Assembly (NCBI GenBank): GCA_963844035.1
Contig: CAWJMT010000035.1
Coordinates: 32,001 to 96,000 of the forward strand
Length of the DNA stretch: 64,000 nucleotides
From: an uncultured Gemmatimonadales bacterium
Lineage (GTDB): Bacteria > Gemmatimonadota > Gemmatimonadetes > Gemmatimonadales > GWC2-71-9
Direction of reading: 5' to 3'
Positions within the stretch are counted from its first letter, which is position 1; the number at the start of each line of letters is the position of its first letter. The notes below the pieces were generated by a model. That model was not told the origin of the DNA. It ran no database searches and was given only the letters and a program-made list of their open reading frames with translations. Positions 1-64,000 of the stretch are shown here, in pieces. The translations under genes were made by a program, and so were the position numbers.

Positions 1-1
1 C

Positions 2-481
2 CGCCATGAAGGTCTTGAGTGGGCGAAGGTACAGGCAAGGCTGGAGGCGAGTCCTGACAAGCTCTGGTCGCTCAATGAAATGGAACGGAGCGGCGGTGAG
101 CCGGACGTTGTGGGCCATGACAAGAAGACGGGCGAATACGTCTTCTATGATTGTTCGGCGCAAAGTCCCAAGGACCGCAGAAGTGTGTGCTACGACCGGA
201 AGGCGCTCGAGGCACGGAAAGAAAACAAACCGAAGAACAGCGCTCTCGACATGGCCGCGAGCATGGGTATTGAGCTGCTAACGGAAGAGCAATATCGCGA
301 GCTGCAGAAGCATGGAAAATTCGACACCACGACATCGAGCTGGATCGTAACGCCTGCGGATATCAGAAAACTCGGTGGCGCCCTCTTTTGCGACTACCGC
401 TATGACACCGTCTTCGTGTATCACAACGGTGCCGACTCCTACTATGCCGCCCGGGGGTTCCGTGGCTCGCTGAGGGTCTAG
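2..481 (+). CDS. DUF4256 family protein (5' partial)
   Basis: Frame open from window edge (RHEGLEWAKVQARLE...NEMERSGGEPDVV...YHNGADSYYAARGFRGSLRV), typical DUF4256 sequence. Confidence 0.85.
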   Translation, partial: RHEGLEWAKVQARLEASPDKLWSLNEMERSGGEPDVVGHDKKTGEYVFYDCSAQSPKDRRSVCYDRKALEARKENKPKNSALDMAASMGIELLTEEQYRELQKHGKFDTTTSSWIVTPADIRKLGGALFCDYRYDTVFVYHNGADSYYAARGFRGSLRV

Positions 482-485
482 CCCC

Positions 486-1101
486 ATCCCCCTCCCTCTA
501 CTCATCGCTTTCGCCGGCAGCTTTTTCCTGGTGGCACTGTCCCCGGGCCTGTGCATGACCCTGTCGATGTCGCTGGGCATCAGCATCGGCCCGCGCCGCG
601 CCCTGTGGATGATGGCCGGCGAGCTCGCCGGCATCGCCCTGGTCGGGGCGTCCGCGGTAGCTCGGCGTGGCTGCCCTCCTCCTCGCAGCGCCGACGGTCT
701 TTGCGGTCTTCAAATGGATTGGCGCGGCGTACCTGCTCTACATGGGGTGGCAGACCTGGCGCGCCGAGCCGATGCTGCCCGAGCAGGTGGCGGGCGACAA
801 CGGGCGCACCCGCTCCTCGCTGATCGTGCAGGGATTCATCACCGCGGTGTCGAATCCCAAGGCCTGGGCGTTCAATGTCGCGCTGCTGCCGCCGTTCATC
901 GACCAGAGTCGGCCCTTGGCGCCGCAGCTGCTCACCATGCTTGCCGTGATGGTGATCATCGAATTCACCTGCCTGCAGGTTTACGCCCACGGCGGAAGAA
1001 TGCTCAGCGACCAGTTGCACCGCCGCGGTAAGGCACGCTGGCTCAACCGCATCGCCGGCAGCCTGATGGTGGGGGTTGGATTCTGGCTGGCGCTGGGGTG
1101 A
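486..1101 (+). CDS. LysE/RhtB family translocator (frameshift near 660; start uncertain)
   Basis: VALSPG N-terminal motif, KWIGAAYLLYMG, GFITAVSNPK; split across ORFs 531.. and 667..1101. Confidence 0.85.
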
Positions 1102-1104
1102 AGG

Positions 1105-1509
1105 CTACCCCAGGCTCGGCCGCATTCCCAGCCCGTGGATGGTCGCGCCCGGCAACCGCCGGCTCTCAGGACGCAACGCCCACGACACCGCCACCACCAC
1201 CGCGATCGCCAGCGGCGCAGCGGCGTGCCACCACGCGCCACCGGTCGCGATCGAGGTGTACGCCGCGCCGGTCAGGTCGATCATGATCCCCATGTACGCC
1301 CACTCCTTGATCAGTGGAAACCCCGGCACCAGGATCGCGATCGAGCCCAGCACCTTCCACCAGCCGAGCAGCACGATGAAGTGGACCGGGAACCCCAGCG
1401 CGACAACGCCCTGGACCACGTCCGGCACCTTCATGGCGTACGCCAGCCCGCCCGACCCGATGAAGAACGCGACCAGCACGGTGCACACCCAGTAAACAAC
1501 CCGCTTCAT
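1105..1509 (-). CDS. DoxX-like family membrane protein
   Basis: LGFPVHFIVLLGWWKVLG...KEWAYMG motifs, four hydrophobic segments. Confidence 0.85.
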   Translation of the reverse strand: MKRVVYWVCTVLVAFFIGSGGLAYAMKVPDVVQGVVALGFPVHFIVLLGWWKVLGSIAILVPGFPLIKEWAYMGIMIDLTGAAYTSIATGGAWWHAAAPLAIAVVVAVSWALRPESRRLPGATIHGLGMRPSLG

Positions 1510-1539
1510 GTCACACCTCCACGGTTCATCACGTTCCTA

Positions 1540-2442
1540 CTACTTCGGGGTCGAATGGGTCGCGCCGTTGAGAAAGGGCAGGACCGTAGTGGCCAGGATC
1601 GGGGCGGCGCCGATCTCATAGTGCGTCAAGTCCGGCAGAATGGCGAGCCGGTTGGTGGACATGTGCTCGCGCATCCACCCGGCGTCCCTCAAACCCCCGC
1701 CGAGCAGCTGGTAGAACGAGACGATGTGCTCGGGACGCATCATGTCGGCGTCGCCGTACACCAGCATGACCGGCATGGTGAGCTGCTTCACGCTGGCCGA
1801 CCAGTCGTAGGGCTGCCGCATGTATTCGCCCATCGCGTCGAGCAGCCGCGGGAAGTCCTGAGGACGCGGCGCGATCGCTACGTAAGACTTGTACATCGGG
1901 GAGTCCTTCATCGCATCAGCCATGGCGGCACCCACCGCGGCCTGTTGCGGCAGCATTTCGGGGAAAAATCCGTTCTGCGCGTACGGCGTGGACACGAGCA
2001 CCAGCCGGCGGACCAGCGTGGGATACTGCACGGCGAGCTGGAACGCCGCGCCGCCACCGAACGAGTAGCCCATCGCGTCCACCTGCCGCAGGCCGAGCTT
2101 CTGGACCACTAGCCCCAAGTCGCGGCCGATGTCCACCAGGCTGATCTTCCGGGTGCCGAGCGCGGTGTGGCCGTGACCGTGCAGATCGACGCCGATCACA
2201 CGGCGGGTTTCGGCGAGTTTGGTGAGCACCGGGCCGAACAGCCCGGTCGAAAACAGCCCACCGTGCAGCAGCAGCAACGGCTCACCTTTCCCTCTGATCT
2301 CGAACCAATAGTCCACGCCGTTGGCGGCGACGTAGCCGCTCGTATCCGGCTTGGCGACAGGTTGCTGCGCCTGGACAGCGGCCGCCGCACCAGCCGTGAC
2401 AATGGCGGCAGCGATGAATGCGATGTGGGATCGGCGGGTCAT
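1540..2442 (-). CDS. Secreted alpha/beta hydrolase
   Basis: Signal peptide, LLLHGG, GYSFGG nucleophile elbow, GDAD, TH near C-terminus. Confidence 0.9.
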   Translation of the reverse strand: MTRRSHIAFIAAAIVTAGAAAAVQAQQPVAKPDTSGYVAANGVDYWFEIRGKGEPLLLLHGGLFSTGLFGPVLTKLAETRRVIGVDLHGHGHTALGTRKISLVDIGRDLGLVVQKLGLRQVDAMGYSFGGGAAFQLAVQYPTLVRRLVLVSTPYAQNGFFPEMLPQQAAVGAAMADAMKDSPMYKSYVAIAPRPQDFPRLLDAMGEYMRQPYDWSASVKQLTMPVMLVYGDADMMRPEHIVSFYQLLGGGLRDAGWMREHMSTNRLAILPDLTHYEIGAAPILATTVLPFLNGATHSTPK

Positions 2443-2555
2443 GATCGGCTCCTTGATCGGTTTGGGCGCGCCTGATTGCGCGCTCTACCAGCACGACGAA
2501 CGAAGGGCAGGGAAATCGACTGGCGGAGCGGTACTCGTGCGATAACATTGCAGTT

Positions 2556-3026
2556 GTGCCTCCGCATTCGCGCCCTCCGGAGCCGTACGTGCTTCCCCAG
2601 CCGGTGGTGGTGGACGGCCTGGCGGTGCGCACCAGCAACCCCGACGAAGCCCAGCCTGACCGCGCCAGGATCCCGGTATTGTGGGAGCGCTTCTACAATG
2701 AGGGCCACTCCGCCGCGGTGGAAGGTGCGGTATACGGCGTGTACTCCGAGTATGCGACCGATGCGTCGGGGCCTTACACACTGGTCGTCGGTGGTGCGAG
2801 CGACGCCGGGTCTCCGGTGCCACCCCTCACACGTGTGACGATCCCCGCCGGGCGGTATCTGGCCTTCACGAGCGCGGGCGAAGTCCCGGCGGCTGTGGTC
2901 GCCGGCTGGCAGGCCGTGTGGGAGTATTTCTCGCGTCCTGGGGCGCCGCGGCGGGCGTTCACAACGGACTTTGAGCTCTACGACCCGGCCACCCTGTATG
3001 AGGTGCGTATCTGCATCGCAGTGTAG
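2556..3026 (+). CDS. GyrI-like small-molecule/effector-binding protein
   Basis: GLAVRTSN, YGVYSEY, IPAGRY, WQAVWEYF, RAFTTDFELY. Confidence 0.85.
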   Translation: MPPHSRPPEPYVLPQPVVVDGLAVRTSNPDEAQPDRARIPVLWERFYNEGHSAAVEGAVYGVYSEYATDASGPYTLVVGGASDAGSPVPPLTRVTIPAGRYLAFTSAGEVPAAVVAGWQAVWEYFSRPGAPRRAFTTDFELYDPATLYEVRICIAV

Positions 3027-3035
3027 CGTTTGCGA

Positions 3036-3851
3036 CTACGGCACGCGCGCGCTCACGACCGGCACCATCCACACCGCATAGCCTAAGGGGTCGCGGATAT
3101 TGGCGATCATCTGATTGAAGTAGGCTGTCGCCTCCTCGCGGGTGAACCGCGTCAGGGCAGCCACCGACTCCGCATAGCCGTCCCGCCACGCTTCGATGAC
3201 CGTCGCGAAGGTGTCGCGCGGCACGCGCAACGTGTCGACGACCACGTAGTCCATGGTGATGTTCGTGCAGCCGAGACTTGCCAGAATGCCAGAAGCGCTG
3301 CGCCCGACGAACAGATCGGTCCCGGTCGCCTCACCAAATTTGGCGGGGACCTCGTGCCAAAAGTCGCGAGGGTCGAGCGCGCCGCGTTGGAAGTGGAGCA
3401 TCCCATAGTCCTCAGGGATCAGGTGCAGGCGCCCCCCTGGGCGCGTCACGCGCGCCAGCTCGCCGAGCACCCGGTCGGGATGCGGGATGGAATGGATCAC
3501 GTGGCGGCACACGGTCAGGTCGAATGTGCGATCGGCGGCCTCGATCTCGAAGATGCTCTGGTGCTCGAACGTCAACCGGGGCGCCAGCCGTGCATAGCGC
3601 GATCGCGCCAGGTCCAGGTGCGGGTCCAGAATATCGACCCCAAGTACGCGGGCGCGCGGAAACAGCTCGGCCAGCCGGGACGAGACTTCTCCGGTGCCGC
3701 ATCCGGCGTCGAGGATGGAGATGTTGTCCGGCAGGGCATAGCGGCGGATCAGCTCGACCTCCTGGGGCCAGATGGCGAGCGCCTGTGCCGCGAGATTGCG
3801 CACCATCGATTCGTCGGCCATCTGCTTCGCCTGGGGATTGAGATCCGTCAC
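3036..3851 (-). CDS. Class I SAM-dependent methyltransferase
   Basis: ILDAGCGTG motif I, FDLTVCRHV, RVTRPGG. Confidence 0.9.
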   Translation of the reverse strand: MTDLNPQAKQMADESMVRNLAAQALAIWPQEVELIRRYALPDNISILDAGCGTGEVSSRLAELFPRARVLGVDILDPHLDLARSRYARLAPRLTFEHQSIFEIEAADRTFDLTVCRHVIHSIPHPDRVLGELARVTRPGGRLHLIPEDYGMLHFQRGALDPRDFWHEVPAKFGEATGTDLFVGRSASGILASLGCTNITMDYVVVDTLRVPRDTFATVIEAWRDGYAESVAALTRFTREEATAYFNQMIANIRDPLGYAVWMVPVVSARVP

Positions 3852-3989
3852 GGATGCTCCTCGCTACGGGGAGGCGGCGTATTCGGGATTGTCAGCCACC
3901 TACGTGCGAATGTACCCCGCGGTTCCTTAACGAGCGGAAGTAGCTCTTCACCCTAGCGTCTCCCGCCCCCGCGCTGAATGTTTCATCGC

Positions 3990-5363
3990 ATGACCCAGCA
4001 CAAATTCCTCCTCGACGAAACGCACCTTCCCAAGGCCTGGTACAACATCAACGCGGACATGCCCGTGGCACCGGCGCCGGTGCTGCACCCGGGCACGATG
4101 CAACCGGTCACCCCGGACTTCCTTGCGGTGTTGTTTCCGATGGGCCTCATCATGCAGGAGGTGAGCGCAGAGCGCTGGATCGAGATTCCGGAGCCGGTGC
4201 GGGAGGTGTACCGCCTGTGGCGCCCCACGCCGCTGCATCGCGCGGTGCGTCTCGAGAAGGCGCTCGATACGCCGGCCCACATCTACTACAAGTACGAAGG
4301 CGTCTCACCGGTCGGCTCGCACAAGCCCAACACCGCCGTGGCCCAGGCGTTCTACAACAAGCAGGAGGGCGTGAATGCCCTGACGACCGAGACCGGGGCG
4401 GGGCAGTGGGGGAGCGCGCTTGCGATGGCGTGCACCTTCTTCGACATCGACCTCGAAGTCTTCATGGTGAAGGTGTCGTACCACCAGAAGCCGTACCGCC
4501 GCATGATCATGGAGAACTATGGTGCGACGGTGTACGCGAGCCCCACCGACCGCACCCAGTACGGCCGCCGGCTGCTGGGCGAGGACCCCACGTCCAACGG
4601 ATCCCTGGGCATCGCCATCTCCGAGGCCGTCGAAGCCGCCGCGAGCAGCGGCGGGGCCAAGAAATACAGCCTCGGCTCGGTGCTGAATTTCGTGCTGATG
4701 CACCAGACGGTGATCGGGCTCGAGGCGCTCGAGCAGCTGGCGATGGCGGGGGAATATCCGGATATCGTGATCGGCTGTGCCGGCGGGGGATCGAACTTCG
4801 GCGGATTTGCGTATCCGTTCCTGCACAAGAATCTGACCGAGAAGAAGACGACCAAAGTCATTGCGGTGGAACCCGCATCATGCCCGTCGCTCACGAAGGG
4901 GAAGTACACCTTCGACTACGGCGACACTGCCGCCATGGCGCCGATCGTCAAGATGCATACCCTCGGCCACACCTTCATGCCCCCCGGGATCCACGCGGGC
5001 GGCCTGCGCTACCACGGGATGGCGCCGAGTGTCAGCGCCCTGGTGGCGAGCGGCCACATAGAAGCGCGCGCGGTGCAGCAGCTCACGACGTTCGACGCCG
5101 CCGTGCAGTTTTCCCGCGCGGAAGGGATCATTCCCGCCCCGGAATCCGCGCACGCGATTCGGGTCGCGATCGATGAGGCGCTGCGCTGCAAGCGGGAGGG
5201 GAAGAAGCGGGTGATCGCGTTCAACCTGTCGGGGCACGGTCACTTCGACATGACCGCTTACGAGGCCTATCACCAGGGGAAGCTCGAGGACTACGAGTAC
5301 CCGACGGCACTGGTGGCGGAGGCGATGAAGCATCTGCCGCAAGTGCCGGCGGGAATGACCTGA
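3990..5363 (+). CDS. trpB2: TrpB2 (stand-alone tryptophan synthase beta-like PLP enzyme)
   Basis: [11 protein letters not shown] lysine, [35 protein letters not shown]. Confidence 0.95.
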
Positions 5364-5390
5364 CGTTCCTGCTTCAGCGGGAGCGCCGAG

Positions 5391-5408
5391 CCGCGGGTTT
5401 ACCCGCGG
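5391..5408. terminator. Hairpin between convergent trpB2 and suhB
   Basis: CCGCGGGT-TT-ACCCGCGG inverted repeat; no clear U-tract. Confidence 0.4.
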
Positions 5409-5442
5409 ACTCAGTCCTCGTACCCTCCTTTTCGATTGTCCA

Positions 5443-6234
5443 TCACGCCGCGCGAAGCAGATCCATCAGCCAGCGATGCAGCGTCGGGTTCCCAGCCACA
5501 ATCGACCCGCCGCCTAACACGTCGGGCTTTCCGTCGAGCGTCGTGATGATCCCTCCCGCCTCGCGGACCAGTACCACGCCCCCTGCGACGTCCCACGGCG
5601 CGAGACTCAACTCCCAAAACGCATCGAGCCGTCCCGCTGCCAGATCCGCGAGATCGAGCGCGGCCGCACCAGCCCGGCGGATCCCGCTCGACGCCCCCAT
5701 GACCGCGGCGAACTGATGGAGATAGCGCTGCAGCGTGTCGAGACGTTTGAACGGAAATCCGGTGCCCACCAACGCATGGCGGGGCTCGTTGACGCTCGAG
5801 ACCGCCAGACGCTGGTCACCCATCCAGGCGCCCAGGCCTCTCCCCCCGCGGCAGCGTCACGTTGCGCGTGACGTCGTGCACCACGCCCACGCACAGGTCA
5901 CCTTCCACCAGGCAGCCGATCGACACCGCGTATTGCGGATAGCCGTGGAGGTAGTTGGTCGGTGCCGTCGAGCGGATCCACCACCCACACGACCTCGCCC
6001 GCCAGCGTGGCGCGCGGCGTGAGCTCCTCCCCCACGACCTTCGAGCCGGGGGACGCGGCGGGCCAGCACCTCGACGATGATCGCTTCCGCCGCGCGGTCG
6101 ACGCCGGTGACGAAGTCGTGCGTGCTCTTCTCCGTCCACTCGTGGCGATCGGGGCGCGGAGCCGCTCGCAAATACGCCCCGGCCCGCTCCGCGGCCTCCA
6201 CCGCCGCATCGACTAAGTCTTTGATTTCTCGCAC
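5443..6234 (-). CDS. suhB: Inositol monophosphatase (several indels)
   Basis: DFVTGVD, VVGEE, WVVDPLDGT, TNYLHGYP, RRAGAAALDL, WDVAGG across three frames. Confidence 0.9.
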
Positions 6235-6273
6235 CTTGCGGCACCCCACCCGAGTCTCGTAGGTTGTCAGCCC

Positions 6274-7272
6274 ATGGCACGCGTCTTCTCCGGCATCCAG
6301 CCCTCTGGTGAGCTGCACATCGGTAACTACCTGGGCGCGGTCCAGAACTGGGTCAAGCTCCAGCAGCAGCACGACTGTCTTTTCAGCGTGGTTGACCAGC
6401 ACGCGATCACACAGGCGTACGATGCCTCATCGCTGTCCCAGCGCACGCTGGAGATGGCGATCGGACTGCTCGGCGCGGGGCTCGACCCGCAGCGTTGCAC
6501 CCTGTTCGTGCAGTCGCACGTCGCGGAGCACACCGAGCTGAACTGGTACCTCAACACCGTGACGCCGCTTGGCGAGCTCGAGCGTCAGACCCAGTTCAAG
6601 GACAAGGCGCAGCGCCAGGAGAGCGTCCCGGCCGGTTTGTTGAACTACCCTGTCCTGCAGGCCGCGGACGTGCTGCTCTACGAAGCCACCCTGGTGCCGG
6701 TCGGTGAGGACCAGGTGCAACACTTGGAGCTGATGCGGGAGATCGCGCGGCGCTGGAACGCTCGCTTCAGCGACGGGACGGGGTTCGCGTTCCCGGAGCC
6801 GCAGGCGCTGCTGACGACCGCCAAACGGGTCCTCGGTCTCAACGGCCAGGCGAAGATGTCGAAGAGCCTCGGCAACACCATCGGCTTGCTCGAGTCGCCC
6901 GAAGCGATCTGGGAGAAGCTCAGGCCCGCGGCGACCGATCCGGCGCGGGTCAAGAAGACGGATCCCGGGAACCCCGACATCTGCAACATCTTTACGATCC
7001 ACCAGGGCTTCTCACCCGCCGACGTACAGAAGACGGTGGCGCATAACTGCCGGACCGCCGGGTGGGGCTGCATCGACTGCAAGCGCGTATTGGCGGATAA
7101 CATGATAGCGGGGCTCACGCCGATCCGCGAGCGGGCAGCGGCGCTGCGCGCCGAGCCGCAGCGAGTCACCGACATCTTGAAGGCGGGAGCGGCGAAAGCG
7201 CGCGCGGTGGCACGGCGGACCTTGACCCAGGTACGGCAGCGGATGGGATTCCTCGAAGGGGCCGAGCCGTAA
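6274..7272 (+). CDS. trpS: Tryptophan--tRNA ligase
   Basis: SGIQPSG, HIGN, VPVGEDQ, KMSKS. Confidence 0.97.
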   Translation: MARVFSGIQPSGELHIGNYLGAVQNWVKLQQQHDCLFSVVDQHAITQAYDASSLSQRTLEMAIGLLGAGLDPQRCTLFVQSHVAEHTELNWYLNTVTPLGELERQTQFKDKAQRQESVPAGLLNYPVLQAADVLLYEATLVPVGEDQVQHLELMREIARRWNARFSDGTGFAFPEPQALLTTAKRVLGLNGQAKMSKSLGNTIGLLESPEAIWEKLRPAATDPARVKKTDPGNPDICNIFTIHQGFSPADVQKTVAHNCRTAGWGCIDCKRVLADNMIAGLTPIRERAAALRAEPQRVTDILKAGAAKARAVARRTLTQVRQRMGFLEGAEP

Positions 7273-7949
7273 TGCCCGAAGTCATCCGCCAGGTCGCCGA
7301 GACGCTGCAGCTCGGGCTGCTCCTCAAGCTTGGGCTGGCCACACTGCTCGGCGGCGCGATCGGACTGGAGCGCGAGCTCAGCGGCAAACCGGCGGGCCTC
7401 CGCACCAATATCCTGATCTGCATCGGCGCGACCCTGTTCACCGTCGTGTCGATCCACATGATGGCGCTGGGGGGCGGGGTCGATGCCTCCCGGATTCCCT
7501 CCCAGATCGTCACAGGGGTCGGCTTCATCGGCGCCGGGGCGATTCTCCATGCCCGCGGCGCGGTCACGGGTCTCACCAGCGCAGCGACCATCTGGGTTGT
7601 GGCGGCGATCGGCATGGCGCTCGGCGCCGCCGCGTATGTCGAAGCCGTCGGTACCACCTTGCTCGTGACGCTGGTGCTGTGGGGACTCCGCTCGGTCGAG
7701 CACTTCGTCGCCCGCCAGTCGACCAGGAGCCATGTGCTGATCCACGCCCGCCCCGAGGAGAAGGCCCCAGAGGAGCTCGAGGCGCTGGTGCGGCGTTCCG
7801 GCCTCGACGTGGACCGGTGCGTCGTGCGTCACGAGAACGTGGACCTCGTCGTGGAGCTGGAGCTGCGGGGCCCGAAGCGCCTGCACGACCAGGCGATGCT
7901 GTCGCTGCTGCACCACCCGGGCGTGCGGACGGTGTCCACCGGAGAGTGA
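7272..7949 (+). CDS. MgtC/SapB family protein with C-terminal ACT-like domain
   Basis: IGLERE, AGLRTNILI, SQIVTGVGFIGAGAI, GLTSAATIW. Confidence 0.9.
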   Translation: MPEVIRQVAETLQLGLLLKLGLATLLGGAIGLERELSGKPAGLRTNILICIGATLFTVVSIHMMALGGGVDASRIPSQIVTGVGFIGAGAILHARGAVTGLTSAATIWVVAAIGMALGAAAYVEAVGTTLLVTLVLWGLRSVEHFVARQSTRSHVLIHARPEEKAPEELEALVRRSGLDVDRCVVRHENVDLVVELELRGPKRLHDQAMLSLLHHPGVRTVSTGE

Positions 7950-8974
7950 TGCGACGCCTGGTCGTCGATCTCGCGTCGGCGGGGACCGCTTGGCGAGTGC
8001 CGCCGGCGTCGCTCCAGGCCATTCGCGACGCGCTCGGCGCGGGCTGGGACGTGGTGGAGGTGGTGGCCCCGGCGACGACCGAAGGGGACGGCGTCCTCGG
8101 GACTCCCGAAGCCGAGGCCGCCGCCCGCGGGGCGGAGGTGTACTTCGGCTACGGCGTGCCCGCCGGTGTGGCAACGGCCGCCCGCGCGACCCTGCGGTGG
8201 GCGCATAGCGGGACGGCCGGTGTCGGGTCGGCCCTGCGCGCCCTCGCCGGTACCGGCATCATCCTCACCAACTCCGCTGCCATGCACGCCGAGCCGACCG
8301 CCGACTGGGTGATTGCCAGCATCGCGTATTTCGCGCGTGCGCTCGACCGGATGCGGCAGGCCCAGAGCGAGCACCGCTGGACCCGGGACGAGTTTACCGA
8401 GCTGCGCGAGCCGGTGGTCGAGCTCGCCGACGTACGCGTCGGAGTGTTCGGGCTCGGCGGGATCGGCAGCGCGGTGGCACGGCGGGCGCTGGCGCTCGGC
8501 ATGGCGGTCGCCGGCGTGCGCCGGCGTCCGGAGTTGGGTGGTCCGGCGGGCGTGCGCTGGGTGGGCGGGCTCGCCGATCTGGCGCGGCTCGCCGCCGAGA
8601 GTGATTGCCTGGTGATCGCGGCCCCGCAGACTCGCGAGACGGCGGGAGCGATCGATGGTCGTATCCTGGACCGTCTTCCCAATGGCGCCGTGGTCATCAA
8701 CGTGTCGCGCGGGCAGCTCCTGCCGGAGGATGGCCTGCTGCGCGCCCTGGACAGTGGCCGCCTGCGGGGCGCCGCCCTGGACGTGTTCGCGACCGAGCCG
8801 CTGCCGCCCGGGCATCGCTTCTGGGACCATCCGCGGGTCCTGATCAGCCCGCACGCCGCCGCCGTGTCGTCGCGCTTCTGGGAGCGCGAGACCGGTCTCA
8901 TCCTCGAGAACGTGCGGCGCTATCTTGCAGGGGCACCGTTGCTCAACGTCGTGGACCAGGAGGCCGGTTACTGA
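7949..8974 (+). CDS. D-2-hydroxyacid dehydrogenase
   Basis: GLGGIG Rossmann, INVSRG, ALDVFATEP, SPH; ATG overlaps mgtC stop. Confidence 0.9.
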   Translation: MRRLVVDLASAGTAWRVPPASLQAIRDALGAGWDVVEVVAPATTEGDGVLGTPEAEAAARGAEVYFGYGVPAGVATAARATLRWAHSGTAGVGSALRALAGTGIILTNSAAMHAEPTADWVIASIAYFARALDRMRQAQSEHRWTRDEFTELREPVVELADVRVGVFGLGGIGSAVARRALALGMAVAGVRRRPELGGPAGVRWVGGLADLARLAAESDCLVIAAPQTRETAGAIDGRILDRLPNGAVVINVSRGQLLPEDGLLRALDSGRLRGAALDVFATEPLPPGHRFWDHPRVLISPHAAAVSSRFWERETGLILENVRRYLAGAPLLNVVDQEAGY

Positions 8975-9033
8975 TGGATCACCCGAAATCCCCGGCGCGC
9001 TCGAGCGTCCAGGTGAGCGGTCCGCATGGCGGG

Positions 9034-10182
9034 ATGGAGAAGATCATCAAGGTCGCGATCGACCGCGGGGCGTCCGACGTGCACATCAAGGCCGGGGACG
9101 TGTTTCGCGCCCGCATCGACGGCAAGCTGGTGCCCCTCACCAAGCAGCGGCTCACGCCCGAGCAGACGAGGGCTATCGCCCTGCGGCTGATGCCGAACCA
9201 GGACGACCAGGCGAATATCGACCGCCTCCGCGACTACGACTGCTCCTGGGGCATGCCCGGGGTCGGGCGCTTCCGGGTCAACATTCTGCGCCAGCGGTCG
9301 TCGTTCATGATCGTGATGCGGGTGATTCCGTTCGAGGTGCCGTCGTTCGAATCGCTCCAACTGCCCGCCGTTCTCCAGGCCGTCGCATCGGCGGAGCGCG
9401 GCCTGGTGCTGGTCACGGGACCGACAGGGTCGGGGAAGAGCTCCACGATGGCCGCGATGGTCAACCACATCAACCAGAACGCGCAGCGACACATCGTGAC
9501 GCTCGAAAGCCCGATCGAATTCCTCCATCGGGATTTCAAGTCGTCGGTCACCCAGCGGGAGATCGGCGTCGATACCGACGATTACGGCCGAGGTCTGCGG
9601 GCAGCGCTGCGCCAGGATCCCGACGTCGTGTTGGTCGGGGATCTGCGCGATGCGTCTATCGTCGAGACGGTGCTCAAGGCCGCCGAGACCGGGCACCTCG
9701 TCATCTCCGCGATGGACACGCCCGATGTGCGAACCACGATCGCGCGGGTGATCTCCATGTTTCACGTCGACGATCAGGACGCGGCCCGCCGGCGGCTGGC
9801 GGATTCGCTCCACGCGATCGTCTCGCAGCGCCTGGTGCCCCGGGCTGACGGCCACGGGAGAGTCGTCGTGGCGGAGGTGCTCGTATGCACGGGCACCGCT
9901 CGGGACATGATACGGGGCGCGACGCACACCCCCGAGCTCCCGGGTTACATGCGCACCGCGCGCGAGACGCATGGCACCCAGACCTTCGATCAGCACCTGG
10001 TGGATCTCGTTGCGGCGGGGGTTGTGACACACGAGGCCGCGTTGACCGCGGCTGGGAACCGGGCGGAGGTCGAGCAGCAGATCCGTACGCTGCCGCGCCG
10101 GCTGCCTCATCCGGCGGACCGCGCCGAGAGCACACCCGCCCCGATTCTGGAAGACCTGTCAAGCATTCTGCCCAGCGACTGA
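9034..10182 (+). CDS. PilT/PilU family ATPase with degenerate motifs (alternative start 8974)
   Basis: ASDVHI, RFRVNI, GPTGSGKSST, QREIG, ALRQDPD, AETGHL, SQRL, QTFDQHL. Confidence 0.9.
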   Translation: MEKIIKVAIDRGASDVHIKAGDVFRARIDGKLVPLTKQRLTPEQTRAIALRLMPNQDDQANIDRLRDYDCSWGMPGVGRFRVNILRQRSSFMIVMRVIPFEVPSFESLQLPAVLQAVASAERGLVLVTGPTGSGKSSTMAAMVNHINQNAQRHIVTLESPIEFLHRDFKSSVTQREIGVDTDDYGRGLRAALRQDPDVVLVGDLRDASIVETVLKAAETGHLVISAMDTPDVRTTIARVISMFHVDDQDAARRRLADSLHAIVSQRLVPRADGHGRVVVAEVLVCTGTARDMIRGATHTPELPGYMRTARETHGTQTFDQHLVDLVAAGVVTHEAALTAAGNRAEVEQQIRTLPRRLPHPADRAESTPAPILEDLSSILPSD

Positions 10183-10192
10183 GCCCTACCGC

Positions 10193-11257
10193 GTGAGCGA
10201 CTACCGCGCGCTGTTGCGCGAGCTGTCCGTTCCGCGTCTTGTCGGTACCCCCGCGCATGCGCAGGTCCGCGAGGTCTTGCGGCGTGAGCTCGCAGCCCGC
10301 GGCTACGTCATCCTCGATCATCAGTTCACGATGCGCCGCACCGCCGGCCCCGGCACCCTGATGCCCGTCGGAGGTGCACTGGTCGCCGCCGCGATCGGCA
10401 CGGCGGCGCTCACCGCGCTGACGCGGGCGCCCGCGGCGGTCGCGGCTTGGCTGATAGCGTCGGCCTGCGGCCTGGTCGCCGTGGTATACGCGCGACGGCA
10501 CGCGGCCGTCCCGGTTGGGGCCGTGAATCTCATCGGCGTGCGGCCGCGCACGCGCGTCACCGTGTGGCTCGCGGCGCACTACGATTCCAAGGGGCAGCCG
10601 CTCTCGATGGCCCTCCGGATCGGCGCGGTGGTCCTCGCCGCCGTTGGCCTGGCGGGACTGGTCGGGATCGCGCTGACGCGCCTCGCGGGCCATCCCTGGA
10701 GCGGTCTGGTCGAGGGGTGCATCGCCGTGCTCGCGGCGGGCGGCGGGCTGCTGTTGCTCGGGAATCGCGTCACGAACGCATCGCCCGGAGCGGTGGACAA
10801 CGCCTCCGCGCTTGCAACCGTCTTCGCCATTCTCGACCGGCTGCCCGCCGGGGCCCCCGTGGGCGTGCTGTTTCCGGATGCCGAGGAGTATGGGCTGCTG
10901 GGCGCGCGCGCGTTGGTGCATACCCGCGCGAACCTGTTCGAGGGCACCGTGGTCATCAACCTCGACGGCATCGACGATCGCGGTACCGCCATCTGTTTCG
11001 TTCACCGCTCAGGCCCCGTAGTCGCCGCCGTCGCGCACGAGATCGGTGCCCGGCGGCGGCGCTGGCTGCCCGTTGTTGTGGACGGGCTCGCGTTCGGCCG
11101 CGTGGCGCGGGAGTGTGCCACGATCATGCGCGGGGACTGGCGGACGGCCACCATCGTCCACTCGCCGCGGGATGTCGCCGAGCGGCTGACGCTCGAGGGC
11201 AGCGGCGCCGTGGCGGGCGGGATCGCCCGGGCGCTGGCCGGTCTATTCCCGAGTTGA
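10193..11257 (+). CDS. M28 family peptidase with transmembrane inserts
   Basis: AHYDS, GAVDNASA, DAEEYGLLGA, NLDG, HSPRD. Confidence 0.85.
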   Translation: MSDYRALLRELSVPRLVGTPAHAQVREVLRRELAARGYVILDHQFTMRRTAGPGTLMPVGGALVAAAIGTAALTALTRAPAAVAAWLIASACGLVAVVYARRHAAVPVGAVNLIGVRPRTRVTVWLAAHYDSKGQPLSMALRIGAVVLAAVGLAGLVGIALTRLAGHPWSGLVEGCIAVLAAGGGLLLLGNRVTNASPGAVDNASALATVFAILDRLPAGAPVGVLFPDAEEYGLLGARALVHTRANLFEGTVVINLDGIDDRGTAICFVHRSGPVVAAVAHEIGARRRRWLPVVVDGLAFGRVARECATIMRGDWRTATIVHSPRDVAERLTLEGSGAVAGGIARALAGLFPS

Positions 11258-11266
11258 GGGCCTGCG

Positions 11267-11295
11267 TTGACGCCACCTGGCGTCGTGCCTAATTT
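11267..11295 (+). promoter_or_regulatory. sigma70-type promoter of purA
   Basis: TTGACG-17bp-TAATTT. Confidence 0.7.
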
Positions 11296-11322
11296 CCTCA
11301 GAGGATAAGAGGATATCAGTAT

Positions 11323-11347
11323 GCCCCGCCCGTCGGGGCTTTTTTTT
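11323..11347 (+). terminator. Intrinsic terminator in purA leader
   Basis: GCCCCG-cccgt-CGGGGC followed by T8, ending 8 nt before ATG. Confidence 0.8.
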
Positions 11348-11355
11348 GGGGTGCC

Positions 11356-12636
11356 ATGTTCGGACCGAAAACGCATTGCGTCGTTGTCGTCGGGGCCCAA
11401 TGGGGTGACGAGGGCAAGGGCAAGATCGTCGACGTGCTCGCCGAGCGCGCCGACATGGTCGTACGCTACCAGGGCGGGGCCAATGCCGGGCACACCGTGG
11501 ACACGGGCACCGGCGAGTTCATCCTCCATCAGATTCCTTCCGGCATCATCCAGGGCGCGATCTGCCTGGTGGGGAACGGGGTGGTCCTCGATCCCGAGAC
11601 CTTTTTCACCGAGCTTGACGCACTGGAAGCCCAGGGCGTGCGGACCGATCAGAAACTGTACGTGTCGGACCGCGCCCACCTCACCCTGCCGCTCCATAAG
11701 CTGCTCGATCACGCGCGCGAGCGCCGCGAGCAGATCGGCACCACCGGTCGCGGGATTGGGCCGACGTATGAAGACAAGTTCGGCCGCCGCGGGATCCGGG
11801 TAGGAGACCTGCGCCATCTCCCCCGGGCTCGCGAGCTGGTCTGCGCCCGCGTGGAGGCGGCCAATGCATTCCTCGGCCTGCTCGGCGCCGATGAGCGAGC
11901 CAATCCGGCGGAGCACGTGGATCTCCTCGAGCGGCTGGCGCCACGTCTGCTGCCCATCGCGGTCGATGCGGGGCGGGTGGTGTACGAGTCGCTGGAGCGC
12001 GGCGAATCGGTGTTGCTCGAGGGTGCGCAGGGCGCCTTGCTCGACGTGGATCACGGCACCTATCCGTACGTCACCTCGTCCAACACCACCGCGGGTGGCG
12101 CGGCGGTCGGGGCCGGAATCGGTCCGACGGCAATCGATGCGGTCCTCGGCGTCGTCAAGGCGTACACCACGCGGGTCGGCAACGGGCCGCTCCCCACCGA
12201 GGCGGAGCCCAAGCTGGCCGAGCATATCCGCGATCTGGGTGGCGAGTTCGGCGCGACAACCGGACGGCCCCGCCGCTGCGGGTGGTTCGATGCCGTCGTG
12301 GTCCGCTACGCCGTGCGGGTGAATGGCTTGACCGGACTCGCGGTGACCAAGCTCGACGTGCTCGACACGTTCACCGAGATCCCGGTGTGCGTCGGGTATC
12401 GCCTCGACGGAGAACCGTACGACAGCATGCCCGCCGAGGTCGATCGTCTGGCCCGGGTGGAGCCGGTGTACGAAGTCTTGCCTGGGTGGGGCCAGTCCCT
12501 CTGCGGCGTCCGGCGCCTGGCCGATCTGCCGCCCGCGGCGCGTGCGTATCTGGATCGTCTGCAGGACCTTGCTCGCGCCCCGATCCGTTACGTGAGCGTC
12601 GGGACGCGCCGCGACCAGATCATCGAAGTGCCATGA
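11356..12636 (+). CDS. purA: Adenylosuccinate synthetase
   Basis: QWGDEGKGKIVD, GGANAGHT, GTTGRGIGP, EGAQG, TKLDVLD. Confidence 0.98.
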   Translation: MFGPKTHCVVVVGAQWGDEGKGKIVDVLAERADMVVRYQGGANAGHTVDTGTGEFILHQIPSGIIQGAICLVGNGVVLDPETFFTELDALEAQGVRTDQKLYVSDRAHLTLPLHKLLDHARERREQIGTTGRGIGPTYEDKFGRRGIRVGDLRHLPRARELVCARVEAANAFLGLLGADERANPAEHVDLLERLAPRLLPIAVDAGRVVYESLERGESVLLEGAQGALLDVDHGTYPYVTSSNTTAGGAAVGAGIGPTAIDAVLGVVKAYTTRVGNGPLPTEAEPKLAEHIRDLGGEFGATTGRPRRCGWFDAVVVRYAVRVNGLTGLAVTKLDVLDTFTEIPVCVGYRLDGEPYDSMPAEVDRLARVEPVYEVLPGWGQSLCGVRRLADLPPAARAYLDRLQDLARAPIRYVSVGTRRDQIIEVP

Positions 12637-12649
12637 ACCTGCGCGCGCT

Positions 12650-13654
12650 ATGCTCGACCTGGCGGTGATTGGGGCCGGGCCCTGTGGACTCGCCGCGGGC
12701 GCCGCCGCGAAGCGGGCCGGCTTGCGCGCGGCGGTGTTCGACAAGGGCCCGGTGGTCGCGAGTCTGCTCACCTACCCGCTGTACATGACGTTCTTTTCGA
12801 CCCCGGAGAAGCTCGAAATCGGCGGAGTGCCGTTCGTCACCAGCGGTGACAAGCCGACCCGCCGCGAAGCGCTCACCTACTACCGCAAGGTCGCGGAGTA
12901 TCTGGATCTCGACGTGCGTCAGTATCACGAGATCGTAGGCGTGGTACCTGCGCGCGGGGGCGGGTTCGAGGTCAGCGTTCGTCCTCCGGGGTCGGCCAAC
13001 CCTGAGACGGTGGCGGCGCGGCACGTGGTATTCGCCACCGGCTATTTCGAGTCGCCGAACCTGCTCGGCGTTCCGGGGGAAGATCTCCCGCATGTGTCGC
13101 ATTTCTTCACCGAGGCGCACCCCTACTGGCGGCAGCGGGTCGTCGTGGTTGGCGGTGGAAATAGCGCGGTCGAAGCTGCGCTCGAGCTGCACCGGGTCGG
13201 CGCACTGGTGACCATCGTCCACTTCCTGGGAGACGTGGACAAGGGCGTGAAGCCCTGGGTGCTCCCCGATATCTCGAACCGCCTGAAAGACGGCAGCATC
13301 GCGGGCCGCTGGCGCAGCCGTGTCCAGAAGATCGAACCGGGTCGCGTGGTCATCGCCCGCGACACTGACGGTGCGACCGAGACGCTGCCCGCGGACTTCG
13401 TGCTGGCGCTGACGGGGTACCGCGCCGACCAGCGCTTGCTCAGGATGCTGGGCGTCAGAATCGACTCCACGACTGGCGTGCCCGCCCACGATCCGCTGAC
13501 AATGGAAACGAACGTGCCCGGCGCCTATATCGCCGGTGTGCTGTCGTGCGGGTTCGATGCGAACAGGGTGTTCATCGAGAACGGGCGGGGGCACGGCGAC
13601 CTGATCTGTACCCATATAAAAGCACGACCCCCCAGAGTTGCCCCCGGGGGGTGA
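12650..13654 (+). CDS. ypdA: YpdA-family FAD/NADPH oxidoreductase (putative bacillithiol disulfide reductase)
   Basis: GAGPCGL, YPLYMTFFST, KPTRREALTYY, GGGNSA, VKPWVLPD, FIENGR. Confidence 0.9.
   Translation: MLDLAVIGAGPCGLAAGAAAKRAGLRAAVFDKGPVVASLLTYPLYMTFFSTPEKLEIGGVPFVTSGDKPTRREALTYYRKVAEYLDLDVRQYHEIVGVVPARGGGFEVSVRPPGSANPETVAARHVVFATGYFESPNLLGVPGEDLPHVSHFFTEAHPYWRQRVVVVGGGNSAVEAALELHRVGALVTIVHFLGDVDKGVKPWVLPDISNRLKDGSIAGRWRSRVQKIEPGRVVIARDTDGATETLPADFVLALTGYRADQRLLRMLGVRIDSTTGVPAHDPLTMETNVPGAYIAGVLSCGFDANRVFIENGRGHGDLICTHIKARPPRVAPGG
13617..13653 (-). terminator. Minus-strand hairpin plus U-tract ending the riboswitch transcript
   Basis: Minus strand ACCCCCCGGGG-GCAA-CTCTGGGGGGT then CGTGCTTTT; GNRA loop and G-U pairs work only on the minus strand. 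Confidence 0.6.
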
Positions 13655-13741
13655 TCGCCTGCCCAACATCGTGCGCCCTAGACCCCGATGCGAGCGAGAC
13701 GAAGTTCGTGCTCTTCAAGCGCTCGTATCAGGGCATGCTTC

Positions 13742-13828
13742 AGACTCCGGTAGCCGGGCTATCTCTTCCGAGACCCCTAGCTTTGCGCCCCACCGTTGCC
13801 GGTGGTTTGCCCTGATCAGAGTTCTTCC
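13742..13828 (-). ncRNA. c-di-GMP-I (GEMM) riboswitch
   Basis: Minus strand CAGGGCAAACCACCG-GCAA-CGGTGGGGCGCAAAGCTAGGGGTCT-CGGA-AGAGATAGCCCGGCTACCGG matches the GEMM layout (GGCAAACC, GNRA-capped P2, GCAAAGC junction, P3, UACCG). Confidence 0.88.
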
Positions 13829-13840
13829 GGGGTGGGGTAA

Positions 13841-13856
13841 AGCAAAATCGGTGCCC
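13841..13856 (-). promoter_or_regulatory. sigma54 (-24/-12) promoter upstream of the riboswitch
   Basis: Minus strand GGGCACCGATTTTGCT (GG-N10-GC); predicted +1 about 13830, at the 5' end of the aptamer. Confidence 0.75.
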
Positions 13857-13943
13857 GGGATAGAAGGGTGTTTTTCCGCACGGAAACTCTGTCCCAGTCG
13901 TCACCGTATCGTGCTAAATGCCCGAAACAATGCATAATGCGAC

Positions 13944-15020
13944 ATGTCGTACGTAGTCTTGGCTGCGCCGGCAGCGTTCAAGGGGTCATTCGGCCCAAAG
14001 CAGGTCGCTGACGCCTTCGCCTCGGGCGTTCGCCGCGCGCTTCCCGACGCCACCGTCTTGCAGTGTCCCATATCCGATGGCGGCGACGGGCTGCTCGAGG
14101 CCGTCCTTCCGAGGGAATCGCTGCGGGAGTCGGTCGCCGTCACCGGACCACTAGGGTCCAAGGTGCAGGCGGTGCTTGGTTGGCTCGACAGTGACACCGC
14201 CATTTTCGAGTCTGCCAGTGCCTGCGGGATTGCGCTGCTCAAACCCGACCAACTCGATCCGCTGCACGCGACCACGCGTGGCGTTGGAGAGCTGATCTGG
14301 GAGGCGGTCGACCGCGGGGCGCGCACGGTCGTGGTTGGCCTTGGCGGCTCGGCGACGGTCGACGGCGGCAGTGGGGCCGCGCGGGGTCTCGGGTGGACTC
14401 TGCGGGATCGCGCCGGTGGGTTGCTTCCGGAGGGAGGTGGCTCGCTCGTCGATATCGCCGGCTTGGACGGGGGGTGGCGACTCGAAGCGCAGATCGTGGC
14501 GCTCGCCGACGTGACCACGCCGTTGGTCGGTGCCGCCGGAGCGGCGCGGGTCTTCGGACCGCAAAAGGGGGCCTCGCCGGAAGCCGTCGATCGCCTCGCG
14601 GCAGGGCTCGAGGTGCTCGCCGCGGAATGGGCGCGGCAGGGCCGCCCCGATCTCGGAACGCTGCCGGGCGGTGGTGCCGCCGGCGGCCTGGGCGCCGGGC
14701 TCGCGTTCTTCGGGCGGGCGGAGCTGATCCGCGGCGCCGAGTGGGTGCTCGAGCGGGTGGGATTCGACGCCGCGTTGGCGTCGGCAGACTTGCTGATCAC
14801 GGGCGAGGGCGCGTTCGATCGCACGTCGCTTGTCGGGAAGGCATCGGGCGAAGTGCTGCGGCGCGCGCAGGCGGCGCGGAAGAAAGTGGCGGTGGTGGCC
14901 GGGACCGTCAGCGATCTGATCGGCGTGCACGCGCTCGGAGGCGAGGGCCGGACGCTCGACGCGGCCGGGATCGCCGACCTCGCCGAGCGCGCGACCCGTG
15001 AGGCTTTTGGGTTATCTTAG
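13944..15020 (+). CDS. glxK: Glycerate kinase
   Basis: AFKGS, ISDGGDG, GLGGSATVDGG, FGPQKGA, GAAGGLG, ITGEG. Confidence 0.95.
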   Translation: MSYVVLAAPAAFKGSFGPKQVADAFASGVRRALPDATVLQCPISDGGDGLLEAVLPRESLRESVAVTGPLGSKVQAVLGWLDSDTAIFESASACGIALLKPDQLDPLHATTRGVGELIWEAVDRGARTVVVGLGGSATVDGGSGAARGLGWTLRDRAGGLLPEGGGSLVDIAGLDGGWRLEAQIVALADVTTPLVGAAGAARVFGPQKGASPEAVDRLAAGLEVLAAEWARQGRPDLGTLPGGGAAGGLGAGLAFFGRAELIRGAEWVLERVGFDAALASADLLITGEGAFDRTSLVGKASGEVLRRAQAARKKVAVVAGTVSDLIGVHALGGEGRTLDAAGIADLAERATREAFGLS

Positions 15021-15026
15021 GCCCCT

Positions 15027-16364
15027 ATGCCACCAGCCGACAAAACAATGGAAAAGCTCGTGTCGCTCGCCAAGCGACGCGGCTTCGTGTTCCAGTCTTC
15101 CGAGATCTACGGGGGCCTCGGCTCCGTGTGGGACTACGGCCCTTTGGGGGTGGAGCTCAAAAAGAACCTCAAAGAACGCTGGTGGCGCTCGATGGTGCAC
15201 GAGCGCGAAGACATCGAAGGTCTCGACGCGGCCATCCTCATGCACGCGAAAGTGTGGGAGGCCTCAGGCCACATTGCCGGATTCACCGATCCGCTCGTGG
15301 ATTGCAAGCAGTGCAAGAACCGCTTCCGAGCGGACGACCCCAGCATCAAGGGCACGCCCGGGGAGCCCGACGCGCAGTGCCCAAAATGCGGTATGAAGGG
15401 CACGCTCACGGCGCCGCGCCTGTTCAATCTCATGTTCAAGACGTTCATGGGTCCGGTCGAGGAGGATGCGGCGGTCATCTACCTCCGGCCCGAGACGGCG
15501 CAGGGCATTTACGTCAACTATCTCAACGTGCAACAGTCGTCGCGCCAGAAGGTCCCGTTCGGCATTGCCCAGATCGGCAAGGCGTTCCGGAACGAGATTA
15601 CCCCGGGCAACTTCACGTTCCGGACGCGCGAGTTCGAGCAGATGGAGATGCAGTTCTTCGTGAAGCCGGGGACCGACGGCGAGTGGTTCGAATTCTGGCG
15701 CCACGAGCGCATGAAGTGGCTGGTGGGGCTCGGGCTGCGCGCCGAAAAACTCCGGTTTCACCAGCACGGCAAGGGCGAGCTCGCGCACTATGCCAAGGAT
15801 GCGTACGACATCGAGTACGAGTTCCCGTTCGGCTGGCACGAATTCGAAGGCATTCACAACCGCACCGATTTCGACCTGTCGCGCCACCAGCAGTATTCCG
15901 GGAAGAAGCTCGACTACCTGGACCCCGCGACGAATGAGCGCTTCGTGCCCTACGTGGTCGAGACCTCCGCGGGCGCGGACCGGGTGACCCTCGCCGTGTT
16001 GTGCGACAGCTACCGCGAGGAGGAGATCGAAGGGGAGACGCGTGTGGTGCTGCGGCTCGCACCGGCGCTGGCGCCGCTCAAGGCGGCCGTGTTGCCGCTC
16101 GTGAACAAGGATGGAATGCCGGAGCTGGCCCGGCGCATCTTCGACGGCCTGCGCGCGCACCACAACGTGTTCTACGACGACGGTGGCTCGATCGGCCGGC
16201 GCTACCGGCGCCAGGACGAAGCGGGCACCCCGTTTGGAATCACGATCGACGGGCAGTCAACCCAGGACGGCACGGTCACCGTCCGCGACCGCGACACCCT
16301 CAAGCAGGAACGCATCGCCTCGGACCAGCTCGTGAGCTACGTCGCGGAGAAGATCAAGGCCTGA
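15027..16364 (+). CDS. glyQS: Glycine--tRNA ligase, homodimeric type
   Basis: KRRGF...IYGG, LRPETAQG, FRNEITP, RTREFEQME, SIGRRYRRQDE. Confidence 0.97.
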   Translation: MPPADKTMEKLVSLAKRRGFVFQSSEIYGGLGSVWDYGPLGVELKKNLKERWWRSMVHEREDIEGLDAAILMHAKVWEASGHIAGFTDPLVDCKQCKNRFRADDPSIKGTPGEPDAQCPKCGMKGTLTAPRLFNLMFKTFMGPVEEDAAVIYLRPETAQGIYVNYLNVQQSSRQKVPFGIAQIGKAFRNEITPGNFTFRTREFEQMEMQFFVKPGTDGEWFEFWRHERMKWLVGLGLRAEKLRFHQHGKGELAHYAKDAYDIEYEFPFGWHEFEGIHNRTDFDLSRHQQYSGKKLDYLDPATNERFVPYVVETSAGADRVTLAVLCDSYREEEIEGETRVVLRLAPALAPLKAAVLPLVNKDGMPELARRIFDGLRAHHNVFYDDGGSIGRRYRRQDEAGTPFGITIDGQSTQDGTVTVRDRDTLKQERIASDQLVSYVAEKIKA

Positions 16365-17071
16365 TTGACGTACGCCGACTTCCGGGCGCTGGTCGATCGA
16401 CTTGCGAGGGAAGTGCCCGCGGAATTCCGGGACGGCATCGTTGCGATCGAGGTGAGTCCCAAGGCCGTGCCCGATCCCGTGCGGGGTGGGGTCTACACGC
16501 TCGGTGAATGCATCCCGCTCGAGTGGAGCGGCAACGGTGCGAACCTCCAGTCCCGGATCATTCTGTACCATGGCTCGTTCGCGGCCCTGGCCCGTCCACA
16601 TGCCGCGGAGACCGACTGGCGCCGCGAAGCCTGGGACACGCTCGCCCACGAGATGCGCCATCACCTGGAGTGGCGCGCCGATGTCGGCGCACTCGAAGCC
16701 TACGACTGGGCCGCCGAACAGAACTTCGCGCGCGCCGACGGCCAGCCCTTCGATCCCGTCTTCTACCGCTCAGGGGAGCAGGTGGCCGCGGGCGTCTACA
16801 AGGTGGACGACGACGTGTTCATAGAAGCAACAGACCGGGACGGGGGACGGGGGAGGGGGACGGGCGTGAAATCGCTTGGCACGGGCGGAAGTATCGGGTG
16901 CCGCTGCCACCGCGGGCCCAGCCACCCCTGTTTCTATCCTTGGAAGGACTCCTGGCGCCCCCCGCCGGTGACGTGATTGTCGTCGTGCCTCGGCGGGCAT
17001 CCCTCTGGGACCTCTGGCGACGCCGGAGCGTGACACAACAGGTCGTCGCGGTTGAGCCACTCGATGCCTAA
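16365..17071 (+). CDS. Zincin-like metallopeptidase family protein (frameshift in repeat tract near 16850)
   Basis: IILYHGSF, TLAHEMRHHLE zinc motif; C-terminus continues in ORF ending 17071. Confidence 0.75.
16837..16864 (+). repeat. GGGACGG-type heptamer tandem repeat inside CDS
   Basis: cgggacgggggacgggggagggggacggg. Confidence 0.7.
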
Positions 17072-17360
17072 GCGGGTCTTTCTCGCCACCAAGGACCTGA
17101 TGTTCCGGTCCAAGCTTGGCGCCACCGTGGTGGCCGCGGGCGCCGAGATCGTCAAGGACGCGACGGCGTGCGATCTGGTCGTGGTGGACGTTGAAAGCCC
17201 CGGTGCGGTGGACCGCATCCGGGGCTTCGTCACGAGCGGGACGCCCGTGATCGCCTATGGGTCCCACGTGCTCGCGGAACTGCTCCGCGCCGCCCGCGAC
17301 GCCGGCGCGACCGCGGTGCCAAACTCCGAGGTCGAACGCCGGCTACGCGCGGCACTCTGA
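17064..17360 (+). CDS. Small degenerate receiver-like protein
   Basis: DLMFRSKL, DLVVVDV, PVIAYGSHV, AARDAGA. Confidence 0.6.
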   Translation: MPKRVFLATKDLMFRSKLGATVVAAGAEIVKDATACDLVVVDVESPGAVDRIRGFVTSGTPVIAYGSHVLAELLRAARDAGATAVPNSEVERRLRAAL

Positions 17361-17826
17361 TTACTTGGCCGCGAACTGCACCGGAATCTGGCGCGGCCGC
17401 GCCTTCTCCACCTTGGGCAGCGTGACGGTCAGCACGCCGTGCTGGTAGTTCGCTTTGATACCAGTGGCGTCCACCGTCGTCGGGAGCGTGAACGTGCGCG
17501 CGAACGCGCCGTAGGTACGCTCGTCGCGGTGCACGCGCTCGGTATGCTCCTGCGTCACCTGCTGCTTCGTGCCCTGGATCGTCAGGACGTTGTCTTCGTG
17601 AGAAATCTTCACGTCCTCCGGACTCACACCCGGCACTTCCGCGACGATGCGGATCGCGTCGGCGTCCTCGAAGATGTCCACCGCAGGTACCCATGCGGCC
17701 ACCGTTTCCATCAACGGGCTGCACGTCCAGGCCTCCGAAGGCGTCGTTCAGGAATCGAGTGAGCCGGTGCTCAAGACTGTTCGCTGTGAAGGGATTGGGC
17801 GCGAGACGGCGAGTAATGGTCAACAT
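17361..17826 (-). CDS. Hsp20/alpha-crystallin small heat-shock protein (frameshift near 17715)
   Basis: WVPAVDIFE, AEVPGV, ERTYGAFARTFTLP, ANYQHGVLTVTLPK, IPV tail. Confidence 0.92.
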
Positions 17827-17887
17827 ATGCTTTCTGTCCTCCGCGTGATGTCGAATGGTTACGCTGCTACGACCCGCCGAGCCCATG

Positions 17888-17903
17888 GGCAATGGGCATG
17901 CCG
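17888..17903 (-). promoter_or_regulatory. sigma54 promoter of hsp20
   Basis: Minus strand CGGCATGCCCATTGCC (GG-N10-GC). Confidence 0.7.
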
Positions 17904-18041
17904 CGCCCAGGGCACCATTCCTTGCCTTCTTGACACCTCGCCGGAGCGATGGGCTGCCTATTTGTCAATCAAGAAGCTGGAGATGTCAAACCGGCGCGCC
18001 CCTCACCATCGGTGCGGTCGCCTTCTATCTTTCCCGGCCTC

Positions 18042-18333
18042 ATGATTCACACCGTAACGGTCGGTCTCGCGCCCGGGGATGTCCTGGCCCGGGCGAAAGC
18101 GTTCTTCGCGGAGCGGGTCCCGCACGCGAGCGCATTCCCGGAAAAGGAAGGGCCGCAGTTCCTGCTGCTGCGCGGGCAGGGGGGCGAAGAGGTGGTGATC
18201 AGCGCCCGATCGGCCGATGGGGACCAGGCGGCCGGCCGGAGCCTGGTGCGAGCCTCGACGCTGTTCTTCGACCAGGCCGTCGATCGATTCCTGTCTACGC
18301 TTCCACTCGAATCGGAAGTTGACGATTGCGTGA
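18042..18333 (+). CDS. Hypothetical protein (in frame with the next CDS as assembled; may be separate)
   Basis: MIHTVTV...RGQGGEEVVI...DQAVDRFLSTLP; GTGA overlap at 18330 suggests a gene boundary. Confidence 0.6.
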
Positions 18334-18605
18334 GCGCGGTTTCGGGGACGTTCACGGTGCGCGTCATGGTCACAGACGTGTGGGACCAGGTGGTGCTGGC
18401 CGTTACAGCGACGACGACTGTGGCGGAGCTGAAGCGTGAGGCCCTGACCCGAGCGCTGAGACGCGCCGGGATCGCGCTCGAGCGCTACGTCGTCAAGTTC
18501 CACGGAGCGGAGGTGCTCGACGAGTCCCTCGCGGTCGCGGATCTTGGCGCCGGCCCCAACTCACCGTTCATCGTGCTGCCGTCGCATCGTCAGGCGGTGC
18601 GATGA
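18330..18605 (+). CDS. Ubiquitin-like (EsaB/YukD-like) beta-grasp protein or domain
   Basis: About 90 aa: TVRVMV...TTTVAELKREAL...YVVKFHGAEVLDESLAVADLG...FIVL, matching the Ubl TVxxLK / lxfxGxxL.D..tl.d.g pattern. Confidence 0.65.
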   Translation: MSAVSGTFTVRVMVTDVWDQVVLAVTATTTVAELKREALTRALRRAGIALERYVVKFHGAEVLDESLAVADLGAGPNSPFIVLPSHRQAVR

Positions 18606-18865
18606 GGCCCAGCCGCACGCCGACGACCCTTGCCGTGGGGTTTCTCTCGCTCGACGCCCTGTTACTCGGGTACGCCGGATTCACCGGCGGCCGCCCGCTG
18701 CTCGTGGTGGCCGGCGCCGCATGCGGGCTGGGCGCCGTCCTGGTCATCGCGGCGTGGCGTCGCTACCGGCGTACGCTGGCCGAGCTCGAGGACGCCCGTC
18801 GCGACATCAAGCGCGAGGTGGCCTCGATTCGTGACCTGCTGCAGGGCCATCACCTGAACAACTAG
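18602..18865 (+). CDS. Small 2-TM membrane protein with coiled-coil tail
   Basis: Two hydrophobic segments then LAELEDARRDIKREV; ATGA overlap. Confidence 0.65.
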   Translation: MRPSRTPTTLAVGFLSLDALLLGYAGFTGGRPLLVVAGAACGLGAVLVIAAWRRYRRTLAELEDARRDIKREVASIRDLLQGHHLNN

Positions 18866-18931
18866 TGCCGTTCCAACCACTCATGTCGGGCACGCGGTAC
18901 CTCCGGGCAACCACGGTGGAACGGCACTAGC

Positions 18932-19840
18932 GTGACCACGACCGTGGTGTGGCATCCCGCCGCCGGGTTGCACAACCCCGGGGCAGGGCACCCGGAGCGC
19001 CCCGAACGGATCGCCGCGGTACTCGAGGCCCTGCGCGCACCGGAGTTGTCCCCGCACGTTCGGTGGCACGAGGCGGCGCCCGCGACGCGGGACCAGGTGG
19101 CCGCCGTGCACTCGACGGCATACCTGGACATGCTGGAGCGCGTCGCTGCAGGCGGGGGCGGGCTGCTCGACGAAGACACCATCATGGGTCCGCGCAGCTG
19201 GGAAAGCGCGCTCGCAGCGGCAGGCGTCGCGCTCGCGGCCGTGGAGCGAGGCATCGAGCACGACGGCGGAACGGCCTTCGGGGCTACGCGCCCGCCCGGG
19301 CATCACGCGCTCGCCGGGCGCGCCATGGGGTTCTGCTTCCTCAACAACGTCGTCATCGCGGCTCGCCATGCGCAGCGCCTCGGGCGCGCGCAGGTGCTGA
19401 TCGTTGACTGGGACGTGCATCACGGCAACGGGACGCAGGACCTGGTCGACACCGATGCTTCGATCCGCTACGTGTCGATGCATCAGTATCCCTGGTACCC
19501 GGGGACCGGCGCGGCCAGCGAGCGCGGGATCGGCAACATCTTCAACGTGCCGCAGCCCCCGGGATTGCCGCGGGCAACGTACGTGCGCGACCTGCTCGCG
19601 GCGGTGGACCGGGCACTCGACGGCTGGCGCCCCGACCTGCTGCTCGTGTCGGCGGGATTCGATTCGCTCGCGGGCGATCCACTGGGAGGGTTCACGCTCG
19701 AGCCGGAAGACATGGCACAGTGGACGGTCGCGCTGCGGCAGCGTGTGGCTCCGGCACCGGTGGTCGGCGTGCTCGAGGGCGGATATCGCGTGGAGCGGCT
19801 CGCGGCGGGCGCGCAGGCGCACGTCCGCGCGCTTGCCTGA
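18932..19840 (+). CDS. Histone deacetylase family amidohydrolase
   Basis: [43 protein letters not shown]. Confidence 0.95.
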
Positions 19841-19867
19841 GCGCACGCGGCGCGGGATACTTGCATT

Positions 19868-20881
19868 GTGAAGCTCACGACCGAAGTCATCACGCTGCGC
19901 ACGCGGCACCCATTCGTGATCGCGCGCGGCGGCTCGAGCGACTATCGCGTGGTCTGGGTCCGGCTGACCGACGCCGCTGGACGGGAGGGATGGGGTGAGG
20001 CCGACCCGTCTTCCTACTATAAGGAGACCGCGGATACCGTTCTGGCGGCTCTCAAGAAGATGGAGCCGCACCTTCCCGCCGACCCGTTTGCCCTCGAGCA
20101 AGCTGATGCCCACTTCGCGCAGGTCGCTCCCAACGATCGGGCGGCGCGCGCGGCGCTCTCGGCCGCGCTCCACGACCTGGTGGGCAAGCGCCTCGGACAG
20201 CCCGTATGGCGCTTGTGGGGGCTCGATCCGGACCGCGCTCCCCTGTCATCCTTTACCATCGGGCTGGATACTCCCGAGCGGATGCGGCAGAAGGTGGCGG
20301 AGGCGGAGCAGTACCCGATCTTGAAGATCAAGTTGGGCACCGATCGGGACGAAGAGATTCTCCGCACGATCCGCGACGCGACGGACAAGCCGCTCAGGGT
20401 GGACGCCAACGCGGGATGGACGCGCGAGCGGGCGATTGCCATGCTCCCGGTCCTGCGGGATTTCGGCGTGGAGTTCCTGGAGCAGCCCCTGGCACCGGAC
20501 GATCTCGAGGGCATTGCCGCCGTGCGCCGCGAAGAGGTACTCCCGGTGATCGTGGACGAGAGCTGCCTGATCGCCGCCGACATCCCGCGCCTGGCGGGCG
20601 TGGCGGACGGCATCAACATCAAGCTGGCGAAGTGCGGCTCGCTGCGGGAAGCGCTGCGGATGATCGCCACCGCGCGGGCGCACGGGATGCTGGTGATGCT
20701 GGGATGCATGATCGAGTCGTCGCTCGGGATCACGGCGGCCGCGCAGCTCGCGCCGCTGCTCGATGCCGCCGATCTCGACGGGGCGGCGCTGACGGCGAAC
20801 GACCCGTTCGTTGGCGCGACCATCGATGGCGGCAAGATCCACCTGCCGACCGAGCCGGGGTTGGGCGTCCGCCAGCGATGA
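19868..20881 (+). CDS. L-Ala-D/L-Glu dipeptide epimerase (enolase superfamily)
   Basis: FVIARG, KIKLG, VDANAGW, EQP, VDES, NIKLAKCG, GCMIES, DLDG. Confidence 0.93.
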   Translation: MKLTTEVITLRTRHPFVIARGGSSDYRVVWVRLTDAAGREGWGEADPSSYYKETADTVLAALKKMEPHLPADPFALEQADAHFAQVAPNDRAARAALSAALHDLVGKRLGQPVWRLWGLDPDRAPLSSFTIGLDTPERMRQKVAEAEQYPILKIKLGTDRDEEILRTIRDATDKPLRVDANAGWTRERAIAMLPVLRDFGVEFLEQPLAPDDLEGIAAVRREEVLPVIVDESCLIAADIPRLAGVADGINIKLAKCGSLREALRMIATARAHGMLVMLGCMIESSLGITAAAQLAPLLDAADLDGAALTANDPFVGATIDGGKIHLPTEPGLGVRQR

Positions 20882-23127
20882 GCGGAACGCCGGCCGCCGA
20901 AGTCGTCCTTCCGCTTCCGATCTCCCGCCCGTACACGTACCGGATCCCTCCCGGTCTCGCCGCGCGTGTCGTGCCGGGGGCGCGCGTGCTCGTCCCGGTC
21001 CGGCAACGGCACGCGATCGGCGTCGTCATGTCCGTCATCGACGCCGAGGCGGCGCGCGACCTCAAGACGATCCTCGCCGTTCCCGATGCCGACCCGGCGC
21101 TGTCTCCGGCGTTGTTGCGGCTGGCGCGCTGGATCGCCGGGTACTACGGCGCGCCGCTCGGGTTGACGCTCCGCGCCATGCTTCCCGGGACGCTGTGGCA
21201 GGCGGAGCGCCCGGAGGGGCCGCGCGACGCCGAGGAGCGCGTGCTCGTCCTCACCCAGCGCCTCCCCTCGCTGCTCGAGCGGGAGCGCACGTTCCAGCGC
21301 GCTCCCAAACGCCGTCTTGCCTATGAGGCGGTAGAAGCGCTCGGCGGCTCGGCGCCACTGCGGCACCTCACGACGCAGCTCAAGTTCTCCGCCGCCGTGC
21401 TCGACGGCCTGGTGCAGCCAACAGCTGGCAAGGGTCGAGCGGGTGGCGCAGCTCCGCGACCCGTTTGCCGACCTCGCGACACCGCCTCCACCCACCCTCA
21501 GCCCCGACCAGCGGCGCGTCGTGGACGACATCGCCGCGACCCCGCCCGACGTGCCGGTGCTGATCCACGGGGTCACCGGATCGGGGAAGACGCTGGTCTA
21601 TCTCGAGGTCGTGCGCCGCCTGGTGGAGCAGGGGCGCGGGGCGATCCTGCTGGTTCCGGAAATTGCGTTGACGCCCCAGACCGTCGCGCGGGTCCGGGGC
21701 GTGTTCGGCGATCAGGTGGCCGTGCTGCACTCGGGGTTGTCCGACGGCGAACGCGTCGATGCCTGGCGCGCGCTGCGCAGCGGCGAGCGACTCGTGGCCG
21801 TGGGCCCACGCTCGGCGGTGTTCGCGCCGGTGCAGCGGCTCGGCGCGATCGTCGTGGACGAGGAGCACGAGGGCAGCTACAAGCAGGGGACCGCGCCCCG
21901 CTACCACGCCCGCGACGTCGCCCGGGTACGGGCCCAGCTCGAGGATGCGCGCCTGGTGCTGGGCAGCGCGACGCCGTCGCTCGAGACGCTGCACCAGGGG
22001 GAAGCGGGGGTAGTGCGCGTGTTCGGTCTGCCGCAGCGGATCGATGCGCGGCCGTTGCCGCCTGTGACCGTGGTGGATTTGCGCACCGCGCCGCGCGTGC
22101 CCGAGGCGCGGGGCGTACCCTGGAGCGAAGCCCTGGACGCCGCCGTGAGCGAGGCGCTGGCCCAACACGATCAGATCATTCTTCTCCTCAACCGCCGCGG
22201 CTTCGCGACCTATCTGCAATGTCCCGCCTGTGGCGACGTGCGCGAGTGTCCGCGGTGCGCCATCACCCTCACGGTGCACCAGACGCCGCCCGCGCTGCGC
22301 TGCCACTACTGCGGCCACGAGGAGCCGGTGGCGCCGTCGTGCCGGAAGTGCGGGCACGAGACCCAGCGGATGCGGGGGATCGGCACGCAGCAGCTCGAGC
22401 ATTTCGTGGCGCTGCGGTTTCCCGAGGCCCGAATCGCCCGGATGGACCTGGACACGACCAGCACCAAGTGGGCGCACCACCACATTCTCGAGCGGGTGGC
22501 GCGTCGCGAGATCGACATCCTGCTCGGCACGCAGATGATCGCCAAGGGCCTCGATTTTCCCGGCGTGACCCTGGTGGGCGTGGTCGATGCGGACACGGGT
22601 CTGCACCTGCCCGACTTTCGCGCGGCCGAGCGCACGTTTCAGCTCGTGGCACAGGTCGCGGGTCGCGCGGGGCGGGGCCCGAAGGGCGGGCGGGTGCTGG
22701 TGCAGACGCGCGCGCCGGAGCACCACGCGATCCGCGCGGCGCAGGCGCACTCGGTGCGGGACTTCGCCGCGGCCGAGCTGCCGCTGCGGGCACCGCCGAA
22801 CCCGGTGTACCCGCCATTCACGGGCCTGGTGCGGTTCGTCGCCGCCGACGAGGATGCGGACGCCGCCGCCCGGGCCGCGGCGGACGTCGCCGCCTGGGTG
22901 CGGCGCGTGGGAGCGGAGCAGCTCGAGGGCGCGCTGCTCGTGCTGGGGCCCGCGCCCTGCCCGGTCCCGCGGCTCAAGAACCGCTGGCGCTGGCACGTGC
23001 TCGTCAAAGCGACGGAGCCGCGCGCCATCGGGCAAGTCGTGCGCGCATGGGGGCGGGGAAAGGCGGCCGCGGGGGGGGCGCGCCGGCCGGTGGTATCGTG
23101 GATCGCGATCCCGTGACGCTGCTGTAG
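20878..23127 (+). CDS. priA: Primosomal protein N' (indels near 21425 and 23075)
   Basis: HGVTGSGKT, LVPEIALTPQ, DEEHE, two CxxC pairs, GTQMIAKGLDFP, QVAGRAGR, DRDPVTLL. Confidence 0.96.
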   Translation: MSGTPAAEVVLPLPISRPYTYRIPPGLAARVVPGARVLVPVRQRHAIGVVMSVIDAEAARDLKTILAVPDADPALSPALLRLARWIAGYYGAPLGLTLRAMLPGTLWQAERPEGPRDAEERVLVLTQRLPSLLERERTFQRAPKRRLAYEAVEALGGSAPLRHLTTQLKFSAAVLDGLVQPTAGKGRAGGAAPRPVCRPRDTASTHPQPRPAARRGRHRRDPARRAGADPRGHRIGEDAGLSRGRAPPGGAGARGDPAGSGNCVDAPDRRAGPGRVRRSGGRAALGVVRRRTRRCLARAAQRRATRGRGPTLGGVRAGAAARRDRRGRGARGQLQAGDRAPLPRPRRRPGTGPARGCAPGAGQRDAVARDAAPGGSGGSARVRSAAADRCAAVAACDRGGFAHRAARARGAGRTLERSPGRRRERGAGPTRSDHSSPQPPRLRDLSAMSRLWRRARVSAVRHHPHGAPDAARAALPLLRPRGAGGAVVPEVRARDPADAGDRHAAARAFRGAAVSRGPNRPDGPGHDQHQVGAPPHSRAGGASRDRHPARHADDRQGPRFSRRDPGGRGRCGHGSAPARLSRGRAHVSARGTGRGSRGAGPEGRAGAGADARAGAPRDPRGAGALGAGLRRGRAAAAGTAEPGVPAIHGPGAVRRRRRGCGRRRPGRGGRRRLGAARGSGAARGRAARAGARALPGPAAQEPLALARARQSDGAARHRASRARMGAGKGGRGGGAPAGGIVDRDPVTLL

Positions 23128-23176
23128 CCCGGCGGACATTGCGTCAAGGGTTTGGGAACAGATACCTTTGGCGTCC

Positions 23177-24298
23177 GTGACCCTCCCTCGCTTCCGGTAT
23201 CGTCCCCCCAACTTTCATACGCCGCCGCTCGCGGACGCGCCTGAGGCGCGCTTTGAGCTTGCGCCGGCGGATGGGGTGCTTCCGGACGGGTTCTTTTCGA
23301 CCACCAACCTGCCCACCTACCTGAAGGTCGGCACCTGGCGCCGTCCGCGCCTGCCGCGCATGGACTGCGTGGTGGTGCGGCAAGCGAACGGCGACCTGGT
23401 GGTCACCGAGCCCCGCAAGGTGCCGAAGGGTGGTCTGGTCGCCGTCGGGGTGGCGGAGGATGGCAGCGAAGGGATCTACGTGCACGCCGAGGGGTTCCTG
23501 GGCGGGCGCCACAGCGCCAACGAATTCGGGTTCATGCAGACCGAGGTGTCGCGCGAGCGGCCGGTGGACTACGCGGTCCTGGCGCAGCTGCTGGGAGAAG
23601 AGAAGCAACGCGGTGGCAAGGTGCTGTGGGTGGTTGGGCCCGCCCTGGTGCACGCCCGGGCCCGCATGGACATGATCTGGTTCATCGAGAACGGCTACGC
23701 CAACGTGCTGTTCGGCGGCAATGCGGTCGCCGTGCACGACCTCGAGGCCGCGATCTTCGGCACCACGCTGGGAATGTCGAGCTCCGGGGAAGGCGTGGAA
23801 GGCGGCCACGCGCTGCACATGCGGGCCATCAACGCCATCCGCCGGGCGGGGTCGATCGCCGCGGCGGTGGAGCAGGGGCTTGTGACCGAGGGTATCATGC
23901 ACGCGCTCGTGACGCACGACGTGCCGTTCGTGCTGGCGGGCTCGATCCGGGACGATGGCCCCCTGCCGGAAGTGGTGACCGACACGCGGGCCGCGCAGGA
24001 TGCGATGCGCGCCTACACGACGCAGGTCACATTTGCGGTGTTCGTGGCGACGGCGCTCCACGCGATCGCCGTCGGCAACATGCTGCCCGCGTTCGTGGAC
24101 GGTTCCACGGTGGAAGATGTGCGGCCGCTCACCACCATCTGTGTGGACCAGACCGAGTTCGTGGTCACCAAATTGAAGGACCGGGGAACGCACCAGGCCT
24201 TCGGGGTCGTTACCAACGCGCAGGATTTCATGCACGTGCTGCGGTTCTACGTGGAGCGATGGGAGCAAGCCCAGACTCCGGCGTCGGCCGTCCGCTGA
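23177..24298 (+). CDS. TIGR00300 / ArgZ-AgrE C-terminal-like ornithine cyclodeaminase family protein
   Basis: FFSTTNLPT, RMDCVVV, FGFMQTEVSRE, GGNAVAVHDLE, LAGSIRDDGPLP, LHAIAVGNMLP, KLKDRG. Confidence 0.85.
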   Translation: MTLPRFRYRPPNFHTPPLADAPEARFELAPADGVLPDGFFSTTNLPTYLKVGTWRRPRLPRMDCVVVRQANGDLVVTEPRKVPKGGLVAVGVAEDGSEGIYVHAEGFLGGRHSANEFGFMQTEVSRERPVDYAVLAQLLGEEKQRGGKVLWVVGPALVHARARMDMIWFIENGYANVLFGGNAVAVHDLEAAIFGTTLGMSSSGEGVEGGHALHMRAINAIRRAGSIAAAVEQGLVTEGIMHALVTHDVPFVLAGSIRDDGPLPEVVTDTRAAQDAMRAYTTQVTFAVFVATALHAIAVGNMLPAFVDGSTVEDVRPLTTICVDQTEFVVTKLKDRGTHQAFGVVTNAQDFMHVLRFYVERWEQAQTPASAVR

Positions 24299-24651
24299 GC
24301 GTCGGCGCGGGTCCCGGCTGGGCGCAGCTGGCGACTGCCGTGGCGGCGCAGGTGCCTCCCGCGGAGATCGAGACGATCTATCTCTTCCGGCCGCTCAAGC
24401 GGGAGGGGCGCGAGTGGGGCACCGCCGTCGTGACGCGTCGCGCGGAGGAGGGAAGCCGGTTGCGCGTGTACACGGCGCGGTACATGCTCATCCTCCGGGG
24501 CAAGGAGCGCGGGCGCTGGAAGGGGGACGTCGAAGAGGTGGCGCTGTCGCCGGCGGAAGTGCTGGCGCAGGTGATGCAGGCAGCGGTGGATCGCTCGGGC
24601 GATCCGGAGCCGCCGGTCATCGTCGAGAGGTCGGCCTGGTATGAAGTATGA
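24295..24651 (+). CDS. Conserved hypothetical protein (possible CTG start overlapping the upstream TGA)
   Basis: IETIYLFRPLKREGREWGTAVV...VYTARY...GDPEPP; coupled at both ends. Confidence 0.7.
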   Translation: MSVGAGPGWAQLATAVAAQVPPAEIETIYLFRPLKREGREWGTAVVTRRAEEGSRLRVYTARYMLILRGKERGRWKGDVEEVALSPAEVLAQVMQAAVDRSGDPEPPVIVERSAWYEV

Positions 24652-25112
24652 AGGTTGACGGCAGCAAGCTGCTGGGAGAATTCCGGCAGTATTTGAGCGA
24701 TCACAACCTGCCCGCGACCAACCAGCGTCTGGCGGTCGCGGAGGCGGTGTTCTTTGCAACCGACCATCTGTCGGTGGACGACGTCGCGCGTCAGGCGGCG
24801 AAGCGCGGCGCCCCGGTCGGAACGGCGACGGTGTACCGTTCGCTCGACCTGCTGGTGCGCAGCGGGCTGGTCAAGGAGCACGACTTTGGCGAGGGCTTCA
24901 AGCGCTACGAGGCGATGCTCCCGGGTCAGGCGCACGAGCATTGCATCTGTACGTCGTGCGGCAGCGTGTTGGAGTTCTCCAACGATCGCCTGGAACGGAT
25001 GATCGCGCTGCTCGCGGAGGAGGTGGACTTCCGTCCCCACCACCACCGTCTGGATGTGTACGGTCTGTGCCGGAGCTGTCAGCAGGCAAACCCCCTAGCG
25101 CGGGCGAGGTAA
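24648..25112 (+). CDS. fur: Fur family transcriptional regulator
   Basis: [36 protein letters not shown]. Confidence 0.93.
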
Positions 25113-25132
25113 CGAGCTTGATCGACTCACGC

Positions 25133-25678
25133 ATGTTCGTTCCGACCAAGGCATTCCTCACCAAGGGCGTCGGCCGGCATAAGGAAAAACTCACGAGCTT
25201 CGAGATGGCCCTGCGGGACGCCCATCTTGCCAACTTCAACCTCGTCCGCGTGAGCTCCATCTTTCCGCCCGAGTGCGAATTGGTGGACCGGGAGGAGGGG
25301 CTCACCCTGATGCGGCCCGGCCAGGTGGTGTTCGCGGTGATCGCGGAGTCGTCGACCAACGAGCCGAGTCGCCTCGTCGCGGCGTCGATCGGCGTGGCGA
25401 TGCCCGCCGACCAGACCCATCACGGCTACATCTCCGAGCACCACACCTATGGACAGAACGAAATCGTGGCGGGGGAATACGCCGAGGATCTCGCCGCGTC
25501 CATGCTGGCGACCGTGCTCGGCGTCCCGTTCGACCCGGAGCAGGCCTGGGATCAGCGGCGTGAGCAGTGGATGGTCTCCGGCGAGATCGTCCGCACCATG
25601 AACGTCACGTCCACCGCCGAGTGCGGTCCGGATGGCCGCTGGACCACGGTCGTGTCCGCGGTCTGCTTCTGCGGGTGA
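25133..25678 (+). CDS. pdaD: Pyruvoyl-dependent arginine decarboxylase
   Basis: [20 protein letters not shown]er-Ser cleavage site, [15 protein letters not shown]. Confidence 0.92.
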
Positions 25679-25689
25679 CGTAACCTCCC

Positions 25690-26441
25690 ATGCTTGTCCT
25701 GCAGGCGGCGCTCGACGCGGGGCGCAATGTCTCGTTCGTCGTGGCGTTTACGGCTGGACTGCTGAGCTTTCTGTCGCCCTGCGTCCTGCCGCTCATCCCG
25801 AGCTACGTCGGCTTTCTCACCGGCATGTCCGTCGAAGAGCTGCAGACGAAGCGCGGCACCGCGCTGCTCCACGCCCTGTGGTTCGTGGCCGGGTTCTCCA
25901 TCGTCTTCATGGCGCTCGGCGCGACCGCGTCGGTGTTGGGCGGGTTCATGCTCCGCTACCACGTGTGGATCGGGCGCATCGGCGGCGTGCTGGTGCTGCT
26001 CGTTCGGGTTGTATCTGCTGGGCGTGTTGCGTCCGGCGTTCCTGATGCAGGAGCGGCGCATCCAGCTGGCGCGGAAACCCCTGGGATATGCCGGCTCAGC
26101 GCTCGTGGGCGTGGCGTTCGGCGCCGCCTGGACGCCCTGCATCGGCCCGATTCTCGGCGCGATCCTGACGCTGGCGGCGGAGGCGGCCAGCGTGGCGCAG
26201 GGGACGGCCCTGCTCGGCGTCTACGCCCTCGGGCTCGCCGTCCCGTTCGTGCTGACCGCAGTGGCGCTGGATCGGTTTCTGGTGTGGTTCCAGAGGTTCC
26301 GTCCGTACATCGTGTGGGTGGAACGAATCGCCGGCGTGATGTTAGATACTTCTGGGTGTGCTCCTGATCACCGACCGCTTCAGCTTGCTCGCGGGATACT
26401 TGCAAGGACTGACCCCCGAATTTCTGAAGCGGCGGTTGTAG
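25690..26441 (+). CDS. ccdA: Cytochrome c biogenesis protein CcdA (two indels)
   Basis: GLLSFLSPCVLPLIP, WTPCIGPILG, YALGLAVPF. Confidence 0.93.
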
Positions 26442-26456
26442 AAACGAGCACGGCGG

Positions 26457-26491
26457 GTACCACATTCCTATATTAGGTGGTACGTACCACC
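26457..26491. promoter_or_regulatory. Palindromic operator-like site
   Basis: GGTGGTACGTACCACC perfect 16-bp palindrome (26476-26491) plus third half-site GTACCAC (26457-26463). Confidence 0.5.
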
Positions 26492-26507
26492 CCAGAGGAG
26501 AAAGACG

Positions 26508-27278
26508 ATGACCGGTAATCAGTGGATACGACTGAGCGCCGCGTTGAGCCTGGCGGCGGTGCTCGGCTGTGCCAAGGGCGAGCAGAGTCAGACTCGCCGA
26601 CAGCACGGCCCGCAACCTGACGCTCGCGCCGACCGAATCGACCGCGGCGATGAAGGACGTTCCGGCGCCCGAAGAGCAGCCCGCCGCCCCCGCGCCCAAG
26701 CCGGCGCCCAAACCCAAGCCGAAGCCCCGCCACCCGCCCCCACGAGCTACACGCTCCGGGCCGGTACCGGGGTTGCCATGAGCATCGACGACTCCATCAC
26801 GACGCGCCACGCCAAGGCGGGTGACACCTTCAAAGCGACCGTCAGCGAGGACATCCGGGATGCCTCGGGGCACGTAGTGATTCCGATGGGCTCGGTGGTG
26901 ACGGGAACGGTCGTCAGCGCGGTGCCCGCGCCCAATCCGCGCGCGACCGGTCACCTCGACCTGGCGGTGAGCACCGTGGCAGTGCGCGGCGTGGTCTATA
27001 CCGTCGAAGGCACGGTGGATTCCAAGGACAGCGTGATGCAAGGACGTGGTGTCACGACGGCGGACGCCGGCAAAGTGGCCGCGGGCGCGGCGGTCGGCGC
27101 CATCGCGGGCAAGCTGTTCGGTAAGAACACGAAGGGTGCGGTGATCGGTGGTGCCGCGGGTGCGGCGGCGGGTGGCGTGGTCGCCTCGCGGTCGCGCGAC
27201 ATCGATGTGCTGCTTCCCGCGGGCGCGGGTATTCACGTGACGCTGTCGGCGCCGCTGACGGTGAGCGCGCGTCGCTGA
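26508..27278 (+). CDS. Lipoprotein with Pro-rich linker, beta domain and glycine zipper (compensating indels)
   Basis: VLGC lipobox, IPMGSVVTGTV, AGAAVGAIAG...IGGAAGAAAG; GAGGAG RBS. Confidence 0.75.
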   Translation: MTGNQWIRLSAALSLAAVLGCAKGEQSQTRRQHGPQPDARADRIDRGDEGRSGARRAARRPRAQAGAQTQAEAPPPAPTSYTLRAGTGVAMSIDDSITTRHAKAGDTFKATVSEDIRDASGHVVIPMGSVVTGTVVSAVPAPNPRATGHLDLAVSTVAVRGVVYTVEGTVDSKDSVMQGRGVTTADAGKVAAGAAVGAIAGKLFGKNTKGAVIGGAAGAAAGGVVASRSRDIDVLLPAGAGIHVTLSAPLTVSARR

Positions 27279-27372
27279 GCTAGAGCGTGACCGGGTCGCC
27301 ATGTTTGGGGCCCGGTCACACCGCAGGCATCTACAACCTTCGAGCCATCCCAGCACGCCCGGGCCGATCCCT

Positions 27373-27627
27373 GTGTTCCACGAGTTGCTGCGATACCTGC
27401 TCATTGCTGCCGCGCTGGCCAGTGTGATCTACGGTGTTGTCAATTTTCCGGGTTCTCACCTGCGCTCTGCGACCTATGTTACGCGTCCGAAGGTGTGGTG
27501 GTGGTCACCGTGGCGCTTCTTCAGCGATGACGAATGGACAGCGGAGGGACTCACCTACCGGCGCCGATTCGTGATGTGGTGCCTGCTGTCGGTTGGGCTC
27601 CTCATGGCCGTCATGTGGCTCCTGTAG
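27373..27627 (+). CDS. Small 2-TM hypothetical protein
   Basis: Two hydrophobic helices around WSPWRFFSDDEWTAEG. Confidence 0.5.
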   Translation: MFHELLRYLLIAAALASVIYGVVNFPGSHLRSATYVTRPKVWWWSPWRFFSDDEWTAEGLTYRRRFVMWCLLSVGLLMAVMWLL

Positions 27628-27726
27628 AACCGATGCCTAAGGAGGTATCTACGGTCAACGAGCCTGCACAGCACCCAACTACTGCGCGCGACTACAGCGC
27701 GCTCATCATCCTCGCGGAGAACGAGC

Positions 27727-28473
27727 GTGACGTCTGACAAGCGCTGGGCCCGCTTTCTTTTCGTGGTTGTTCTTCCCACACTTTTCCTCGCCCCAGCCGC
27801 CGCGGCGCAAATTGAGTTCACTCCCTACGTCGGCGCTTTCCTGCCGGCGGGGCGGGTCGTGGATGAGACCGAGAACCCGAGCACGATGTGCCTATTCTTC
27901 TACTTCAACCACCCCCCTGGTACGTGCTCGAACTTTGGGTACGTGAAGCAGAATGTTGCGCCGCTGGTAGGAGCGAGAGTCACTGCATGGATCGCCTCTC
28001 GCTGGGCTCTCGAGCTTGCGGGCTTCTACACTCGGAGCGGCACGTCGAGCCCCACCTTCGGCGACCAGTCGGCCACGGTGTACGGCGGTTCCGGGCGCGT
28101 TCTCTTTGCCCTCACACCGCGCCACGCGCGGACGTCTTTGTACGCACTTGCGGGACCGGTTGCCGTATGGCATACGGGCGTGACGTACGACTCGCTCGAC
28201 TACATCCGGTCGGTCTACGGGATGTCCACGAGGGCGGCCTATTGGGGCGCGGTGCTAGGCGTAGGGATACGGAGTGGCACCACCGCTCCCGTAGGATGGC
28301 GGATTGAATTCGAGGACAATTACTACGGGTTCCCAGGCCTCCTCACCCCCCACAAACAGCATGATTTCGTTGTGTCCGGGGGACTGAAGTTGGAAGTCGG
28401 TCATTCGCGACGCCGGACGCCGTCGCACCAATTCCGGCAATCCGCCAGGCGGCTGCCGGATACACATCCATGA
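27727..28473 (+). CDS. Outer-membrane beta-barrel protein (OmpA/OmpW-like)
   Basis: Signal peptide AAAA/QIEFTPYVG, alternating strands, GAVLGVGIR, HDFVVSGGLKL. Confidence 0.7.
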   Translation: MTSDKRWARFLFVVVLPTLFLAPAAAAQIEFTPYVGAFLPAGRVVDETENPSTMCLFFYFNHPPGTCSNFGYVKQNVAPLVGARVTAWIASRWALELAGFYTRSGTSSPTFGDQSATVYGGSGRVLFALTPRHARTSLYALAGPVAVWHTGVTYDSLDYIRSVYGMSTRAAYWGAVLGVGIRSGTTAPVGWRIEFEDNYYGFPGLLTPHKQHDFVVSGGLKLEVGHSRRRTPSHQFRQSARRLPDTHP

Positions 28474-28606
28474 CATCCAAGGACACGCTCCGCGAACAAG
28501 CGCGTGAGCTGGCGGCGCGGCCGCCACGAGGTAGAATTGCGTTTGTGCGCCCGTCGGCGCTACTCCGGTTACACTTGTTGCTCGAGACGTTTATCACGGA
28601 GCACAC

Positions 28607-29419
28607 ATGCGCTGGATTCCCGGTAGCCGAAGCGAAAACCTTGAGGACCGCCGCGGCCAACGCTTCGGCGGTTTTGGCCGACTTGGCCTGGGGGGCGCGG
28701 TCATCGTCGTGGTTCTCAGCCTCGTGTTTGGGCGTGACTTCACCGGAATCTTGACTGATGGTGGGGACGTCGGCTCCCAGTCCGCTCCGGACGGGTCCGC
28801 GCCACCAGTCCAGTCCACGCCCCAGGAAGAACGCCTCGTCGACTTCGTCTCGTTCGTGCTGGACAGCGCGCAGGCCACCTGGGCCCGGATCCTGCCTCAG
28901 GAAGGCGTCGGCTATCGCCCCGCGAAGCTGGTGCTGTTCCGCGATGCGGTGCAATCCGCCTGTGGGTTCGGCCAGGCAGCCAGTGGGCCGTTCTACTGCC
29001 CTGGCGACGAAAAGGTGTACATCGACCTCGGCTTCTTCGAGGAGCTCAAGACCCGCTTCGGTGCGCCTGGCGATTTTGCACAGGCCTACGTTCTCGCCCA
29101 TGAGCTCGGCCACCACGTCCAGAACCTGCGCGGCACCATGGGCGCGGTGCGCGACAACCAACAGTCGGTCCAGATCGAGCTACAGGCTGACTGCCTTGCG
29201 GGCGTCTGGGGCTACCACGCGTCACGGCAGAACCTGCTCGAGCCCGGTGACGTGGACGAGGGCCTGGGTGCCGCAGCGGCGGTCGGCGATGATCGAGTGC
29301 AGGGCATGTCGACGGGCCGCGTGAGCCCCGAGAACTTCACCCACGGGTCGTCCGCCCAACGCATCGCCGCGTTCCGGCGCGGGCTCACGTCCGGCCGCGT
29401 GGCTGACTGCGGCCCCTAG
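28607..29419 (+). CDS. Neutral zinc metallopeptidase (YpfJ family)
   Basis: SENLEDRRG, GPFYCPGD, YVLAHELGHHVQ, ELQADCLAG, FTHGSSAQR. Confidence 0.93.
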   Translation: MRWIPGSRSENLEDRRGQRFGGFGRLGLGGAVIVVVLSLVFGRDFTGILTDGGDVGSQSAPDGSAPPVQSTPQEERLVDFVSFVLDSAQATWARILPQEGVGYRPAKLVLFRDAVQSACGFGQAASGPFYCPGDEKVYIDLGFFEELKTRFGAPGDFAQAYVLAHELGHHVQNLRGTMGAVRDNQQSVQIELQADCLAGVWGYHASRQNLLEPGDVDEGLGAAAAVGDDRVQGMSTGRVSPENFTHGSSAQRIAAFRRGLTSGRVADCGP

Positions 29420-29626
29420 AGTCCGCCGAAGCCCTTCGGCGCGACGATCGTCGCCCTCGGTGCGCCGGTGGGGGAAGACTCACGCTGGTAGAATGTGAAC
29501 GATGCTGGCAAGAGAACACGCGCAGCCTTGCAACACAGGCCCTCGCGCCCGCTAAATGGACTCGTCACCTCGCACAAGCTCGGCGCATCGTCGCAAACCG
29601 GGCCCTCGCGCTGACTAGGCGGACTC
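29419..29626. repeat. About 208-bp palindromic intergenic element (REP/MITE-like or ncRNA)
   Basis: Terminal IR GAGTCCGCC/GGCGGACTC, internal hairpins, 26-bp imperfect direct repeat. Confidence 0.45.
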
Positions 29627-29627
29627 C

Positions 29628-31662
29628 TTACCGTGCTAAGCCGAGGCTGTCGTCCGGGGAACGGAACACCGCTCGAGGATGCCGCGCGCCACGTGATCCG
29701 CGATCGCCATGATCGTGATCATGGGATTGACGCCGCTCGAGGTGGGGAACGCACTGGCATCCGCCACATACAGCCCCCGCACAGTGTGAGACTCGCCGGT
29801 CTCCCCGACCACCGAGCGAGCGGGGTCGGCGCCCATGGCACAGCTCGCCATCTGATGGAACGTGATGTAGGACATGCGGCACTTGGTGTAGCCACGGTGG
29901 TCTAAGGCGTCGCCGAACCGCTCGAGCCAGCTGCGGCTCGCTCACCCGCGCACGGGCCGGCGGCGTCTGGAGCGAGAACAGCTCGGTGGCCCCGGCGGCG
30001 GCGAGCACCTGCGCCGCCCCCACGAGCCCCTGCCGCACGTTGGCCACGTCGCGGGGCGACAGCTCGTAGTGCACGCGCGGCCGCCCGTCGCGCCCCACCA
30101 CGACGCGTCCCGGATCGCGGTCGCGGAGCAGCACCCCCACGATGCTCACGTTCGCCAGACGGCTCAGGTCCTCGCGGTGACGGACGGCGCTCTCCCATCC
30201 GAACCCGCTGGCCGGCAGCGCGAAGTGGACCGGCGCCGTTTCGAACTTCACCCCGTATCCGTCGCCCAGATCCGCGAATTGGTCGGAGTAGCGGGTCTGC
30301 AGGGCGCCGGTCCACGGCTCCACCCGCTGCGGGAAAATGCCGGCGATCGCGGTGGCCGGATGCAGCCGCAGGCCGCGGCCGATGGCCGGTCATCGTCCAG
30401 GCCGGATCGCTGGAGCAGCGCGGGCGTGTTGATCGATCCGCACGCCGCCACGACAACGCCCGCGCGTACCGTGAGCTGATGGCGCGTGCCGCTCGAGCCG
30501 GTGACGACGCCCTCGATGCCCGTCGCGCGACCCGCCTCGACCCGGATGCGGAGCACATCGCAGTTGGGCACGAGCTGGGCGCCGGCACGCGCAGCCGCCG
30601 CCAGGTAGGTGCGGGCCGTGGAGTTCTTCGCGCCATGGCGGCAGCCGTAGCCGCAGTAGCCGCACTCGACGCCTTCCTTGCAGCCGGTGACGTTGCGCGG
30701 AATGACCCCCACGTGCCAGCCGAGGCTGTTGCACCCGCGCTCGAGTAACTGATCACGGATCCCCGGGGTGGTCCACTGCGTGCCAACGTTCAGGCGGCGC
30801 GCCACGTTGTCGAGCGAACGTTGCGAAACGGGGACTCGTGAACAGCGTGAGACCGGACAGCCGGTCCCATTCTGCGCGGATCTCGGGTGGCAGCGGGAAG
30901 CTCGTCGTGTAGTTGATCACGGTGCCGCCGCCGAGGCAGCTGCCGGCGAGGATCGGCAGCGATCCGTTCTGGGTCAGCATCAACCCGGAATCGAGGTAGT
31001 AGCGGGACAGCATGTCGCCTTCGACCTGGGTGAAGTCGCGCGAGCCCGGGTTGCCGCCCTTCTCGAGCACCACCACGCGCAGACCGGCCTCCGCCAGGAG
31101 GCCCGCCACCACGCCGCCGCCGGCTCCGGAGCCCACCACTACGACGTCGCAGTCGAGCACGGTATCCCGATCGATCGCGAGGGCCGGCAGTGGCTCGACG
31201 GCGGCAGGAGGGTCGGGCAGCGGTCCCGGGTATCCGGTCGCTTCCCACGCCGGGTGGCGACGACCTACCGGCCAGCAGTAGTGCGCGACGTGCACCAGCC
31301 GCTTGAGCGCCTGGAACCCGGCGCGCCGCAGCGTGAGGCGCGATCGGGAATAGCCCCGCAGCACCGCCTCGCGCTGCACCGCGGGCAGCGCGGTAAATGC
31401 GGCGAACGTTCCGGCGAACAACAGATTGACCAGGGGGTTGTCGAGCATGCGGAGCAGCAGCTTCAGGCGCTTCCGGTCCGCCGGGCTGGGCACGCTCTCG
31501 ATCAGCCGGGCGGCGCGATCCGACTGTGCCGGCCTGCCGTGCCCCGAGGGCGAAAAAGCCGCCGGGATCTTCCGGCCGTGGGATGGACGGGACGAGGGTC
31601 TCACATACCGCTTCTAAGACTCTCTGCTCTCGGGCGGACAGCCCCTCGTGCTCGTCCGCCAT
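29628..31662 (-). CDS. GMC oxidoreductase, long-chain alcohol oxidase-like (multiple indels)
   Basis: VVVGSGAGGG, LGGGTVINY, CGYCGYGC, HQMASC, LYVADASAFPTSSGVNPMIT. Confidence 0.9.
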
Positions 31663-31674
31663 GCTCGCTGGCCC

Positions 31675-33449
31675 TCAGTACCCGACTGCGCCGCCGCCGC
31701 GCCGGGGATCGGCCACGCCGACCCAACCGTCGGCGGTCTTCGCGATCGCATTGACGCCCGTCTTGTAGCGCCACTCGTGGATGGTGTGGCCCATCGCGGT
31801 CAGCGAGTCGAGCGATGCCTTGCACGAACCCGCTCTTGCTCCACGTACAGGAGATCGGGCAGTCCCTGATGATGCAGGCGCGGCGCGGCCACGGCATCGC
31901 GCAACGACATGCCTTGATCGATGACGTTGCTGATCACCTGGTACACTGCCGTCGTGATGCGCGAGCCGCCCGGCGAGCCCAGCACCATGAACAGCGCACC
32001 GGCGGTATCCAGCACGACGGAGGGGGTCATGGCGGAGAGCATGCGCTTTCCGGGCGCGATCGCGTTGGTGGCGCCTTGCACCAGGCCGTACAGGTTGGCC
32101 TTGCCGGGCGCCGTCGTGAAATCGTCCATCTCGTCGTTCAGCAGGAACCCCGCGCCGGTGACCGTGACGGCGCTGCCGAAATCGTTGTTCAGGGTCGTGG
32201 TGCACGACACGGCGTTGTCGTCGGCATCGACCACGGAATAGTGGGTCGTTTCCGTGCCCTCGACGTGGGGCGTCATGCGCGGCGTCGGCGTCGCACGCTG
32301 CAAGTCGATGTCCGCCCGAAGCGTCGCCGCATACTCCTTACTCAGCAGGCGCTCCACCGGGAGTGGCACGACGTCGGGATCCCCCAGGTACAGGTTCCGA
32401 TCGACGAACGCGCGCCGCATCGTCTCCGCCTGGAGGTGCATGAGGGCCGCGCTGCCGAATCGGGGGAGGCTCGGGTAGCCCTCCATCACGTTGAGGATCT
32501 CGGCGAGCGTCACGCCGCCGCCGCTCGGCGGCATGGTGTAGATCGCGTAGCCCCGATACGTGATGTGGATCGGCACCCGCCACTTGGGGTGGTAGCGCGC
32601 CAGATCCTGCTTGGTGATCAGGCCGCCGCCGCGCTGCATCTCCTGCACGATGAGCTTGGCGATGCTGCCGTGGTAGAACGGCTTTGGACCGCTGTCGGCG
32701 ATGAGCTGCAGGGTGGCCCCGAGCTCCCGCTGCACGAACGGCGTCCCGGGGGGCGGCGCGGCGCCATCGAGAAGAAACTGCGCCCGGGAGGCGGGGAAGC
32801 GGGTCAGCCGCTCCAACTCGACGTTGATGTTGCGGCTGCGAATCGCGTCGAGCACGTGGCCGTCGCGCGCGAGCGCGACCGCGGGCGCCACGACGTCGGC
32901 CCACGGCAGCTTGCCGAACTTGCGGTGCGCTTCGAACATGCCGGCCACACTTCCCGGAACCCCCGCCGAGAGGGGCCCGGTGAGCGCCGCCTCCGTCACG
33001 TTGCCGGCCGAGTCCACGTACATGCCGGCGGTCGCGCCTCCGGGGGCGACCTCGCGGTAGTCGAGCGCGTGGACGGTACCGTCGTGCAGGCGGATCACCA
33101 TGAACCCGCCGCCACCGATGTTGCCGGCAATCGGCTGCACCACGGCGAGCGCGAATCCGACCGCCACCGCGGCGTCGACGGCGTTGCCGCCGCGGCGCAG
33201 GATGTCGGCCCCGACGGCGCTGGCGAGCGGATGCGCCGACACCACCATGGCGTGCTGGCCGCTGACCGCGCCGCCCCGATCGGTGAGCGGCCACGTCGGC
33301 CCGATGAGGGGACTGCGGGCCGTGCTCTCGGGCGTCGGCGGTGGTGCCCCGCCGGCGACGGGCTCGGGCGCGGCTGGTGTCGCCGCCGGTCCCTTGGTGC
33401 CGCCGCAGGCCGCGAGCAGTGCGAGCGTAAGTGCGAGGAGTGCGCGCAT
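31675..33449 (-). CDS. ggt: Gamma-glutamyltransferase, lipoprotein (indel near 31830)
   Basis: LAAC lipobox, GGNAVDAAVA, ETTHYSVVD, LNDEMDDF, SAMTP, GSPGGSRI, ADPRRGG. Confidence 0.95.
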
Positions 33450-33508
33450 CCCGAATTGTGCACGTTGACCCAAGCAACGGTCAACGCCTAACTTGGAACC
33501 GACCCCCC

Positions 33509-34440
33509 ATGACCGCTCCCGGCCATCAGGATCCCCGCCTCACCGAGCAGCGCAACCCGCGGACCGAGCGCATCGATGTCGCCTCGAGCCTCGAAATCGC
33601 CGACCTGCTCGCGGGCGAAGACGCGCGCGTCGTTCCGGCGGTTCAGCTCGAGCGGGAGCGCGTGGCGCGCGCCATCGATCTTGCGGTCGCGGCGTTTCAG
33701 CGCGGCGGCCGCCTGCTCTACGTCGGAGCGGGGACCTCCGGCCGGCTCGGCGTGCTCGACGCGAGTGAGTGCCCGCCGACGTTCGGGACGCCACCCACGA
33801 TGGTGGTGGGAATCATGGCGGGTGGCCTGCCGGCGCTGGTGCGGAGCATCGAGGGAGCGGAGGACGACGTGAACGCGGCAGACGCCGCGATCGATCAGGC
33901 GGGCGTGGGGAAGGCGGATTTCGTGCTCGGGATCGCGGCCAGCGGCACCACGCCGTTCGTCCGCGCGGCGCTGGGGCGCGCCAAATCGCTCGGCGCCACC
34001 ACCGGCTTGCTGTCCTGCACCGATCCGCCGCGCCAGCTCGCCGAAGCTTGCGACGTGGTGATTCTCCCCAAGGTGGGCCCGGAAGCCGTGACCGGATCGA
34101 CGCGCATGAAAGCCGGCACCGCCACCAAGCTCGTCCTCAACGCCATCACGACCGGCGCCATGATTCGGCTCGGCAAGGTGTACGGCAATCTGATGGTGGA
34201 CGTGATGGCCACGAGCGACAAGCTGCGCGACCGTGGTGAACGGATCGTGATGGAGTGCGCCGGCGCGGATCGGGCGCGCGCCCGCGCCGCGATCGACGCG
34301 GCCGGCGGGAGCGTGAAGGTCGCGATCGTCATGGTGCGGCTGAGCCTGAGCCGCGACGAGGGCGTCCGCACGCTCGAGTCCGCGGGGGGGAGCATGCGCC
34401 GCGCGATCGGTGATCCACCTCCCGTCGGTCGGGCAAGTGA
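33509..34440 (+). CDS. murQ: N-acetylmuramic acid 6-phosphate etherase (stop lost through an indel at the 3' end)
   Basis: TEQRNP, GAGTSGRLGVLDASECPPTF, EGAED, GPEAVTGSTRMKAGTATK, NLMVDV. Confidence 0.95.
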
Positions 34441-35561
34441 CCACCACACTCGCCGTCGGGATCATGTCGGGCACGTCGCTCGACGGCGTGTCGACGGCGC
34501 TCGTGAAGGTGACGGAGTCGCCGCCCGGTGCGGAGCTCGTGGCATTCCGCGTCGAGCCTTACGCCGCCGCGGAGCGCGCGCAGATGATCGACGTCATGGC
34601 GCGCGGCAGCGCGCGGGACCTGGCGCTGTTGCACGTCGCGCTGGGCGAGCGCTTCGCCGGGGCCGTGCTGCAGCTGCTCGCCACGGCGGGGGTCGCGCCG
34701 CGCGACCTGTCCTTCGTCGCGTCGCACGGGCAGACCGTGTGGCACGAGCCGGGGCGCGCCACGCTGCAGCTGGGCGACCCCGCCGTGCTGGCGGAGCGCC
34801 TCGGCGTGCGGGTGGTGAGCGATTTTCGTGCGCGCGATGTGGCGGCGGGGGGCCAGGGGGCTCCCCTCGTGCCGCTCGCCGACGTGCTGCTGTTCGGGCA
34901 CCCCGCGCACGGGCGGCTGCTGCTCAACCTCGGCGGCATCGCCAACGTCACCTGGGTGGCGCGGCGCGGCGAGATCGCGGGCGCCGTGGCATTCGACACC
35001 GGACCGGGCGTGGGCGTGATCGACGCCGTAGTACGGCGGTTCACGCCCGACGCACCGTTCGATCGCGACGGTGAGCGCGCTCGTCGCGGGCAGCCGATCT
35101 CGTCCGTATTGGACCAGCTGCTTGCCGATGCGTATTTCGCCGCGCCTCCTCCCAAGAGCACCGGGCGTGAGCGCTTCAGCCCGGCGTACGCGGAGCAGTC
35201 TGATCGAGCTGGTGCGAGCGGCGGGCGGCTCCGAGAACGACGCCGTCGCGACGGCCACGGTGCTGACCGCCGAGGCCGTGGCCCGGGCGATCACGCGGTG
35301 GACCCCGGCGGGCGCCGGGGAGGAGCTGGTGATCTCGGGCGGCGGCGCGCGCAATCCCGCGTTGGTCGAGCAGCTCGCCGCGCGCGTGCATCCCCGGCCC
35401 GTGGTGCTGTTCGACGCGCTGTTCTTCGATGGCGAAGCGAAGGAGGCTCTGGTCTTTGCGTTCCTCGGATCATCTCACGCTCGACCAACCGGCCCGGGAA
35501 TCTCCCCGCCGCGACGGGCGCCCGCGGCCCGCGCGTGTTGGGGCACGTCACCCCGGCGTGA
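34437..35561 (+). CDS. anmK: Anhydro-N-acetylmuramic acid kinase (compensating indels)
   Basis: GIMSGTSLDG, SHGQT, DFRARDVAAGGQGAPL, NLGGIAN, FDTGPG, PPKSTGRE, GGGARN, KEAL. Confidence 0.95.
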   Translation: MTTTLAVGIMSGTSLDGVSTALVKVTESPPGAELVAFRVEPYAAAERAQMIDVMARGSARDLALLHVALGERFAGAVLQLLATAGVAPRDLSFVASHGQTVWHEPGRATLQLGDPAVLAERLGVRVVSDFRARDVAAGGQGAPLVPLADVLLFGHPAHGRLLLNLGGIANVTWVARRGEIAGAVAFDTGPGVGVIDAVVRRFTPDAPFDRDGERARRGQPISSVLDQLLADAYFAAPPPKSTGRERFSPAYAEQSDRAGASGGRLRERRRRDGHGADRRGRGPGDHAVDPGGRRGGAGDLGRRRAQSRVGRAARRARASPARGAVRRAVLRWRSEGGSGLCVPRIISRSTNRPGNLPAATGARGPRVLGHVTPA

Positions 35562-37011
35562 GTGCAACGCTTGCGCGGCTGGTGTTTCCGTCGCTCCGAT
35601 TCAGACCGGCGACGGCGGCGGGTTCGCGCATGAGCGCGCCAAGATCGATGCGGCCCTCAAGGCCGGCGTCGGGGGATTCATCCTGTTCGGCGGCGACCGC
35701 GCAAGCATCACGACGCTCACGACGAACCTGCGCGCGGCCGCCGGGCGCCCACTGCTGATCGGCGCCGACCTGGAGCGCGGGCCCAGGCAGCAGGTCGAGG
35801 GACTCACCGAGCTGCCGCCCCCCGCCGCGCTCGGATGGCTGGCGGACCTGACCGACGACCAACACGGCGGGCATGATCACCGCGGTGCGAGGCCCGGTCG
35901 GTCGGCATCACGTGGGCGTTTGCCCCGGTGTGCGATCTCGACAATGAGCCGAAGAACCCGATCGTCCAGACGCGCTCCTTCGGCGTCGATCCGGCGCTCG
36001 TGGGCGAGCACGCGGCAGCGTGGATCCGTGGCTGCCAGGAGCACGGCGTGCTCGCGTGCGCCAAGCACTATCCGGGACACGGGCGGACCACGCAGGACTC
36101 CCATGCGACGCTGCCGCGGGTGACGACGGCGATGGCGGAGCTCGAGCAGACCGATCTGGTCCCGTTCGCGGCGGCGGTGCGCGCCGGGGTCGGCAGCGTG
36201 ATGAGCGCGTTCGTCGCGTATCCGGGCTGGGACCCGAGCGGCAGTGCCGCGGGCTACTCGCCGAGTGATGCTCGACTACCTGCGGGACACGCTTGGCTTC
36301 CAGGGCATCGTGGTCACCGACGCGCTGATCATGGCGGGAGCGACCGCGCGCCAGGCCGAGGCGCCCGCCACGGCGAGCGCGGTAGCGGCGGGGTGCGATG
36401 CGCTGTTGTATCCGGCGGACTTCGCAGGCGTAGTCGCGGAGCTCGACCGCGCCGTGGGCGGTGTGATCTCCGTCGCCCGGGCCGACGCCGCGCTGGCGCG
36501 CTACCAGCACGCGGTGGATACGTGGAGTCAGGGCCCCGAGCAGGGCGAGCCGGACCTGGCGGCGCACGCCGACTACGCCGATCGGCTCGCCACGCGGGTG
36601 ACGCACATGGTGCGGGGCGATGCGCCGGCGCATCGCGCCGCCGTTATCGTGTCGATCGTGGACGACGATGTGGGTGGGCCGTACAAGGTCGGGCCGCGGG
36701 ACGTCTTCCACGCACACCTTGCGCGAGGCGGGGGTAGCAATCGCAGCGGGCAACGGGGAACGGGCAGACGGGGAACGGGTATCGTGCTCGTCTACGCCGA
36801 GCCGCGGTCGTGGAAGGGGCGGGCCGACCTGGGTCCGCGCTCGCTCTCGGCCCTGAAGACGCTCGCACCGAAGGCCGCCCTCATTATTCTGTTCGGCCAT
36901 CCGCGTCTCGCGGCGCAGATTCCGGGCAAGGCGCCGGTGGTGTGCTGCTGGCATGGGCAGCCGTTGATGCAGCGCGCGGCGGCGAGGTGGGTCAAAGACA
37001 AGACCAAGTAA
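35558..37011 (+). CDS. nagZ: Beta-N-acetylhexosaminidase, GH3 (multiple indels)
   Basis: LLIGADLERG, NPIVQTRSFG, KHYPGHGRTTQDSH, VTDALIM. Confidence 0.9.
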
Positions 37012-37070
37012 GAGGGACGGGGGACGAGGGAGGGGTAGCACCCGTCCCCCGTCCCCCCTCCCTCGTCCCC
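37012..37070. repeat. Inverted heptamer repeats forming a hairpin between convergent genes
   Basis: agagggacgggggacgagggagggg ... cccgtcccccgtcccccctccctcgtcccc. Confidence 0.7.
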
Positions 37071-38509
37071 TACCGCATCACTCCGAGTTGTCTCAGGTAT
37101 GCTGAAACGGTCCGTCCCGGCACCGCAAAAATGATCTTGCCCTGAGACTCCCGGTTCCCGCCGTACAGCATCGCGACCACGCGACCGTCGCGGTCGAAGA
37201 TTGGACTGCCTGAGGATCCCGGCGCCCCGTAGCCATCCACCTGCACGAGGGTACTCAGCACCTTGCTCACCGTCCCCACCGTCAGCGTGGGATCGGCGAC
37301 GGTGGTGCGGTCCTGGCTTTCCATCGGCAGGTCCTCGCCGAGCGGATAGCCGATGATCGCGACCGGGTCGCCGCGCTGCGGATCTTGTGCGGCGGCGGCG
37401 AATCCCACGACGCGCGGCGTGCCGCCGCGGATGTCCACCTTGAAGACGCCGACATCGGCGCTGTCGGACACGCCGAGCAGGCGTCCCTGGAACCACTGCT
37501 TGCTCCCCGAAAACTTGACGGCGATGCCGAGCGGCGCGCGGCCGCCCGCTTCGCCCACGAGCACATGCTTGTTGGTGACCATCGTGCCCTGAGAGTCCAC
37601 CGAAAACGCCGTGCCGCTGAACACCTCGGTCGCGGAGAACTTGACCAGCACCAGGGCCACGGCGTCGGTATTGCGACGCGCGATCCCACGGAAGTCCACG
37701 CGCGAGGCGTCGGCGAGTCCTCGCTGGCGCAGTTCGGCGGAGTCGAGCTGGGAGCGGAGCAGCGCCACCGTGGCGGGGTCACCGCTCGTTCCCAGCGCGG
37801 CAAGGGCGCCGCGCAGCCGTCCCGTCTCAGCCTGCGAGGCGCGCAGCGCGGTGCGCATGCTTTGCATTTCGGTTTGGACGCTGGACAGGAGCAGCTGCGC
37901 CGCCCGACTCAGGGAATCGGCGCGCGCTTGCAGCGCGGCGAGCTCACCAGCGTGGCGGGCGTTGTTCCATTGCATCCACCCGAAGGCGCCGACGCTCACT
38001 AAGAGGAGGGCGAGGAGCGTCTTGGTGGTGCGGCGGAGCCCCTGCGTCTGGCGCTCGACTTCCGCGGCGATGCGCACGCCGGTGCTGCTGGGCGCGGGCG
38101 GAGTGCGGGGCGGGGCGGACACCGCGCGGAACTGGTCCCGTGGAGACGACATCCGCCCGGCGGAATCGCGCGCGGCGGCTGACGAATCGGCGGCGCCGGC
38201 ATCGAGGACGTGAAACTCGAGCGACGGGCCGTGAGTGCCGAGCGCGATGACGTCGCCGTCGCGCACCGGCGCATCGCCCGTGACCGCGATCCCGTTGACG
38301 AACGTGCCGTTGGTGCTGCCGAGGTCGCGTACGATGAAGGCGTCACCCTGGCGGATGATCGCGGCGTGTTGGGAAGAGACATCGAGGTCGCCCGCCGGAT
38401 CGAACCGCAGATCCGACAGGGGATTCCGGCCCAGCGCGACGTAGCCTTTCTGGAATGTCTCAACCTGTCCGGCGCGTGTGCCGGACAGGATCTTGATTCG
38501 AGCCTTCAC
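37070..38509 (-). CDS. FHA-TM-coiled-coil-trypsin-like serine protease
   Basis: FHA (LGR, SSQH, STNGT), TM helix, triad TNKHV / ADVG / GSSGSP. Confidence 0.9.
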   Translation of the reverse strand: MKARIKILSGTRAGQVETFQKGYVALGRNPLSDLRFDPAGDLDVSSQHAAIIRQGDAFIVRDLGSTNGTFVNGIAVTGDAPVRDGDVIALGTHGPSLEFHVLDAGAADSSAAARDSAGRMSSPRDQFRAVSAPPRTPPAPSSTGVRIAAEVERQTQGLRRTTKTLLALLLVSVGAFGWMQWNNARHAGELAALQARADSLSRAAQLLLSSVQTEMQSMRTALRASQAETGRLRGALAALGTSGDPATVALLRSQLDSAELRQRGLADASRVDFRGIARRNTDAVALVLVKFSATEVFSGTAFSVDSQGTMVTNKHVLVGEAGGRAPLGIAVKFSGSKQWFQGRLLGVSDSADVGVFKVDIRGGTPRVVGFAAAAQDPQRGDPVAIIGYPLGEDLPMESQDRTTVADPTLTVGTVSKVLSTLVQVDGYGAPGSSGSPIFDRDGRVVAMLYGGNRESQGKIIFAVPGRTVSAYLRQLGVMR

Positions 38510-39537
38510 GGGCGCTGGCCGACGAGGTACAGCCCCAGGCCCACCAGCGTCGCCGCGATCGCCAACAGGAGCAACGCGCGCCAGCGCGTGCGCCTCGCCC
38601 GCACCGGCGGCGGGCTGCCGGTGTAGACGGGAACGGGCTCGGTGGCCGTGTCCGTGTCGATGAGCGGGTACACCTGATGCCCGGGCGTGTCTCCCGGGTC
38701 AGCGGCACGCAGCCCCTCACCCTCGAAGCGCGCGACGATCACCGTGATGTTGTCCGGGCCCCCGCGCTCGTTCGCGAGCGCGATGAGACGATCGCATGCG
38801 CCCGGCAGGTCGTGCCCGCCGCCCACGATCGCGCTGATTTCCTCCTTCTTTACCTGGCCCGTGAGGCCGTCGGAGCAGAGGACGAGCACGTCGCCGTTCC
38901 GCAGCTCCTGATGCGTCAGGTCCACCTTCACTTTGGGATCGGGGCCGAGCGCCTGGAGAATGATGTTGCGGCGTTCGCTGTGCGCCGCCTCCTCCTCGGT
39001 GAGCTCGCCGGCCTCGACCAGGCGCTGCATCAGCGACTGATCCTTGGTGAGCTGGAATGCCGTCCCGTTGCGTACCAGATAGGCGCGGCTGTCCCCGACC
39101 TGCGTGAGGAATACCTGGTCGCCGAGTACGCCGACGGCGGTCGTGGTCGTCCCCATCCCGCGCATTTCAGGGTGCGCGATCGCATACGAATGAATGTGCC
39201 GGTTCGCCGCCTCGACCGCCTCGCGCAGCCGGTACGCAAACCGCTGCGATGTGGGCTCCGGCTCCTCGCCCCAGGCCGTGACCAGGTGATTGTAGATCGT
39301 ATCGGTGGCCATCTCGCTGGCGATCTCTCCCGCCGCCGCGCCCCCCATCCCGTCGGCCACCACGAGCAATGAGCCGTACCCACCCACCTCGTGCTCTCGT
39401 ACCTCGGGCAGCAGCGAAGCCTGCCGCCGCGAGAGATCGGCAACGAGAAAGTGATCTTCGTTGTGATCGCGCGAGCGGCCCACGTCCGTCTTGGCGAACA
39501 CGTGAATCTGGGTGGGCTTGGAGACGCGTCCGAACAT
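38506..39537 (-). CDS. PP2C-type Ser/Thr phosphatase with C-terminal TM
   Basis: TDVGRSRDHNED, VADGMGG, MGTT, VGDSRAY, LCSDGL, GGPDNIT. Confidence 0.95.
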   Translation of the reverse strand: MFGRVSKPTQIHVFAKTDVGRSRDHNEDHFLVADLSRRQASLLPEVREHEVGGYGSLLVVADGMGGAAAGEIASEMATDTIYNHLVTAWGEEPEPTSQRFAYRLREAVEAANRHIHSYAIAHPEMRGMGTTTTAVGVLGDQVFLTQVGDSRAYLVRNGTAFQLTKDQSLMQRLVEAGELTEEEAAHSERRNIILQALGPDPKVKVDLTHQELRNGDVLVLCSDGLTGQVKKEEISAIVGGGHDLPGACDRLIALANERGGPDNITVIVARFEGEGLRAADPGDTPGHQVYPLIDTDTATEPVPVYTGSPPPVRARRTRWRALLLLAIAATLVGLGLYLVGQRP

Positions 39538-39539
39538 GG

Positions 39540-41043
39540 CTATGGCTCGCAGAGGGAGTGCACGAGGGCGGGATAGGATCGGACCCCGGCGTCGAGACCG
39601 GCGGCCCGTCGCGCCCATTGGCACCCCTGCGCGCGATCGTCGAGCTTGGCGTAGGCATTCGCGACCAGGTACGCCGCCAGGGCGCGATCGGTGGCGGCCA
39701 CGCCGGGCGTGTCATAGGCCGCCCGCGCCGAGTCCCGCAGGGTCGCACCGTCCAGGACATCGATACGATCGAACAGGTCGTTCAGCCGCGTCGCGACCGG
39801 GACCGCCGGCTTGGGTGGCACTGGCGTCGCGGTGCCCGCCGACCGGGCGGGCGGATTCGACGGGGCTTCGCTTGTGGGTGACGTCTGCGGAGTGGTGGTC
39901 GTGGATGTGCGGCGTGGCGTCGCGCCGGGCCCACAGGGCGTACGCGCCGCCGGCGCCGATCAAGACGATGGCGCCGAGCGCCATCGGCAGGGCCGAACGT
40001 CGCTTGGCGGGCGCGGGCCGGGCGGAGGGAGTAAGGATCTGCGTCTTCCCGTCCGCGTCGGCGCGCGTGGCCGGCACCGCCGCCGCCGCCCCGCGCCCCA
40101 GTCCCGCGACGGCGGCCACGTCGCTCGCGAACTTGGCGGCTGACTGATACCGCTCGGTGGGGTCACGAGCCAGTGCCACGTCCAAGGTCGCCTGGAGGCC
40201 GGCGGGATAGGTGATGGTTGGACGCGCCGCCGCGAGTGTGAGCGGATCGTCGGTGAGCCGTTTGATCATCGTCTCCTGTATCGTGCTCGCTTCGAACGGC
40301 AGTTTGCCCGTCAGCATCTTGTACAGCACGAGCGCCAGCGAGTAGATGTCCGAGCGGCCGTCGACCTTGTCACCCGCGAGCTGCTCCGGGCTCATGAATT
40401 CCGGCGTCCCAACCACAAGTCCCGTCTTGGTCACCTTCTGGGAGTCGTCGCCGCCGATCGCCTTGGCGATCCCGAAATCCACGACCTTCACCACGTCCGT
40501 CCCGTTCCGTCCCCGGGCCAGCATGATATTGTCGGGTTTCAGGTCCCGGTGCACGATGCCAAGGTCGTGGGCGGCCTGAAGCGCGTCGGCCACCTGGGCA
40601 AAAATCTGTACCGCGCGCCCGGTGGGGAGCGACTCGTCGCGCTTGAGGAGATCGGTGAGGGGCTCGCCCTCGACGAACTCCATGGCGAGATAGATCAGGC
40701 CGTCGCTCGTCTCCCCGAAATCGTAGATCGCAGCCACGTTGGGATGGGTGATGCGGCTCGCGTTGGCGGCCTCGCGGTTGAAGCGCGCCACGGCGTCGGG
40801 GTCGTGCACCATCGACGGGTTCATCACCTTGATCGCGCTGCGCCGGCCCATCTTGACGTGCTCGGCGAGATACACCTGACCCATCCCTCCCTCGCCCAGC
40901 TTTCTCGTCACATGGTAGCGGTCGGCGATCACCTGGTCGACCAGGTCGCTCGCGGGGGAAGCCGCGCGCAGCGTCTGCCCGTCGTTCGGACAGAACTTCA
41001 CGTCGTCCGCGTACTCCGTGTTGCACACCGGGCAGACCTTCAT
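39540..41043 (-). CDS. Zinc-ribbon Hanks-type Ser/Thr kinase with TM (indel near 39850)
   Basis: CPVC..FCPNDG, GEGGMGQV, HRDLKPDN, DFG, GTPEFMSPE. Confidence 0.95.
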
Positions 41044-41940
41044 GAGGCGGCCGCCAGCTCCACACGCAGCAGCTTGTCGCCCAGGAGGATCCGGGAACGA
41101 TGTTGCAGCGTCATGTCGCCGCGGGCGGCGATCGCCACGCCGTTGCGGCTGCCGGCGTCGATCACCACAAAATCGGCGTCCTCCGACCGGATGGTGGCGT
41201 GCGCCGCGCTCATGGATGGATCGTACGGAAACAACCACTCGCCCCGCTCGCGGCCGATCTGGATGTCCCGGCCGGGGGAAAGCTGCACCACGTCCCGCGA
41301 GCTCCCGTCGGAGCGGAGCTGGGTCAAGCTGGCGATGTCGGCGCTCGGGATCAGGCTCCCCATGCGCTTCGTGGCATCGACATCGGGTGCGGTGGGTCCC
41401 GGATAGCCGAGGCGCCGGAACCGGACCACCTGCGATCCGATCAGCACCAGATCACCGTCCACCAGCCGGTAGGGCGCTTCGAGAAACACCCACGTTCCAT
41501 TCCGGCTCCCCAGGTCGCGCACGACCAGCTGGTCGCGCTCCCAGGAGAGCTTGGCGTGCAGGGGAGAGAGAAACGGATCGTCGGGAAACCGCAGGTCGCC
41601 CTCCTGGCGCCCGATGGCGACTTCGGGACCGGGACGCTCGAACCGCTCCAGGGGATTGCCGGTCTCATCGAGCAGGACGAGGCCGATGGCGCTGCCGGTG
41701 GGACGGCCGGGGCCGTGCCGAGTCCGACTCGGTGAGACGGCGCCCGCAGTGCGGACAAAAGGGGAGCCGTCCCGGGGTCCAGCGGTTGCAGAATGGACAG
41801 GTGTTGCCGTCGGGCGCAGGAGCGGCCCCGGTGGTGGCGGCGATTTTCACGGCCACGGCCGAGCCGAGGGGCTTTCCGCAATCCATGCAGAACCTGGCGC
41901 CCGCGTCGTTGCCGCGGCCGCAGTACGTGCACACCGTCAA
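41040..41940 (-). CDS. Double zinc-ribbon plus two FHA domain protein (indels)
   Basis: CTYC/CMDC/CPFC/CPHC; FHA1 IGR..SPLH..SRNGT, FHA2 IGR..SAAH..SRNG. Confidence 0.88.
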
Positions 41941-42033
41941 GGCAGAATGTGCTCCACAGGGCGCCTGAGTTACGGTCTGCCAATCTATTGGTCTAGTTGG
42001 CGGGTCGAAAGGCCCAATGCTAGCTTGCGCGCC

Positions 42034-44808
42034 GTGCGCATCGCGTCGAGGCTGTCGTGCTCGGTCGTGTGCCTCGCGCTCGCCACCAGCGCGCAGGCAC
42101 AGGTGGATCCGTCCGCCGGGTGGCGCACGCTGCACACGCCCCACTTTCGCATTCACTTCCGTCCCGAGACCCGTGCCGTCGCGCCGCGGGCCGCCCGGGA
42201 AGCGGAGCGCGCGTATGGGCTGCTCGCGCGCGAGCTGCATCCCCCGCGCGGGATCATCGACATCACCCTGTCCGATGATGCCGACGCGGCGAATGCCTTG
42301 ACCACCGTGTTTCCCTCCAATCGCATCACGCTGTACGTCGCTCCGCCGGCGAGCGACCCGGACCTCCAGAACTACGATTCATGGCTGCGGGTCGTCACCA
42401 CGCACGAGCTGACCCACGTCTTCCATCTCGACCGGGCGCGGGGGTTTTGGGGGTCGCTGCAACACGTGTTCGGTCGCGGCCCGCTGCTGTTTCCCAACGA
42501 GTACCAGCCGACCTGGGTGATCGAAGGCCTTGCGACCTACTATGAGTCGGCGCTGACCAATGCGGGACGGGTCAAGGGGACCCTGCACACCCAGGTGCTC
42601 GCTGCCGGGGCGCTGGGGGGCACGGCGCGATCGCCGTGGAATGCGCTGTTCTTCAGCCGCTGGCCCGGGGGCGTCGCGCCATACGCCTACGGCAGCCGGT
42701 TCTTTCGCTACCTCGCCGACTCGCTGGGCGACTCGATCGTCCCGCGCTTCGTCGAAGGGACCGCGGGACAGCTGATTCCGTTCCGCGTGGGCCGCCCGCT
42801 CTCGCGCGTCACGCCGAGCGTCAGGCTCGACGCGGCGTGGCCCCGCGGGACACAACCGGCGGCGGCGCCGGCCGACTCGAGCGGCGCCGAGCGAATCGAC
42901 CGCGGCCTGTTCACCGAGCCGGTCCCGCGCGTGTCGCCCGATCGGCGTCGCCTGGCGTATGTGCGGGACGACGGCAAGGGCAGGCGCTCCCTCTACATCG
43001 TCTCGACCGAAGACTGGCGCCGCGTGCGAACCCACGACGTGACCGGCGGCGTGAGCTACGACTGGCTCGGCGACACGCTGATCGTATCGCAGCTCGACTA
43101 CACGTCGCGCTGGCTGCTGCGCAGTGATCTCTATCGCTGGCTGCCCGACGGGCGCTGGACGCGCACCACCCGCGGCGCGCGGTTGCAGCAGCCGCGCGCC
43201 GGTGGTGACCGCCTTTCGACCATCGAGCTGGTGCCGGGGGGCAATCGTCCGACGCTGCTTGGGGACGACAGCGCCGACACGCGAGACGTCGGCGCGACCT
43301 GGGGGGACGTCGTCCCTTCGCCCGACGGCCGTTCGGTGGCCGCCACCCGCCACGCCGACGGGCACTGGTCGCTGGTGCGCTGGCCGGCGGAGGCTCCGGA
43401 GCAACGCGAGCTGCTGTTCGCCTCTCGCAGCGTTGTGAGCGACGTCGCATGGACTCCGAACGGGGAGCTGTTGTTCGTGAGCGACCAGTCGGGGTATCCC
43501 CAGATCTACCGCTGGTCCGCGTCGGGCGCGCCGGTGGCGCTCACGGCGGAGCCCCTCGGAGCCCGAGCGCCCGCCATGCTCGCGGATAGCACGCTGCTGT
43601 ACACGACGGTCGCCGCGTCCGGGTGGGAGCTGCGCCACGCACGCCCCGACTCAGGCGTAGCGGCTCCACCGCTGGTGGAACCGCTGCCGTTCGATTCCGC
43701 GCCGGCAACCGCGCTGCGCGAAACCGGCTACGCGCTTGGGTCATCGTTGCGGCCGCATTTCTGGCTCCCCCTGGTGCTCGATCGTGGATCGGCAGGAACG
43801 TTCTTCGGAGTCGCGACCGGCGGCACCGACGCGGTCGAACGTTACACCTACGCGGTGGCGGCATTGGCATCGGCGTCCCCGGGACGGATGGTGGCGGCGT
43901 TCGACGGCGTGTCGCACCTGTTCGGCAATCCGTCCCTCGACGTGTCGTTGACTTCCGACTGGGCGCCGGTAGCATCCCCCGATACCAGCGCGTCGCAGCG
44001 CGAGAGCGACGCGGCGTTGGGGGTGACCTTCGTCGCGCGGCGCTGGGAAACGACCGCGAGTCTGCGGGTCGCAGCCGAGTATGAGGCGACGCATTTCGCA
44101 GCCTGCGCGGGCGGGTGCGTGGACCAATCGCTGCTCGGCGCGTCCATCACGCTGGCGGTGCGCTCCTTCACGTTCGGCGCGGTGGCGATTTCACCGGAAG
44201 ACGGGGTGCGGCTGTCGGCGACGTATCGCCGCTGGGACGAGCGGGGCACCGATCGGTGGTCGAGCGAGCTCCGTCCCGAGATCGCGGTCTACGCACCCTT
44301 GCCGCTCAAGAAGGGCTTCGCGCACCAGGTATTGGCCCTGCGGGTGGCGGCGGGGGCGCTGTCCGGGTCGTTGCCGCGCGTGTTCAACGTGGGCGGCGTG
44401 TCGTCGGGGGGGGTCGCCTTGGCGCTCGGGCAGTCGCTGGGCCAGACGCGGGACTTCCCCGTGCGGGGCTACGCCGAAGGAGAACTGTGGGGCGACCGCG
44501 CGATCGTCACGTCGGTTGAGTATCGCGTACCCCTCGCGCTCATCGGCCAGCTCATCGGCCATCTCCCGATCGGCAGCGACAAGGTGTCGCTCTCGCTGTT
44601 CGCCGATGCAGGGAGTGGGTGGACCGATGGCAACGCCGCGCAGCTGGCGCGGCTGCGCTCGGTGGGCGCCGAGCTGGTGGGCGACATGACGATCAGCTAC
44701 GACGCACCGCTGCGGTTGCGCCTGGGGGTGGCCAAGCCGCTCGCTCCCCCGCCGTCCGGTCTCCCGCAGGACCCCGTGGTTTATGTTGCACTGAGCTCCA
44801 GCTTCTGA
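42034..44808 (+). CDS. Exported metallopeptidase (HExxH) + TolB-like propeller + Omp85/BamA-like barrel
   Basis: Signal peptide AQA/Q, HELTH...WVIEGLATYYES, SPDG/WTPNG repeats, VRGY motif, VEYRVPL, C-terminal Phe. Confidence 0.8.
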   Translation: MRIASRLSCSVVCLALATSAQAQVDPSAGWRTLHTPHFRIHFRPETRAVAPRAAREAERAYGLLARELHPPRGIIDITLSDDADAANALTTVFPSNRITLYVAPPASDPDLQNYDSWLRVVTTHELTHVFHLDRARGFWGSLQHVFGRGPLLFPNEYQPTWVIEGLATYYESALTNAGRVKGTLHTQVLAAGALGGTARSPWNALFFSRWPGGVAPYAYGSRFFRYLADSLGDSIVPRFVEGTAGQLIPFRVGRPLSRVTPSVRLDAAWPRGTQPAAAPADSSGAERIDRGLFTEPVPRVSPDRRRLAYVRDDGKGRRSLYIVSTEDWRRVRTHDVTGGVSYDWLGDTLIVSQLDYTSRWLLRSDLYRWLPDGRWTRTTRGARLQQPRAGGDRLSTIELVPGGNRPTLLGDDSADTRDVGATWGDVVPSPDGRSVAATRHADGHWSLVRWPAEAPEQRELLFASRSVVSDVAWTPNGELLFVSDQSGYPQIYRWSASGAPVALTAEPLGARAPAMLADSTLLYTTVAASGWELRHARPDSGVAAPPLVEPLPFDSAPATALRETGYALGSSLRPHFWLPLVLDRGSAGTFFGVATGGTDAVERYTYAVAALASASPGRMVAAFDGVSHLFGNPSLDVSLTSDWAPVASPDTSASQRESDAALGVTFVARRWETTASLRVAAEYEATHFAACAGGCVDQSLLGASITLAVRSFTFGAVAISPEDGVRLSATYRRWDERGTDRWSSELRPEIAVYAPLPLKKGFAHQVLALRVAAGALSGSLPRVFNVGGVSSGGVALALGQSLGQTRDFPVRGYAEGELWGDRAIVTSVEYRVPLALIGQLIGHLPIGSDKVSLSLFADAGSGWTDGNAAQLARLRSVGAELVGDMTISYDAPLRLRLGVAKPLAPPPSGLPQDPVVYVALSSSF

Positions 44809-44841
44809 GTAGGTATCAAGAGGCGAACAAACGAGAACAGC

Positions 44842-47097
44842 GTGAAACGATCGGTCCTCCTATTCGGTGGCTTGCTGGCCTTCGCGCCCGGCAGCGCGCT
44901 GGTCGCGCAAGATCCCGCCGACCGGGTTGGCCTGGAGCGGTTACGGGATTCGCTCGCCCGCAGTGCGGACAGCACGGCGATCAAGCAGCTGGAAGCGGCC
45001 ACGATTGACGTGGCGAAGCAGCACCGCGACGACCCCCTCATTCACCTGCGTCTGGGATTCATCGCCTACCGGCTCGGCGAGGTGGCTGGAAAATCCCATT
45101 TCGAGGACGCGGCGGGGGAGTTCGAGTGGGCCGCGGAGCTGCGGCCCGGGTGGCCCTACCCCTGGTATGGCGCCGGCCTTTCCGAGCTTGCGGTCGGCGA
45201 GCACTCCGTCATCGGTGTCGAGAATGTCCGGCAGGCGCTGCGCAAGGACCACTTGTCGAAAGCCGCGCGGGCGTTCGCGAAAGCGGCTGAAGCAGACCCG
45301 GCATTTGCCGAGGCGACGGTGGACCTCGCCCGCGCGGCCCTCGTCCAGCGTATTGGGGCGCGGCTCGATCTCGCCTTGAGCGCCGTCCGCGCGGCAGCGC
45401 ACTCCGCGGCGGGCCGGGACCCGCGCATCCAGCTGGCGCGGGGCCGCGTCGAGCGAGCGGTGGGCAACAGCGATTCGGCCCTTGCGGCCTTTCAAGTCTA
45501 TCTGGCGGTCGGCGGCGACTCGGGCGTCGGTCTCATCGAGCAGGCGCGAACCCTGTACTCCGCGCACCAGCCGGCAGCCGCCCTGCACGCCTACTTCGCG
45601 GGGGCGCGCACCAGCACCGCGGCTGCCGCCGCCCTGTATCGGTTCGACATCGGCTGGATCGCTTCGCCAGCCGGCCTCGCGGCCTTCGATGCGCTCGACA
45701 ACGGGCCCGCCCGTGCCAAGTGGCTGGCGGATTTCTGGCAGCGGCGCGACGTCGCCGAGGCACGCGAGCCGGGCGACCGGCTGACGGAGCACTACCGCCG
45801 CTGGTTCTATGCCGAGCGCAATTTCCTGCTGGTCAGCCGCCATCGCGAGTACGACATCACCGAGCGCTATCGCAATCCCCAGGGCGAGATCGACGATCGT
45901 GGGGTCATCTATGTCCGGCACGGCGTCCCGGACGCCCGAGCGATCTGGGTCAGCTCGGACTCGGTGGAGCCGAACGAGACCTGGCTCTATCACCAGACGG
46001 AGGGCGATCTGATCTTTCACTTTGTCGCGCGCAAAGGAGTGCAGGACTACAAGCTGGTGGAGAGCCTGGCCGATGCGCTGGTAACGGGACAGCGAGCAGC
46101 AATGGCCCTCGAGGCACGGCGCCAGTTGAGCCCCGTGGCCATCGGTCTCTTCGCGTCGCGCGCCGGTCTGAGCCCCCTGTATGTGCGCCTGAGCGACCCG
46201 GTCGGCTCCGCCAGCATGCGCGGGGTGCTCGCGTCGGAACGCAAGCTCGGACAGCGCAGCATCGAGATCGGCACCGCGAGCGACAGCTACCGCCATGCGT
46301 TCGCGTCGCCGCTCGACGTGATCGTGTCCCGTTTCGTGGCAGGGGATCCGCGCAACGGCGGCGGGGCGCTGCACATCGTGTTCGCGATTCCGGCGCAGCG
46401 GCTCGAGCCGGTGCCCGACAGCAATCGCGTCGTGTATCCCCTCGCATTCCGTCTCTACGTGACTGACCGCACCGGAGAGATCGCAGCCCGGCTGGACACG
46501 ATGCGCGTCTTTGCCGCGTCCAAGCCGCTCCCCGACGGGAGCTACCTCACCGGGAGGTTTGCCGTCCCGATCCCCCCGGGCCTGTATGCCTACCGGCTGC
46601 TGACGGAGCAGCGCAGCGGTGGGGCAGGCACGATCGCGATGGGCGACTCGGTGTTCGTGGACACGCTCACCGGCAACCGCTTTGCCATCAGCGATCTCGT
46701 GGTCGGTCGCGCCGGCTCCGGTCTCGTGTGGAGCGCCGGGTCCGACACGGTGCTCCTCAACCCGCTCGATCGGTTCCCCGAGGGCGGCACGGCCGCGCTG
46801 TACTACGAGGTCTACGGGGTGCCGCCGGGCGCCCTGTACCACACCGAGATCCGGTTGGAGCGCCGCGGTGGGCGGTCGGCGTTCGGCGCGGTGTCGCGGC
46901 TGTTCGGCGGAGGAAAACGCCAGCCGGTGTTGCTCGAGTTCGATGCCCCGAGCAGCGGGCGCGTGAACCGGGTGCACCGCCAGGTGGATTTGCGCGACGC
47001 GCCGCGCGGGTCGTACTCCATCATCCTGCGCATCAGCGATCCGGCGACCGGCAGGGCGCTGACCCGGAGCGTGGGGTTCACCGTCGTTTCGCGCTAA
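44842..47097 (+). CDS. TPR + GWxTD-domain exported protein
   Basis: Signal peptide, TPR-like helices, FWQRRD..EHYRR, DDRGVIYVRHGVPD, NETWLY, C-terminal Ig-like domains. Confidence 0.8.
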   Translation: MKRSVLLFGGLLAFAPGSALVAQDPADRVGLERLRDSLARSADSTAIKQLEAATIDVAKQHRDDPLIHLRLGFIAYRLGEVAGKSHFEDAAGEFEWAAELRPGWPYPWYGAGLSELAVGEHSVIGVENVRQALRKDHLSKAARAFAKAAEADPAFAEATVDLARAALVQRIGARLDLALSAVRAAAHSAAGRDPRIQLARGRVERAVGNSDSALAAFQVYLAVGGDSGVGLIEQARTLYSAHQPAAALHAYFAGARTSTAAAAALYRFDIGWIASPAGLAAFDALDNGPARAKWLADFWQRRDVAEAREPGDRLTEHYRRWFYAERNFLLVSRHREYDITERYRNPQGEIDDRGVIYVRHGVPDARAIWVSSDSVEPNETWLYHQTEGDLIFHFVARKGVQDYKLVESLADALVTGQRAAMALEARRQLSPVAIGLFASRAGLSPLYVRLSDPVGSASMRGVLASERKLGQRSIEIGTASDSYRHAFASPLDVIVSRFVAGDPRNGGGALHIVFAIPAQRLEPVPDSNRVVYPLAFRLYVTDRTGEIAARLDTMRVFAASKPLPDGSYLTGRFAVPIPPGLYAYRLLTEQRSGGAGTIAMGDSVFVDTLTGNRFAISDLVVGRAGSGLVWSAGSDTVLLNPLDRFPEGGTAALYYEVYGVPPGALYHTEIRLERRGGRSAFGAVSRLFGGGKRQPVLLEFDAPSSGRVNRVHRQVDLRDAPRGSYSIILRISDPATGRALTRSVGFTVVSR

Positions 47098-47102
47098 TCC
47101 GT

Positions 47103-47131
47103 TTGCACTTCATCGCGGCCGCCGGTAGCTT
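47103..47131 (+). promoter_or_regulatory. sigma70-type promoter upstream of kinase
   Basis: TTGCAC-17bp-TAGCTT. Confidence 0.5.
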
Positions 47132-47154
47132 TCGCTGATTCCTCCGGAGTAGGG

Positions 47155-49030
47155 ATGTATTGTTCCCGCTGTGGTACCCAAAACGAAGACACCAGCAGGT
47201 TCTGCCGGTCGTGCGGTCTCGACCTGGCGGCGACGCCGCTTAAGGGTGAGCCGGAAGTCAGCGAAATCGACATGGTGCGCCGGGAGCTCAAAGGGGAGTA
47301 CGACATCCTCGAGGAGCTGGGCCGCGGCGGCATGGCGATTGTGTTCAAGGCCCGCGAGCGCCAGCTCGAGCGCGACGTGGCGATCAAGGTGCTCCCGTTC
47401 TCCCTCGCCTTCGACAAGGAATTCGTAGAGCGCTTCGAGCGGGAGGCGCGGACGTCGGCGAAGCTCGAGCACCCGAACATCATTCCGATCTATCGCGTCG
47501 GCAAATCGGGACGCGTCACCTACTTCGTCATGAAGTACCTGCGCGGCCAGCCCCTGTCGGCCCTGCTCGCCGCGCGCGGGTCGCTCCCCCCCGGCGAGAT
47601 CCGCCAGATTCTGGCGCAGGTCGGCCGCGCCCTCGCCTACGCCCACAAGAGCGGCATCGTCCACCGGGACATCAAGCCGGACAACATCATGTTCGACGAG
47701 CACGGCTTGGCGCTGGTGACCGATTTCGGCATCGCCAAAGCCGCCACCGGCGGCAAGCTCACGGGCACGGGAATGTCCATCGGGACGCCCCACTACATGA
47801 GTCCGGAGCAGGCGCGCGCTCAGGGCCTGGACGGACGCAGCGACCTGTATTCGTTGGGCGTGGTCGCCTATCAGTGCCTCATAGGATCGGTCCCCTACGA
47901 CGGCGAGGACTCGTTCTCCATCGGCTACAAGCACATCATGGAGGACATGCCGACCCCACCGCTCCATACGCCGGAGCAACGGGACCTGTTTGAAATCATC
48001 AAGAAGATGATGGCGAAGGCCCCCGACGACCGGTTCCAGAGCGCCGAGGAGCTGGGGAAAGTCCTGGAGGGGGCGGGCGCCTTCACGAGTGTGACCCTCG
48101 CCAGCACGCCCACCCGTCCCATGCCGTCCCACAACATGGCGAGTGCACTTACGACACCGCTGCCGCGCGCGACGGGGGTGCGCCCGGCGCCGGCAACGGC
48201 AACGGCGCCGGCGCCGGCGTCGGTGCCCGCGGCCAAGGCCAAGCACTCGGTCGCGGGAACGATGTTTCTGTGGCTGGTCATTGTGGGCACCGCCGTGGGT
48301 GGAGGCGGGTTCTACGCCTACAAACAGGGGTGGCTGCTCGCCTCCGCGCCTCCGGTCAAGCCGGACACGGCGGGACTGCCCCCCGTCACTCCTATTCAGG
48401 CGTCCGAGTCGACCGCGCACGCGGATAGCGCGGCCGCGCCTCACCCCGGCGGCCGACACCGCCGCTCCCCGCCTACCGCCTCCGGGGACACCAGGAAAGC
48501 TCACGCTGCAGGGGATGCCGCAGGGGGCCCGGGCCACGCTCAATGGGCAGGTCGTGAAGGGAAATTCGTTCGAGGTGCCGCCCGGGGTGCACAAGCTGGC
48601 CGTGCGGGCGCCCGGGTACGACACGTTTGAGCGGCAGGTCGTGATCACGCCGGGCCAGCCCAGCACCGTCAAGGTCGACATGCAGCTCGCCGGCGGGGGG
48701 ACGGGTGGGGCGGGCCCCTGCGAGCAGTACGGGCCGGCCTACAACCAGGACAACCTGTGCTTCGATTCGCGGCCGGTCCCGCTGGCATCGACGCTGCTGC
48801 CGATCCCGGTCGACGCGCCCGTCGTCCCGCGCGAGGCGATTCTCCTGTTCCACGTCTCCCTCACCGGCGAAACCATGGCGGTACGCCTGTTCGTCCGCTC
48901 GAACGTCGAAACCTTCAACGATCAGGCGCTCGACCTCGCCAAGGGGTTGCGCTGGAATCCCGCGCAAAAGAACGGTGAGCCGGTCGATGCCTGGGTCCAG
49001 TGGCCCTTCAAGCCGGTCCCCGCGAGGTAA
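47155..49030 (+). CDS. Zinc-ribbon Ser/Thr kinase-TM-PEGA-TonB C-terminal-like protein (indel near 48430-48450)
   Basis: CSRC..CRSC, HRDIKPDN, DFG, SPEQ; TM; GVHKLAVRAPGY (PEGA); FNDQAL..RWNPAQKNGEPV (TonB_C). Confidence 0.88.
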
Positions 49031-49539
49031 GCATCAACATCCATCCCACGGCGTTCATCGCGCCCGGAGCGGTCGTCCTGGGGGACGTCACCCTCGGGCC
49101 GCGCTCCAGCGTGTGGTACACTGCCGTGCTGCGAGGCGACACGGCGCCGATCGTGGTGGGGGAAGCGTCCAACGTCCAGGACGGGACCATCATTCACGTG
49201 GACGCCGGCGTTCCGGCCACCGTGGGCGCGCGGGTGGGCATTGGGCACCGCGTGGTCCTGCACGGGTGCACGATCGAGGATGAGTGCCTCATCGGCATGG
49301 GGAGCGTGCTGCTGAACGGGGTCCACATCGGCGCGGGCAGCGTCGTGGCGGCCGGTGCGGTCGTGCCGGAAGGGCTGCGGGTGCCACCGGGCTCGGTGCT
49401 GGTGGGCGTCCCGGCTCGGATCACCCGCGCGGTCGACGACGGGCTGCGCGACCGTATCCGGGCCACGTGGGAGCACTATGTGACGGAGGCCACACGGCAC
49501 CGCTCCGGCGCGTTTCCAATCGCGCGAGCAAGTTTGTGA
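49027..49539 (+). CDS. Gamma carbonic anhydrase family (start uncertain)
   Basis: IHPTAFIAP, LRGD, NVQDGTIIH, IGHRVVLHGC, hexapeptide repeats. Confidence 0.92.
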   Translation, partial: VSINIHPTAFIAPGAVVLGDVTLGPRSSVWYTAVLRGDTAPIVVGEASNVQDGTIIHVDAGVPATVGARVGIGHRVVLHGCTIEDECLIGMGSVLLNGVHIGAGSVVAAGAVVPEGLRVPPGSVLVGVPARITRAVDDGLRDRIRATWEHYVTEATRHRSGAFPIARASL

Positions 49540-49584
49540 TGTTAACTTTCGAAGGGCCCGCTAGGTCGTCGCTTTTCGCGTGGC

Positions 49585-49613
49585 TTGCCGGGGGCGCAGC
49601 ACGTTCCTACCTT
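49585..49613 (+). promoter_or_regulatory. sigma70-type promoter of nrdJ
   Basis: TTGCCG-17bp-TACCTT. Confidence 0.5.
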
Positions 49614-49703
49614 GGCCAATCCGCGCCGTAGCAGAGTGGCTCTCGACGTGGCTGACCTTTCCGTTCATCGTGACAGCAATCTCGCCGTGAGGGACAAACT
49701 AGG

Positions 49704-52181
49704 ATGACTGAGTCCACCAATAAGGGGTCGCTCTCGCTTACCCCAAACGCTGTCACGATTCTCGAGAAGCGCTACCTGATCAAGGATGACAAAGGAAAGG
49801 CGGTGGAGCGGCCGGAAGACCTGTTCTGGCGCGTGGCCCGCACGATTGCCGCGCCCGACCAGACCTACGGTGCCTCCCCCCAGGCCCTGAAGGGCCTCGC
49901 CGAGACGTTCTTCGAGCTGATGGCCACCCGCGTCTGGATGCCCAATTCACCCACTCTGATGAATGCCGGTCGGCCGCTCGGGCAGCTCTCCGCGTGCTTC
50001 GTTCTGCCGGTCGACGACGCCCTGTCTAACGGCCAGAGCGGCATTTACGACACCCTGCGCTCCATGGCGCTGGTCCACCAGTCGGGAGGCGGGACGGGCT
50101 TCTCCTTCTCGCGGCTGCGCCCTCAGAATGACGTGGTGCGTTCCACTATGGGCGTCGCCTCCGGCCCGGTGTCGTTCATGAAGCTGTACGATGCCTCGAC
50201 CGACGTGGTGAAGCAGGGCGGCACCCGCCGCGGCGCCAACATGGGCATCCTGCGGGTGGACCACCCCGACATCCTGGAGTTCATCACCTGCAAGGACGAT
50301 TTGACCCAGGTGACGAACTTCAACATCTCGGTCGCGGTCACCGACGCGTTCATGGCCGCCGTGGAGCAGGGGACGAGCTACGACCTGATCCATCCCCGTA
50401 CCGGCCAGCCGGTGGGGCAGCTCGAGGCGCGCGACGTGTTTCAGAAGATCGTGCACGGCGCCTGGAAGACCGGCGAGCCGGGGGTGTTCTTCATCGACCG
50501 CGCCAACGCCTACAATCCCGTCCCGCATCTCGGCAGCTACGAGGCGACCAACCCCTGTGGCGAGCAGCCGCTGCTGCCCTACGACGTGTGCAACCTGGGC
50601 TCGATCGACGTCGGACGGTGCGTCAAGGACGGCGCGGTGGACTGGGAGCGCCTGGCGACCGTCACGCACCTGTGCACGCACTTTCTCGACAACGTCATCG
50701 ACGCCAACCGGTACCCGCTGCCTGAGATCGACAAGCTCGCCAAGCACATCCGCCGGATCGGGCTCGGCATCATGGGTTGGGCCGACCTGCTGGTGCGGCT
50801 CGGCATTCCGTACAACTCGGACGAAGGGGTGGATCTCGGCCGCAAGCTGATGCAGTTCGTGGACGAGGAGTCGAAGAAGGCATCGGAGAAGCTCGCGGAG
50901 CAGCGCGGCGTGTTCGGCGAGTGGGAGCGGTCGATCTGGGGACCCGATGCCACCTGCGCCCGCGACGCCAAGGGCGAGCGCATCCGGCCGATGCGCCGGC
51001 TGCGGAACTGCAACCTGACGACGGTCGCGCCCACCGGCACGATTTCGATCATCGCGGGCTGCTCGTCGGGGATCGAGCCCCTGTTCGCCGTGGCGTTCAT
51101 GCGGAACCAGGCGGGCGTCCAGATGCCGGACGTGAACGAGGACTTCGTCGCCATCGCGCGGCGCGAGGGGTGGTACTCCGACGAGCTGGTGCAGCGGATC
51201 GCCGAGACGGGCCATATCCATTTCCCCGAGGTGCCGGAGAAGTGGCAGCGGGTCTTCGTGACTGCGCACGACGTGACCCCCGAGTGGCACATCCGGATGC
51301 AGGCGGCGTTCCAGGAGTACACCGATTCGGCGATCTCCAAGACCTGCAACTTCCCCCGGGAGGCGACGGAAGCGGACGTGGAGCAGATCTACCGCTTTGC
51401 CTTCAAGCAGCGCTGCAAAGGCGTGACGGTGTACCGCGACGCGTCGCGTGAGAACCAGGTGCTGTCCACCGGCGCCACCACCAAGAAGGCCAGTGAGGCG
51501 GTGCCCGATCAGGCACAGCGCCAGCTCGCCGAGGCGCTGGGACGGATCGCCGAGCTCGACGCCGAGCTGGCGCGCACACGCGCGGCCTTGCACGGCGTTG
51601 AGGCGGAGAATCAGCAGCGCCGGGCCAAACGCTCGCGCCCCGACCTCCTGAAGGGCTCCACGCGGCGGGTCGAGACCCCCCTCGGCACGATGTATGTGAC
51701 CATCACCGAGGACGAGAGGGGCCAGCCGTTCGAGATGTTCATCACGCTCGGGAAGGCAGGGCACGCGTTGATGGCCGACGTCGAGGCGATCGGCCGGCTC
51801 ATCTCGCTGGCGCTGCGCTCCGGGATCTCCTTGAAGGAGCTCTACCGCCAGCTCCGCGGCATCTCGAGCGACAAGACGATCGGGCTCGGCCTGCAGAAAG
51901 TCTCCTCGGTGCCCGACGCGATCGGCATCGCGATCGAAAAGTGGATGCAGGAGCGACAGGGGATCCAGCAGGATCTCCTCGGCGACCCCGGAGCCCAGCA
52001 GCCGACGGCGCTGCGCGAGGTGGTGACGGGGGTGTCGGGAGCGGGGGAGGGGGAGCTCTCGGTCCACGGTCATGACATGAACCAGGAGTTCCTCGGCGCC
52101 TGCCCGGATTGTGGATCGCAGCTCGCCTTCGTCGAGGGCTGCGCCAAGTGCCACGTGTGCGGCTACTCGGAGTGCGGTTGA
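49704..52181 (+). CDS. nrdJ: Class II (B12-dependent) ribonucleotide reductase with TSCPD C-terminal region
   Basis: PNSPTLMNAG, SACFVL, TNPCGEQPL, APTGTIS, SVPDAIG, CPDC..EGCAKCHVCGYSEC. Confidence 0.95.
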   Translation: MTESTNKGSLSLTPNAVTILEKRYLIKDDKGKAVERPEDLFWRVARTIAAPDQTYGASPQALKGLAETFFELMATRVWMPNSPTLMNAGRPLGQLSACFVLPVDDALSNGQSGIYDTLRSMALVHQSGGGTGFSFSRLRPQNDVVRSTMGVASGPVSFMKLYDASTDVVKQGGTRRGANMGILRVDHPDILEFITCKDDLTQVTNFNISVAVTDAFMAAVEQGTSYDLIHPRTGQPVGQLEARDVFQKIVHGAWKTGEPGVFFIDRANAYNPVPHLGSYEATNPCGEQPLLPYDVCNLGSIDVGRCVKDGAVDWERLATVTHLCTHFLDNVIDANRYPLPEIDKLAKHIRRIGLGIMGWADLLVRLGIPYNSDEGVDLGRKLMQFVDEESKKASEKLAEQRGVFGEWERSIWGPDATCARDAKGERIRPMRRLRNCNLTTVAPTGTISIIAGCSSGIEPLFAVAFMRNQAGVQMPDVNEDFVAIARREGWYSDELVQRIAETGHIHFPEVPEKWQRVFVTAHDVTPEWHIRMQAAFQEYTDSAISKTCNFPREATEADVEQIYRFAFKQRCKGVTVYRDASRENQVLSTGATTKKASEAVPDQAQRQLAEALGRIAELDAELARTRAALHGVEAENQQRRAKRSRPDLLKGSTRRVETPLGTMYVTITEDERGQPFEMFITLGKAGHALMADVEAIGRLISLALRSGISLKELYRQLRGISSDKTIGLGLQKVSSVPDAIGIAIEKWMQERQGIQQDLLGDPGAQQPTALREVVTGVSGAGEGELSVHGHDMNQEFLGACPDCGSQLAFVEGCAKCHVCGYSECG

Positions 52182-52294
52182 GCGGCACACCGGACACCGG
52201 CGCTCGCCCGGAAATGACGGATCAGGATCGCCCCCACACCCTGGGTGTGACCTCGGTCACGACGTCTTCAGTTGCCCCCGATTATTTTGAAGAC

Positions 52295-52684
52295 GTGACG
52301 AATCCTTCACGTGCTATCGCCCCTACAAAACTTCAGGCTCGCGGCTGGGCCCGCGTCGGCAAACGCGGGGCCCACCTGCTGCGCCGCGGCGCCTGGTACC
52401 CCGTCGTGCGGGTGTCCTCGAGCCAGATCGTGGTGCTCGACGTCAACCGGCGCAACGTGCCCGTTGACCGCCGCTTCCTCGAGATCCGCTATCATCCACC
52501 CGAGCGGTGGAGCCTGGTGCGGTGTGAGCCGCGGGAGCTGCAGCGCCTCGGGCGCAGCTTCCCGCTGACCTACGCGGTGTGTCCCAGCTGCCGCCACCGG
52601 CAGGCGTTCAATGGCGATGTGCGGGATCTCACCTGCGATCGGTGCCACCACCCGGCGCCGATGGCCTGGGATGAGTTGAGCTAG
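52295..52684 (+). CDS. Hypothetical SH3-like/zinc-ribbon protein, paralogue A (start uncertain)
   Basis: GWAR, LRRGAWYPVV, RWSLV, TYAVCPSC, CDRC. Confidence 0.75.
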   Translation: MTNPSRAIAPTKLQARGWARVGKRGAHLLRRGAWYPVVRVSSSQIVVLDVNRRNVPVDRRFLEIRYHPPERWSLVRCEPRELQRLGRSFPLTYAVCPSCRHRQAFNGDVRDLTCDRCHHPAPMAWDELS

Positions 52685-52685
52685 A

Positions 52686-52786
52686 AGCGGGGAAGAGGGA
52701 AGGGGGAAGGGGGGAAGAGTGGCGACGCCGCTCTTCCCCCTTTCGCTTTACCCTTCCCTCTTCCCCCCTCTCCGTCCCTCGTCCCC
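52686..52786. repeat. Inverted GGGGAAG-type heptamer tracts (purine arm / pyrimidine arm)
   Basis: ggggaagagggaagggggaaggggggaagag ... ctcttccccc...cccttccctcttcccccctctccgtccctcgtcccc. Confidence 0.7.
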
Positions 52787-52823
52787 ATCGCTGGCAAAAG
52801 TGCTATGATGTGTCCTCGCATCC

Positions 52824-53186
52824 ATGACAAAGCTGGGCTGGGCCAGGTGCACTGATAACGTGGCGGATGTGCTGCGCCGCGGCGCGTGGTACCCCATCGT
52901 GGAGGAATCCACGGACGGGCATCTCGTGGTCGAAGTGCGCGGTCGCGGGGTGCGGCTTGCGCGCGGCGACCTGACGGTGCGCCAGAACGCCCCCGATCGG
53001 TGGAGCGTCGTGGTCCGGACGGGCATACAGCGTGCCGCCCTGGACGGGCGGGGCAGGGAACTGCCAAGCACGTACGCGGTGTGCCCGCACTGCCAGGAGC
53101 GCCGGGACTTTGCCGGCGCCCCCCCGAGCCTCGCCTGCGCCCGGTGCGGCGCGACCTCCCCGGTGAACTGGTCGGAGACCTGCTAA
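52824..53186 (+). CDS. Hypothetical SH3-like/zinc-ribbon protein, paralogue B
   Basis: GWAR, LRRGAWYPIV, RWSVV, TYAVCPHC, CARC. Confidence 0.8.
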   Translation: MTKLGWARCTDNVADVLRRGAWYPIVEESTDGHLVVEVRGRGVRLARGDLTVRQNAPDRWSVVVRTGIQRAALDGRGRELPSTYAVCPHCQERRDFAGAPPSLACARCGATSPVNWSETC

Positions 53187-53189
53187 CGG

Positions 53190-53317
53190 CAGGTGTCAGG
53201 TGTCAGGTGTCAGGTGTCAGCAAGACACTTGCGCCGCTCGGATGTGATTAGTATATTAATCATCAACATGTTAACTTCTCTCCCCCTGACACCCGACACC
53301 CGACACCTGACACCTGA
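53190..53317. repeat. (CAGGTGT)x4 and inverted (CCYGACA)x4.7 flanking an AT-rich promoter
   Basis: Arms 53190-53220 and 53285-53317. Confidence 0.85.
53229..53262 (+). promoter_or_regulatory. marR promoter with palindromic operator
   Basis: TTGCGC-17bp-TATATT overlapped by TGATTAgTATAtTAATCA. Confidence 0.65.
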
Positions 53318-53778
53318 TGTCTGACCGCTCCGAGCTTGCCCTGCAGCTCGCCGCGGCCGTGGCCGACGTCGATGCGGCCATCCAGCGGTCGGGGGACCGT
53401 GCCTACCGGACGTTTCACCTGTCCCACCGGGCCCACGCGGTGCTGTGCGCGGTGGACCAGGGGGGTGCCGACGGCGCCCGGCCCAAGGATGTCGCCGAGC
53501 AGCTCGGCGTGTCGCGCGCTGCCGCCACGACGTTCATTCAGCGCCTCGAGGCGAAGGGCTGGGTCGAAACCACGCCCGATCCGGACGACGATCGTGGTGT
53601 CCGGGTCTCCCTCACCCGGCGCGGCATGGAGGCCGTGTTGCGGGTGGGCCACCTTGAGCGACGCCTTGCCGCCCGCGCGATCGAGGGGCTGCCCGCATCC
53701 GCCATTCTGCGGACGGTGCATTTGCTGCAGCAGTTCAAGCGCCAGCTGGACGAGAAACACATCGCCGTCGTGCCCTAG
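53317..53778 (+). CDS. MarR family transcriptional regulator
   Basis: DVAEQLGVSRAAATTFIQRLEAKGWV, DPDDDRGVRVSLTRRG. Confidence 0.92.
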   Translation: MSDRSELALQLAAAVADVDAAIQRSGDRAYRTFHLSHRAHAVLCAVDQGGADGARPKDVAEQLGVSRAAATTFIQRLEAKGWVETTPDPDDDRGVRVSLTRRGMEAVLRVGHLERRLAARAIEGLPASAILRTVHLLQQFKRQLDEKHIAVVP

Positions 53779-54073
53779 GCACAAGTGCGAATGTGCGTAT
53801 GTTTATGTTTCGAAACGACGGGTTTTTGGGCGCGAACCGTCGGAGATAGTACTTGAAGTCTCCGCTCTATCAAACCGCCCGGCAGTCAGTTAAGTCGATG
53901 AGCCGAAGCGCCGCCACGTCCCCAACGAGGGTGCTGGGCGCGCTCACGGGTTCCATGGTTTTCCACATCTCAGCCCCTATTCGGGCATGTGGATTTTCTA
54001 TCGCCAGCAGCGTCAGGTCACGGCGCCCGCCGTGCCGTCGCGCTGCTGACGGCGTGCCTGAAGGAGAGCTGAA

Positions 54074-55471
54074 TTGATTCGCCGAACCAAGATCGTTGCC
54101 ACGATTGGCCCCGCCACGGGGACGGACGAGGCGATCGCCGGGCTGCTCGAGGCCGGTGCCAACGTCGTCCGCATCAACGCCTCGCACGGCTCGCCGGAGG
54201 AGCGCGCTCAATGGATCGAGGCGGTGCGGGCGGCTGCCGACCGCACGGGGCAGCCGGTGGCGGTCCTGGTCGATCTGCAGGGTCCACGGATCCGCGTGGG
54301 CGATCTCGACGCCCCTCGCGAGCTGGAGCCGGGTCAGACGGTCACGTTCGCCCCTGAGGGGCTGGCCACGGCGCAGGAGATTCCGACCACCTACGTCGAT
54401 CTCGCGAAGGACGCGCGCGTCGGCGCCCGCATCCTGCTCGACGACGGGCTGCTGTCGGTGGAAGTGGTGCGCATCGTGCCGCCGCGCGTCGAGGGCCGCG
54501 TCGCGGACGGCGGCACGCTCAAATCGCACAAGGGGATGAACCTGCCGGGGCTGAACGTGAGCGCACCCGCACTCACCGACAAGGACCGCGAGGACGTGGT
54601 GCACGCCGTCGAGCACGGCGTGGACTACCTCGCGCTGTCGTTCGTGCGGCGGGCGGAGGATCTCGCCGAGCTGCGACGCCTCGTGCCTCCCACGGTCAAA
54701 CTGGTCGCGAAGATCGAGAAGGCGGCGGCGCTCCAGGACCTGCCCCGGATCCTGGCGGCGTGCGATGCCGTCATGGTCGCCCGCGGCGACTTGGGGGTCG
54801 AGCTGCCGTTCGAGCGGGTGCCGGTCGTGCAGAAGCGTCTCATCCAGGAAGCCAACCAGCGGGGCAAGCCGGTGATCACGGCGACCCAGATGCTCGAGTC
54901 GATGGTGCATCACCCGCGCCCGACGCGCGCCGAGGCCTCGGACGTCGCCAACGCGATCCTGGACGGCACCGACGCCGTGATGCTGTCGGCGGAAACGGCG
55001 GTGGGGGAGTACCCGCTCGAGGCGGTGCGCGCGATGGACCGGATCATCCGCGAGATGGAGCGCGAAGGGCCGACGCGCGACGAGCGTCGCCGGGGGACGA
55101 CGGGCGAAAACGTGTCCGCGGAGGACGCGATCGCCCTGGGGACGAGCGCGGTCGCCCGCATGCTCAAGACGCCGCTGATCGTCACGCTCACCAAGGGCGG
55201 GTTCACGGCGCGCAAGGTCGCGGCCCTGCGGCCGCCGGTGCCGATCCTCGCGCCCACGACCGAGGCGTCCACGTTCCGGCAGCTCGCCCTGGTGTGGGGT
55301 GTGACGCCGGTGCGCGTGAGTCAGGTCCCCGGCTACGATGCGATGCTGACCGTGGTGCGGGACCTGATCCTCAAGCGGGGCCTGGCCAAGACGGGGGACC
55401 GCATCGTGATGACCGCGGGACCGTGGGAGGTATCGGGGGCGACGAACCTCCTGAAGGTCGAAGAGGTGTGA
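54074..55471 (+). CDS. pyk: Pyruvate kinase
   Basis: RRTKIVATIGP, DLQGP, AKIE, MVARGDLG, ATQMLESM, PTRAE, MLSAETA. Confidence 0.97.
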   Translation: MIRRTKIVATIGPATGTDEAIAGLLEAGANVVRINASHGSPEERAQWIEAVRAAADRTGQPVAVLVDLQGPRIRVGDLDAPRELEPGQTVTFAPEGLATAQEIPTTYVDLAKDARVGARILLDDGLLSVEVVRIVPPRVEGRVADGGTLKSHKGMNLPGLNVSAPALTDKDREDVVHAVEHGVDYLALSFVRRAEDLAELRRLVPPTVKLVAKIEKAAALQDLPRILAACDAVMVARGDLGVELPFERVPVVQKRLIQEANQRGKPVITATQMLESMVHHPRPTRAEASDVANAILDGTDAVMLSAETAVGEYPLEAVRAMDRIIREMEREGPTRDERRRGTTGENVSAEDAIALGTSAVARMLKTPLIVTLTKGGFTARKVAALRPPVPILAPTTEASTFRQLALVWGVTPVRVSQVPGYDAMLTVVRDLILKRGLAKTGDRIVMTAGPWEVSGATNLLKVEEV

Positions 55472-55472
55472 C

Positions 55473-56255
55473 GTGCGGCTGACGTTTCTCGGCACTGGAA
55501 CGTCGTTCGGGATTCCGCAGGTGGGATGCAGGTGCCGCACGTGCACGTCGACCGATCCGCGCGACAAGCGCACGCGGGCGGCCGCGCTCTTCGAGGAGAA
55601 CGGTCGCCGCCTCCTGATCGACACGCCGCCCGAGCTGCGCCTGCAGCTGGTGGCCGCCGGGGTAGACGGGGTGGATGCCGTACTCTTCACGCACGCGCAC
55701 GCCGACCACGTGCACGGGATCGACGACCTGCGGGCGATCTCCGTCAAGCAGCCCGGGGGCGTGCCCGTGTATGGTCCGGCGGAAACGATGACCGAGTTGG
55801 CGCGGCGCTTCGAATACATCTTCGATCCGGCGGTGCGGGCGGAGGCGGGGACCACGAAACCCGAGCTGCGCGCGCACGCCCTCGAGCCCGAACGGGAAAC
55901 CGAGATCGCGGGCATGCGCGTGCTCCCGCTGCGGCTGCCGCACGGTCCCCACACGGTGTTCGGCTACCGCGTGGGACGCGCCGCCTACCTCACCGATGCG
56001 AAGACGATTCCCGACGCTGCGCGGGCGCACCTCCGGGGGCTCGACGTTCTGGTCCTGAACGCGTTGCTGTCACGGCCGCACCCGCTGCATCTGTCCATTC
56101 CCGAGGCGATCACGGCGGCGCAGGAGATCGGCGCGACCCGCACGTTCCTCACGCACCTGACCCACGAAACACCGCACGCCGACCTCATGGCACGCCTGCC
56201 GGCGGGGGTCGCCCCCGCGTGTGACGGCCTGGCCATCGAAATAGGCGCCGCCTAG
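55473..56255 (+). CDS. MBL-fold metallo-hydrolase (PhnP-like)
   Basis: LGTGTS, CRCRTC, THAHADHVHG, YLTD, LTHLTH. Confidence 0.92.
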   Translation: MRLTFLGTGTSFGIPQVGCRCRTCTSTDPRDKRTRAAALFEENGRRLLIDTPPELRLQLVAAGVDGVDAVLFTHAHADHVHGIDDLRAISVKQPGGVPVYGPAETMTELARRFEYIFDPAVRAEAGTTKPELRAHALEPERETEIAGMRVLPLRLPHGPHTVFGYRVGRAAYLTDAKTIPDAARAHLRGLDVLVLNALLSRPHPLHLSIPEAITAAQEIGATRTFLTHLTHETPHADLMARLPAGVAPACDGLAIEIGAA

Positions 56256-56282
56256 ATTCGTCCGCAAAACTGGGAGGATGCC

Positions 56283-56564
56283 ATGTCCGGAGCCGACGAG
56301 CACAAGGCGAGCGAGTGGGAGCCGGGTCTGGGGTCGTTCGTCCTCGGGGTGGCGGTCGGCGTGACGCTCGGCCTGCTGTTCGCGCGCGAAGACGGGGTGG
56401 CGTTCCGGGGGAAGGTGGCCCGCCGCCTGCGCGCGTTGCGGGCGCTGGCGGCGGAGCAGAGCCGGCGACCTCGGCGCCATGGTGATCGACGCGGGCCCGG
56501 CCGACGGAAGAGAAGTCCGGCGGGCGGCGCCGGCGGTCGTGATCCCGGAGGGCGGGTGGCATGA
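56283..56564 (+). CDS. YtxH-like protein (3' end uncertain)
   Basis: FVLGVAVGVTLGLLFAREDG..FRGKV; GGAGG RBS. Confidence 0.65.
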   Translation: MSGADEHKASEWEPGLGSFVLGVAVGVTLGLLFAREDGVAFRGKVARRLRALRALAAEQSRRPRRHGDRRGPGRRKRSPAGGAGGRDPGGRVA

Positions 56565-57432
56565 CTCGGTCACCGGGGTCGGGCGGCGCACCCTCGAGGC
56601 GGCCTACGAGGACAATCTTCCGTTTCTCGCGGGTGCTCTCGCGTTCGACCTGCTGCTGACGAGCATTCCCTTCATCGTCGTGCTGCTCGCCGTCGCCGGC
56701 TATCTCGTTCACCACCAGATCACGACGCACCAGGTCAGCCTGCACGAGCTCCTCATCCGGTTCATTCCTACGAGCTCGGACGGCAGCGAATCGGGGGCGT
56801 TCGAAGCCGTGGAGCGGGTGCTCGCGTCCATGCTGGAACGCCGCGGCCGCCTCACGCTGTTCGGCTTGCCGTTGTTTCTGTGGTTCTCGACCCGGCTGTT
56901 CGGCGGCCTGCGCGCCGCGCTGAACGAAGTGTTCGACACCGACGAACGGCGGCCCTGGCCCGTCGCCAAGGCTGCTCGACCTGTTCCTCGTGTGTGTGGC
57001 GGGTGTGTTCCTGATCGCGAACGGAGTTCTTTCGGCGTACCAGGCGCGTAACGCCGAGATGATCAGCCACAATTTCTACGTGAGCTGGGTGTGGCGGCTG
57101 AGCGTCGAGACTGACCGCGTTCGCCCTCGGCATCGGCATGTTCTTCGTCGTCTTCAAGCTGCTGCCCGAGCCGCCGCATCGGGTGGCGCACGGCGATGGT
57201 GGCCGCCGCATTCTGCTCGCTGGGATTCGAAGTGGCGAAATGGCTCTATGCGTTGACGGTTGCCAAAGTCGTCACGTTCGACCGCCTCGCCTCCGATGCC
57301 AACGCCGTCGCGGTGTTTCTGTTTCTCCTCTGGGTCTACTACACGGCGTTCTTGTTTCTGCTCGGCGGCGAAGTCGCCGAGACCTACGACCTGATGCGCA
57401 TGCGCCGCGCCCAGCGGGTGCGGTTGGGGTGA
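56561..57432 (+). CDS. YihY/BrkB family membrane protein (multiple indels)
   Basis: AGALAFDLLLTSIP, LRAALNEVF, FEVAK, LLWVYYTA..LLGGE. Confidence 0.85.
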
Positions 57433-58454
57433 CCGCGATCGATCTCCGCTCGGACACGGTCACCAGGCCGTCGCCCGAGATGCGCCGCGCCATGGCCGAC
57501 GCCGAGGTTGGGGACGACGTGCTGGATCGCGATCCCACGACGGCGCGCCTGGAAGGGCGGGTGGCCGAGCTGCTCGGCATGGACGACGCGCTGTTCTTTC
57601 CTTCCGGGACGCAGGCCAATCAGACCGCCATTGCCCTGCTGACCCGTCCCGGCACCGAGCTGCTGCTCGAGGCGAACGCGCACCTGGTGCACTACGAGTT
57701 CGCGGGGGTCGCTGCCAACTGGGGCGTGCAGATCCGTCCGATCGCCACCCCCGATGGCGTTGCTCACGGGCGACCTGGTGCGCGGGGCGTTGCGGCCGGC
57801 TTCCCCGCACGTGCCCCGTGCCGCCGCCATCGCGGCGGAGAACACCCACAACGCGGCGGAGGCAAAGTGATGGCGGTCGAGGTGATGGCGGGCATCGCGG
57901 CCGCCGCGCGGGACGCCGGTCTGCCGCTGCACCTGGATGGCGCGCGTCTGTGGAACGCCGCCGCGGCGCTCGGCGTGCCGGTCTCGCGCCTCACGACCGG
58001 GGCGAGGACGGTCATGGTGAGTTTCTCCAAGGGACTGGGGTGTCCGGTCGGCTCGTGCCTCGCGATCCCGGCGGGTGAACGGGCCCGGGCTTGGGAAATC
58101 CGCAAGCGCTTGGGCGGCGGCATGCGTCAGTCGGGGATCCTCGCCGCGGCGGCCCTCTGGGCACTGGACCATAACGTCGCCCGGCTTGCGGACGACCACG
58201 CCAACGCCCGGCTGCTCGCCGAGCGCCTGGCGCGGTGTCCGGCGGTGCGCGCCGAACCGCCGCAGTCGAACGTGGTCATGGTCGATCTGGTGCGCGACGG
58301 TGAGACGGCAGAGGCGGCGGTTGGGAAGCTTGCCCGGGCCGGCGTGCTGGTGGTGCCGTTCGGTCCCAGGCGCCTGCGGGCCGTGACGCACCTGGACGTC
58401 ACGCGCCAGGATGTCGAACGGGCGAGCGACGTGATCGCGCGAACGCTCGCCTAA
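57429..58454 (+). CDS. ltaE: Low-specificity L-threonine aldolase (compensating indels)
   Basis: IDLRSDTVT, PSGTQAN, ENTHN, HLDGARLWN, SKGLG, GGGMRQSG. Confidence 0.95.
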   Translation: MTAIDLRSDTVTRPSPEMRRAMADAEVGDDVLDRDPTTARLEGRVAELLGMDDALFFPSGTQANQTAIALLTRPGTELLLEANAHLVHYEFAGVAANWGVQIRPIATPDGVAHGRPGARGVAAGFPARAPCRRHRGGEHPQRGGGKVMAVEVMAGIAAAARDAGLPLHLDGARLWNAAAALGVPVSRLTTGARTVMVSFSKGLGCPVGSCLAIPAGERARAWEIRKRLGGGMRQSGILAAAALWALDHNVARLADDHANARLLAERLARCPAVRAEPPQSNVVMVDLVRDGETAEAAVGKLARAGVLVVPFGPRRLRAVTHLDVTRQDVERASDVIARTLA

Positions 58455-58493
58455 CCAACTACCCGCCCGCGGTCCGGGCGTTATCTTGGCCCC

Positions 58494-60233
58494 ATGTGCG
58501 CCGTCCGGATTCTCCGCCAACCGATGCCGCTCGCTCGCTCGATCCTGTGGGCGCCTCGGAGTGCGTCGCGGCCGGGTGACATGAGCAACCCGGTCTTCCT
58601 GGAGCAGTCGGCGCTGCAGGCGATGTACGAGCATCTGGCCACGCCCCCCGCGCCCGGCCAGGGCGTCCTGGGCTTCCTGCTCGGTGACCGCTGCGAGTGC
58701 CCGGTGTCGGGGGTGTCGTACAGCGTGATCGATGCCGCGCTCCGCCTCAACCAGACGATCTACAGCGACCGCAGTCGCGACGTGGTCACGCGGCTCTGGA
58801 AGCGCCTCGCAACACAGCTCGAGGAGCAACAGGCCCATTTGATCGGGTGGTACCACACGCACGCGCCGCAGCCGCTGGAGATGTCGGAGCACGACGTCGA
58901 AACCCAGGACCTGTATTTCGGCGAAGAGTGGCAAGTCGGCGTGCTCGTGGATACCGACTCCGAGACGCCGGCAGGAGGGTTCTTCCGCCTCGGTGCTGAC
59001 GACGCATGGGTCCGCACCCTGCAACCATTCTACGAGCTGCTGAACGAAGACTCGGTTCGCGCCGGTGGCAAGAAGCGATCGTTCATGACGTGGAAGAACT
59101 ACCGCGCCTACAACCCCCCGGCGCTGCAGCCCCGATCCGCGGCGTCCCCGGCGCCGGTCGCTCCACCAGCGCCTCCGCGTACCGCACCCCCTGAGGCGCC
59201 CGGGCAGGTCCTTGGCCTGGAGCAGACGTCGTACGCGCCCCCGCCGCCGCCGCCCCGAGTATCCCAGCCGGCGAAAGCGATCGAGTCGTGGCCGGAGGAG
59301 CCGCCGGGGATGGAGAACATGCCGCAGGCTGAGCTCGAGGAGCCCAGCCGCACCGACTTGGACGAGCCTTCCGAAGAGCAGGAGGCGGAAGCAGCAGAGG
59401 AGCAATCGGAGGAGCCGGACGAACAGGAAGACGCCGGCGCGTTGAAGTTCTTGAGCGCCGCCGAGGACAGTCCGCCCCCGCTGCCCACGCGGGCCGCGGC
59501 GCAGTCGCCGTTCCTTCCGCCGCCGTTGCCTCCATCCTTCCAGTCACCGGATGAGCCGCCCGCAGAAGCCGAACCCGAAGCGGCGCCTGACGAGGTCGAT
59601 GCCGCCTGGGCCGAAGATCGCGCGCTCGAGAGCGAGGCGCCGCAGGATGAGGTGCTCGAGCCCGGTGAGGAGGTACCGCCCGAGCCCGCCGCGAAGCCGC
59701 GCCGCGCATCCCGCGGCATCTGGCGAAAACTGGTGCGCGGCGCCGCGGTGGGTGCGGGTCTGCTGGTGCTGGTGGGCGCTGGCGTAGCGGCCTGGCCGTA
59801 TGTGCCGGGCCTGGTGCAGCGCTTGAAGGGGCTGGTGCCCGCGCGGCAACCGGGTGCGAGCGAAGACGCCGCGCCCCGCGCCGGCGGCTGCGCCGGCCCC
59901 CGCTCCGGCCGCCCCCCGTCCGGCACCGCCCCGTCCGGCGATCGCTCCCCGCGCGGAGTTCGCACCGCTCGACCAGGCGGCGGACTCGCTGGCGAGAGCG
60001 CTGCAGGCGTACGACGGACGCACGCGTCTGTTTGCGAAACGTCGCCTCGATTGCTTCGTGCTCAGTGCGCGGACTGGTTCGCGTCGAGCGCGCGGCCGCG
60101 AGCTACGGCATGCAGCGCAATGCGGTGCCGGTGGACGCTCGATGCAGGGCGCGGGGCTCGCGATCTCGAGCTGCGCGCCGGCATCGACTCCGCCAGCCGC
60201 CAGTTCCTGCGATCGGCGTGCGAGCGCTCGTAG
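58494..60233 (+). CDS. JAB/MPN-domain protein with acidic Pro-rich linker, TM and C-terminal helical domain (indels)
   Basis: GFLLG, IGWYHTH-x7-S-x2-D, TM GAAVGAGLLVLVGAGVAAW. Confidence 0.75.
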   Translation: MCAVRILRQPMPLARSILWAPRSASRPGDMSNPVFLEQSALQAMYEHLATPPAPGQGVLGFLLGDRCECPVSGVSYSVIDAALRLNQTIYSDRSRDVVTRLWKRLATQLEEQQAHLIGWYHTHAPQPLEMSEHDVETQDLYFGEEWQVGVLVDTDSETPAGGFFRLGADDAWVRTLQPFYELLNEDSVRAGGKKRSFMTWKNYRAYNPPALQPRSAASPAPVAPPAPPRTAPPEAPGQVLGLEQTSYAPPPPPPRVSQPAKAIESWPEEPPGMENMPQAELEEPSRTDLDEPSEEQEAEAAEEQSEEPDEQEDAGALKFLSAAEDSPPPLPTRAAAQSPFLPPPLPPSFQSPDEPPAEAEPEAAPDEVDAAWAEDRALESEAPQDEVLEPGEEVPPEPAAKPRRASRGIWRKLVRGAAVGAGLLVLVGAGVAAWPYVPGLVQRLKGLVPARQPGASEDAAPRAGGCAGPRSGRPPSGTAPSGDRSPRGVRTARPGGGLAGESAAGVRRTHASVCETSPRLLRAQCADWFASSARPRATACSAMRCRWTLDAGRGARDLELRAGIDSASRQFLRSACERS

Positions 60234-60296
60234 GTCCCGCCGCAGCGGCCCGGGAGCCGCTTGGCTGGAGGCTCGCCGTCCGGGTATCTTTCGTGC

Positions 60297-60393
60297 GCCC
60301 CAGGTCCGCAGGTCGTCCGCTCGTGAACCGCGTCAGGCCCCCGCAGGGAGCAGCGCTTAGCGATGTCGGTCGTCGTTGCGGGGTGCCTGGGGC
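60297..60393 (+). ncRNA. ffs: Small SRP RNA (4.5S)
   Basis: GTGAACC-GCGTCAGG-CCC...GGG-AGCAGC core, terminal pairing GCCCCAGG/CCTGGGGC, TATCTT -10 just upstream, position before dnaX. Confidence 0.88.
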
Positions 60394-60498
60394 AATTCTA
60401 GGCGGTCAGACGGTCAGGCGGATCGACGGTAGTGCATCTCGGGAGCTTGACCGTCGGTCCGTTCTACACGGCGACCGCCTTGCATTAGATTGCTCTCA

Positions 60499-62179
60499 AT
60501 GATCGCCCTCGCTCGTAAGTACCGTCCCAAAACGTTCGCCGACCTCATCGTGCAGGACCACGTGGCGACCGCGCTCCGCGGCGCCGTCGCGCAGACGCGG
60601 GTGGCCCACGGCTACTTGTTCGCGGGCCCGCGCGGCGTGGGCAAGACGACGGCGGCGCGCATTCTGGCCATGGCGCTGAACTGCGAGCGGCGGACGACCG
60701 CCGGCGAGCCCTGCGGCGTGTGCGATTCTTGCGCCCGCATCTGGACCGGCGCGGCGAACCTGGACGTGGTGGAGCTCGACGCGGCATCCAACCGCGGGGT
60801 GGACGACGCCCGCGATCTGCGCGAACGGGCGATGTACGCGGCCAGCGCGGAGGGGCGATTCAAGGTGTACATCGTCGACGAGGCGCACATGCTCACGCGC
60901 GAGGCGTGGAATGCGCTCCTGAAGATTCTCGAGGAGCCGCCGCCGCGCGTGGTGTTCGTCTTCGCCACGACCGAACCTCAGAAGATCGCGCAGACCGCCG
61001 CCCCGATCCTGTCGCGGCTGCAGCGCTTCGACTTCCGGCGCATCGGGCCGCAGGCGATCGTGCAGCGCTTGCAGCATGTGCTCGCCACCGAGGGCGTGAC
61101 TGTCGGGGAGGACGCGCTGCAGCTCATCGCGAGGAGCGCCGACGGCGGGATGCGGGATGGGCTGTCGATCCTCGATCAGGTGTTGTCCTTCGGTGAGGGG
61201 CCGGTCACGGCTGAGCGCGTCCGCGAGGTGTTGGGGCTGATTTCGGATGACCTGTATGGCGAGATGCTGCGACTCATCGCCGAGCGGGACGCCCCGGCGG
61301 TCTTCACGCTGGTCGATCGGCTCAGCGAGGCCGGGGCTGACATGGGCGAATTCGTCGGCGGCGCGGGCGAGACCCTGCGCGCCGTTCTGCTGGTGGGGCT
61401 GGGCGGCGAAATCGCCGGGATGACCGAGGGGTTGCAGGCGCTCGTCCGCCGCTACGCGCCCCGCCTGCCGCCCGCCGACGTGGTTCGGTTGTTGACCGTT
61501 CTGGGTGAGGTCGAGCGCCAAATTCGCTCGAGCGGGAACATGCGCCTGGCCGTCGAGCTGTTGCTGCTGCGGTGGGCGATGATGGACCGGACGGTGGAGC
61601 TGGCGGAGGTGATAAAGGCGCTGGGACGGGGACGGGGAAGGGGGACGGGGAAGCGGGAAGCGGGAAGAGGGAAGCGCCAAGGGTGAAGCACCATTGTTGC
61701 GCGACGCCGCACCTGCGACGCCGGTAACGAGTGCGACACCGGTTCCCCAACCGCCCGACCGCCCGACCGCCAGTCCGCCCGACGTTGGCCCCCTGACGCT
61801 CGATCGTCTGCGGAGTCTCTGGCCCCGGATCGTTGCCGATGCGCGCGCCAAGAGCCAGATGCTCGGCGCATTGATGGCGGCGACGGAGGTGGCGGCGCTC
61901 GACGGCACGACGGTGACAATTCGCCTGCTGCAGGAGAACGCCGTGCACGCCGAGGGCCTCGCGCGACAGCGGGACGCGCTCGCTCCGCTGGTTGGGCGCT
62001 ACGTGACCGAGCCGATCCGCGTCCAGGTGGCGGCGGCCGAGGGTGGTGCCGCGCCGCGCGGGCGGCCGGCGCGAATGACGGAAGACGGCGCGCGCGCGGA
62101 CCGGTTGACCGGTTTGCGGGCGAAGGATCCACGTCTCGATGCGGCGGTGGAGGCATTGGACCTGGAGCTGCTGGAATAA
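60499..62179 (+). CDS. dnaX: DNA polymerase III gamma/tau; first frame stops at 61686, C-terminal part continues in +1 frame to 62179
   Basis: LARKYRP, GPRGVGKTT, DAASNRGVDD, DEAHML, LKILEEPP; C-terminal AAVEALDLELLE. Confidence 0.95.
61623..61675 (+). repeat. GGGACGG/GGGAAGC repeat tract within dnaX
   Basis: gggacggggacggggaagggggacggggaagcgggaagcgggaagagggaagc. Confidence 0.75.
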
Positions 62180-62216
62180 CTTGCACCCCGTTGGGGTGGG
62201 GGGTAACTTTCGACGT

Positions 62217-62534
62217 ATGGCGGATTTATCCAACCTGCTCCAGCTGGGGCAGCAGATGCAGTTTCGGCTTTCGGAGATCCAGTCCCAGCTCGCCCAGCAG
62301 ACCGTGACGTGCTCGGCCGGCGGGGGAATGGTCCAGGCGACGGCCGACGGGCGCGGCCAGATCCGCGCGATCAAGATCGACCCCCAGGCCGTCAATCCGG
62401 GTGATGTCGAGATGCTCGAGGACCTCGTCCTCGCCGCCGTGGCGGAAGCGCAGAAGCGCGCCGCCGAGCTGTACCAGGCGGAAGTGCGCAAACTCACTAC
62501 GGGCTTGCCGTTCCCGTTTCAGCTGCCGTTGTAG
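62217..62534 (+). CDS. ybaB: YbaB/EbfC nucleoid-associated protein
   Basis: SAGGGMV, IKIDP, EMLEDLVLAAV; TTGCAC-17-TAACTT promoter 7 nt upstream. Confidence 0.95.
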   Translation: MADLSNLLQLGQQMQFRLSEIQSQLAQQTVTCSAGGGMVQATADGRGQIRAIKIDPQAVNPGDVEMLEDLVLAAVAEAQKRAAELYQAEVRKLTTGLPFPFQLPL

Positions 62535-62540
62535 CTCGCC

Positions 62541-63143
62541 GTGTCGGCCATTGAAGATCTCGTGGCGGAGCTTGCCAAGTTGCCCGGGATCGGACAGAAG
62601 ACGGCGCAGCGCCTCACGTTTCATCTGTTGAAGCAGCCGCCGGAATTCGCAGGGCGGCTGGCGGACGCGATTCGGCGGGTCCGGGACCGGGTCACGGTCT
62701 GCCCCACGTGCGGGAACCTGACCGACGAAGCGCCCTGCGCCATTTGCGCCGACCCGCGCCGGGATGGCTCAGTGCTGTGCGTGGTGGAGGAGGCGTCGGA
62801 CGTCGGGGCGATCGAGCGCAGCGCGCGATTCCGCGGCCGCTACCACGTGCTGGGCGGGCGGCTCAGCCCGCTGGACGGCGTCGGTCCCGAGTCGCTGCGG
62901 CTCGAGGAGCTGCTCGAGCGGGTGAGCAACGGCTCGGAGGTGCGGGAGGTGATCGTCGCGACCAATCCCTCCATGGAGGGAGAGGTGACGGCGACCTATC
63001 TGCAGCAGCTGTTGAAGCCGACCGGTGTGCGCGTTACCCGCATTGCGCGCGGGCTGCCGGTGGGTGGGGATCTGGAGTATGCCGACGGGGTGACGATCGC
63101 GCAGGCCCTCTCAGCGCGACGCGACATGTCCGAAGGGGCGTAA
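62541..63143 (+). CDS. recR: Recombination mediator RecR
   Basis: LPGIGQKTAQR, C4 zinc finger, CVVE, YHVLGG, IARGLPVGGDLEYAD. Confidence 0.97.
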   Translation: MSAIEDLVAELAKLPGIGQKTAQRLTFHLLKQPPEFAGRLADAIRRVRDRVTVCPTCGNLTDEAPCAICADPRRDGSVLCVVEEASDVGAIERSARFRGRYHVLGGRLSPLDGVGPESLRLEELLERVSNGSEVREVIVATNPSMEGEVTATYLQQLLKPTGVRVTRIARGLPVGGDLEYADGVTIAQALSARRDMSEGA

Positions 63144-63155
63144 CCGAGGAGCTGC

Positions 63156-63644
63156 ATGGCTGGTGCGGCGAGCTGGTCGTTCTCCGAGAACGACTTCAAA
63201 CTGATTCAGCAGCACCTGCAGGCGTTCCTGCGCGAGTCGAACGCGCGCTGCGCCTTGCTCGTCGACCGCACCGGGCAGCTCGTGGCCACCGTGGGCGATC
63301 CGCCGCAGTTCGACTCCGCCGCCTTCGCTTCGCTCACCGCCGCCGACTTCAGCGCCAATGACCAGCTCGCCAAAATGATCGGCGAGCAGGAGTTTGCCTC
63401 CCTGGTCCATCAAGGTGAAAAGGAGTCGATGTACCTCGCCGACGTGGCGAAGCGGGTGATTCTCGTCGTGCTCTTCGATCAGCGGACGACGCTGGGGCTC
63501 GTGAAGCTCAAGGCGCGGAATGCCGTCGAGCAGTTGAACAAAGTCTTCGAGGAAATGTTCAACCGGGTCGGCACCGGTCCGAGCTCGTCTCAGAAGGGGC
63601 TGCTCGAAGGGGCGGAAGACGAAATTGATAAGCTTTTCAGCTAA
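63156..63644 (+). CDS. mglB: MglB roadblock/LC7 protein
   Basis: LLVDRTGQL, FASLTAADFSA, HQGEKES, TTLGLVKL, AEDEIDKLF. Confidence 0.92.
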   Translation: MAGAASWSFSENDFKLIQQHLQAFLRESNARCALLVDRTGQLVATVGDPPQFDSAAFASLTAADFSANDQLAKMIGEQEFASLVHQGEKESMYLADVAKRVILVVLFDQRTTLGLVKLKARNAVEQLNKVFEEMFNRVGTGPSSSQKGLLEGAEDEIDKLFS

Positions 63645-63656
63645 GGGGACGCAGCT

Positions 63657-64000
63657 ATGTCGATGATCAACTACGCGTCCCGCGAGATCAACTGCAAGTT
63701 GGTCTACTACGGCCCCGGATTAGGCGGCAAGACCAGCAACCTCGAGCACATCTACGGCAAAGTGGCTCCCAACACCCGGGGGAAGATGATTTCGCTCGCG
63801 ACCGAAACCGAGCGGACCCTCTTCTTCGATTTCCTTCCCGTGGACCTGGGCACCATTCGCGGCTTCAAGACGCGGTTTCACCTCTACACCGTGCCGGGCC
63901 AGGTCTACTACAACGCCAGCCGCAAGCTCATTCTGAAAGGCGTGGACGGGATCGTCTTCGTCGCCGACAGCCAGATCGAGCGCATGGAGGCCAACGTCGA
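63657..64000 (+). CDS. mglA: MglA small GTPase (3' partial; not in the ORF track)
   Basis: [55 protein letters not shown]. Confidence 0.95.

Follow-up and report, generated by a model that had tools for sequence, protein, structure and literature searches.

We present a predicted small RNA (sRNA) of the Gemmatimonadota, encoded on the minus strand between ypdA and glxK in the window, that is, the whole stretch of 64,000 nucleotides analysed here. This unit is probably a sigma54-driven sRNA which pairs in trans with the leader of an unlinked oxidase/kinase operon and represses it, and which is predicted to be switched off by c-di-GMP via a riboswitch at its 5' end. Comparative sequence analysis supports this reading through the anatomy of the unit, its covarying stems, the presence of three distinct architectures among its relatives, and conserved complementarity to the oxidase gene at positions -20 to -10.

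Anatomy of the unit and its promoter

The initial annotation had placed a complete minus-strand unit in the ypdA-glxK gap, and each of the sequence features it named was recovered where it had put them (Table 1), including the sigma54 -24/-12 motif with its predicted +1 and the terminator inside the final ypdA codons. On the ypdA side the overlap with the terminator comprises the last 38 nt, and the U-rich tail after the hairpin reads CGUGCUUUUA. From +1 to the terminator the predicted RNA spans about 212-218 nt; the 218-nt form folds with a z of -4.3, and 0/200 shuffles fold as well. Two of the earlier statements held in part. The GEMM aptamer is genuine, but its P1 begins about 9 nt after +1 rather than at +1; likewise, there is indeed no gene behind the riboswitch, but it is not an orphan, as it leads a conserved hairpin RNA of ~85 nt including the terminator (13702-13617, minus strand). 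The hairpin proper, 13702-13655, is the most conserved part of the unit and was absent from that annotation.

Table 1. Features of the ypdA-glxK gap and its flanks, in coordinates of the window
Feature	Position	Strand	Remarks
Distal GCA-N3-TGC inverted repeat	13931..13941	-	86 nt upstream of -24, right at the glxK start
Proximal GCA-N3-TGC copy	13912..13922	-	imperfect, two mismatches; at the position of the -68 site of relatives
Palindrome TTTCCG-CA-CGGAAA	13873..13886		present in 1/112 loci; probably not part of the system
Sigma54 -24/-12 motif GG-N10-GC	13841..13856	-	predicted +1 at 13830
c-di-GMP-I (GEMM-I) aptamer	13746..13821	-	RF01051; pocket G20/A47/C92
Switch strand (expression platform)	13703..13745	-	13734-13727 has two alternative partners
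Conserved sRNA hairpin	13655..13702	-	16-bp stem and 14-nt loop; covariation
Hairpin loop GG(G/U)UCUAGGGCGCA	13672..13685	-	predicted seed 13682-13673
Intrinsic terminator	13617..13652	-	hairpin 13652-13627 and U-rich tail; overlaps last ypdA codons
ypdA-family disulfide reductase	12650..13654	+	TIGR04018, 410.7 bits; converging neighbour, outside the system
Glycerate kinase glxK	13944..15020	+	TIGR00045; divergent here; lies downstream in loci with an inverted unit

The promoter is retained throughout the relatives described below, with the sigma54 motif found in 112/113 loci and the remaining locus cut by a contig end. Upstream of it we observed a GCA-N3-TGC site in 100/104 regions (shuffles: mean 20, maximum 31), and in 56/104 a pair of such sites 18-22 nt apart (shuffles: mean 0.13, maximum 2), the repeats lying near -88 and -68 relative to the sigma54 motif. 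The distal repeat of the window is enhancer-like and is predicted to bind a sigma54 activator; the proximal copy falls outside the repeat-scan count because of its two mismatches. The palindrome previously suggested as a regulator site does not recur in relatives, and the conserved upstream element is instead the GCA-N3-TGC pair. As rpoN (lying in two frames in this assembly) and eight strong sigma54-activator domains are encoded in the host genome, the motif, the upstream sites and these proteins together identify the unit as a predicted sigma54-dependent gene.

Aptamer class and predicted ligand

The proposed covariance-model search with the Rfam c-di-GMP-I model (RF01051) returned the segment 13821-13746 with 65.5 bits, well over the cut-off of 35. 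Its pocket reads G20/A47/C92, and the same three positions are present in 85/85 parsed aptamers, the other 8 of the 93 aptamer-bearing loci being unparsed. The earlier assignment to the c-di-GMP-selective form, made from G20 and C92, thus stands. According to the report on these residues (PMC6140456), G20 with C92 marks recognition of c-di-GMP and A20 that of cGAMP; the window has G20, and not the A20 of the GEMM-Ib (3'3'-cGAMP) type. The hit listed by cmscan was the c-di-GMP-I-GGC variant RF03167 (62.7 against a cut-off of 59), but the window has an A, namely A47, where the consensus of that variant has a G, and the aptamer is therefore of the canonical c-di-GMP-I riboswitch class, with c-di-GMP as its predicted ligand. 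It shares the GNRA-capped P2, G20, C92 and A47 with the Vc2-type representative of Vibrio cholerae (RF01051). What differs is the setting: c-di-GMP-I riboswitches usually occupy the 5' leader of a protein gene, whereas here no conserved start or ORF precedes the terminator and the expression platform is directed towards a hairpin RNA that is non-coding, with no protein-coding gene behind it. The coding gene is a matter of context and not a property of the aptamer. GGDEF proteins are encoded in the host genome.

The conserved hairpin RNA

A DNA search of 60 relatives recovered the gap in 13 loci beside glxK, and in their alignment the best-kept part was the last 85 nt, comprising the hairpin and then the terminator. 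A covariance model matched 25/151 genomes of the phylum; 20 of these matches were strong and all came from the family of the window, while the five weak ones (L059-L063, E 1e-4 to 6e-3) turned out on inspection to be terminator look-alikes. A search of 185,579 species genomes with an exact 21-nt pattern gave 113 matching stretches, with 79 of the 80 titles of module-bearing records naming Gemmatimonadota and the remaining one reading 'uncultured bacterium'. Pooled and de-duplicated, the module is found at 113 distinct loci in related Gemmatimonadota; a locus with a different loop (L058) was left out of the counts, and two that fail the strict pattern (L055 and L057) stand outside the counts of 93 and 113. 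Searching the gap against Rfam at E values up to 10 gave no family for the hairpin.

The hairpin and terminator stems covary in relatives, as the initial annotation had suggested checking. Counted on 43 hand-picked sequences, 96.2% of the stem cells are paired and 15/26 pairs show two-sided changes, with 0/500 shuffles as good and slid controls at 40-48%. The 16-bp hairpin stem alone has 95.6% of its cells paired and two-sided changes in 8/16 pairs, and the terminator stem covaries in 7/10 pairs. Because G-U variants are frequent in these stems, the minus strand can be taken as the RNA strand, and the same pattern led us to reject an RNA from the plus strand. The loop is identical in 109/113 loci, an invariance partly built in by the 21-nt search pattern, which enforced most of the loop; the loop is nonetheless kept on a changed stem in L055 and L057, which are independent of the pattern, as are the gap loci beside glxK. 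Stem geometry speaks against a tRNA-like reading of the loop with an amber anticodon. We are left in little doubt that the hairpin RNA is a real sRNA.

The 113 loci display three architectures: 19 have no aptamer, 37 have an aptamer followed by a terminator-like hairpin, and 56, including the window, have an aptamer followed by a short switch strand, with one further locus truncated. A riboswitch thus precedes the conserved non-coding domain in 93/113 loci. In the aptamer-less loci the promoter runs straight into the hairpin, and promoter, hairpin and terminator are all retained. Of the functions first considered for the unit, a ligand-gated sRNA is the one that fits a conserved hairpin behind a canonical aptamer with no downstream gene, its function being predicted.

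Models of the switch

Folding was modelled for 90 of the 93 aptamer-bearing loci, with the aptamer either free or set aside, the latter to mimic ligand binding. In the window, GCCCTGAT at 13734-13727 is perfectly complementary to ATCAGGGC at 13816-13809, and in the full-length fold the resulting anti-P1 helix, with GCCCUGAU on the aptamer 5' strand, has p about 1.0 without ligand. The switch helix put forward earlier is thus upheld in its complementarity and in the fold, but not as a match beyond chance, the 8-nt anti-aptamer match being equalled by 1349/2000 shuffled spacers. The second partner of 13734-13727 is the 5' arm of the conserved hairpin, with which it forms an alternative helix of 19 bp (8+6+5) at -27 kcal/mol; the pairing of the switch strand with this arm is equalled by 48/2000 shuffled spacers. 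Once the aptamer is set aside, this helix is the MFE structure of the growing chain; at full length it lies 1.2 kcal/mol above the native hairpin, amounting to about 12% at equilibrium. It destroys the loop-presenting hairpin and leaves most of the seed unpaired.

Among the terminator-type loci, the middle hairpin has a median probability of 0.15 with the aptamer free and of 1.0 with it set aside; the probability rises by more than 0.3 in 19/29 loci, the hairpin is formed without ligand in 9/29, and the U tracts are uneven, with 3 to 11 of 12. In the short-strand loci the strand shifts from the aptamer onto the hairpin 5' arm and loop, and the cost of opening the seed rises by more than 1 kcal/mol in 33/45 and falls in 2. 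These models make it quite likely that the riboswitch gates the sRNA, and indicate that c-di-GMP is probably an OFF signal in the family. We propose the following course of events. An enhancer-binding protein would activate the sigma54 promoter via the paired GCA-N3-TGC repeat. At low c-di-GMP the switch strand would pair back on the aptamer and the hairpin would fold and present its loop, which would then pair with the oxidase leader and block ribosome entry, the translationally coupled kinase being lowered too. At high c-di-GMP the aptamer would fold first and free the switch strand, which would form a terminator in the 37 relatives of that type and invade the hairpin 5' arm in the 56 window-type loci.

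For the window itself the direction is less sure than in its relatives, because the alternative helix leaves the seed mostly unpaired and the modelled opening cost is equal in both states (4.8/4.8 kcal/mol); we see an even chance that c-di-GMP is the OFF signal there. It could be argued that the sRNA and its target are the same but that the derived switch strand of the window makes c-di-GMP an ON signal or a control of stability, with the seed freed from a collapsed loop. The loop variant of the window does self-pair (opening cost 4.8 against 1.9 kcal/mol in most relatives), and its seed opens at 3.2 kcal/mol inside the alternative helix against 4.3 outside; moreover, on the tree of the adjoining glxK gene the window nests among terminator-type relatives, yet it lacks the 3' strand of the terminator. 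We nevertheless regard this as unlikely: in both aptamer-bearing types the models of relatives give OFF, the helix breaks a hairpin that is conserved in all relatives, and the energy differences are within model error.

The predicted target operon

Scanning the window's own genome (G000) for complements of the loop retrieved an 11-nt match directly before the Shine-Dalgarno (SD) sequence of a gene on the minus strand (G000:C36:97330-98004), abutting the SD at -20 to -10. As this leader was picked as the best match, its conservation was used as the test. We collected 100 loci (20 genomes and 80 metagenomes, one of them too short), which yielded 73 distinct leaders. Their median loop-leader duplex is -21.9 kcal/mol, shuffled seeds averaging -11.4 with 0/300 reaching the median, and an equally strong duplex is found in 0.3% of the 3048 leaders of G000. 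At every one of the 11 site positions, 62-73 of the 73 leaders pair, while the flanks vary, and the site is at the same offset in 51 leaders; this table is anchored on the best seed match, and kin within it are not independent. Transitions in the leaders occupy 89/511 cells where a G-U pair results against 1/292 where the pair would break. Strength of the SD might also account for the A-to-G changes close to it. There is no two-sided covariation between sRNA and target because the loop hardly varies, and a U-to-G change in the loop of the window and of one relative (G001) is uncompensated in their targets, which leaves the window with 10 pairs.

Among 150 genomes of the phylum, 12 relatives bear the oxidase and all have the sRNA; no oxidase homologue was found in an sRNA-less genome to serve as a control for the site. 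The unit has its own promoter and terminator, no ORF, and a conserved seed with a complementary site on an unlinked mRNA, as predicted for a trans base-pairing sRNA, and it very likely pairs with the oxidase leader. Pairing inside the ribosome footprint normally represses translation, and as the site at -20 to -10 lies within that footprint, repression is expected. Consequently, c-di-GMP is likely to control the oxidase operon indirectly, through the predicted sRNA.

The oxidase is a PF14518 protein with remote similarity to UndA (E 2e-11); in the alignment its E85/H88, E144 and H175/D179/H182 match E/H/D positions that we take to be the iron-ligand residues of UndA. The di-iron set of UndA is described as a three-His/three-carboxylate (3H/3C) motif (PMC13108848). 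On this remote similarity we classify the predicted target as an UndA-like di-iron oxidase and do not assign to it the decarboxylation of fatty acids to 1-alkenes. It adjoins a PAS-PAS hybrid histidine kinase in 93/93 loci and a divergent PadR gene in 86/89. In Pseudomonas, undA is reported to lie always beside rbdA, which codes for a c-di-GMP modulator (PMC10614000). The target operon likewise has an UndA-type gene before a PAS signalling protein, but its partner is a PAS-PAS histidine kinase-receiver without GGDEF or EAL among its Pfam matches.

The loop might instead act as a protein-binding decoy in the manner of EutX/Rli55 or CsrB, with the leader site conserved as a cis structure or protein site. 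A near-invariant loop on a covarying stem would fit protein recognition, a search for Hfq (PF17209) gave no match in G000, an 84%-complete genome, and the same motif occurs in a cis hairpin of another candidate leader (L315, see below). However, the oxidase site is the complement of the loop and not a copy of it, its changes obey G-U rules, and the folds of eight oxidase leaders have no common cis helix, which makes the decoy rather improbable compared with a pairing sRNA.

Autonomy of the hairpin

On a glxK tree of 83 loci, midpoint-rooted and with some weak nodes, the aptamer-less forms make up three groups that nest within aptamer-bearing ones, and at least two of these groups are separate. 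The neighbours vary as well: ypdA lies downstream in 39 of 86 loci, purA in 15 and another or more distant gene in 9, while in the remaining 23 the unit is inverted and followed by glxK in the same orientation; glxK is divergent from the unit in 63/90. Since the aptamer is missing from nested clades that retain promoter, hairpin and terminator, and the neighbours vary, we take the hairpin to be the gene and the aptamer its dispensable leader.

This argues against two of the functions first entertained for the unit. One of these is a stand-alone sink for c-di-GMP, for which the intact canonical aptamer, the unit's own promoter and terminator and the want of an ORF would speak, along with the precedent proposed for the merRNA of Bdellovibrio (PMC3627812). 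We consider it very improbable, as 19/113 loci are missing the aptamer while keeping the hairpin, and a sink leaves the loop, the target site and the expression platforms unexplained. Still less probable is a cis role, be it as antisense or 3'-end regulator of ypdA or as a switch for glxK: only the terminator overlaps ypdA, and while glxK does follow in the same orientation in 23 loci, the neighbour differs from locus to locus, the orientation flips and the conserved loop lies outside ypdA.

Expression and coding potential

Contigs over the unit were obtained from three of four soil RNA runs (13598-13905, 13651-13820 and 13663-13813, with 8, 0 and 4 differences to the window), and two of the three lie within the predicted transcript. 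As the runs had been selected because they contain the stretch, and the contigs carry neither strand nor ends, this is a weak sign of expression. A further run (X17) held a piece of ypdA and aptamer pieces from other organisms and nothing else; the missing cover of glxK in the RNA data proves nothing.

The same contigs bear on the peptide of 19 residues that an extra C in the run at the start behind the aptamer (GGAG-N8-ATG CCC TGA, with ATG CCC TGA at 13736-13728) had been thought to yield. All three near-identical contigs cross the C-run without an indel, and an SD with an ATG follows the aptamer in 2/93 aptamer-bearing loci; the frameshift is thus not borne out. That the riboswitch controls a short peptide, through a frameshift or an unusual start, and ending in RLARIG(V/F) at the UAG of the loop, is hardly credible even though a frame through the hairpin 5' arm reads RLA(R/H)IG(F/V) and a stop in several relatives, given that the stem changes keep base pairs and the aptamer-less loci leave a leader of <30 nt for a start.

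Relationship to known regulatory RNAs

Vibrio Qrr1-5 are sigma54-dependent trans-acting sRNAs with a GCA-N3-TGC-like activator site, an intrinsic terminator and pairing adjacent to the SD. The window RNA has in common with them the sigma54 promoter and type of activator site, the terminator and, by prediction, the pairing beside the SD; unlike them, it is unrelated in sequence (with no Rfam match), carries its seed in a hairpin loop, has an additional riboswitch gate, and comes with no Hfq found. An upstream small RNA associated with Vc2 also exists. To our knowledge, riboswitch-controlled non-coding RNAs are rare.

Those described in the reports on Rli55/EutX and AspocR of Listeria and Enterococcus are B12-responsive and work either through protein binding or through a long antisense overlap (PMC8079631, PMC13501541). 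As predicted for the window RNA, their 5' riboswitch decides the fate of a functional non-coding RNA. In AspocR ligand-induced termination is reported as the OFF state (PMC8079631). In contrast to these B12-gated RNAs, the ligand predicted here is c-di-GMP and the promoter is of the sigma54 type. Where Rli55 binds an ANTAR protein and AspocR has a long overlap on the opposite strand of its target gene, the window RNA would pair in trans through a short seed with an unlinked operon; only its terminator overlaps ypdA, and ahead of this terminator it has one 14-nt loop, dual ANTAR hairpins being the mark of the Rli55/EutX type. Its family further differs in an additional, predicted terminator-free control by strand invasion and in the loss of the aptamer in some lineages. 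The 445-nt merRNA of Bdellovibrio bacteriovorus is likewise a stand-alone RNA with a c-di-GMP riboswitch and, as far as its description goes, without a conserved ORF, and is proposed to store c-di-GMP (PMC3627812); the window RNA differs in having a seed hairpin that persists where the aptamer is lost and whose complementary site is conserved.

Full-text searches, covering the main text of mainly open-access papers, showed neither this RNA nor any pairing sRNA under the control of a c-di-GMP riboswitch; large RNA-motif surveys may list the motif in their supplements. The balance tips slightly towards the unit being the first c-di-GMP riboswitch that gates a trans base-pairing sRNA, one that would integrate a sigma54 activator and c-di-GMP on a transcript of ~210 nt and control an UndA-like oxidase/PAS-kinase operon and a set of envelope genes through an Hfq-independent seed, and whose relatives would reach the OFF state by termination or strand invasion, or drop the riboswitch. 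If this is true, c-di-GMP reaches unlinked genes through an intermediary RNA, with the sign of control inverted, and an abundant but barely studied soil phylum gains a regulatory RNA whose target is named and open to direct test. It would also tie a gene-less riboswitch to an UndA-like oxidase/kinase operon, the Pseudomonas counterpart of which has a different kind of link to c-di-GMP, and the three natural architectures would allow comparison of the gain, rewiring and loss of a riboswitch ahead of an sRNA.

Further candidate targets

No detectable oxidase is present in 6/19 loop-bearing genomes, and other targets must therefore exist. Genome-wide searches gave no enrichment of seed complements in leaders (with a home-made gene caller), and in five genomes simple counts of the seed did not exceed those of the reversed control. 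A degenerate seed, SD and ATG pattern matched 53 of 151 genomes, mostly as coding noise, and did not separate genomes cleanly by sRNA presence, although the oxidase gene was among its matches in four genomes from three genera. Two individual candidates were rejected, the site being absent from the one homologue of L313 and kept in none of the eight of L316, and for a third (L320) it is present in one of few readable homologues. A lipoprotein (L314) retains the site in 4/4 members of the genus and in 3/25 more distant homologues with a usable start, and a secreted protein (L315) has it in 5/5, though mostly within a cis hairpin; both are weaker candidates than the oxidase. The loop holds a CUAG motif of the YUNR type; such motifs speed loop-target contact, which would matter without Hfq.

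Distant and possibly diverged members of the sRNA family

In the genome of a relative (G098), locus L058 carries a sigma54 motif, a hairpin and a terminator of the same type as those of the window's unit, with a different hairpin loop, and is possibly a diverged member or a paralogue of the window's sRNA with other targets. Two other loci are distant members. L055 has the aptamer with a long platform, and the 300 nt inspected there show no clear sigma54 motif; L057 is without an aptamer and has different neighbours.

Further seed matches and aptamers in the genome

The complement of the loop seed lies 32-48 nt upstream of the start in several genes for secreted proteins or lipoproteins whose family is unknown, which might constitute an envelope regulon. 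A type IV pilin gene is preceded by an aptamer closely resembling that of the window (C5:42113-42195, minus strand), and in front of a second pilin gene, on contig C4, a seed match of 7 nt lies 57 nt upstream of the start. The genome contains nine GEMM-I aptamers. In five of them position 20 is A, the cGAMP-type signature, and most of these five are followed by secreted proteins with Ig-like repeats; one (C2:70736) stands in tandem with a G20 aptamer (C2:70944).

In the region of the predicted target operon, the UndA-like oxidase is coupled to a PAS-PAS hybrid kinase, with a divergent PadR gene associated with a conserved operator-like sequence, and an HD-domain membrane protein close by.

As rpoN, several GGDEF genes and an apparent inositol monophosphatase gene are each split over two frames, indels are probably frequent in this assembly.

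Coordinates of additional features (G000, the window's own assembly; C, its contigs)
Feature	Location	Strand	Remark
Secreted/lipoprotein genes with seed complement	G000:C35:108442-109551; C27:52667-53248; C36:155117-155752		
A20 GEMM-I aptamers	G000:C2:65030, 67735, 70736; C6:60061, 62652		
UndA-like oxidase region (L177)	G000:C36:94400-98800		
Two-frame gene regions	G000:C3:311852-313274; window 5443-6402		
Bacterial small SRP RNA	window 60297-60396	+	ordinary
Possible diverged member or paralogue	L058 (G098) 1501-1584		
Distant member	L055 1200-1592		
Distant member	L057 1501-1590

Follow-up and report, generated by a model that had tools for sequence, protein, structure and literature searches.

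The locus is probably a mosaic, in which a self-contained four-gene phospho-threonine operon, with a predicted protease switch, interrupts, on the opposite strand, what is likely an older series of genes for cell-wall recycling and the envelope. The directly observed genes and overlaps, catalytic motifs, gene orders of relatives and separate losses carry this reading. Throughout, the window denotes the whole stretch of 64,000 nucleotides that was analysed.

Layout and assembly state of the locus

The seven-gene inventory of the preliminary description (kinases, PP2C, FHA proteins and proteases) proved correct, with all named domains in place (Table 1), and the genome is of Gemmatimonadales type. 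The left arm, described there as overlapping or abutting genes, indeed has junctions of -4, +2 and -4 bp on the minus strand, and the starts of the two divergent arms are separated by 93 bp. The right end of the cluster, earlier set at 49030, has to be moved, as the ORF of a gamma-carbonic-anhydrase-like (gCA) protein runs into K2. The median gap between these two genes is 17 bp over 45 loci, and the gCA gene likely shares the K2 transcript. A promoter and terminator scan of the locus gave hits at chance level only.

Table 1. Features of the locus and its flanks, with positions in the window
Feature	Position	Strand	Details
murQ-like SIS protein, anmK, nagZ-like GH3 (murein recycling)	33509..37011	+	converge on left arm
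FHA-TM-linker-trypsin-like serine protease, no PDZ	37070..38509	-	FHA E 3.9e-16, Trypsin_2 E 1.5e-19
PP2C phosphatase, C-terminal TM anchor, tail ATEPVPVY	38506..39537	-	NCBIfam Stp1_PP2C 239 bits vs cut-off 230
K1: zinc-ribbon Hanks kinase-TM-short outer domain	39540..41043	-	Pkinase E 2.5e-50; juxtamembrane KTQIL
A: zinc-ribbon-FHA-FHA adaptor	41040..41940	-	2 zinc ribbons here, 3 in same-genus relative; linker DATKRMGS
Omp85 protein: signal peptide (by eye), HExxH..E zinc-peptidase domain, ~six-bladed TolB-like propeller, 16-stranded barrel, no POTRA	42034..44808	+	
Exported TPR-GWxTD protein, two C-terminal beta-sandwich domains	44842..47097	+	TIGR04514 above cut-off
K2: zinc-ribbon Hanks kinase-TM-PEGA-disulfide pair-TonB_C	47155..49030	+	
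gCA-like hexapeptide protein	49000..49539	+	overlaps K2 end
Ribonucleotide reductase, class II-like, TSCPD domain	49704..52181	+	conserved right boundary of block

Three genes are frameshifted in the present assembly, namely A (41708-41718), K1 (near 39.88 kb) and K2 (about 48442), and their orthologues in relatives are single intact ORFs. Most of these breaks are probably assembly errors, because frameshifts also disrupt the neighbouring anmK and nagZ and because short-read contigs from soil that resemble this one (about 88-99% alike over the pieces listed, from 4 runs of 1 study) differ at the three break sites by -4, +107 and a net -4 bases, restoring the frame each time. The 107-base gap in A, which takes out the third zinc ribbon, could be a real deletion.

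A probable phospho-threonine unit in the left arm

The kinase, PP2C and FHA domains are intact in one tightly packed unit, and the median gaps across 55-63 loci are again -4, +2 and -4 bp, supporting that the left arm holds together. The gene overlaps also point to its co-transcription. HRD and DFG are present in 56/56 K1 orthologues, and the catalytic-Ser motif G.SG[SG]P in 52/54 proteases; the only two without it come from loci lacking K1 and A. A TM segment passes the threshold in 22 of 29 protease orthologues but not in the window copy, and the chain stops after the protease domain, with no PDZ in Pfam. The FHA-protease accompanies A in 38/39 A-bearing genomes of the window's family. Neither protein was found in the 43 genomes sampled outside Gemmatimonadales, and the left arm is restricted to this order.

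Conserved Thr motifs are shared out over A, K1 and PP2C, which suggests an FHA docking circuit. The linker motif D.T.RMGS of A is kept in 46/58 orthologues. The PP2C tail motif occurs in 48/57 loci with A vs 2/41 without (98 rows, those with unreadable A status excluded); here, as in the count of protease Ser motifs, A was called at a 150-bit threshold, and the gene-order survey may take in partial A matches. The raw counts are strong for co-evolution of the tail motif with A, but the association loses significance when shared ancestry is taken into account (4 supported independent pairs).

In the proposed mechanism, the small outer domain of K1 would serve as a sensor, and K1 would phosphorylate its own juxtamembrane Thr together with the linker Thr of A. 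At these phospho-sites both A and the protease could then dock through their FHA domains, and docking would cluster and activate the trypsin domain, which faces outward. The TEPV tail of the membrane-anchored PP2C would let it dock in turn and switch the system off again.

Several known systems resemble parts of this unit. Co-transcribed kinase, PP2C and FHA genes, an anchored kinase and phosphatase, and envelope-gene neighbours are likewise found in the M. tuberculosis PknB/PstP operon and in D. radiodurans DRA0331-0334 (bioRxiv 10.64898/2026.01.23.701218). Unlike these operons, the left arm lacks PASTA, vWA and rodA/pbpA, has N-terminal zinc ribbons, and ends in a gene that fuses an FHA domain across the membrane to a trypsin-like protease. 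No PASTA domain appeared in the Pfam scans, the NF033483 scores (321 and 326 bits) stay below the cut-off of 450, and neither rodA nor pbpA is among the neighbouring clusters annotated. With HtrA/DegS the FHA-protease shares a TM-anchored, outward-facing trypsin fold with an intact catalytic motif, the NCBIfam matches being weak and all below cut-off. In contrast to HtrA/DegS it has no PDZ, and its cytoplasmic FHA domain suggests control from the inside rather than by periplasmic peptides.

A kinase, a PP2C and an FHA protein are also the parts of the threonine-phosphorylation pathway of type VI secretion, PpkA/PppA/Fha1 (PMC6213207). This pathway likewise has a membrane kinase, a PP2C and an FHA reader in a diderm. 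The left arm might be a displaced pathway of this kind or else an anti-phage kinase system, and its kinase domains do match PADLOC kinase models. However, these matches span the generic kinase domain only, and no match to the sheath gene TssC (PF05943) was found in the organism's own genome, which is 84% complete; the predicted output of the left arm is a protease. Moreover, the arm keeps a fixed position amid housekeeping genes order-wide. Typical defence islands have no such fixed position. We consider this origin highly improbable.

The Omp85, GWxTD and TonB_C proteins of the right arm

The AF2 model of the Omp85 protein (pLDDT 84, pTM 0.86) displays a barrel of 16 strands at residues 578-922, with BamA (8xnb, E 1.5e-8) as its best Foldseek match. 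It is preceded by a propeller at residues 286-545, which matches TolB (E about 1e-24), in Foldseek too. POTRA domains gave no Pfam match, and the model leaves no room for one. HExxH is kept in 104/105 orthologues, with H124, E125, H128 and E164 invariant in 22/22 sequences, and RG[YF], which we take to be the Omp85 loop-6 motif, in 99/105. For the N-terminal peptidase domain, the Pfam matches are below cut-off only, and no peptidase is among the Foldseek matches listed, while its look-alikes in the Atlas are named peptidase MA-like (0.94-0.95).

With its barrel, its propeller without POTRA and its zinc domain, the protein has the architecture of the WD40-like Omp85 subfamily, in which we place it on this basis. 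This subfamily was described by Heinz and Lithgow 2014 (PMC4104836), and an OMP-TolB-like family in PMC12204202. The accessible parts of both papers share with our protein the barrel lacking POTRA, the TolB-like propeller and the peptidase-like N-terminal domain, and Table S3 of PMC4104836 gives BamA/TamA, TolB and 'aminopeptidase' matches for most members. In these parts no function is given, and the coupling to amidase and murQ/anmK seen in Gemmatimonadota is absent. Working apart from the kinases, the Omp85 protein may be a zinc peptidase of the periplasm, anchored in the outer membrane and active in envelope turnover.

The assignment of the next protein as GWxTD stands for the domain, which reaches 35.9 bits in TIGR04514 (cut-off 28), but not for the literal motif, which is absent, the site reading GEIDDRG. 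Its AF2 model (pLDDT 85.5) retrieved only partial TPR and beta-sandwich matches in Foldseek, with TM by query <0.2. A literature search, thin on subscription papers, returned no description of the locus, no account of GWxTD function and no kinase-PEGA-TonB_C fusion.

The TonB_C domain of K2 scores 26.9 bits against a cut-off of 24.6, and 31-32 bits in two orthologues. As in the TonB/TolA force transducers, a TM segment is followed by a proline-rich linker and a C-terminal TonB_C. Unlike these, K2 has a cytoplasmic kinase domain, a PEGA domain and an invariant cysteine pair. PMC12204202 defines the SHLS motor-binding motif; no similar motif is present in any of 49 TM segments of K2 orthologues, and His occurs in 4. 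K1 and K2 share 39-40% identity, and each is nearer to a kinase elsewhere (46-48%). The genome has about 28 kinases, and K2 may be just one of them, with TonB_C as a binding sensor and not a pulling arm. When GWxTD (residues 22-751) was modelled as a complex with the PEGA-TonB_C part of K2, the score was 0.00; as the controls did not fold either, this counts neither way.

Linkage of the arms and the probable older gene order

The preliminary description had proposed a circuit across the envelope, from an outer-membrane barrel complex to cytoplasmic phosphorylation and back to periplasmic proteolysis. In such a circuit, Omp85 and GWxTD would signal to the TonB_C of K2, on to cytoplasmic FHA and PP2C and back out to the trypsin-like protease; rare co-occurrence of the arms would have spoken against it. 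The arms adjoin in all 37 genomes that carry both markers on one contig, with 4 further genomes, having them on separate contigs, outside this count. Within the window's family, Omp85 always occurs with K2 (24/24) and nearly always with A (23/24). Moreover, TolB-like propellers and TonB_C/TolA-type domains are Tol-Pal partners, according to PMC12204202. This linkage, which exceeds the average, and the nested marker patterns within the family count against the mosaic.

The adjacency, however, exceeds the background only modestly, as among ortholog pairs of the order with a spacing of 7-12 kb, 202 of 285 (71%) stay linked. Gene order is so strongly conserved in Gemmatimonadales that co-occurrence within this order carries little weight as evidence. 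With the unrelated ribonucleotide reductase as internal synteny control, the reductase lies downstream of Omp85 in 40/44 loci, vs 26 for K2 and 10 for GWxTD. All five markers are present in just 10/74 family genomes (A 39, FHA-protease 50, Omp85 24, GWxTD 53, K2 62), and Omp85 and GWxTD are found together in 10, vs 17 expected, which is rarer than chance. K2 and GWxTD are missing, at the threshold used, from all 31 genomes of family f2, where A is present in 12 and Omp85 in 25, and their distribution is narrower than that of the left arm. In total, 43 sampled genomes carry Omp85 without a K2 match (25 of f2, 18 of other orders). The modest excess, the reductase control, the separate losses and the kinase-free Omp85 loci (12/12 long loci from other orders) together leave the single circuit unsupported, and with no SHLS-like motif in K2 we regard it as quite unlikely.

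In other orders, murQ or anmK lies upstream of Omp85 on the same strand in 11/12 long loci, and none of the 12 contains a kinase, FHA or PP2C gene. Inside the order, the first recognised gene upstream of Omp85 is a cell-wall amidase in 59/63 loci (median gap 11 bp across 83 loci). This amidase heads the right arm in relatives, and no orthologue was found in the window's own genome. The contig scan for neighbourhoods covered the best 80 of 421 matches, with all named records from Gemmatimonadota. A gene cluster often upstream of Omp85 in other orders was rejected as a recycling enzyme, as it resembles PMT/GT-C glycosyltransferases instead.

The murQ-anmK-nagZ genes and the right arm probably formed a single uninterrupted run at first. 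The ancestral one-strand order would have been murQ-anmK-nagZ-(transporter)-amidase-Omp85-(gCA)-reductase. In Gemmatimonadales, the left arm may have inserted between nagZ and amidase, and GWxTD and K2 may have been added downstream of Omp85 in two of the three families sampled; the window's lineage would later have dropped the amidase. We infer the direction of insertion from taxonomic nesting rather than from a rooted analysis.

The kinases, phosphatase and FHA proteins could also form one network, likely regulating peptidoglycan turnover (amidase, NagZ, AnmK, MurQ), as a Gram-negative counterpart of PknB/PstP/FHA with Omp85 and GWxTD as optional inputs. Across the order the module lies between nagZ/anmK and amidase, a position that PP2C keeps in 47/48 loci that lost both kinases. 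K2 is present in 39/39 family genomes with A vs 23/35 without, and its juxtamembrane TT?P[LM]P (33/49 orthologues) resembles the PP2C tail. However, the position may reflect the high background synteny, and as Omp85 is tied to murQ/anmK (11/12) no more closely than to the reductase (12/12 long loci in other orders), it does not demonstrate a cell-wall function. The occurrence of A without K2 in f2, the lack of PASTA and of a rodA/pbpA neighbour, and the retention of the module in the window's amidase-free genome also argue against such a network, which we hold to be somewhat unlikely.

The FHA-through-membrane-protease fusion offers a simple, testable route from cytoplasmic phosphorylation to periplasmic proteolysis, for which the conserved Thr motifs name candidate residues. 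For the WD40-like Omp85 subfamily, so far uncharacterised, the coupling to a cell-wall amidase is a positional lead. A bolder and unlikely scenario is that the kinase operon was recruited to the murein-recycling operon as its controller, with the TonB_C kinase reading the state of the outer-membrane zinc peptidase or GWxTD, and FHA docking activating the periplasmic protease on the amidase or its partners. If true, an abundant soil phylum would have a cell-wall checkpoint that works from the inside out and without PASTA, and the WD40-like Omp85 proteins would gain their first functional context.

Gene layout and integrity

The seven genes of the two arms are genuine, and every domain listed in the preliminary description was recovered by Pfam and NCBIfam scans. 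The tight packing it claimed for the left arm also holds, with gene ends that overlap or abut. Labels of the nearest named loci, among the best 80 of 421 records, are Gemmatimonadales or Gemmatimonadetes.

Genes of the two arms and their flanks (window positions)
Gene	Position	Strand	Remark
A (zinc-ribbon-FHA-FHA adaptor)	41940-41040	minus	left arm
K1 (zinc-ribbon kinase-TM)	41043-39540	minus	left arm
PP2C-TM	39537-38506	minus	left arm
FHA-TM-trypsin	38509-37070	minus	left arm
Omp85 protein	42034-44808	plus	right arm
TPR-GWxTD	44842-47097	plus	right arm
K2 (kinase-TM-PEGA-TonB_C)	47155-49030	plus	right arm
gamma-carbonic-anhydrase-like gene			3' of K2, overlapping
ribonucleotide reductase			next in 3' direction
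murQ-, anmK-, nagZ-like genes			convergent toward left-arm end

Contig C35, which carries the window, is part of a genome that is 84% complete; its assembly has one frame change apiece in A, K1 and K2, the orthologues of which are single ORFs with complete domain sets. Soil short-read contigs (four runs, one study) restore the frame at each break, differing from the window by a net -4 bases in K1, +107 bases in A and a net -4 bases in K2; in A, the 107 missing bases may reflect a genuine deletion. One soil contig runs from A into the Omp85 gene with no amidase in between, indicating that absence of this Amidase_3 cell-wall gene is real in the window's lineage.

Sequence inspection revealed a G/C-rich inverted repeat (37013-37069) where nagZ and the protease gene converge, flanked by their stop codons, possibly a terminator shared by both, which is not among the elements listed by a promoter/terminator scan. 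At 52109-53186, 3' of the reductase, lie genes for two small proteins that are paralogues, each with an RRGAWYP motif and, at the C-terminus, a zinc ribbon; the pair is kept across the window's family and has only weak Pfam matches.

Linkage of the two arms and separate loss of their parts

Among 150 genomes of the phylum with a completeness of at least 90%, A and K2 were both found in 41, on the same contig and at most 9.2 kb apart in 37 and divided between contigs in 4. Wherever the two could be scored on one contig they are neighbours, a frequency modestly higher than background. In a synteny control (40 evenly spaced 20-kb stretches, five relatives; unique best hits within 25 kb in the window's own genome scored as linked), linkage held for 290 of the 362 pairs separated by 3-7 kb and for 202 of the 285 separated by 7-12 kb; in 18 of 24 scorable stretches at least half was linked. 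The gene pairs are non-independent and orthology is one-way. Of the 44 Omp85 loci whose downstream flank spans at least 5 kb, 40 have the reductase there, 26 have K2 and 10 have GWxTD. Since control pairs are mostly linked and the reductase follows Omp85 more often than K2 or GWxTD, linkage of the arms is largely the product of general gene-order conservation.

The presence counts, which vary with the chosen E-value thresholds and come from related, non-independent genomes, point to separate losses. Of the 74 genomes in the window's family, 39 have A, 50 the FHA-protease, 24 Omp85, 53 GWxTD and 62 K2, with all five together in 10. Family f2 (31 genomes) has A in 12 and Omp85 in 25, with K2 and GWxTD in none at the thresholds used. 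Outside the order (43 genomes), Omp85 occurs in 18 and the amidase in 8, and no other searched marker was found. Counter to this reading, K2 accompanies A in 39/39 genomes of the window's family, and its 24 Omp85 genomes all have K2 and, in 23 cases, A.

Two to four tandem GWxTD copies occur in some relatives (L066:6923-11369, L067:5510-10005; genomes G064, G115, G127, G170), chiefly in genomes without an Omp85 match.

The Omp85 gene and its probable older surroundings

The predicted structure of the Omp85 protein (pLDDT 84) comprises a helical domain resembling zinc peptidases, a roughly six-bladed propeller matching TolB and a 16-stranded barrel matching BamA; HExxH is present in 104/105 orthologues. 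This architecture is that of the WD40-like Omp85 subfamily as presented in part of PMC4104836, where Table S3, part 2, gives barrel, TolB and aminopeptidase matches for most members. The subfamily is described again in PMC11358297, and OMP-TolB-like proteins in section 9 of PMC12204202; the available portions of the three papers give no tested function. The window's own genome also holds one further, distant gene whose peptidase domain is related, as well as another FHA-FHA-PP2C site (G000:C35:211630-212520 and C5:126455-128752).

From other orders, 13 of 18 Omp85 loci were fetched, 12 of them long enough. None of these 12 contains kinase, FHA or PP2C genes; murQ or anmK lies upstream on the same strand in 11 (two with nagZ, a sodium:solute symporter and the amidase all in one run), and the reductase lies downstream in 12/12. 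In 6/7 further f2 loci, PP2C alone sits between murQ-anmK-(nagZ) and amidase-Omp85. Among the best 80 of 421 records, the amidase is the first recognised gene upstream of Omp85 in 59 of 63 loci with enough room, and PP2C is present in 47/48; amidase and Omp85 are separated by a median of 11 bp. The left arm would then be an opposite-strand insertion into a pre-existing recycling/envelope run, with GWxTD and K2 as presumed later additions. Genome position is a lead to the role of Omp85 rather than proof, because the reductase is linked as tightly as murQ.

Other orders also have a 510-575 aa membrane protein resembling PMT/GT-C glycosyltransferases between murQ/anmK/nagZ and Omp85 (L123:2810-4507, L126-L132). 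The reductase gene is split (L065:11759-14344, L066:14357-16881) or enlarged (L129:3364-7188, 1274 aa) in some relatives, possibly by inteins or introns.

The preliminary description had proposed a single seven-gene circuit. With linkage mostly a matter of gene order, parts lost separately and Omp85 standing without kinase genes elsewhere, this proposal finds no support.

Kinases, phosphatase and the left-arm operon

K1 and K2 are each more closely related to another paralogue than to one another. The SHLS-like motif, a mark of motor-coupled TonB/TolA in the pertinent part of PMC12204202, is missing in 49/49 K2 orthologues. A cysteine pair before TonB_C in the periplasmic part of K2 (48700-48770) is invariant in 22/22 orthologues and likely forms a disulfide.

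The window's own genome has about 28 kinase-like places and two PP2C genes; gene calling gave 20 ORFs for kinases and 6 that are FHA-like. Given this imbalance, PP2C probably does not serve K1 alone, which its persistence after kinase loss fits.

Catalytic motifs are well kept in the left arm: HRD and DFG in 56/56 K1 orthologues, and the serine motif in 52/54 FHA-proteases, the two exceptions both being at loci without K1 and A. Threonine motifs are conspicuous against otherwise variable linkers in A, K1 and PP2C, namely D.T.RMGS in the stretch joining the two FHA domains of A (46/58 orthologues), T-q-l-l at the K1 juxtamembrane position and a TEPV tail on PP2C. FHA domains recognise pThr together with a residue at +3. 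The TEPV tail occurs at 48/57 loci with A versus 2/41 without, an association that is not significant on four independent pairs.

In family f3 (L038, L039, L040, L041, L042, L046, L068, L070), the PP2C TM anchor gives way to a short terminal stretch of basic and aromatic residues, for example KKKWWPF, likely an alternative membrane anchor. Several genomes of f3 and one of f2 carry a paralogous FHA-FHA-TM-trypsin gene (~590 aa) at a separate locus (L076-L082), where no kinase or PP2C matches were found.

Kinase/PP2C/FHA operons are already known, as the available parts of bioRxiv 10.64898/2026.01.23.701218 and the review PMC6213207 describe. The window locus is not a PASTA-kinase cluster, and its FHA-protease differs from HtrA in having no PDZ domain. 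As to a possible T6SS link, the sheath gene TssC (PF05943) gave no match in the window's own genome, which is 84% complete. A literature search returned no description of the locus, of a function for GWxTD or of a kinase-PEGA-TonB_C fusion. Judged by its sequence, the left arm is a coherent, uncharacterised operon.
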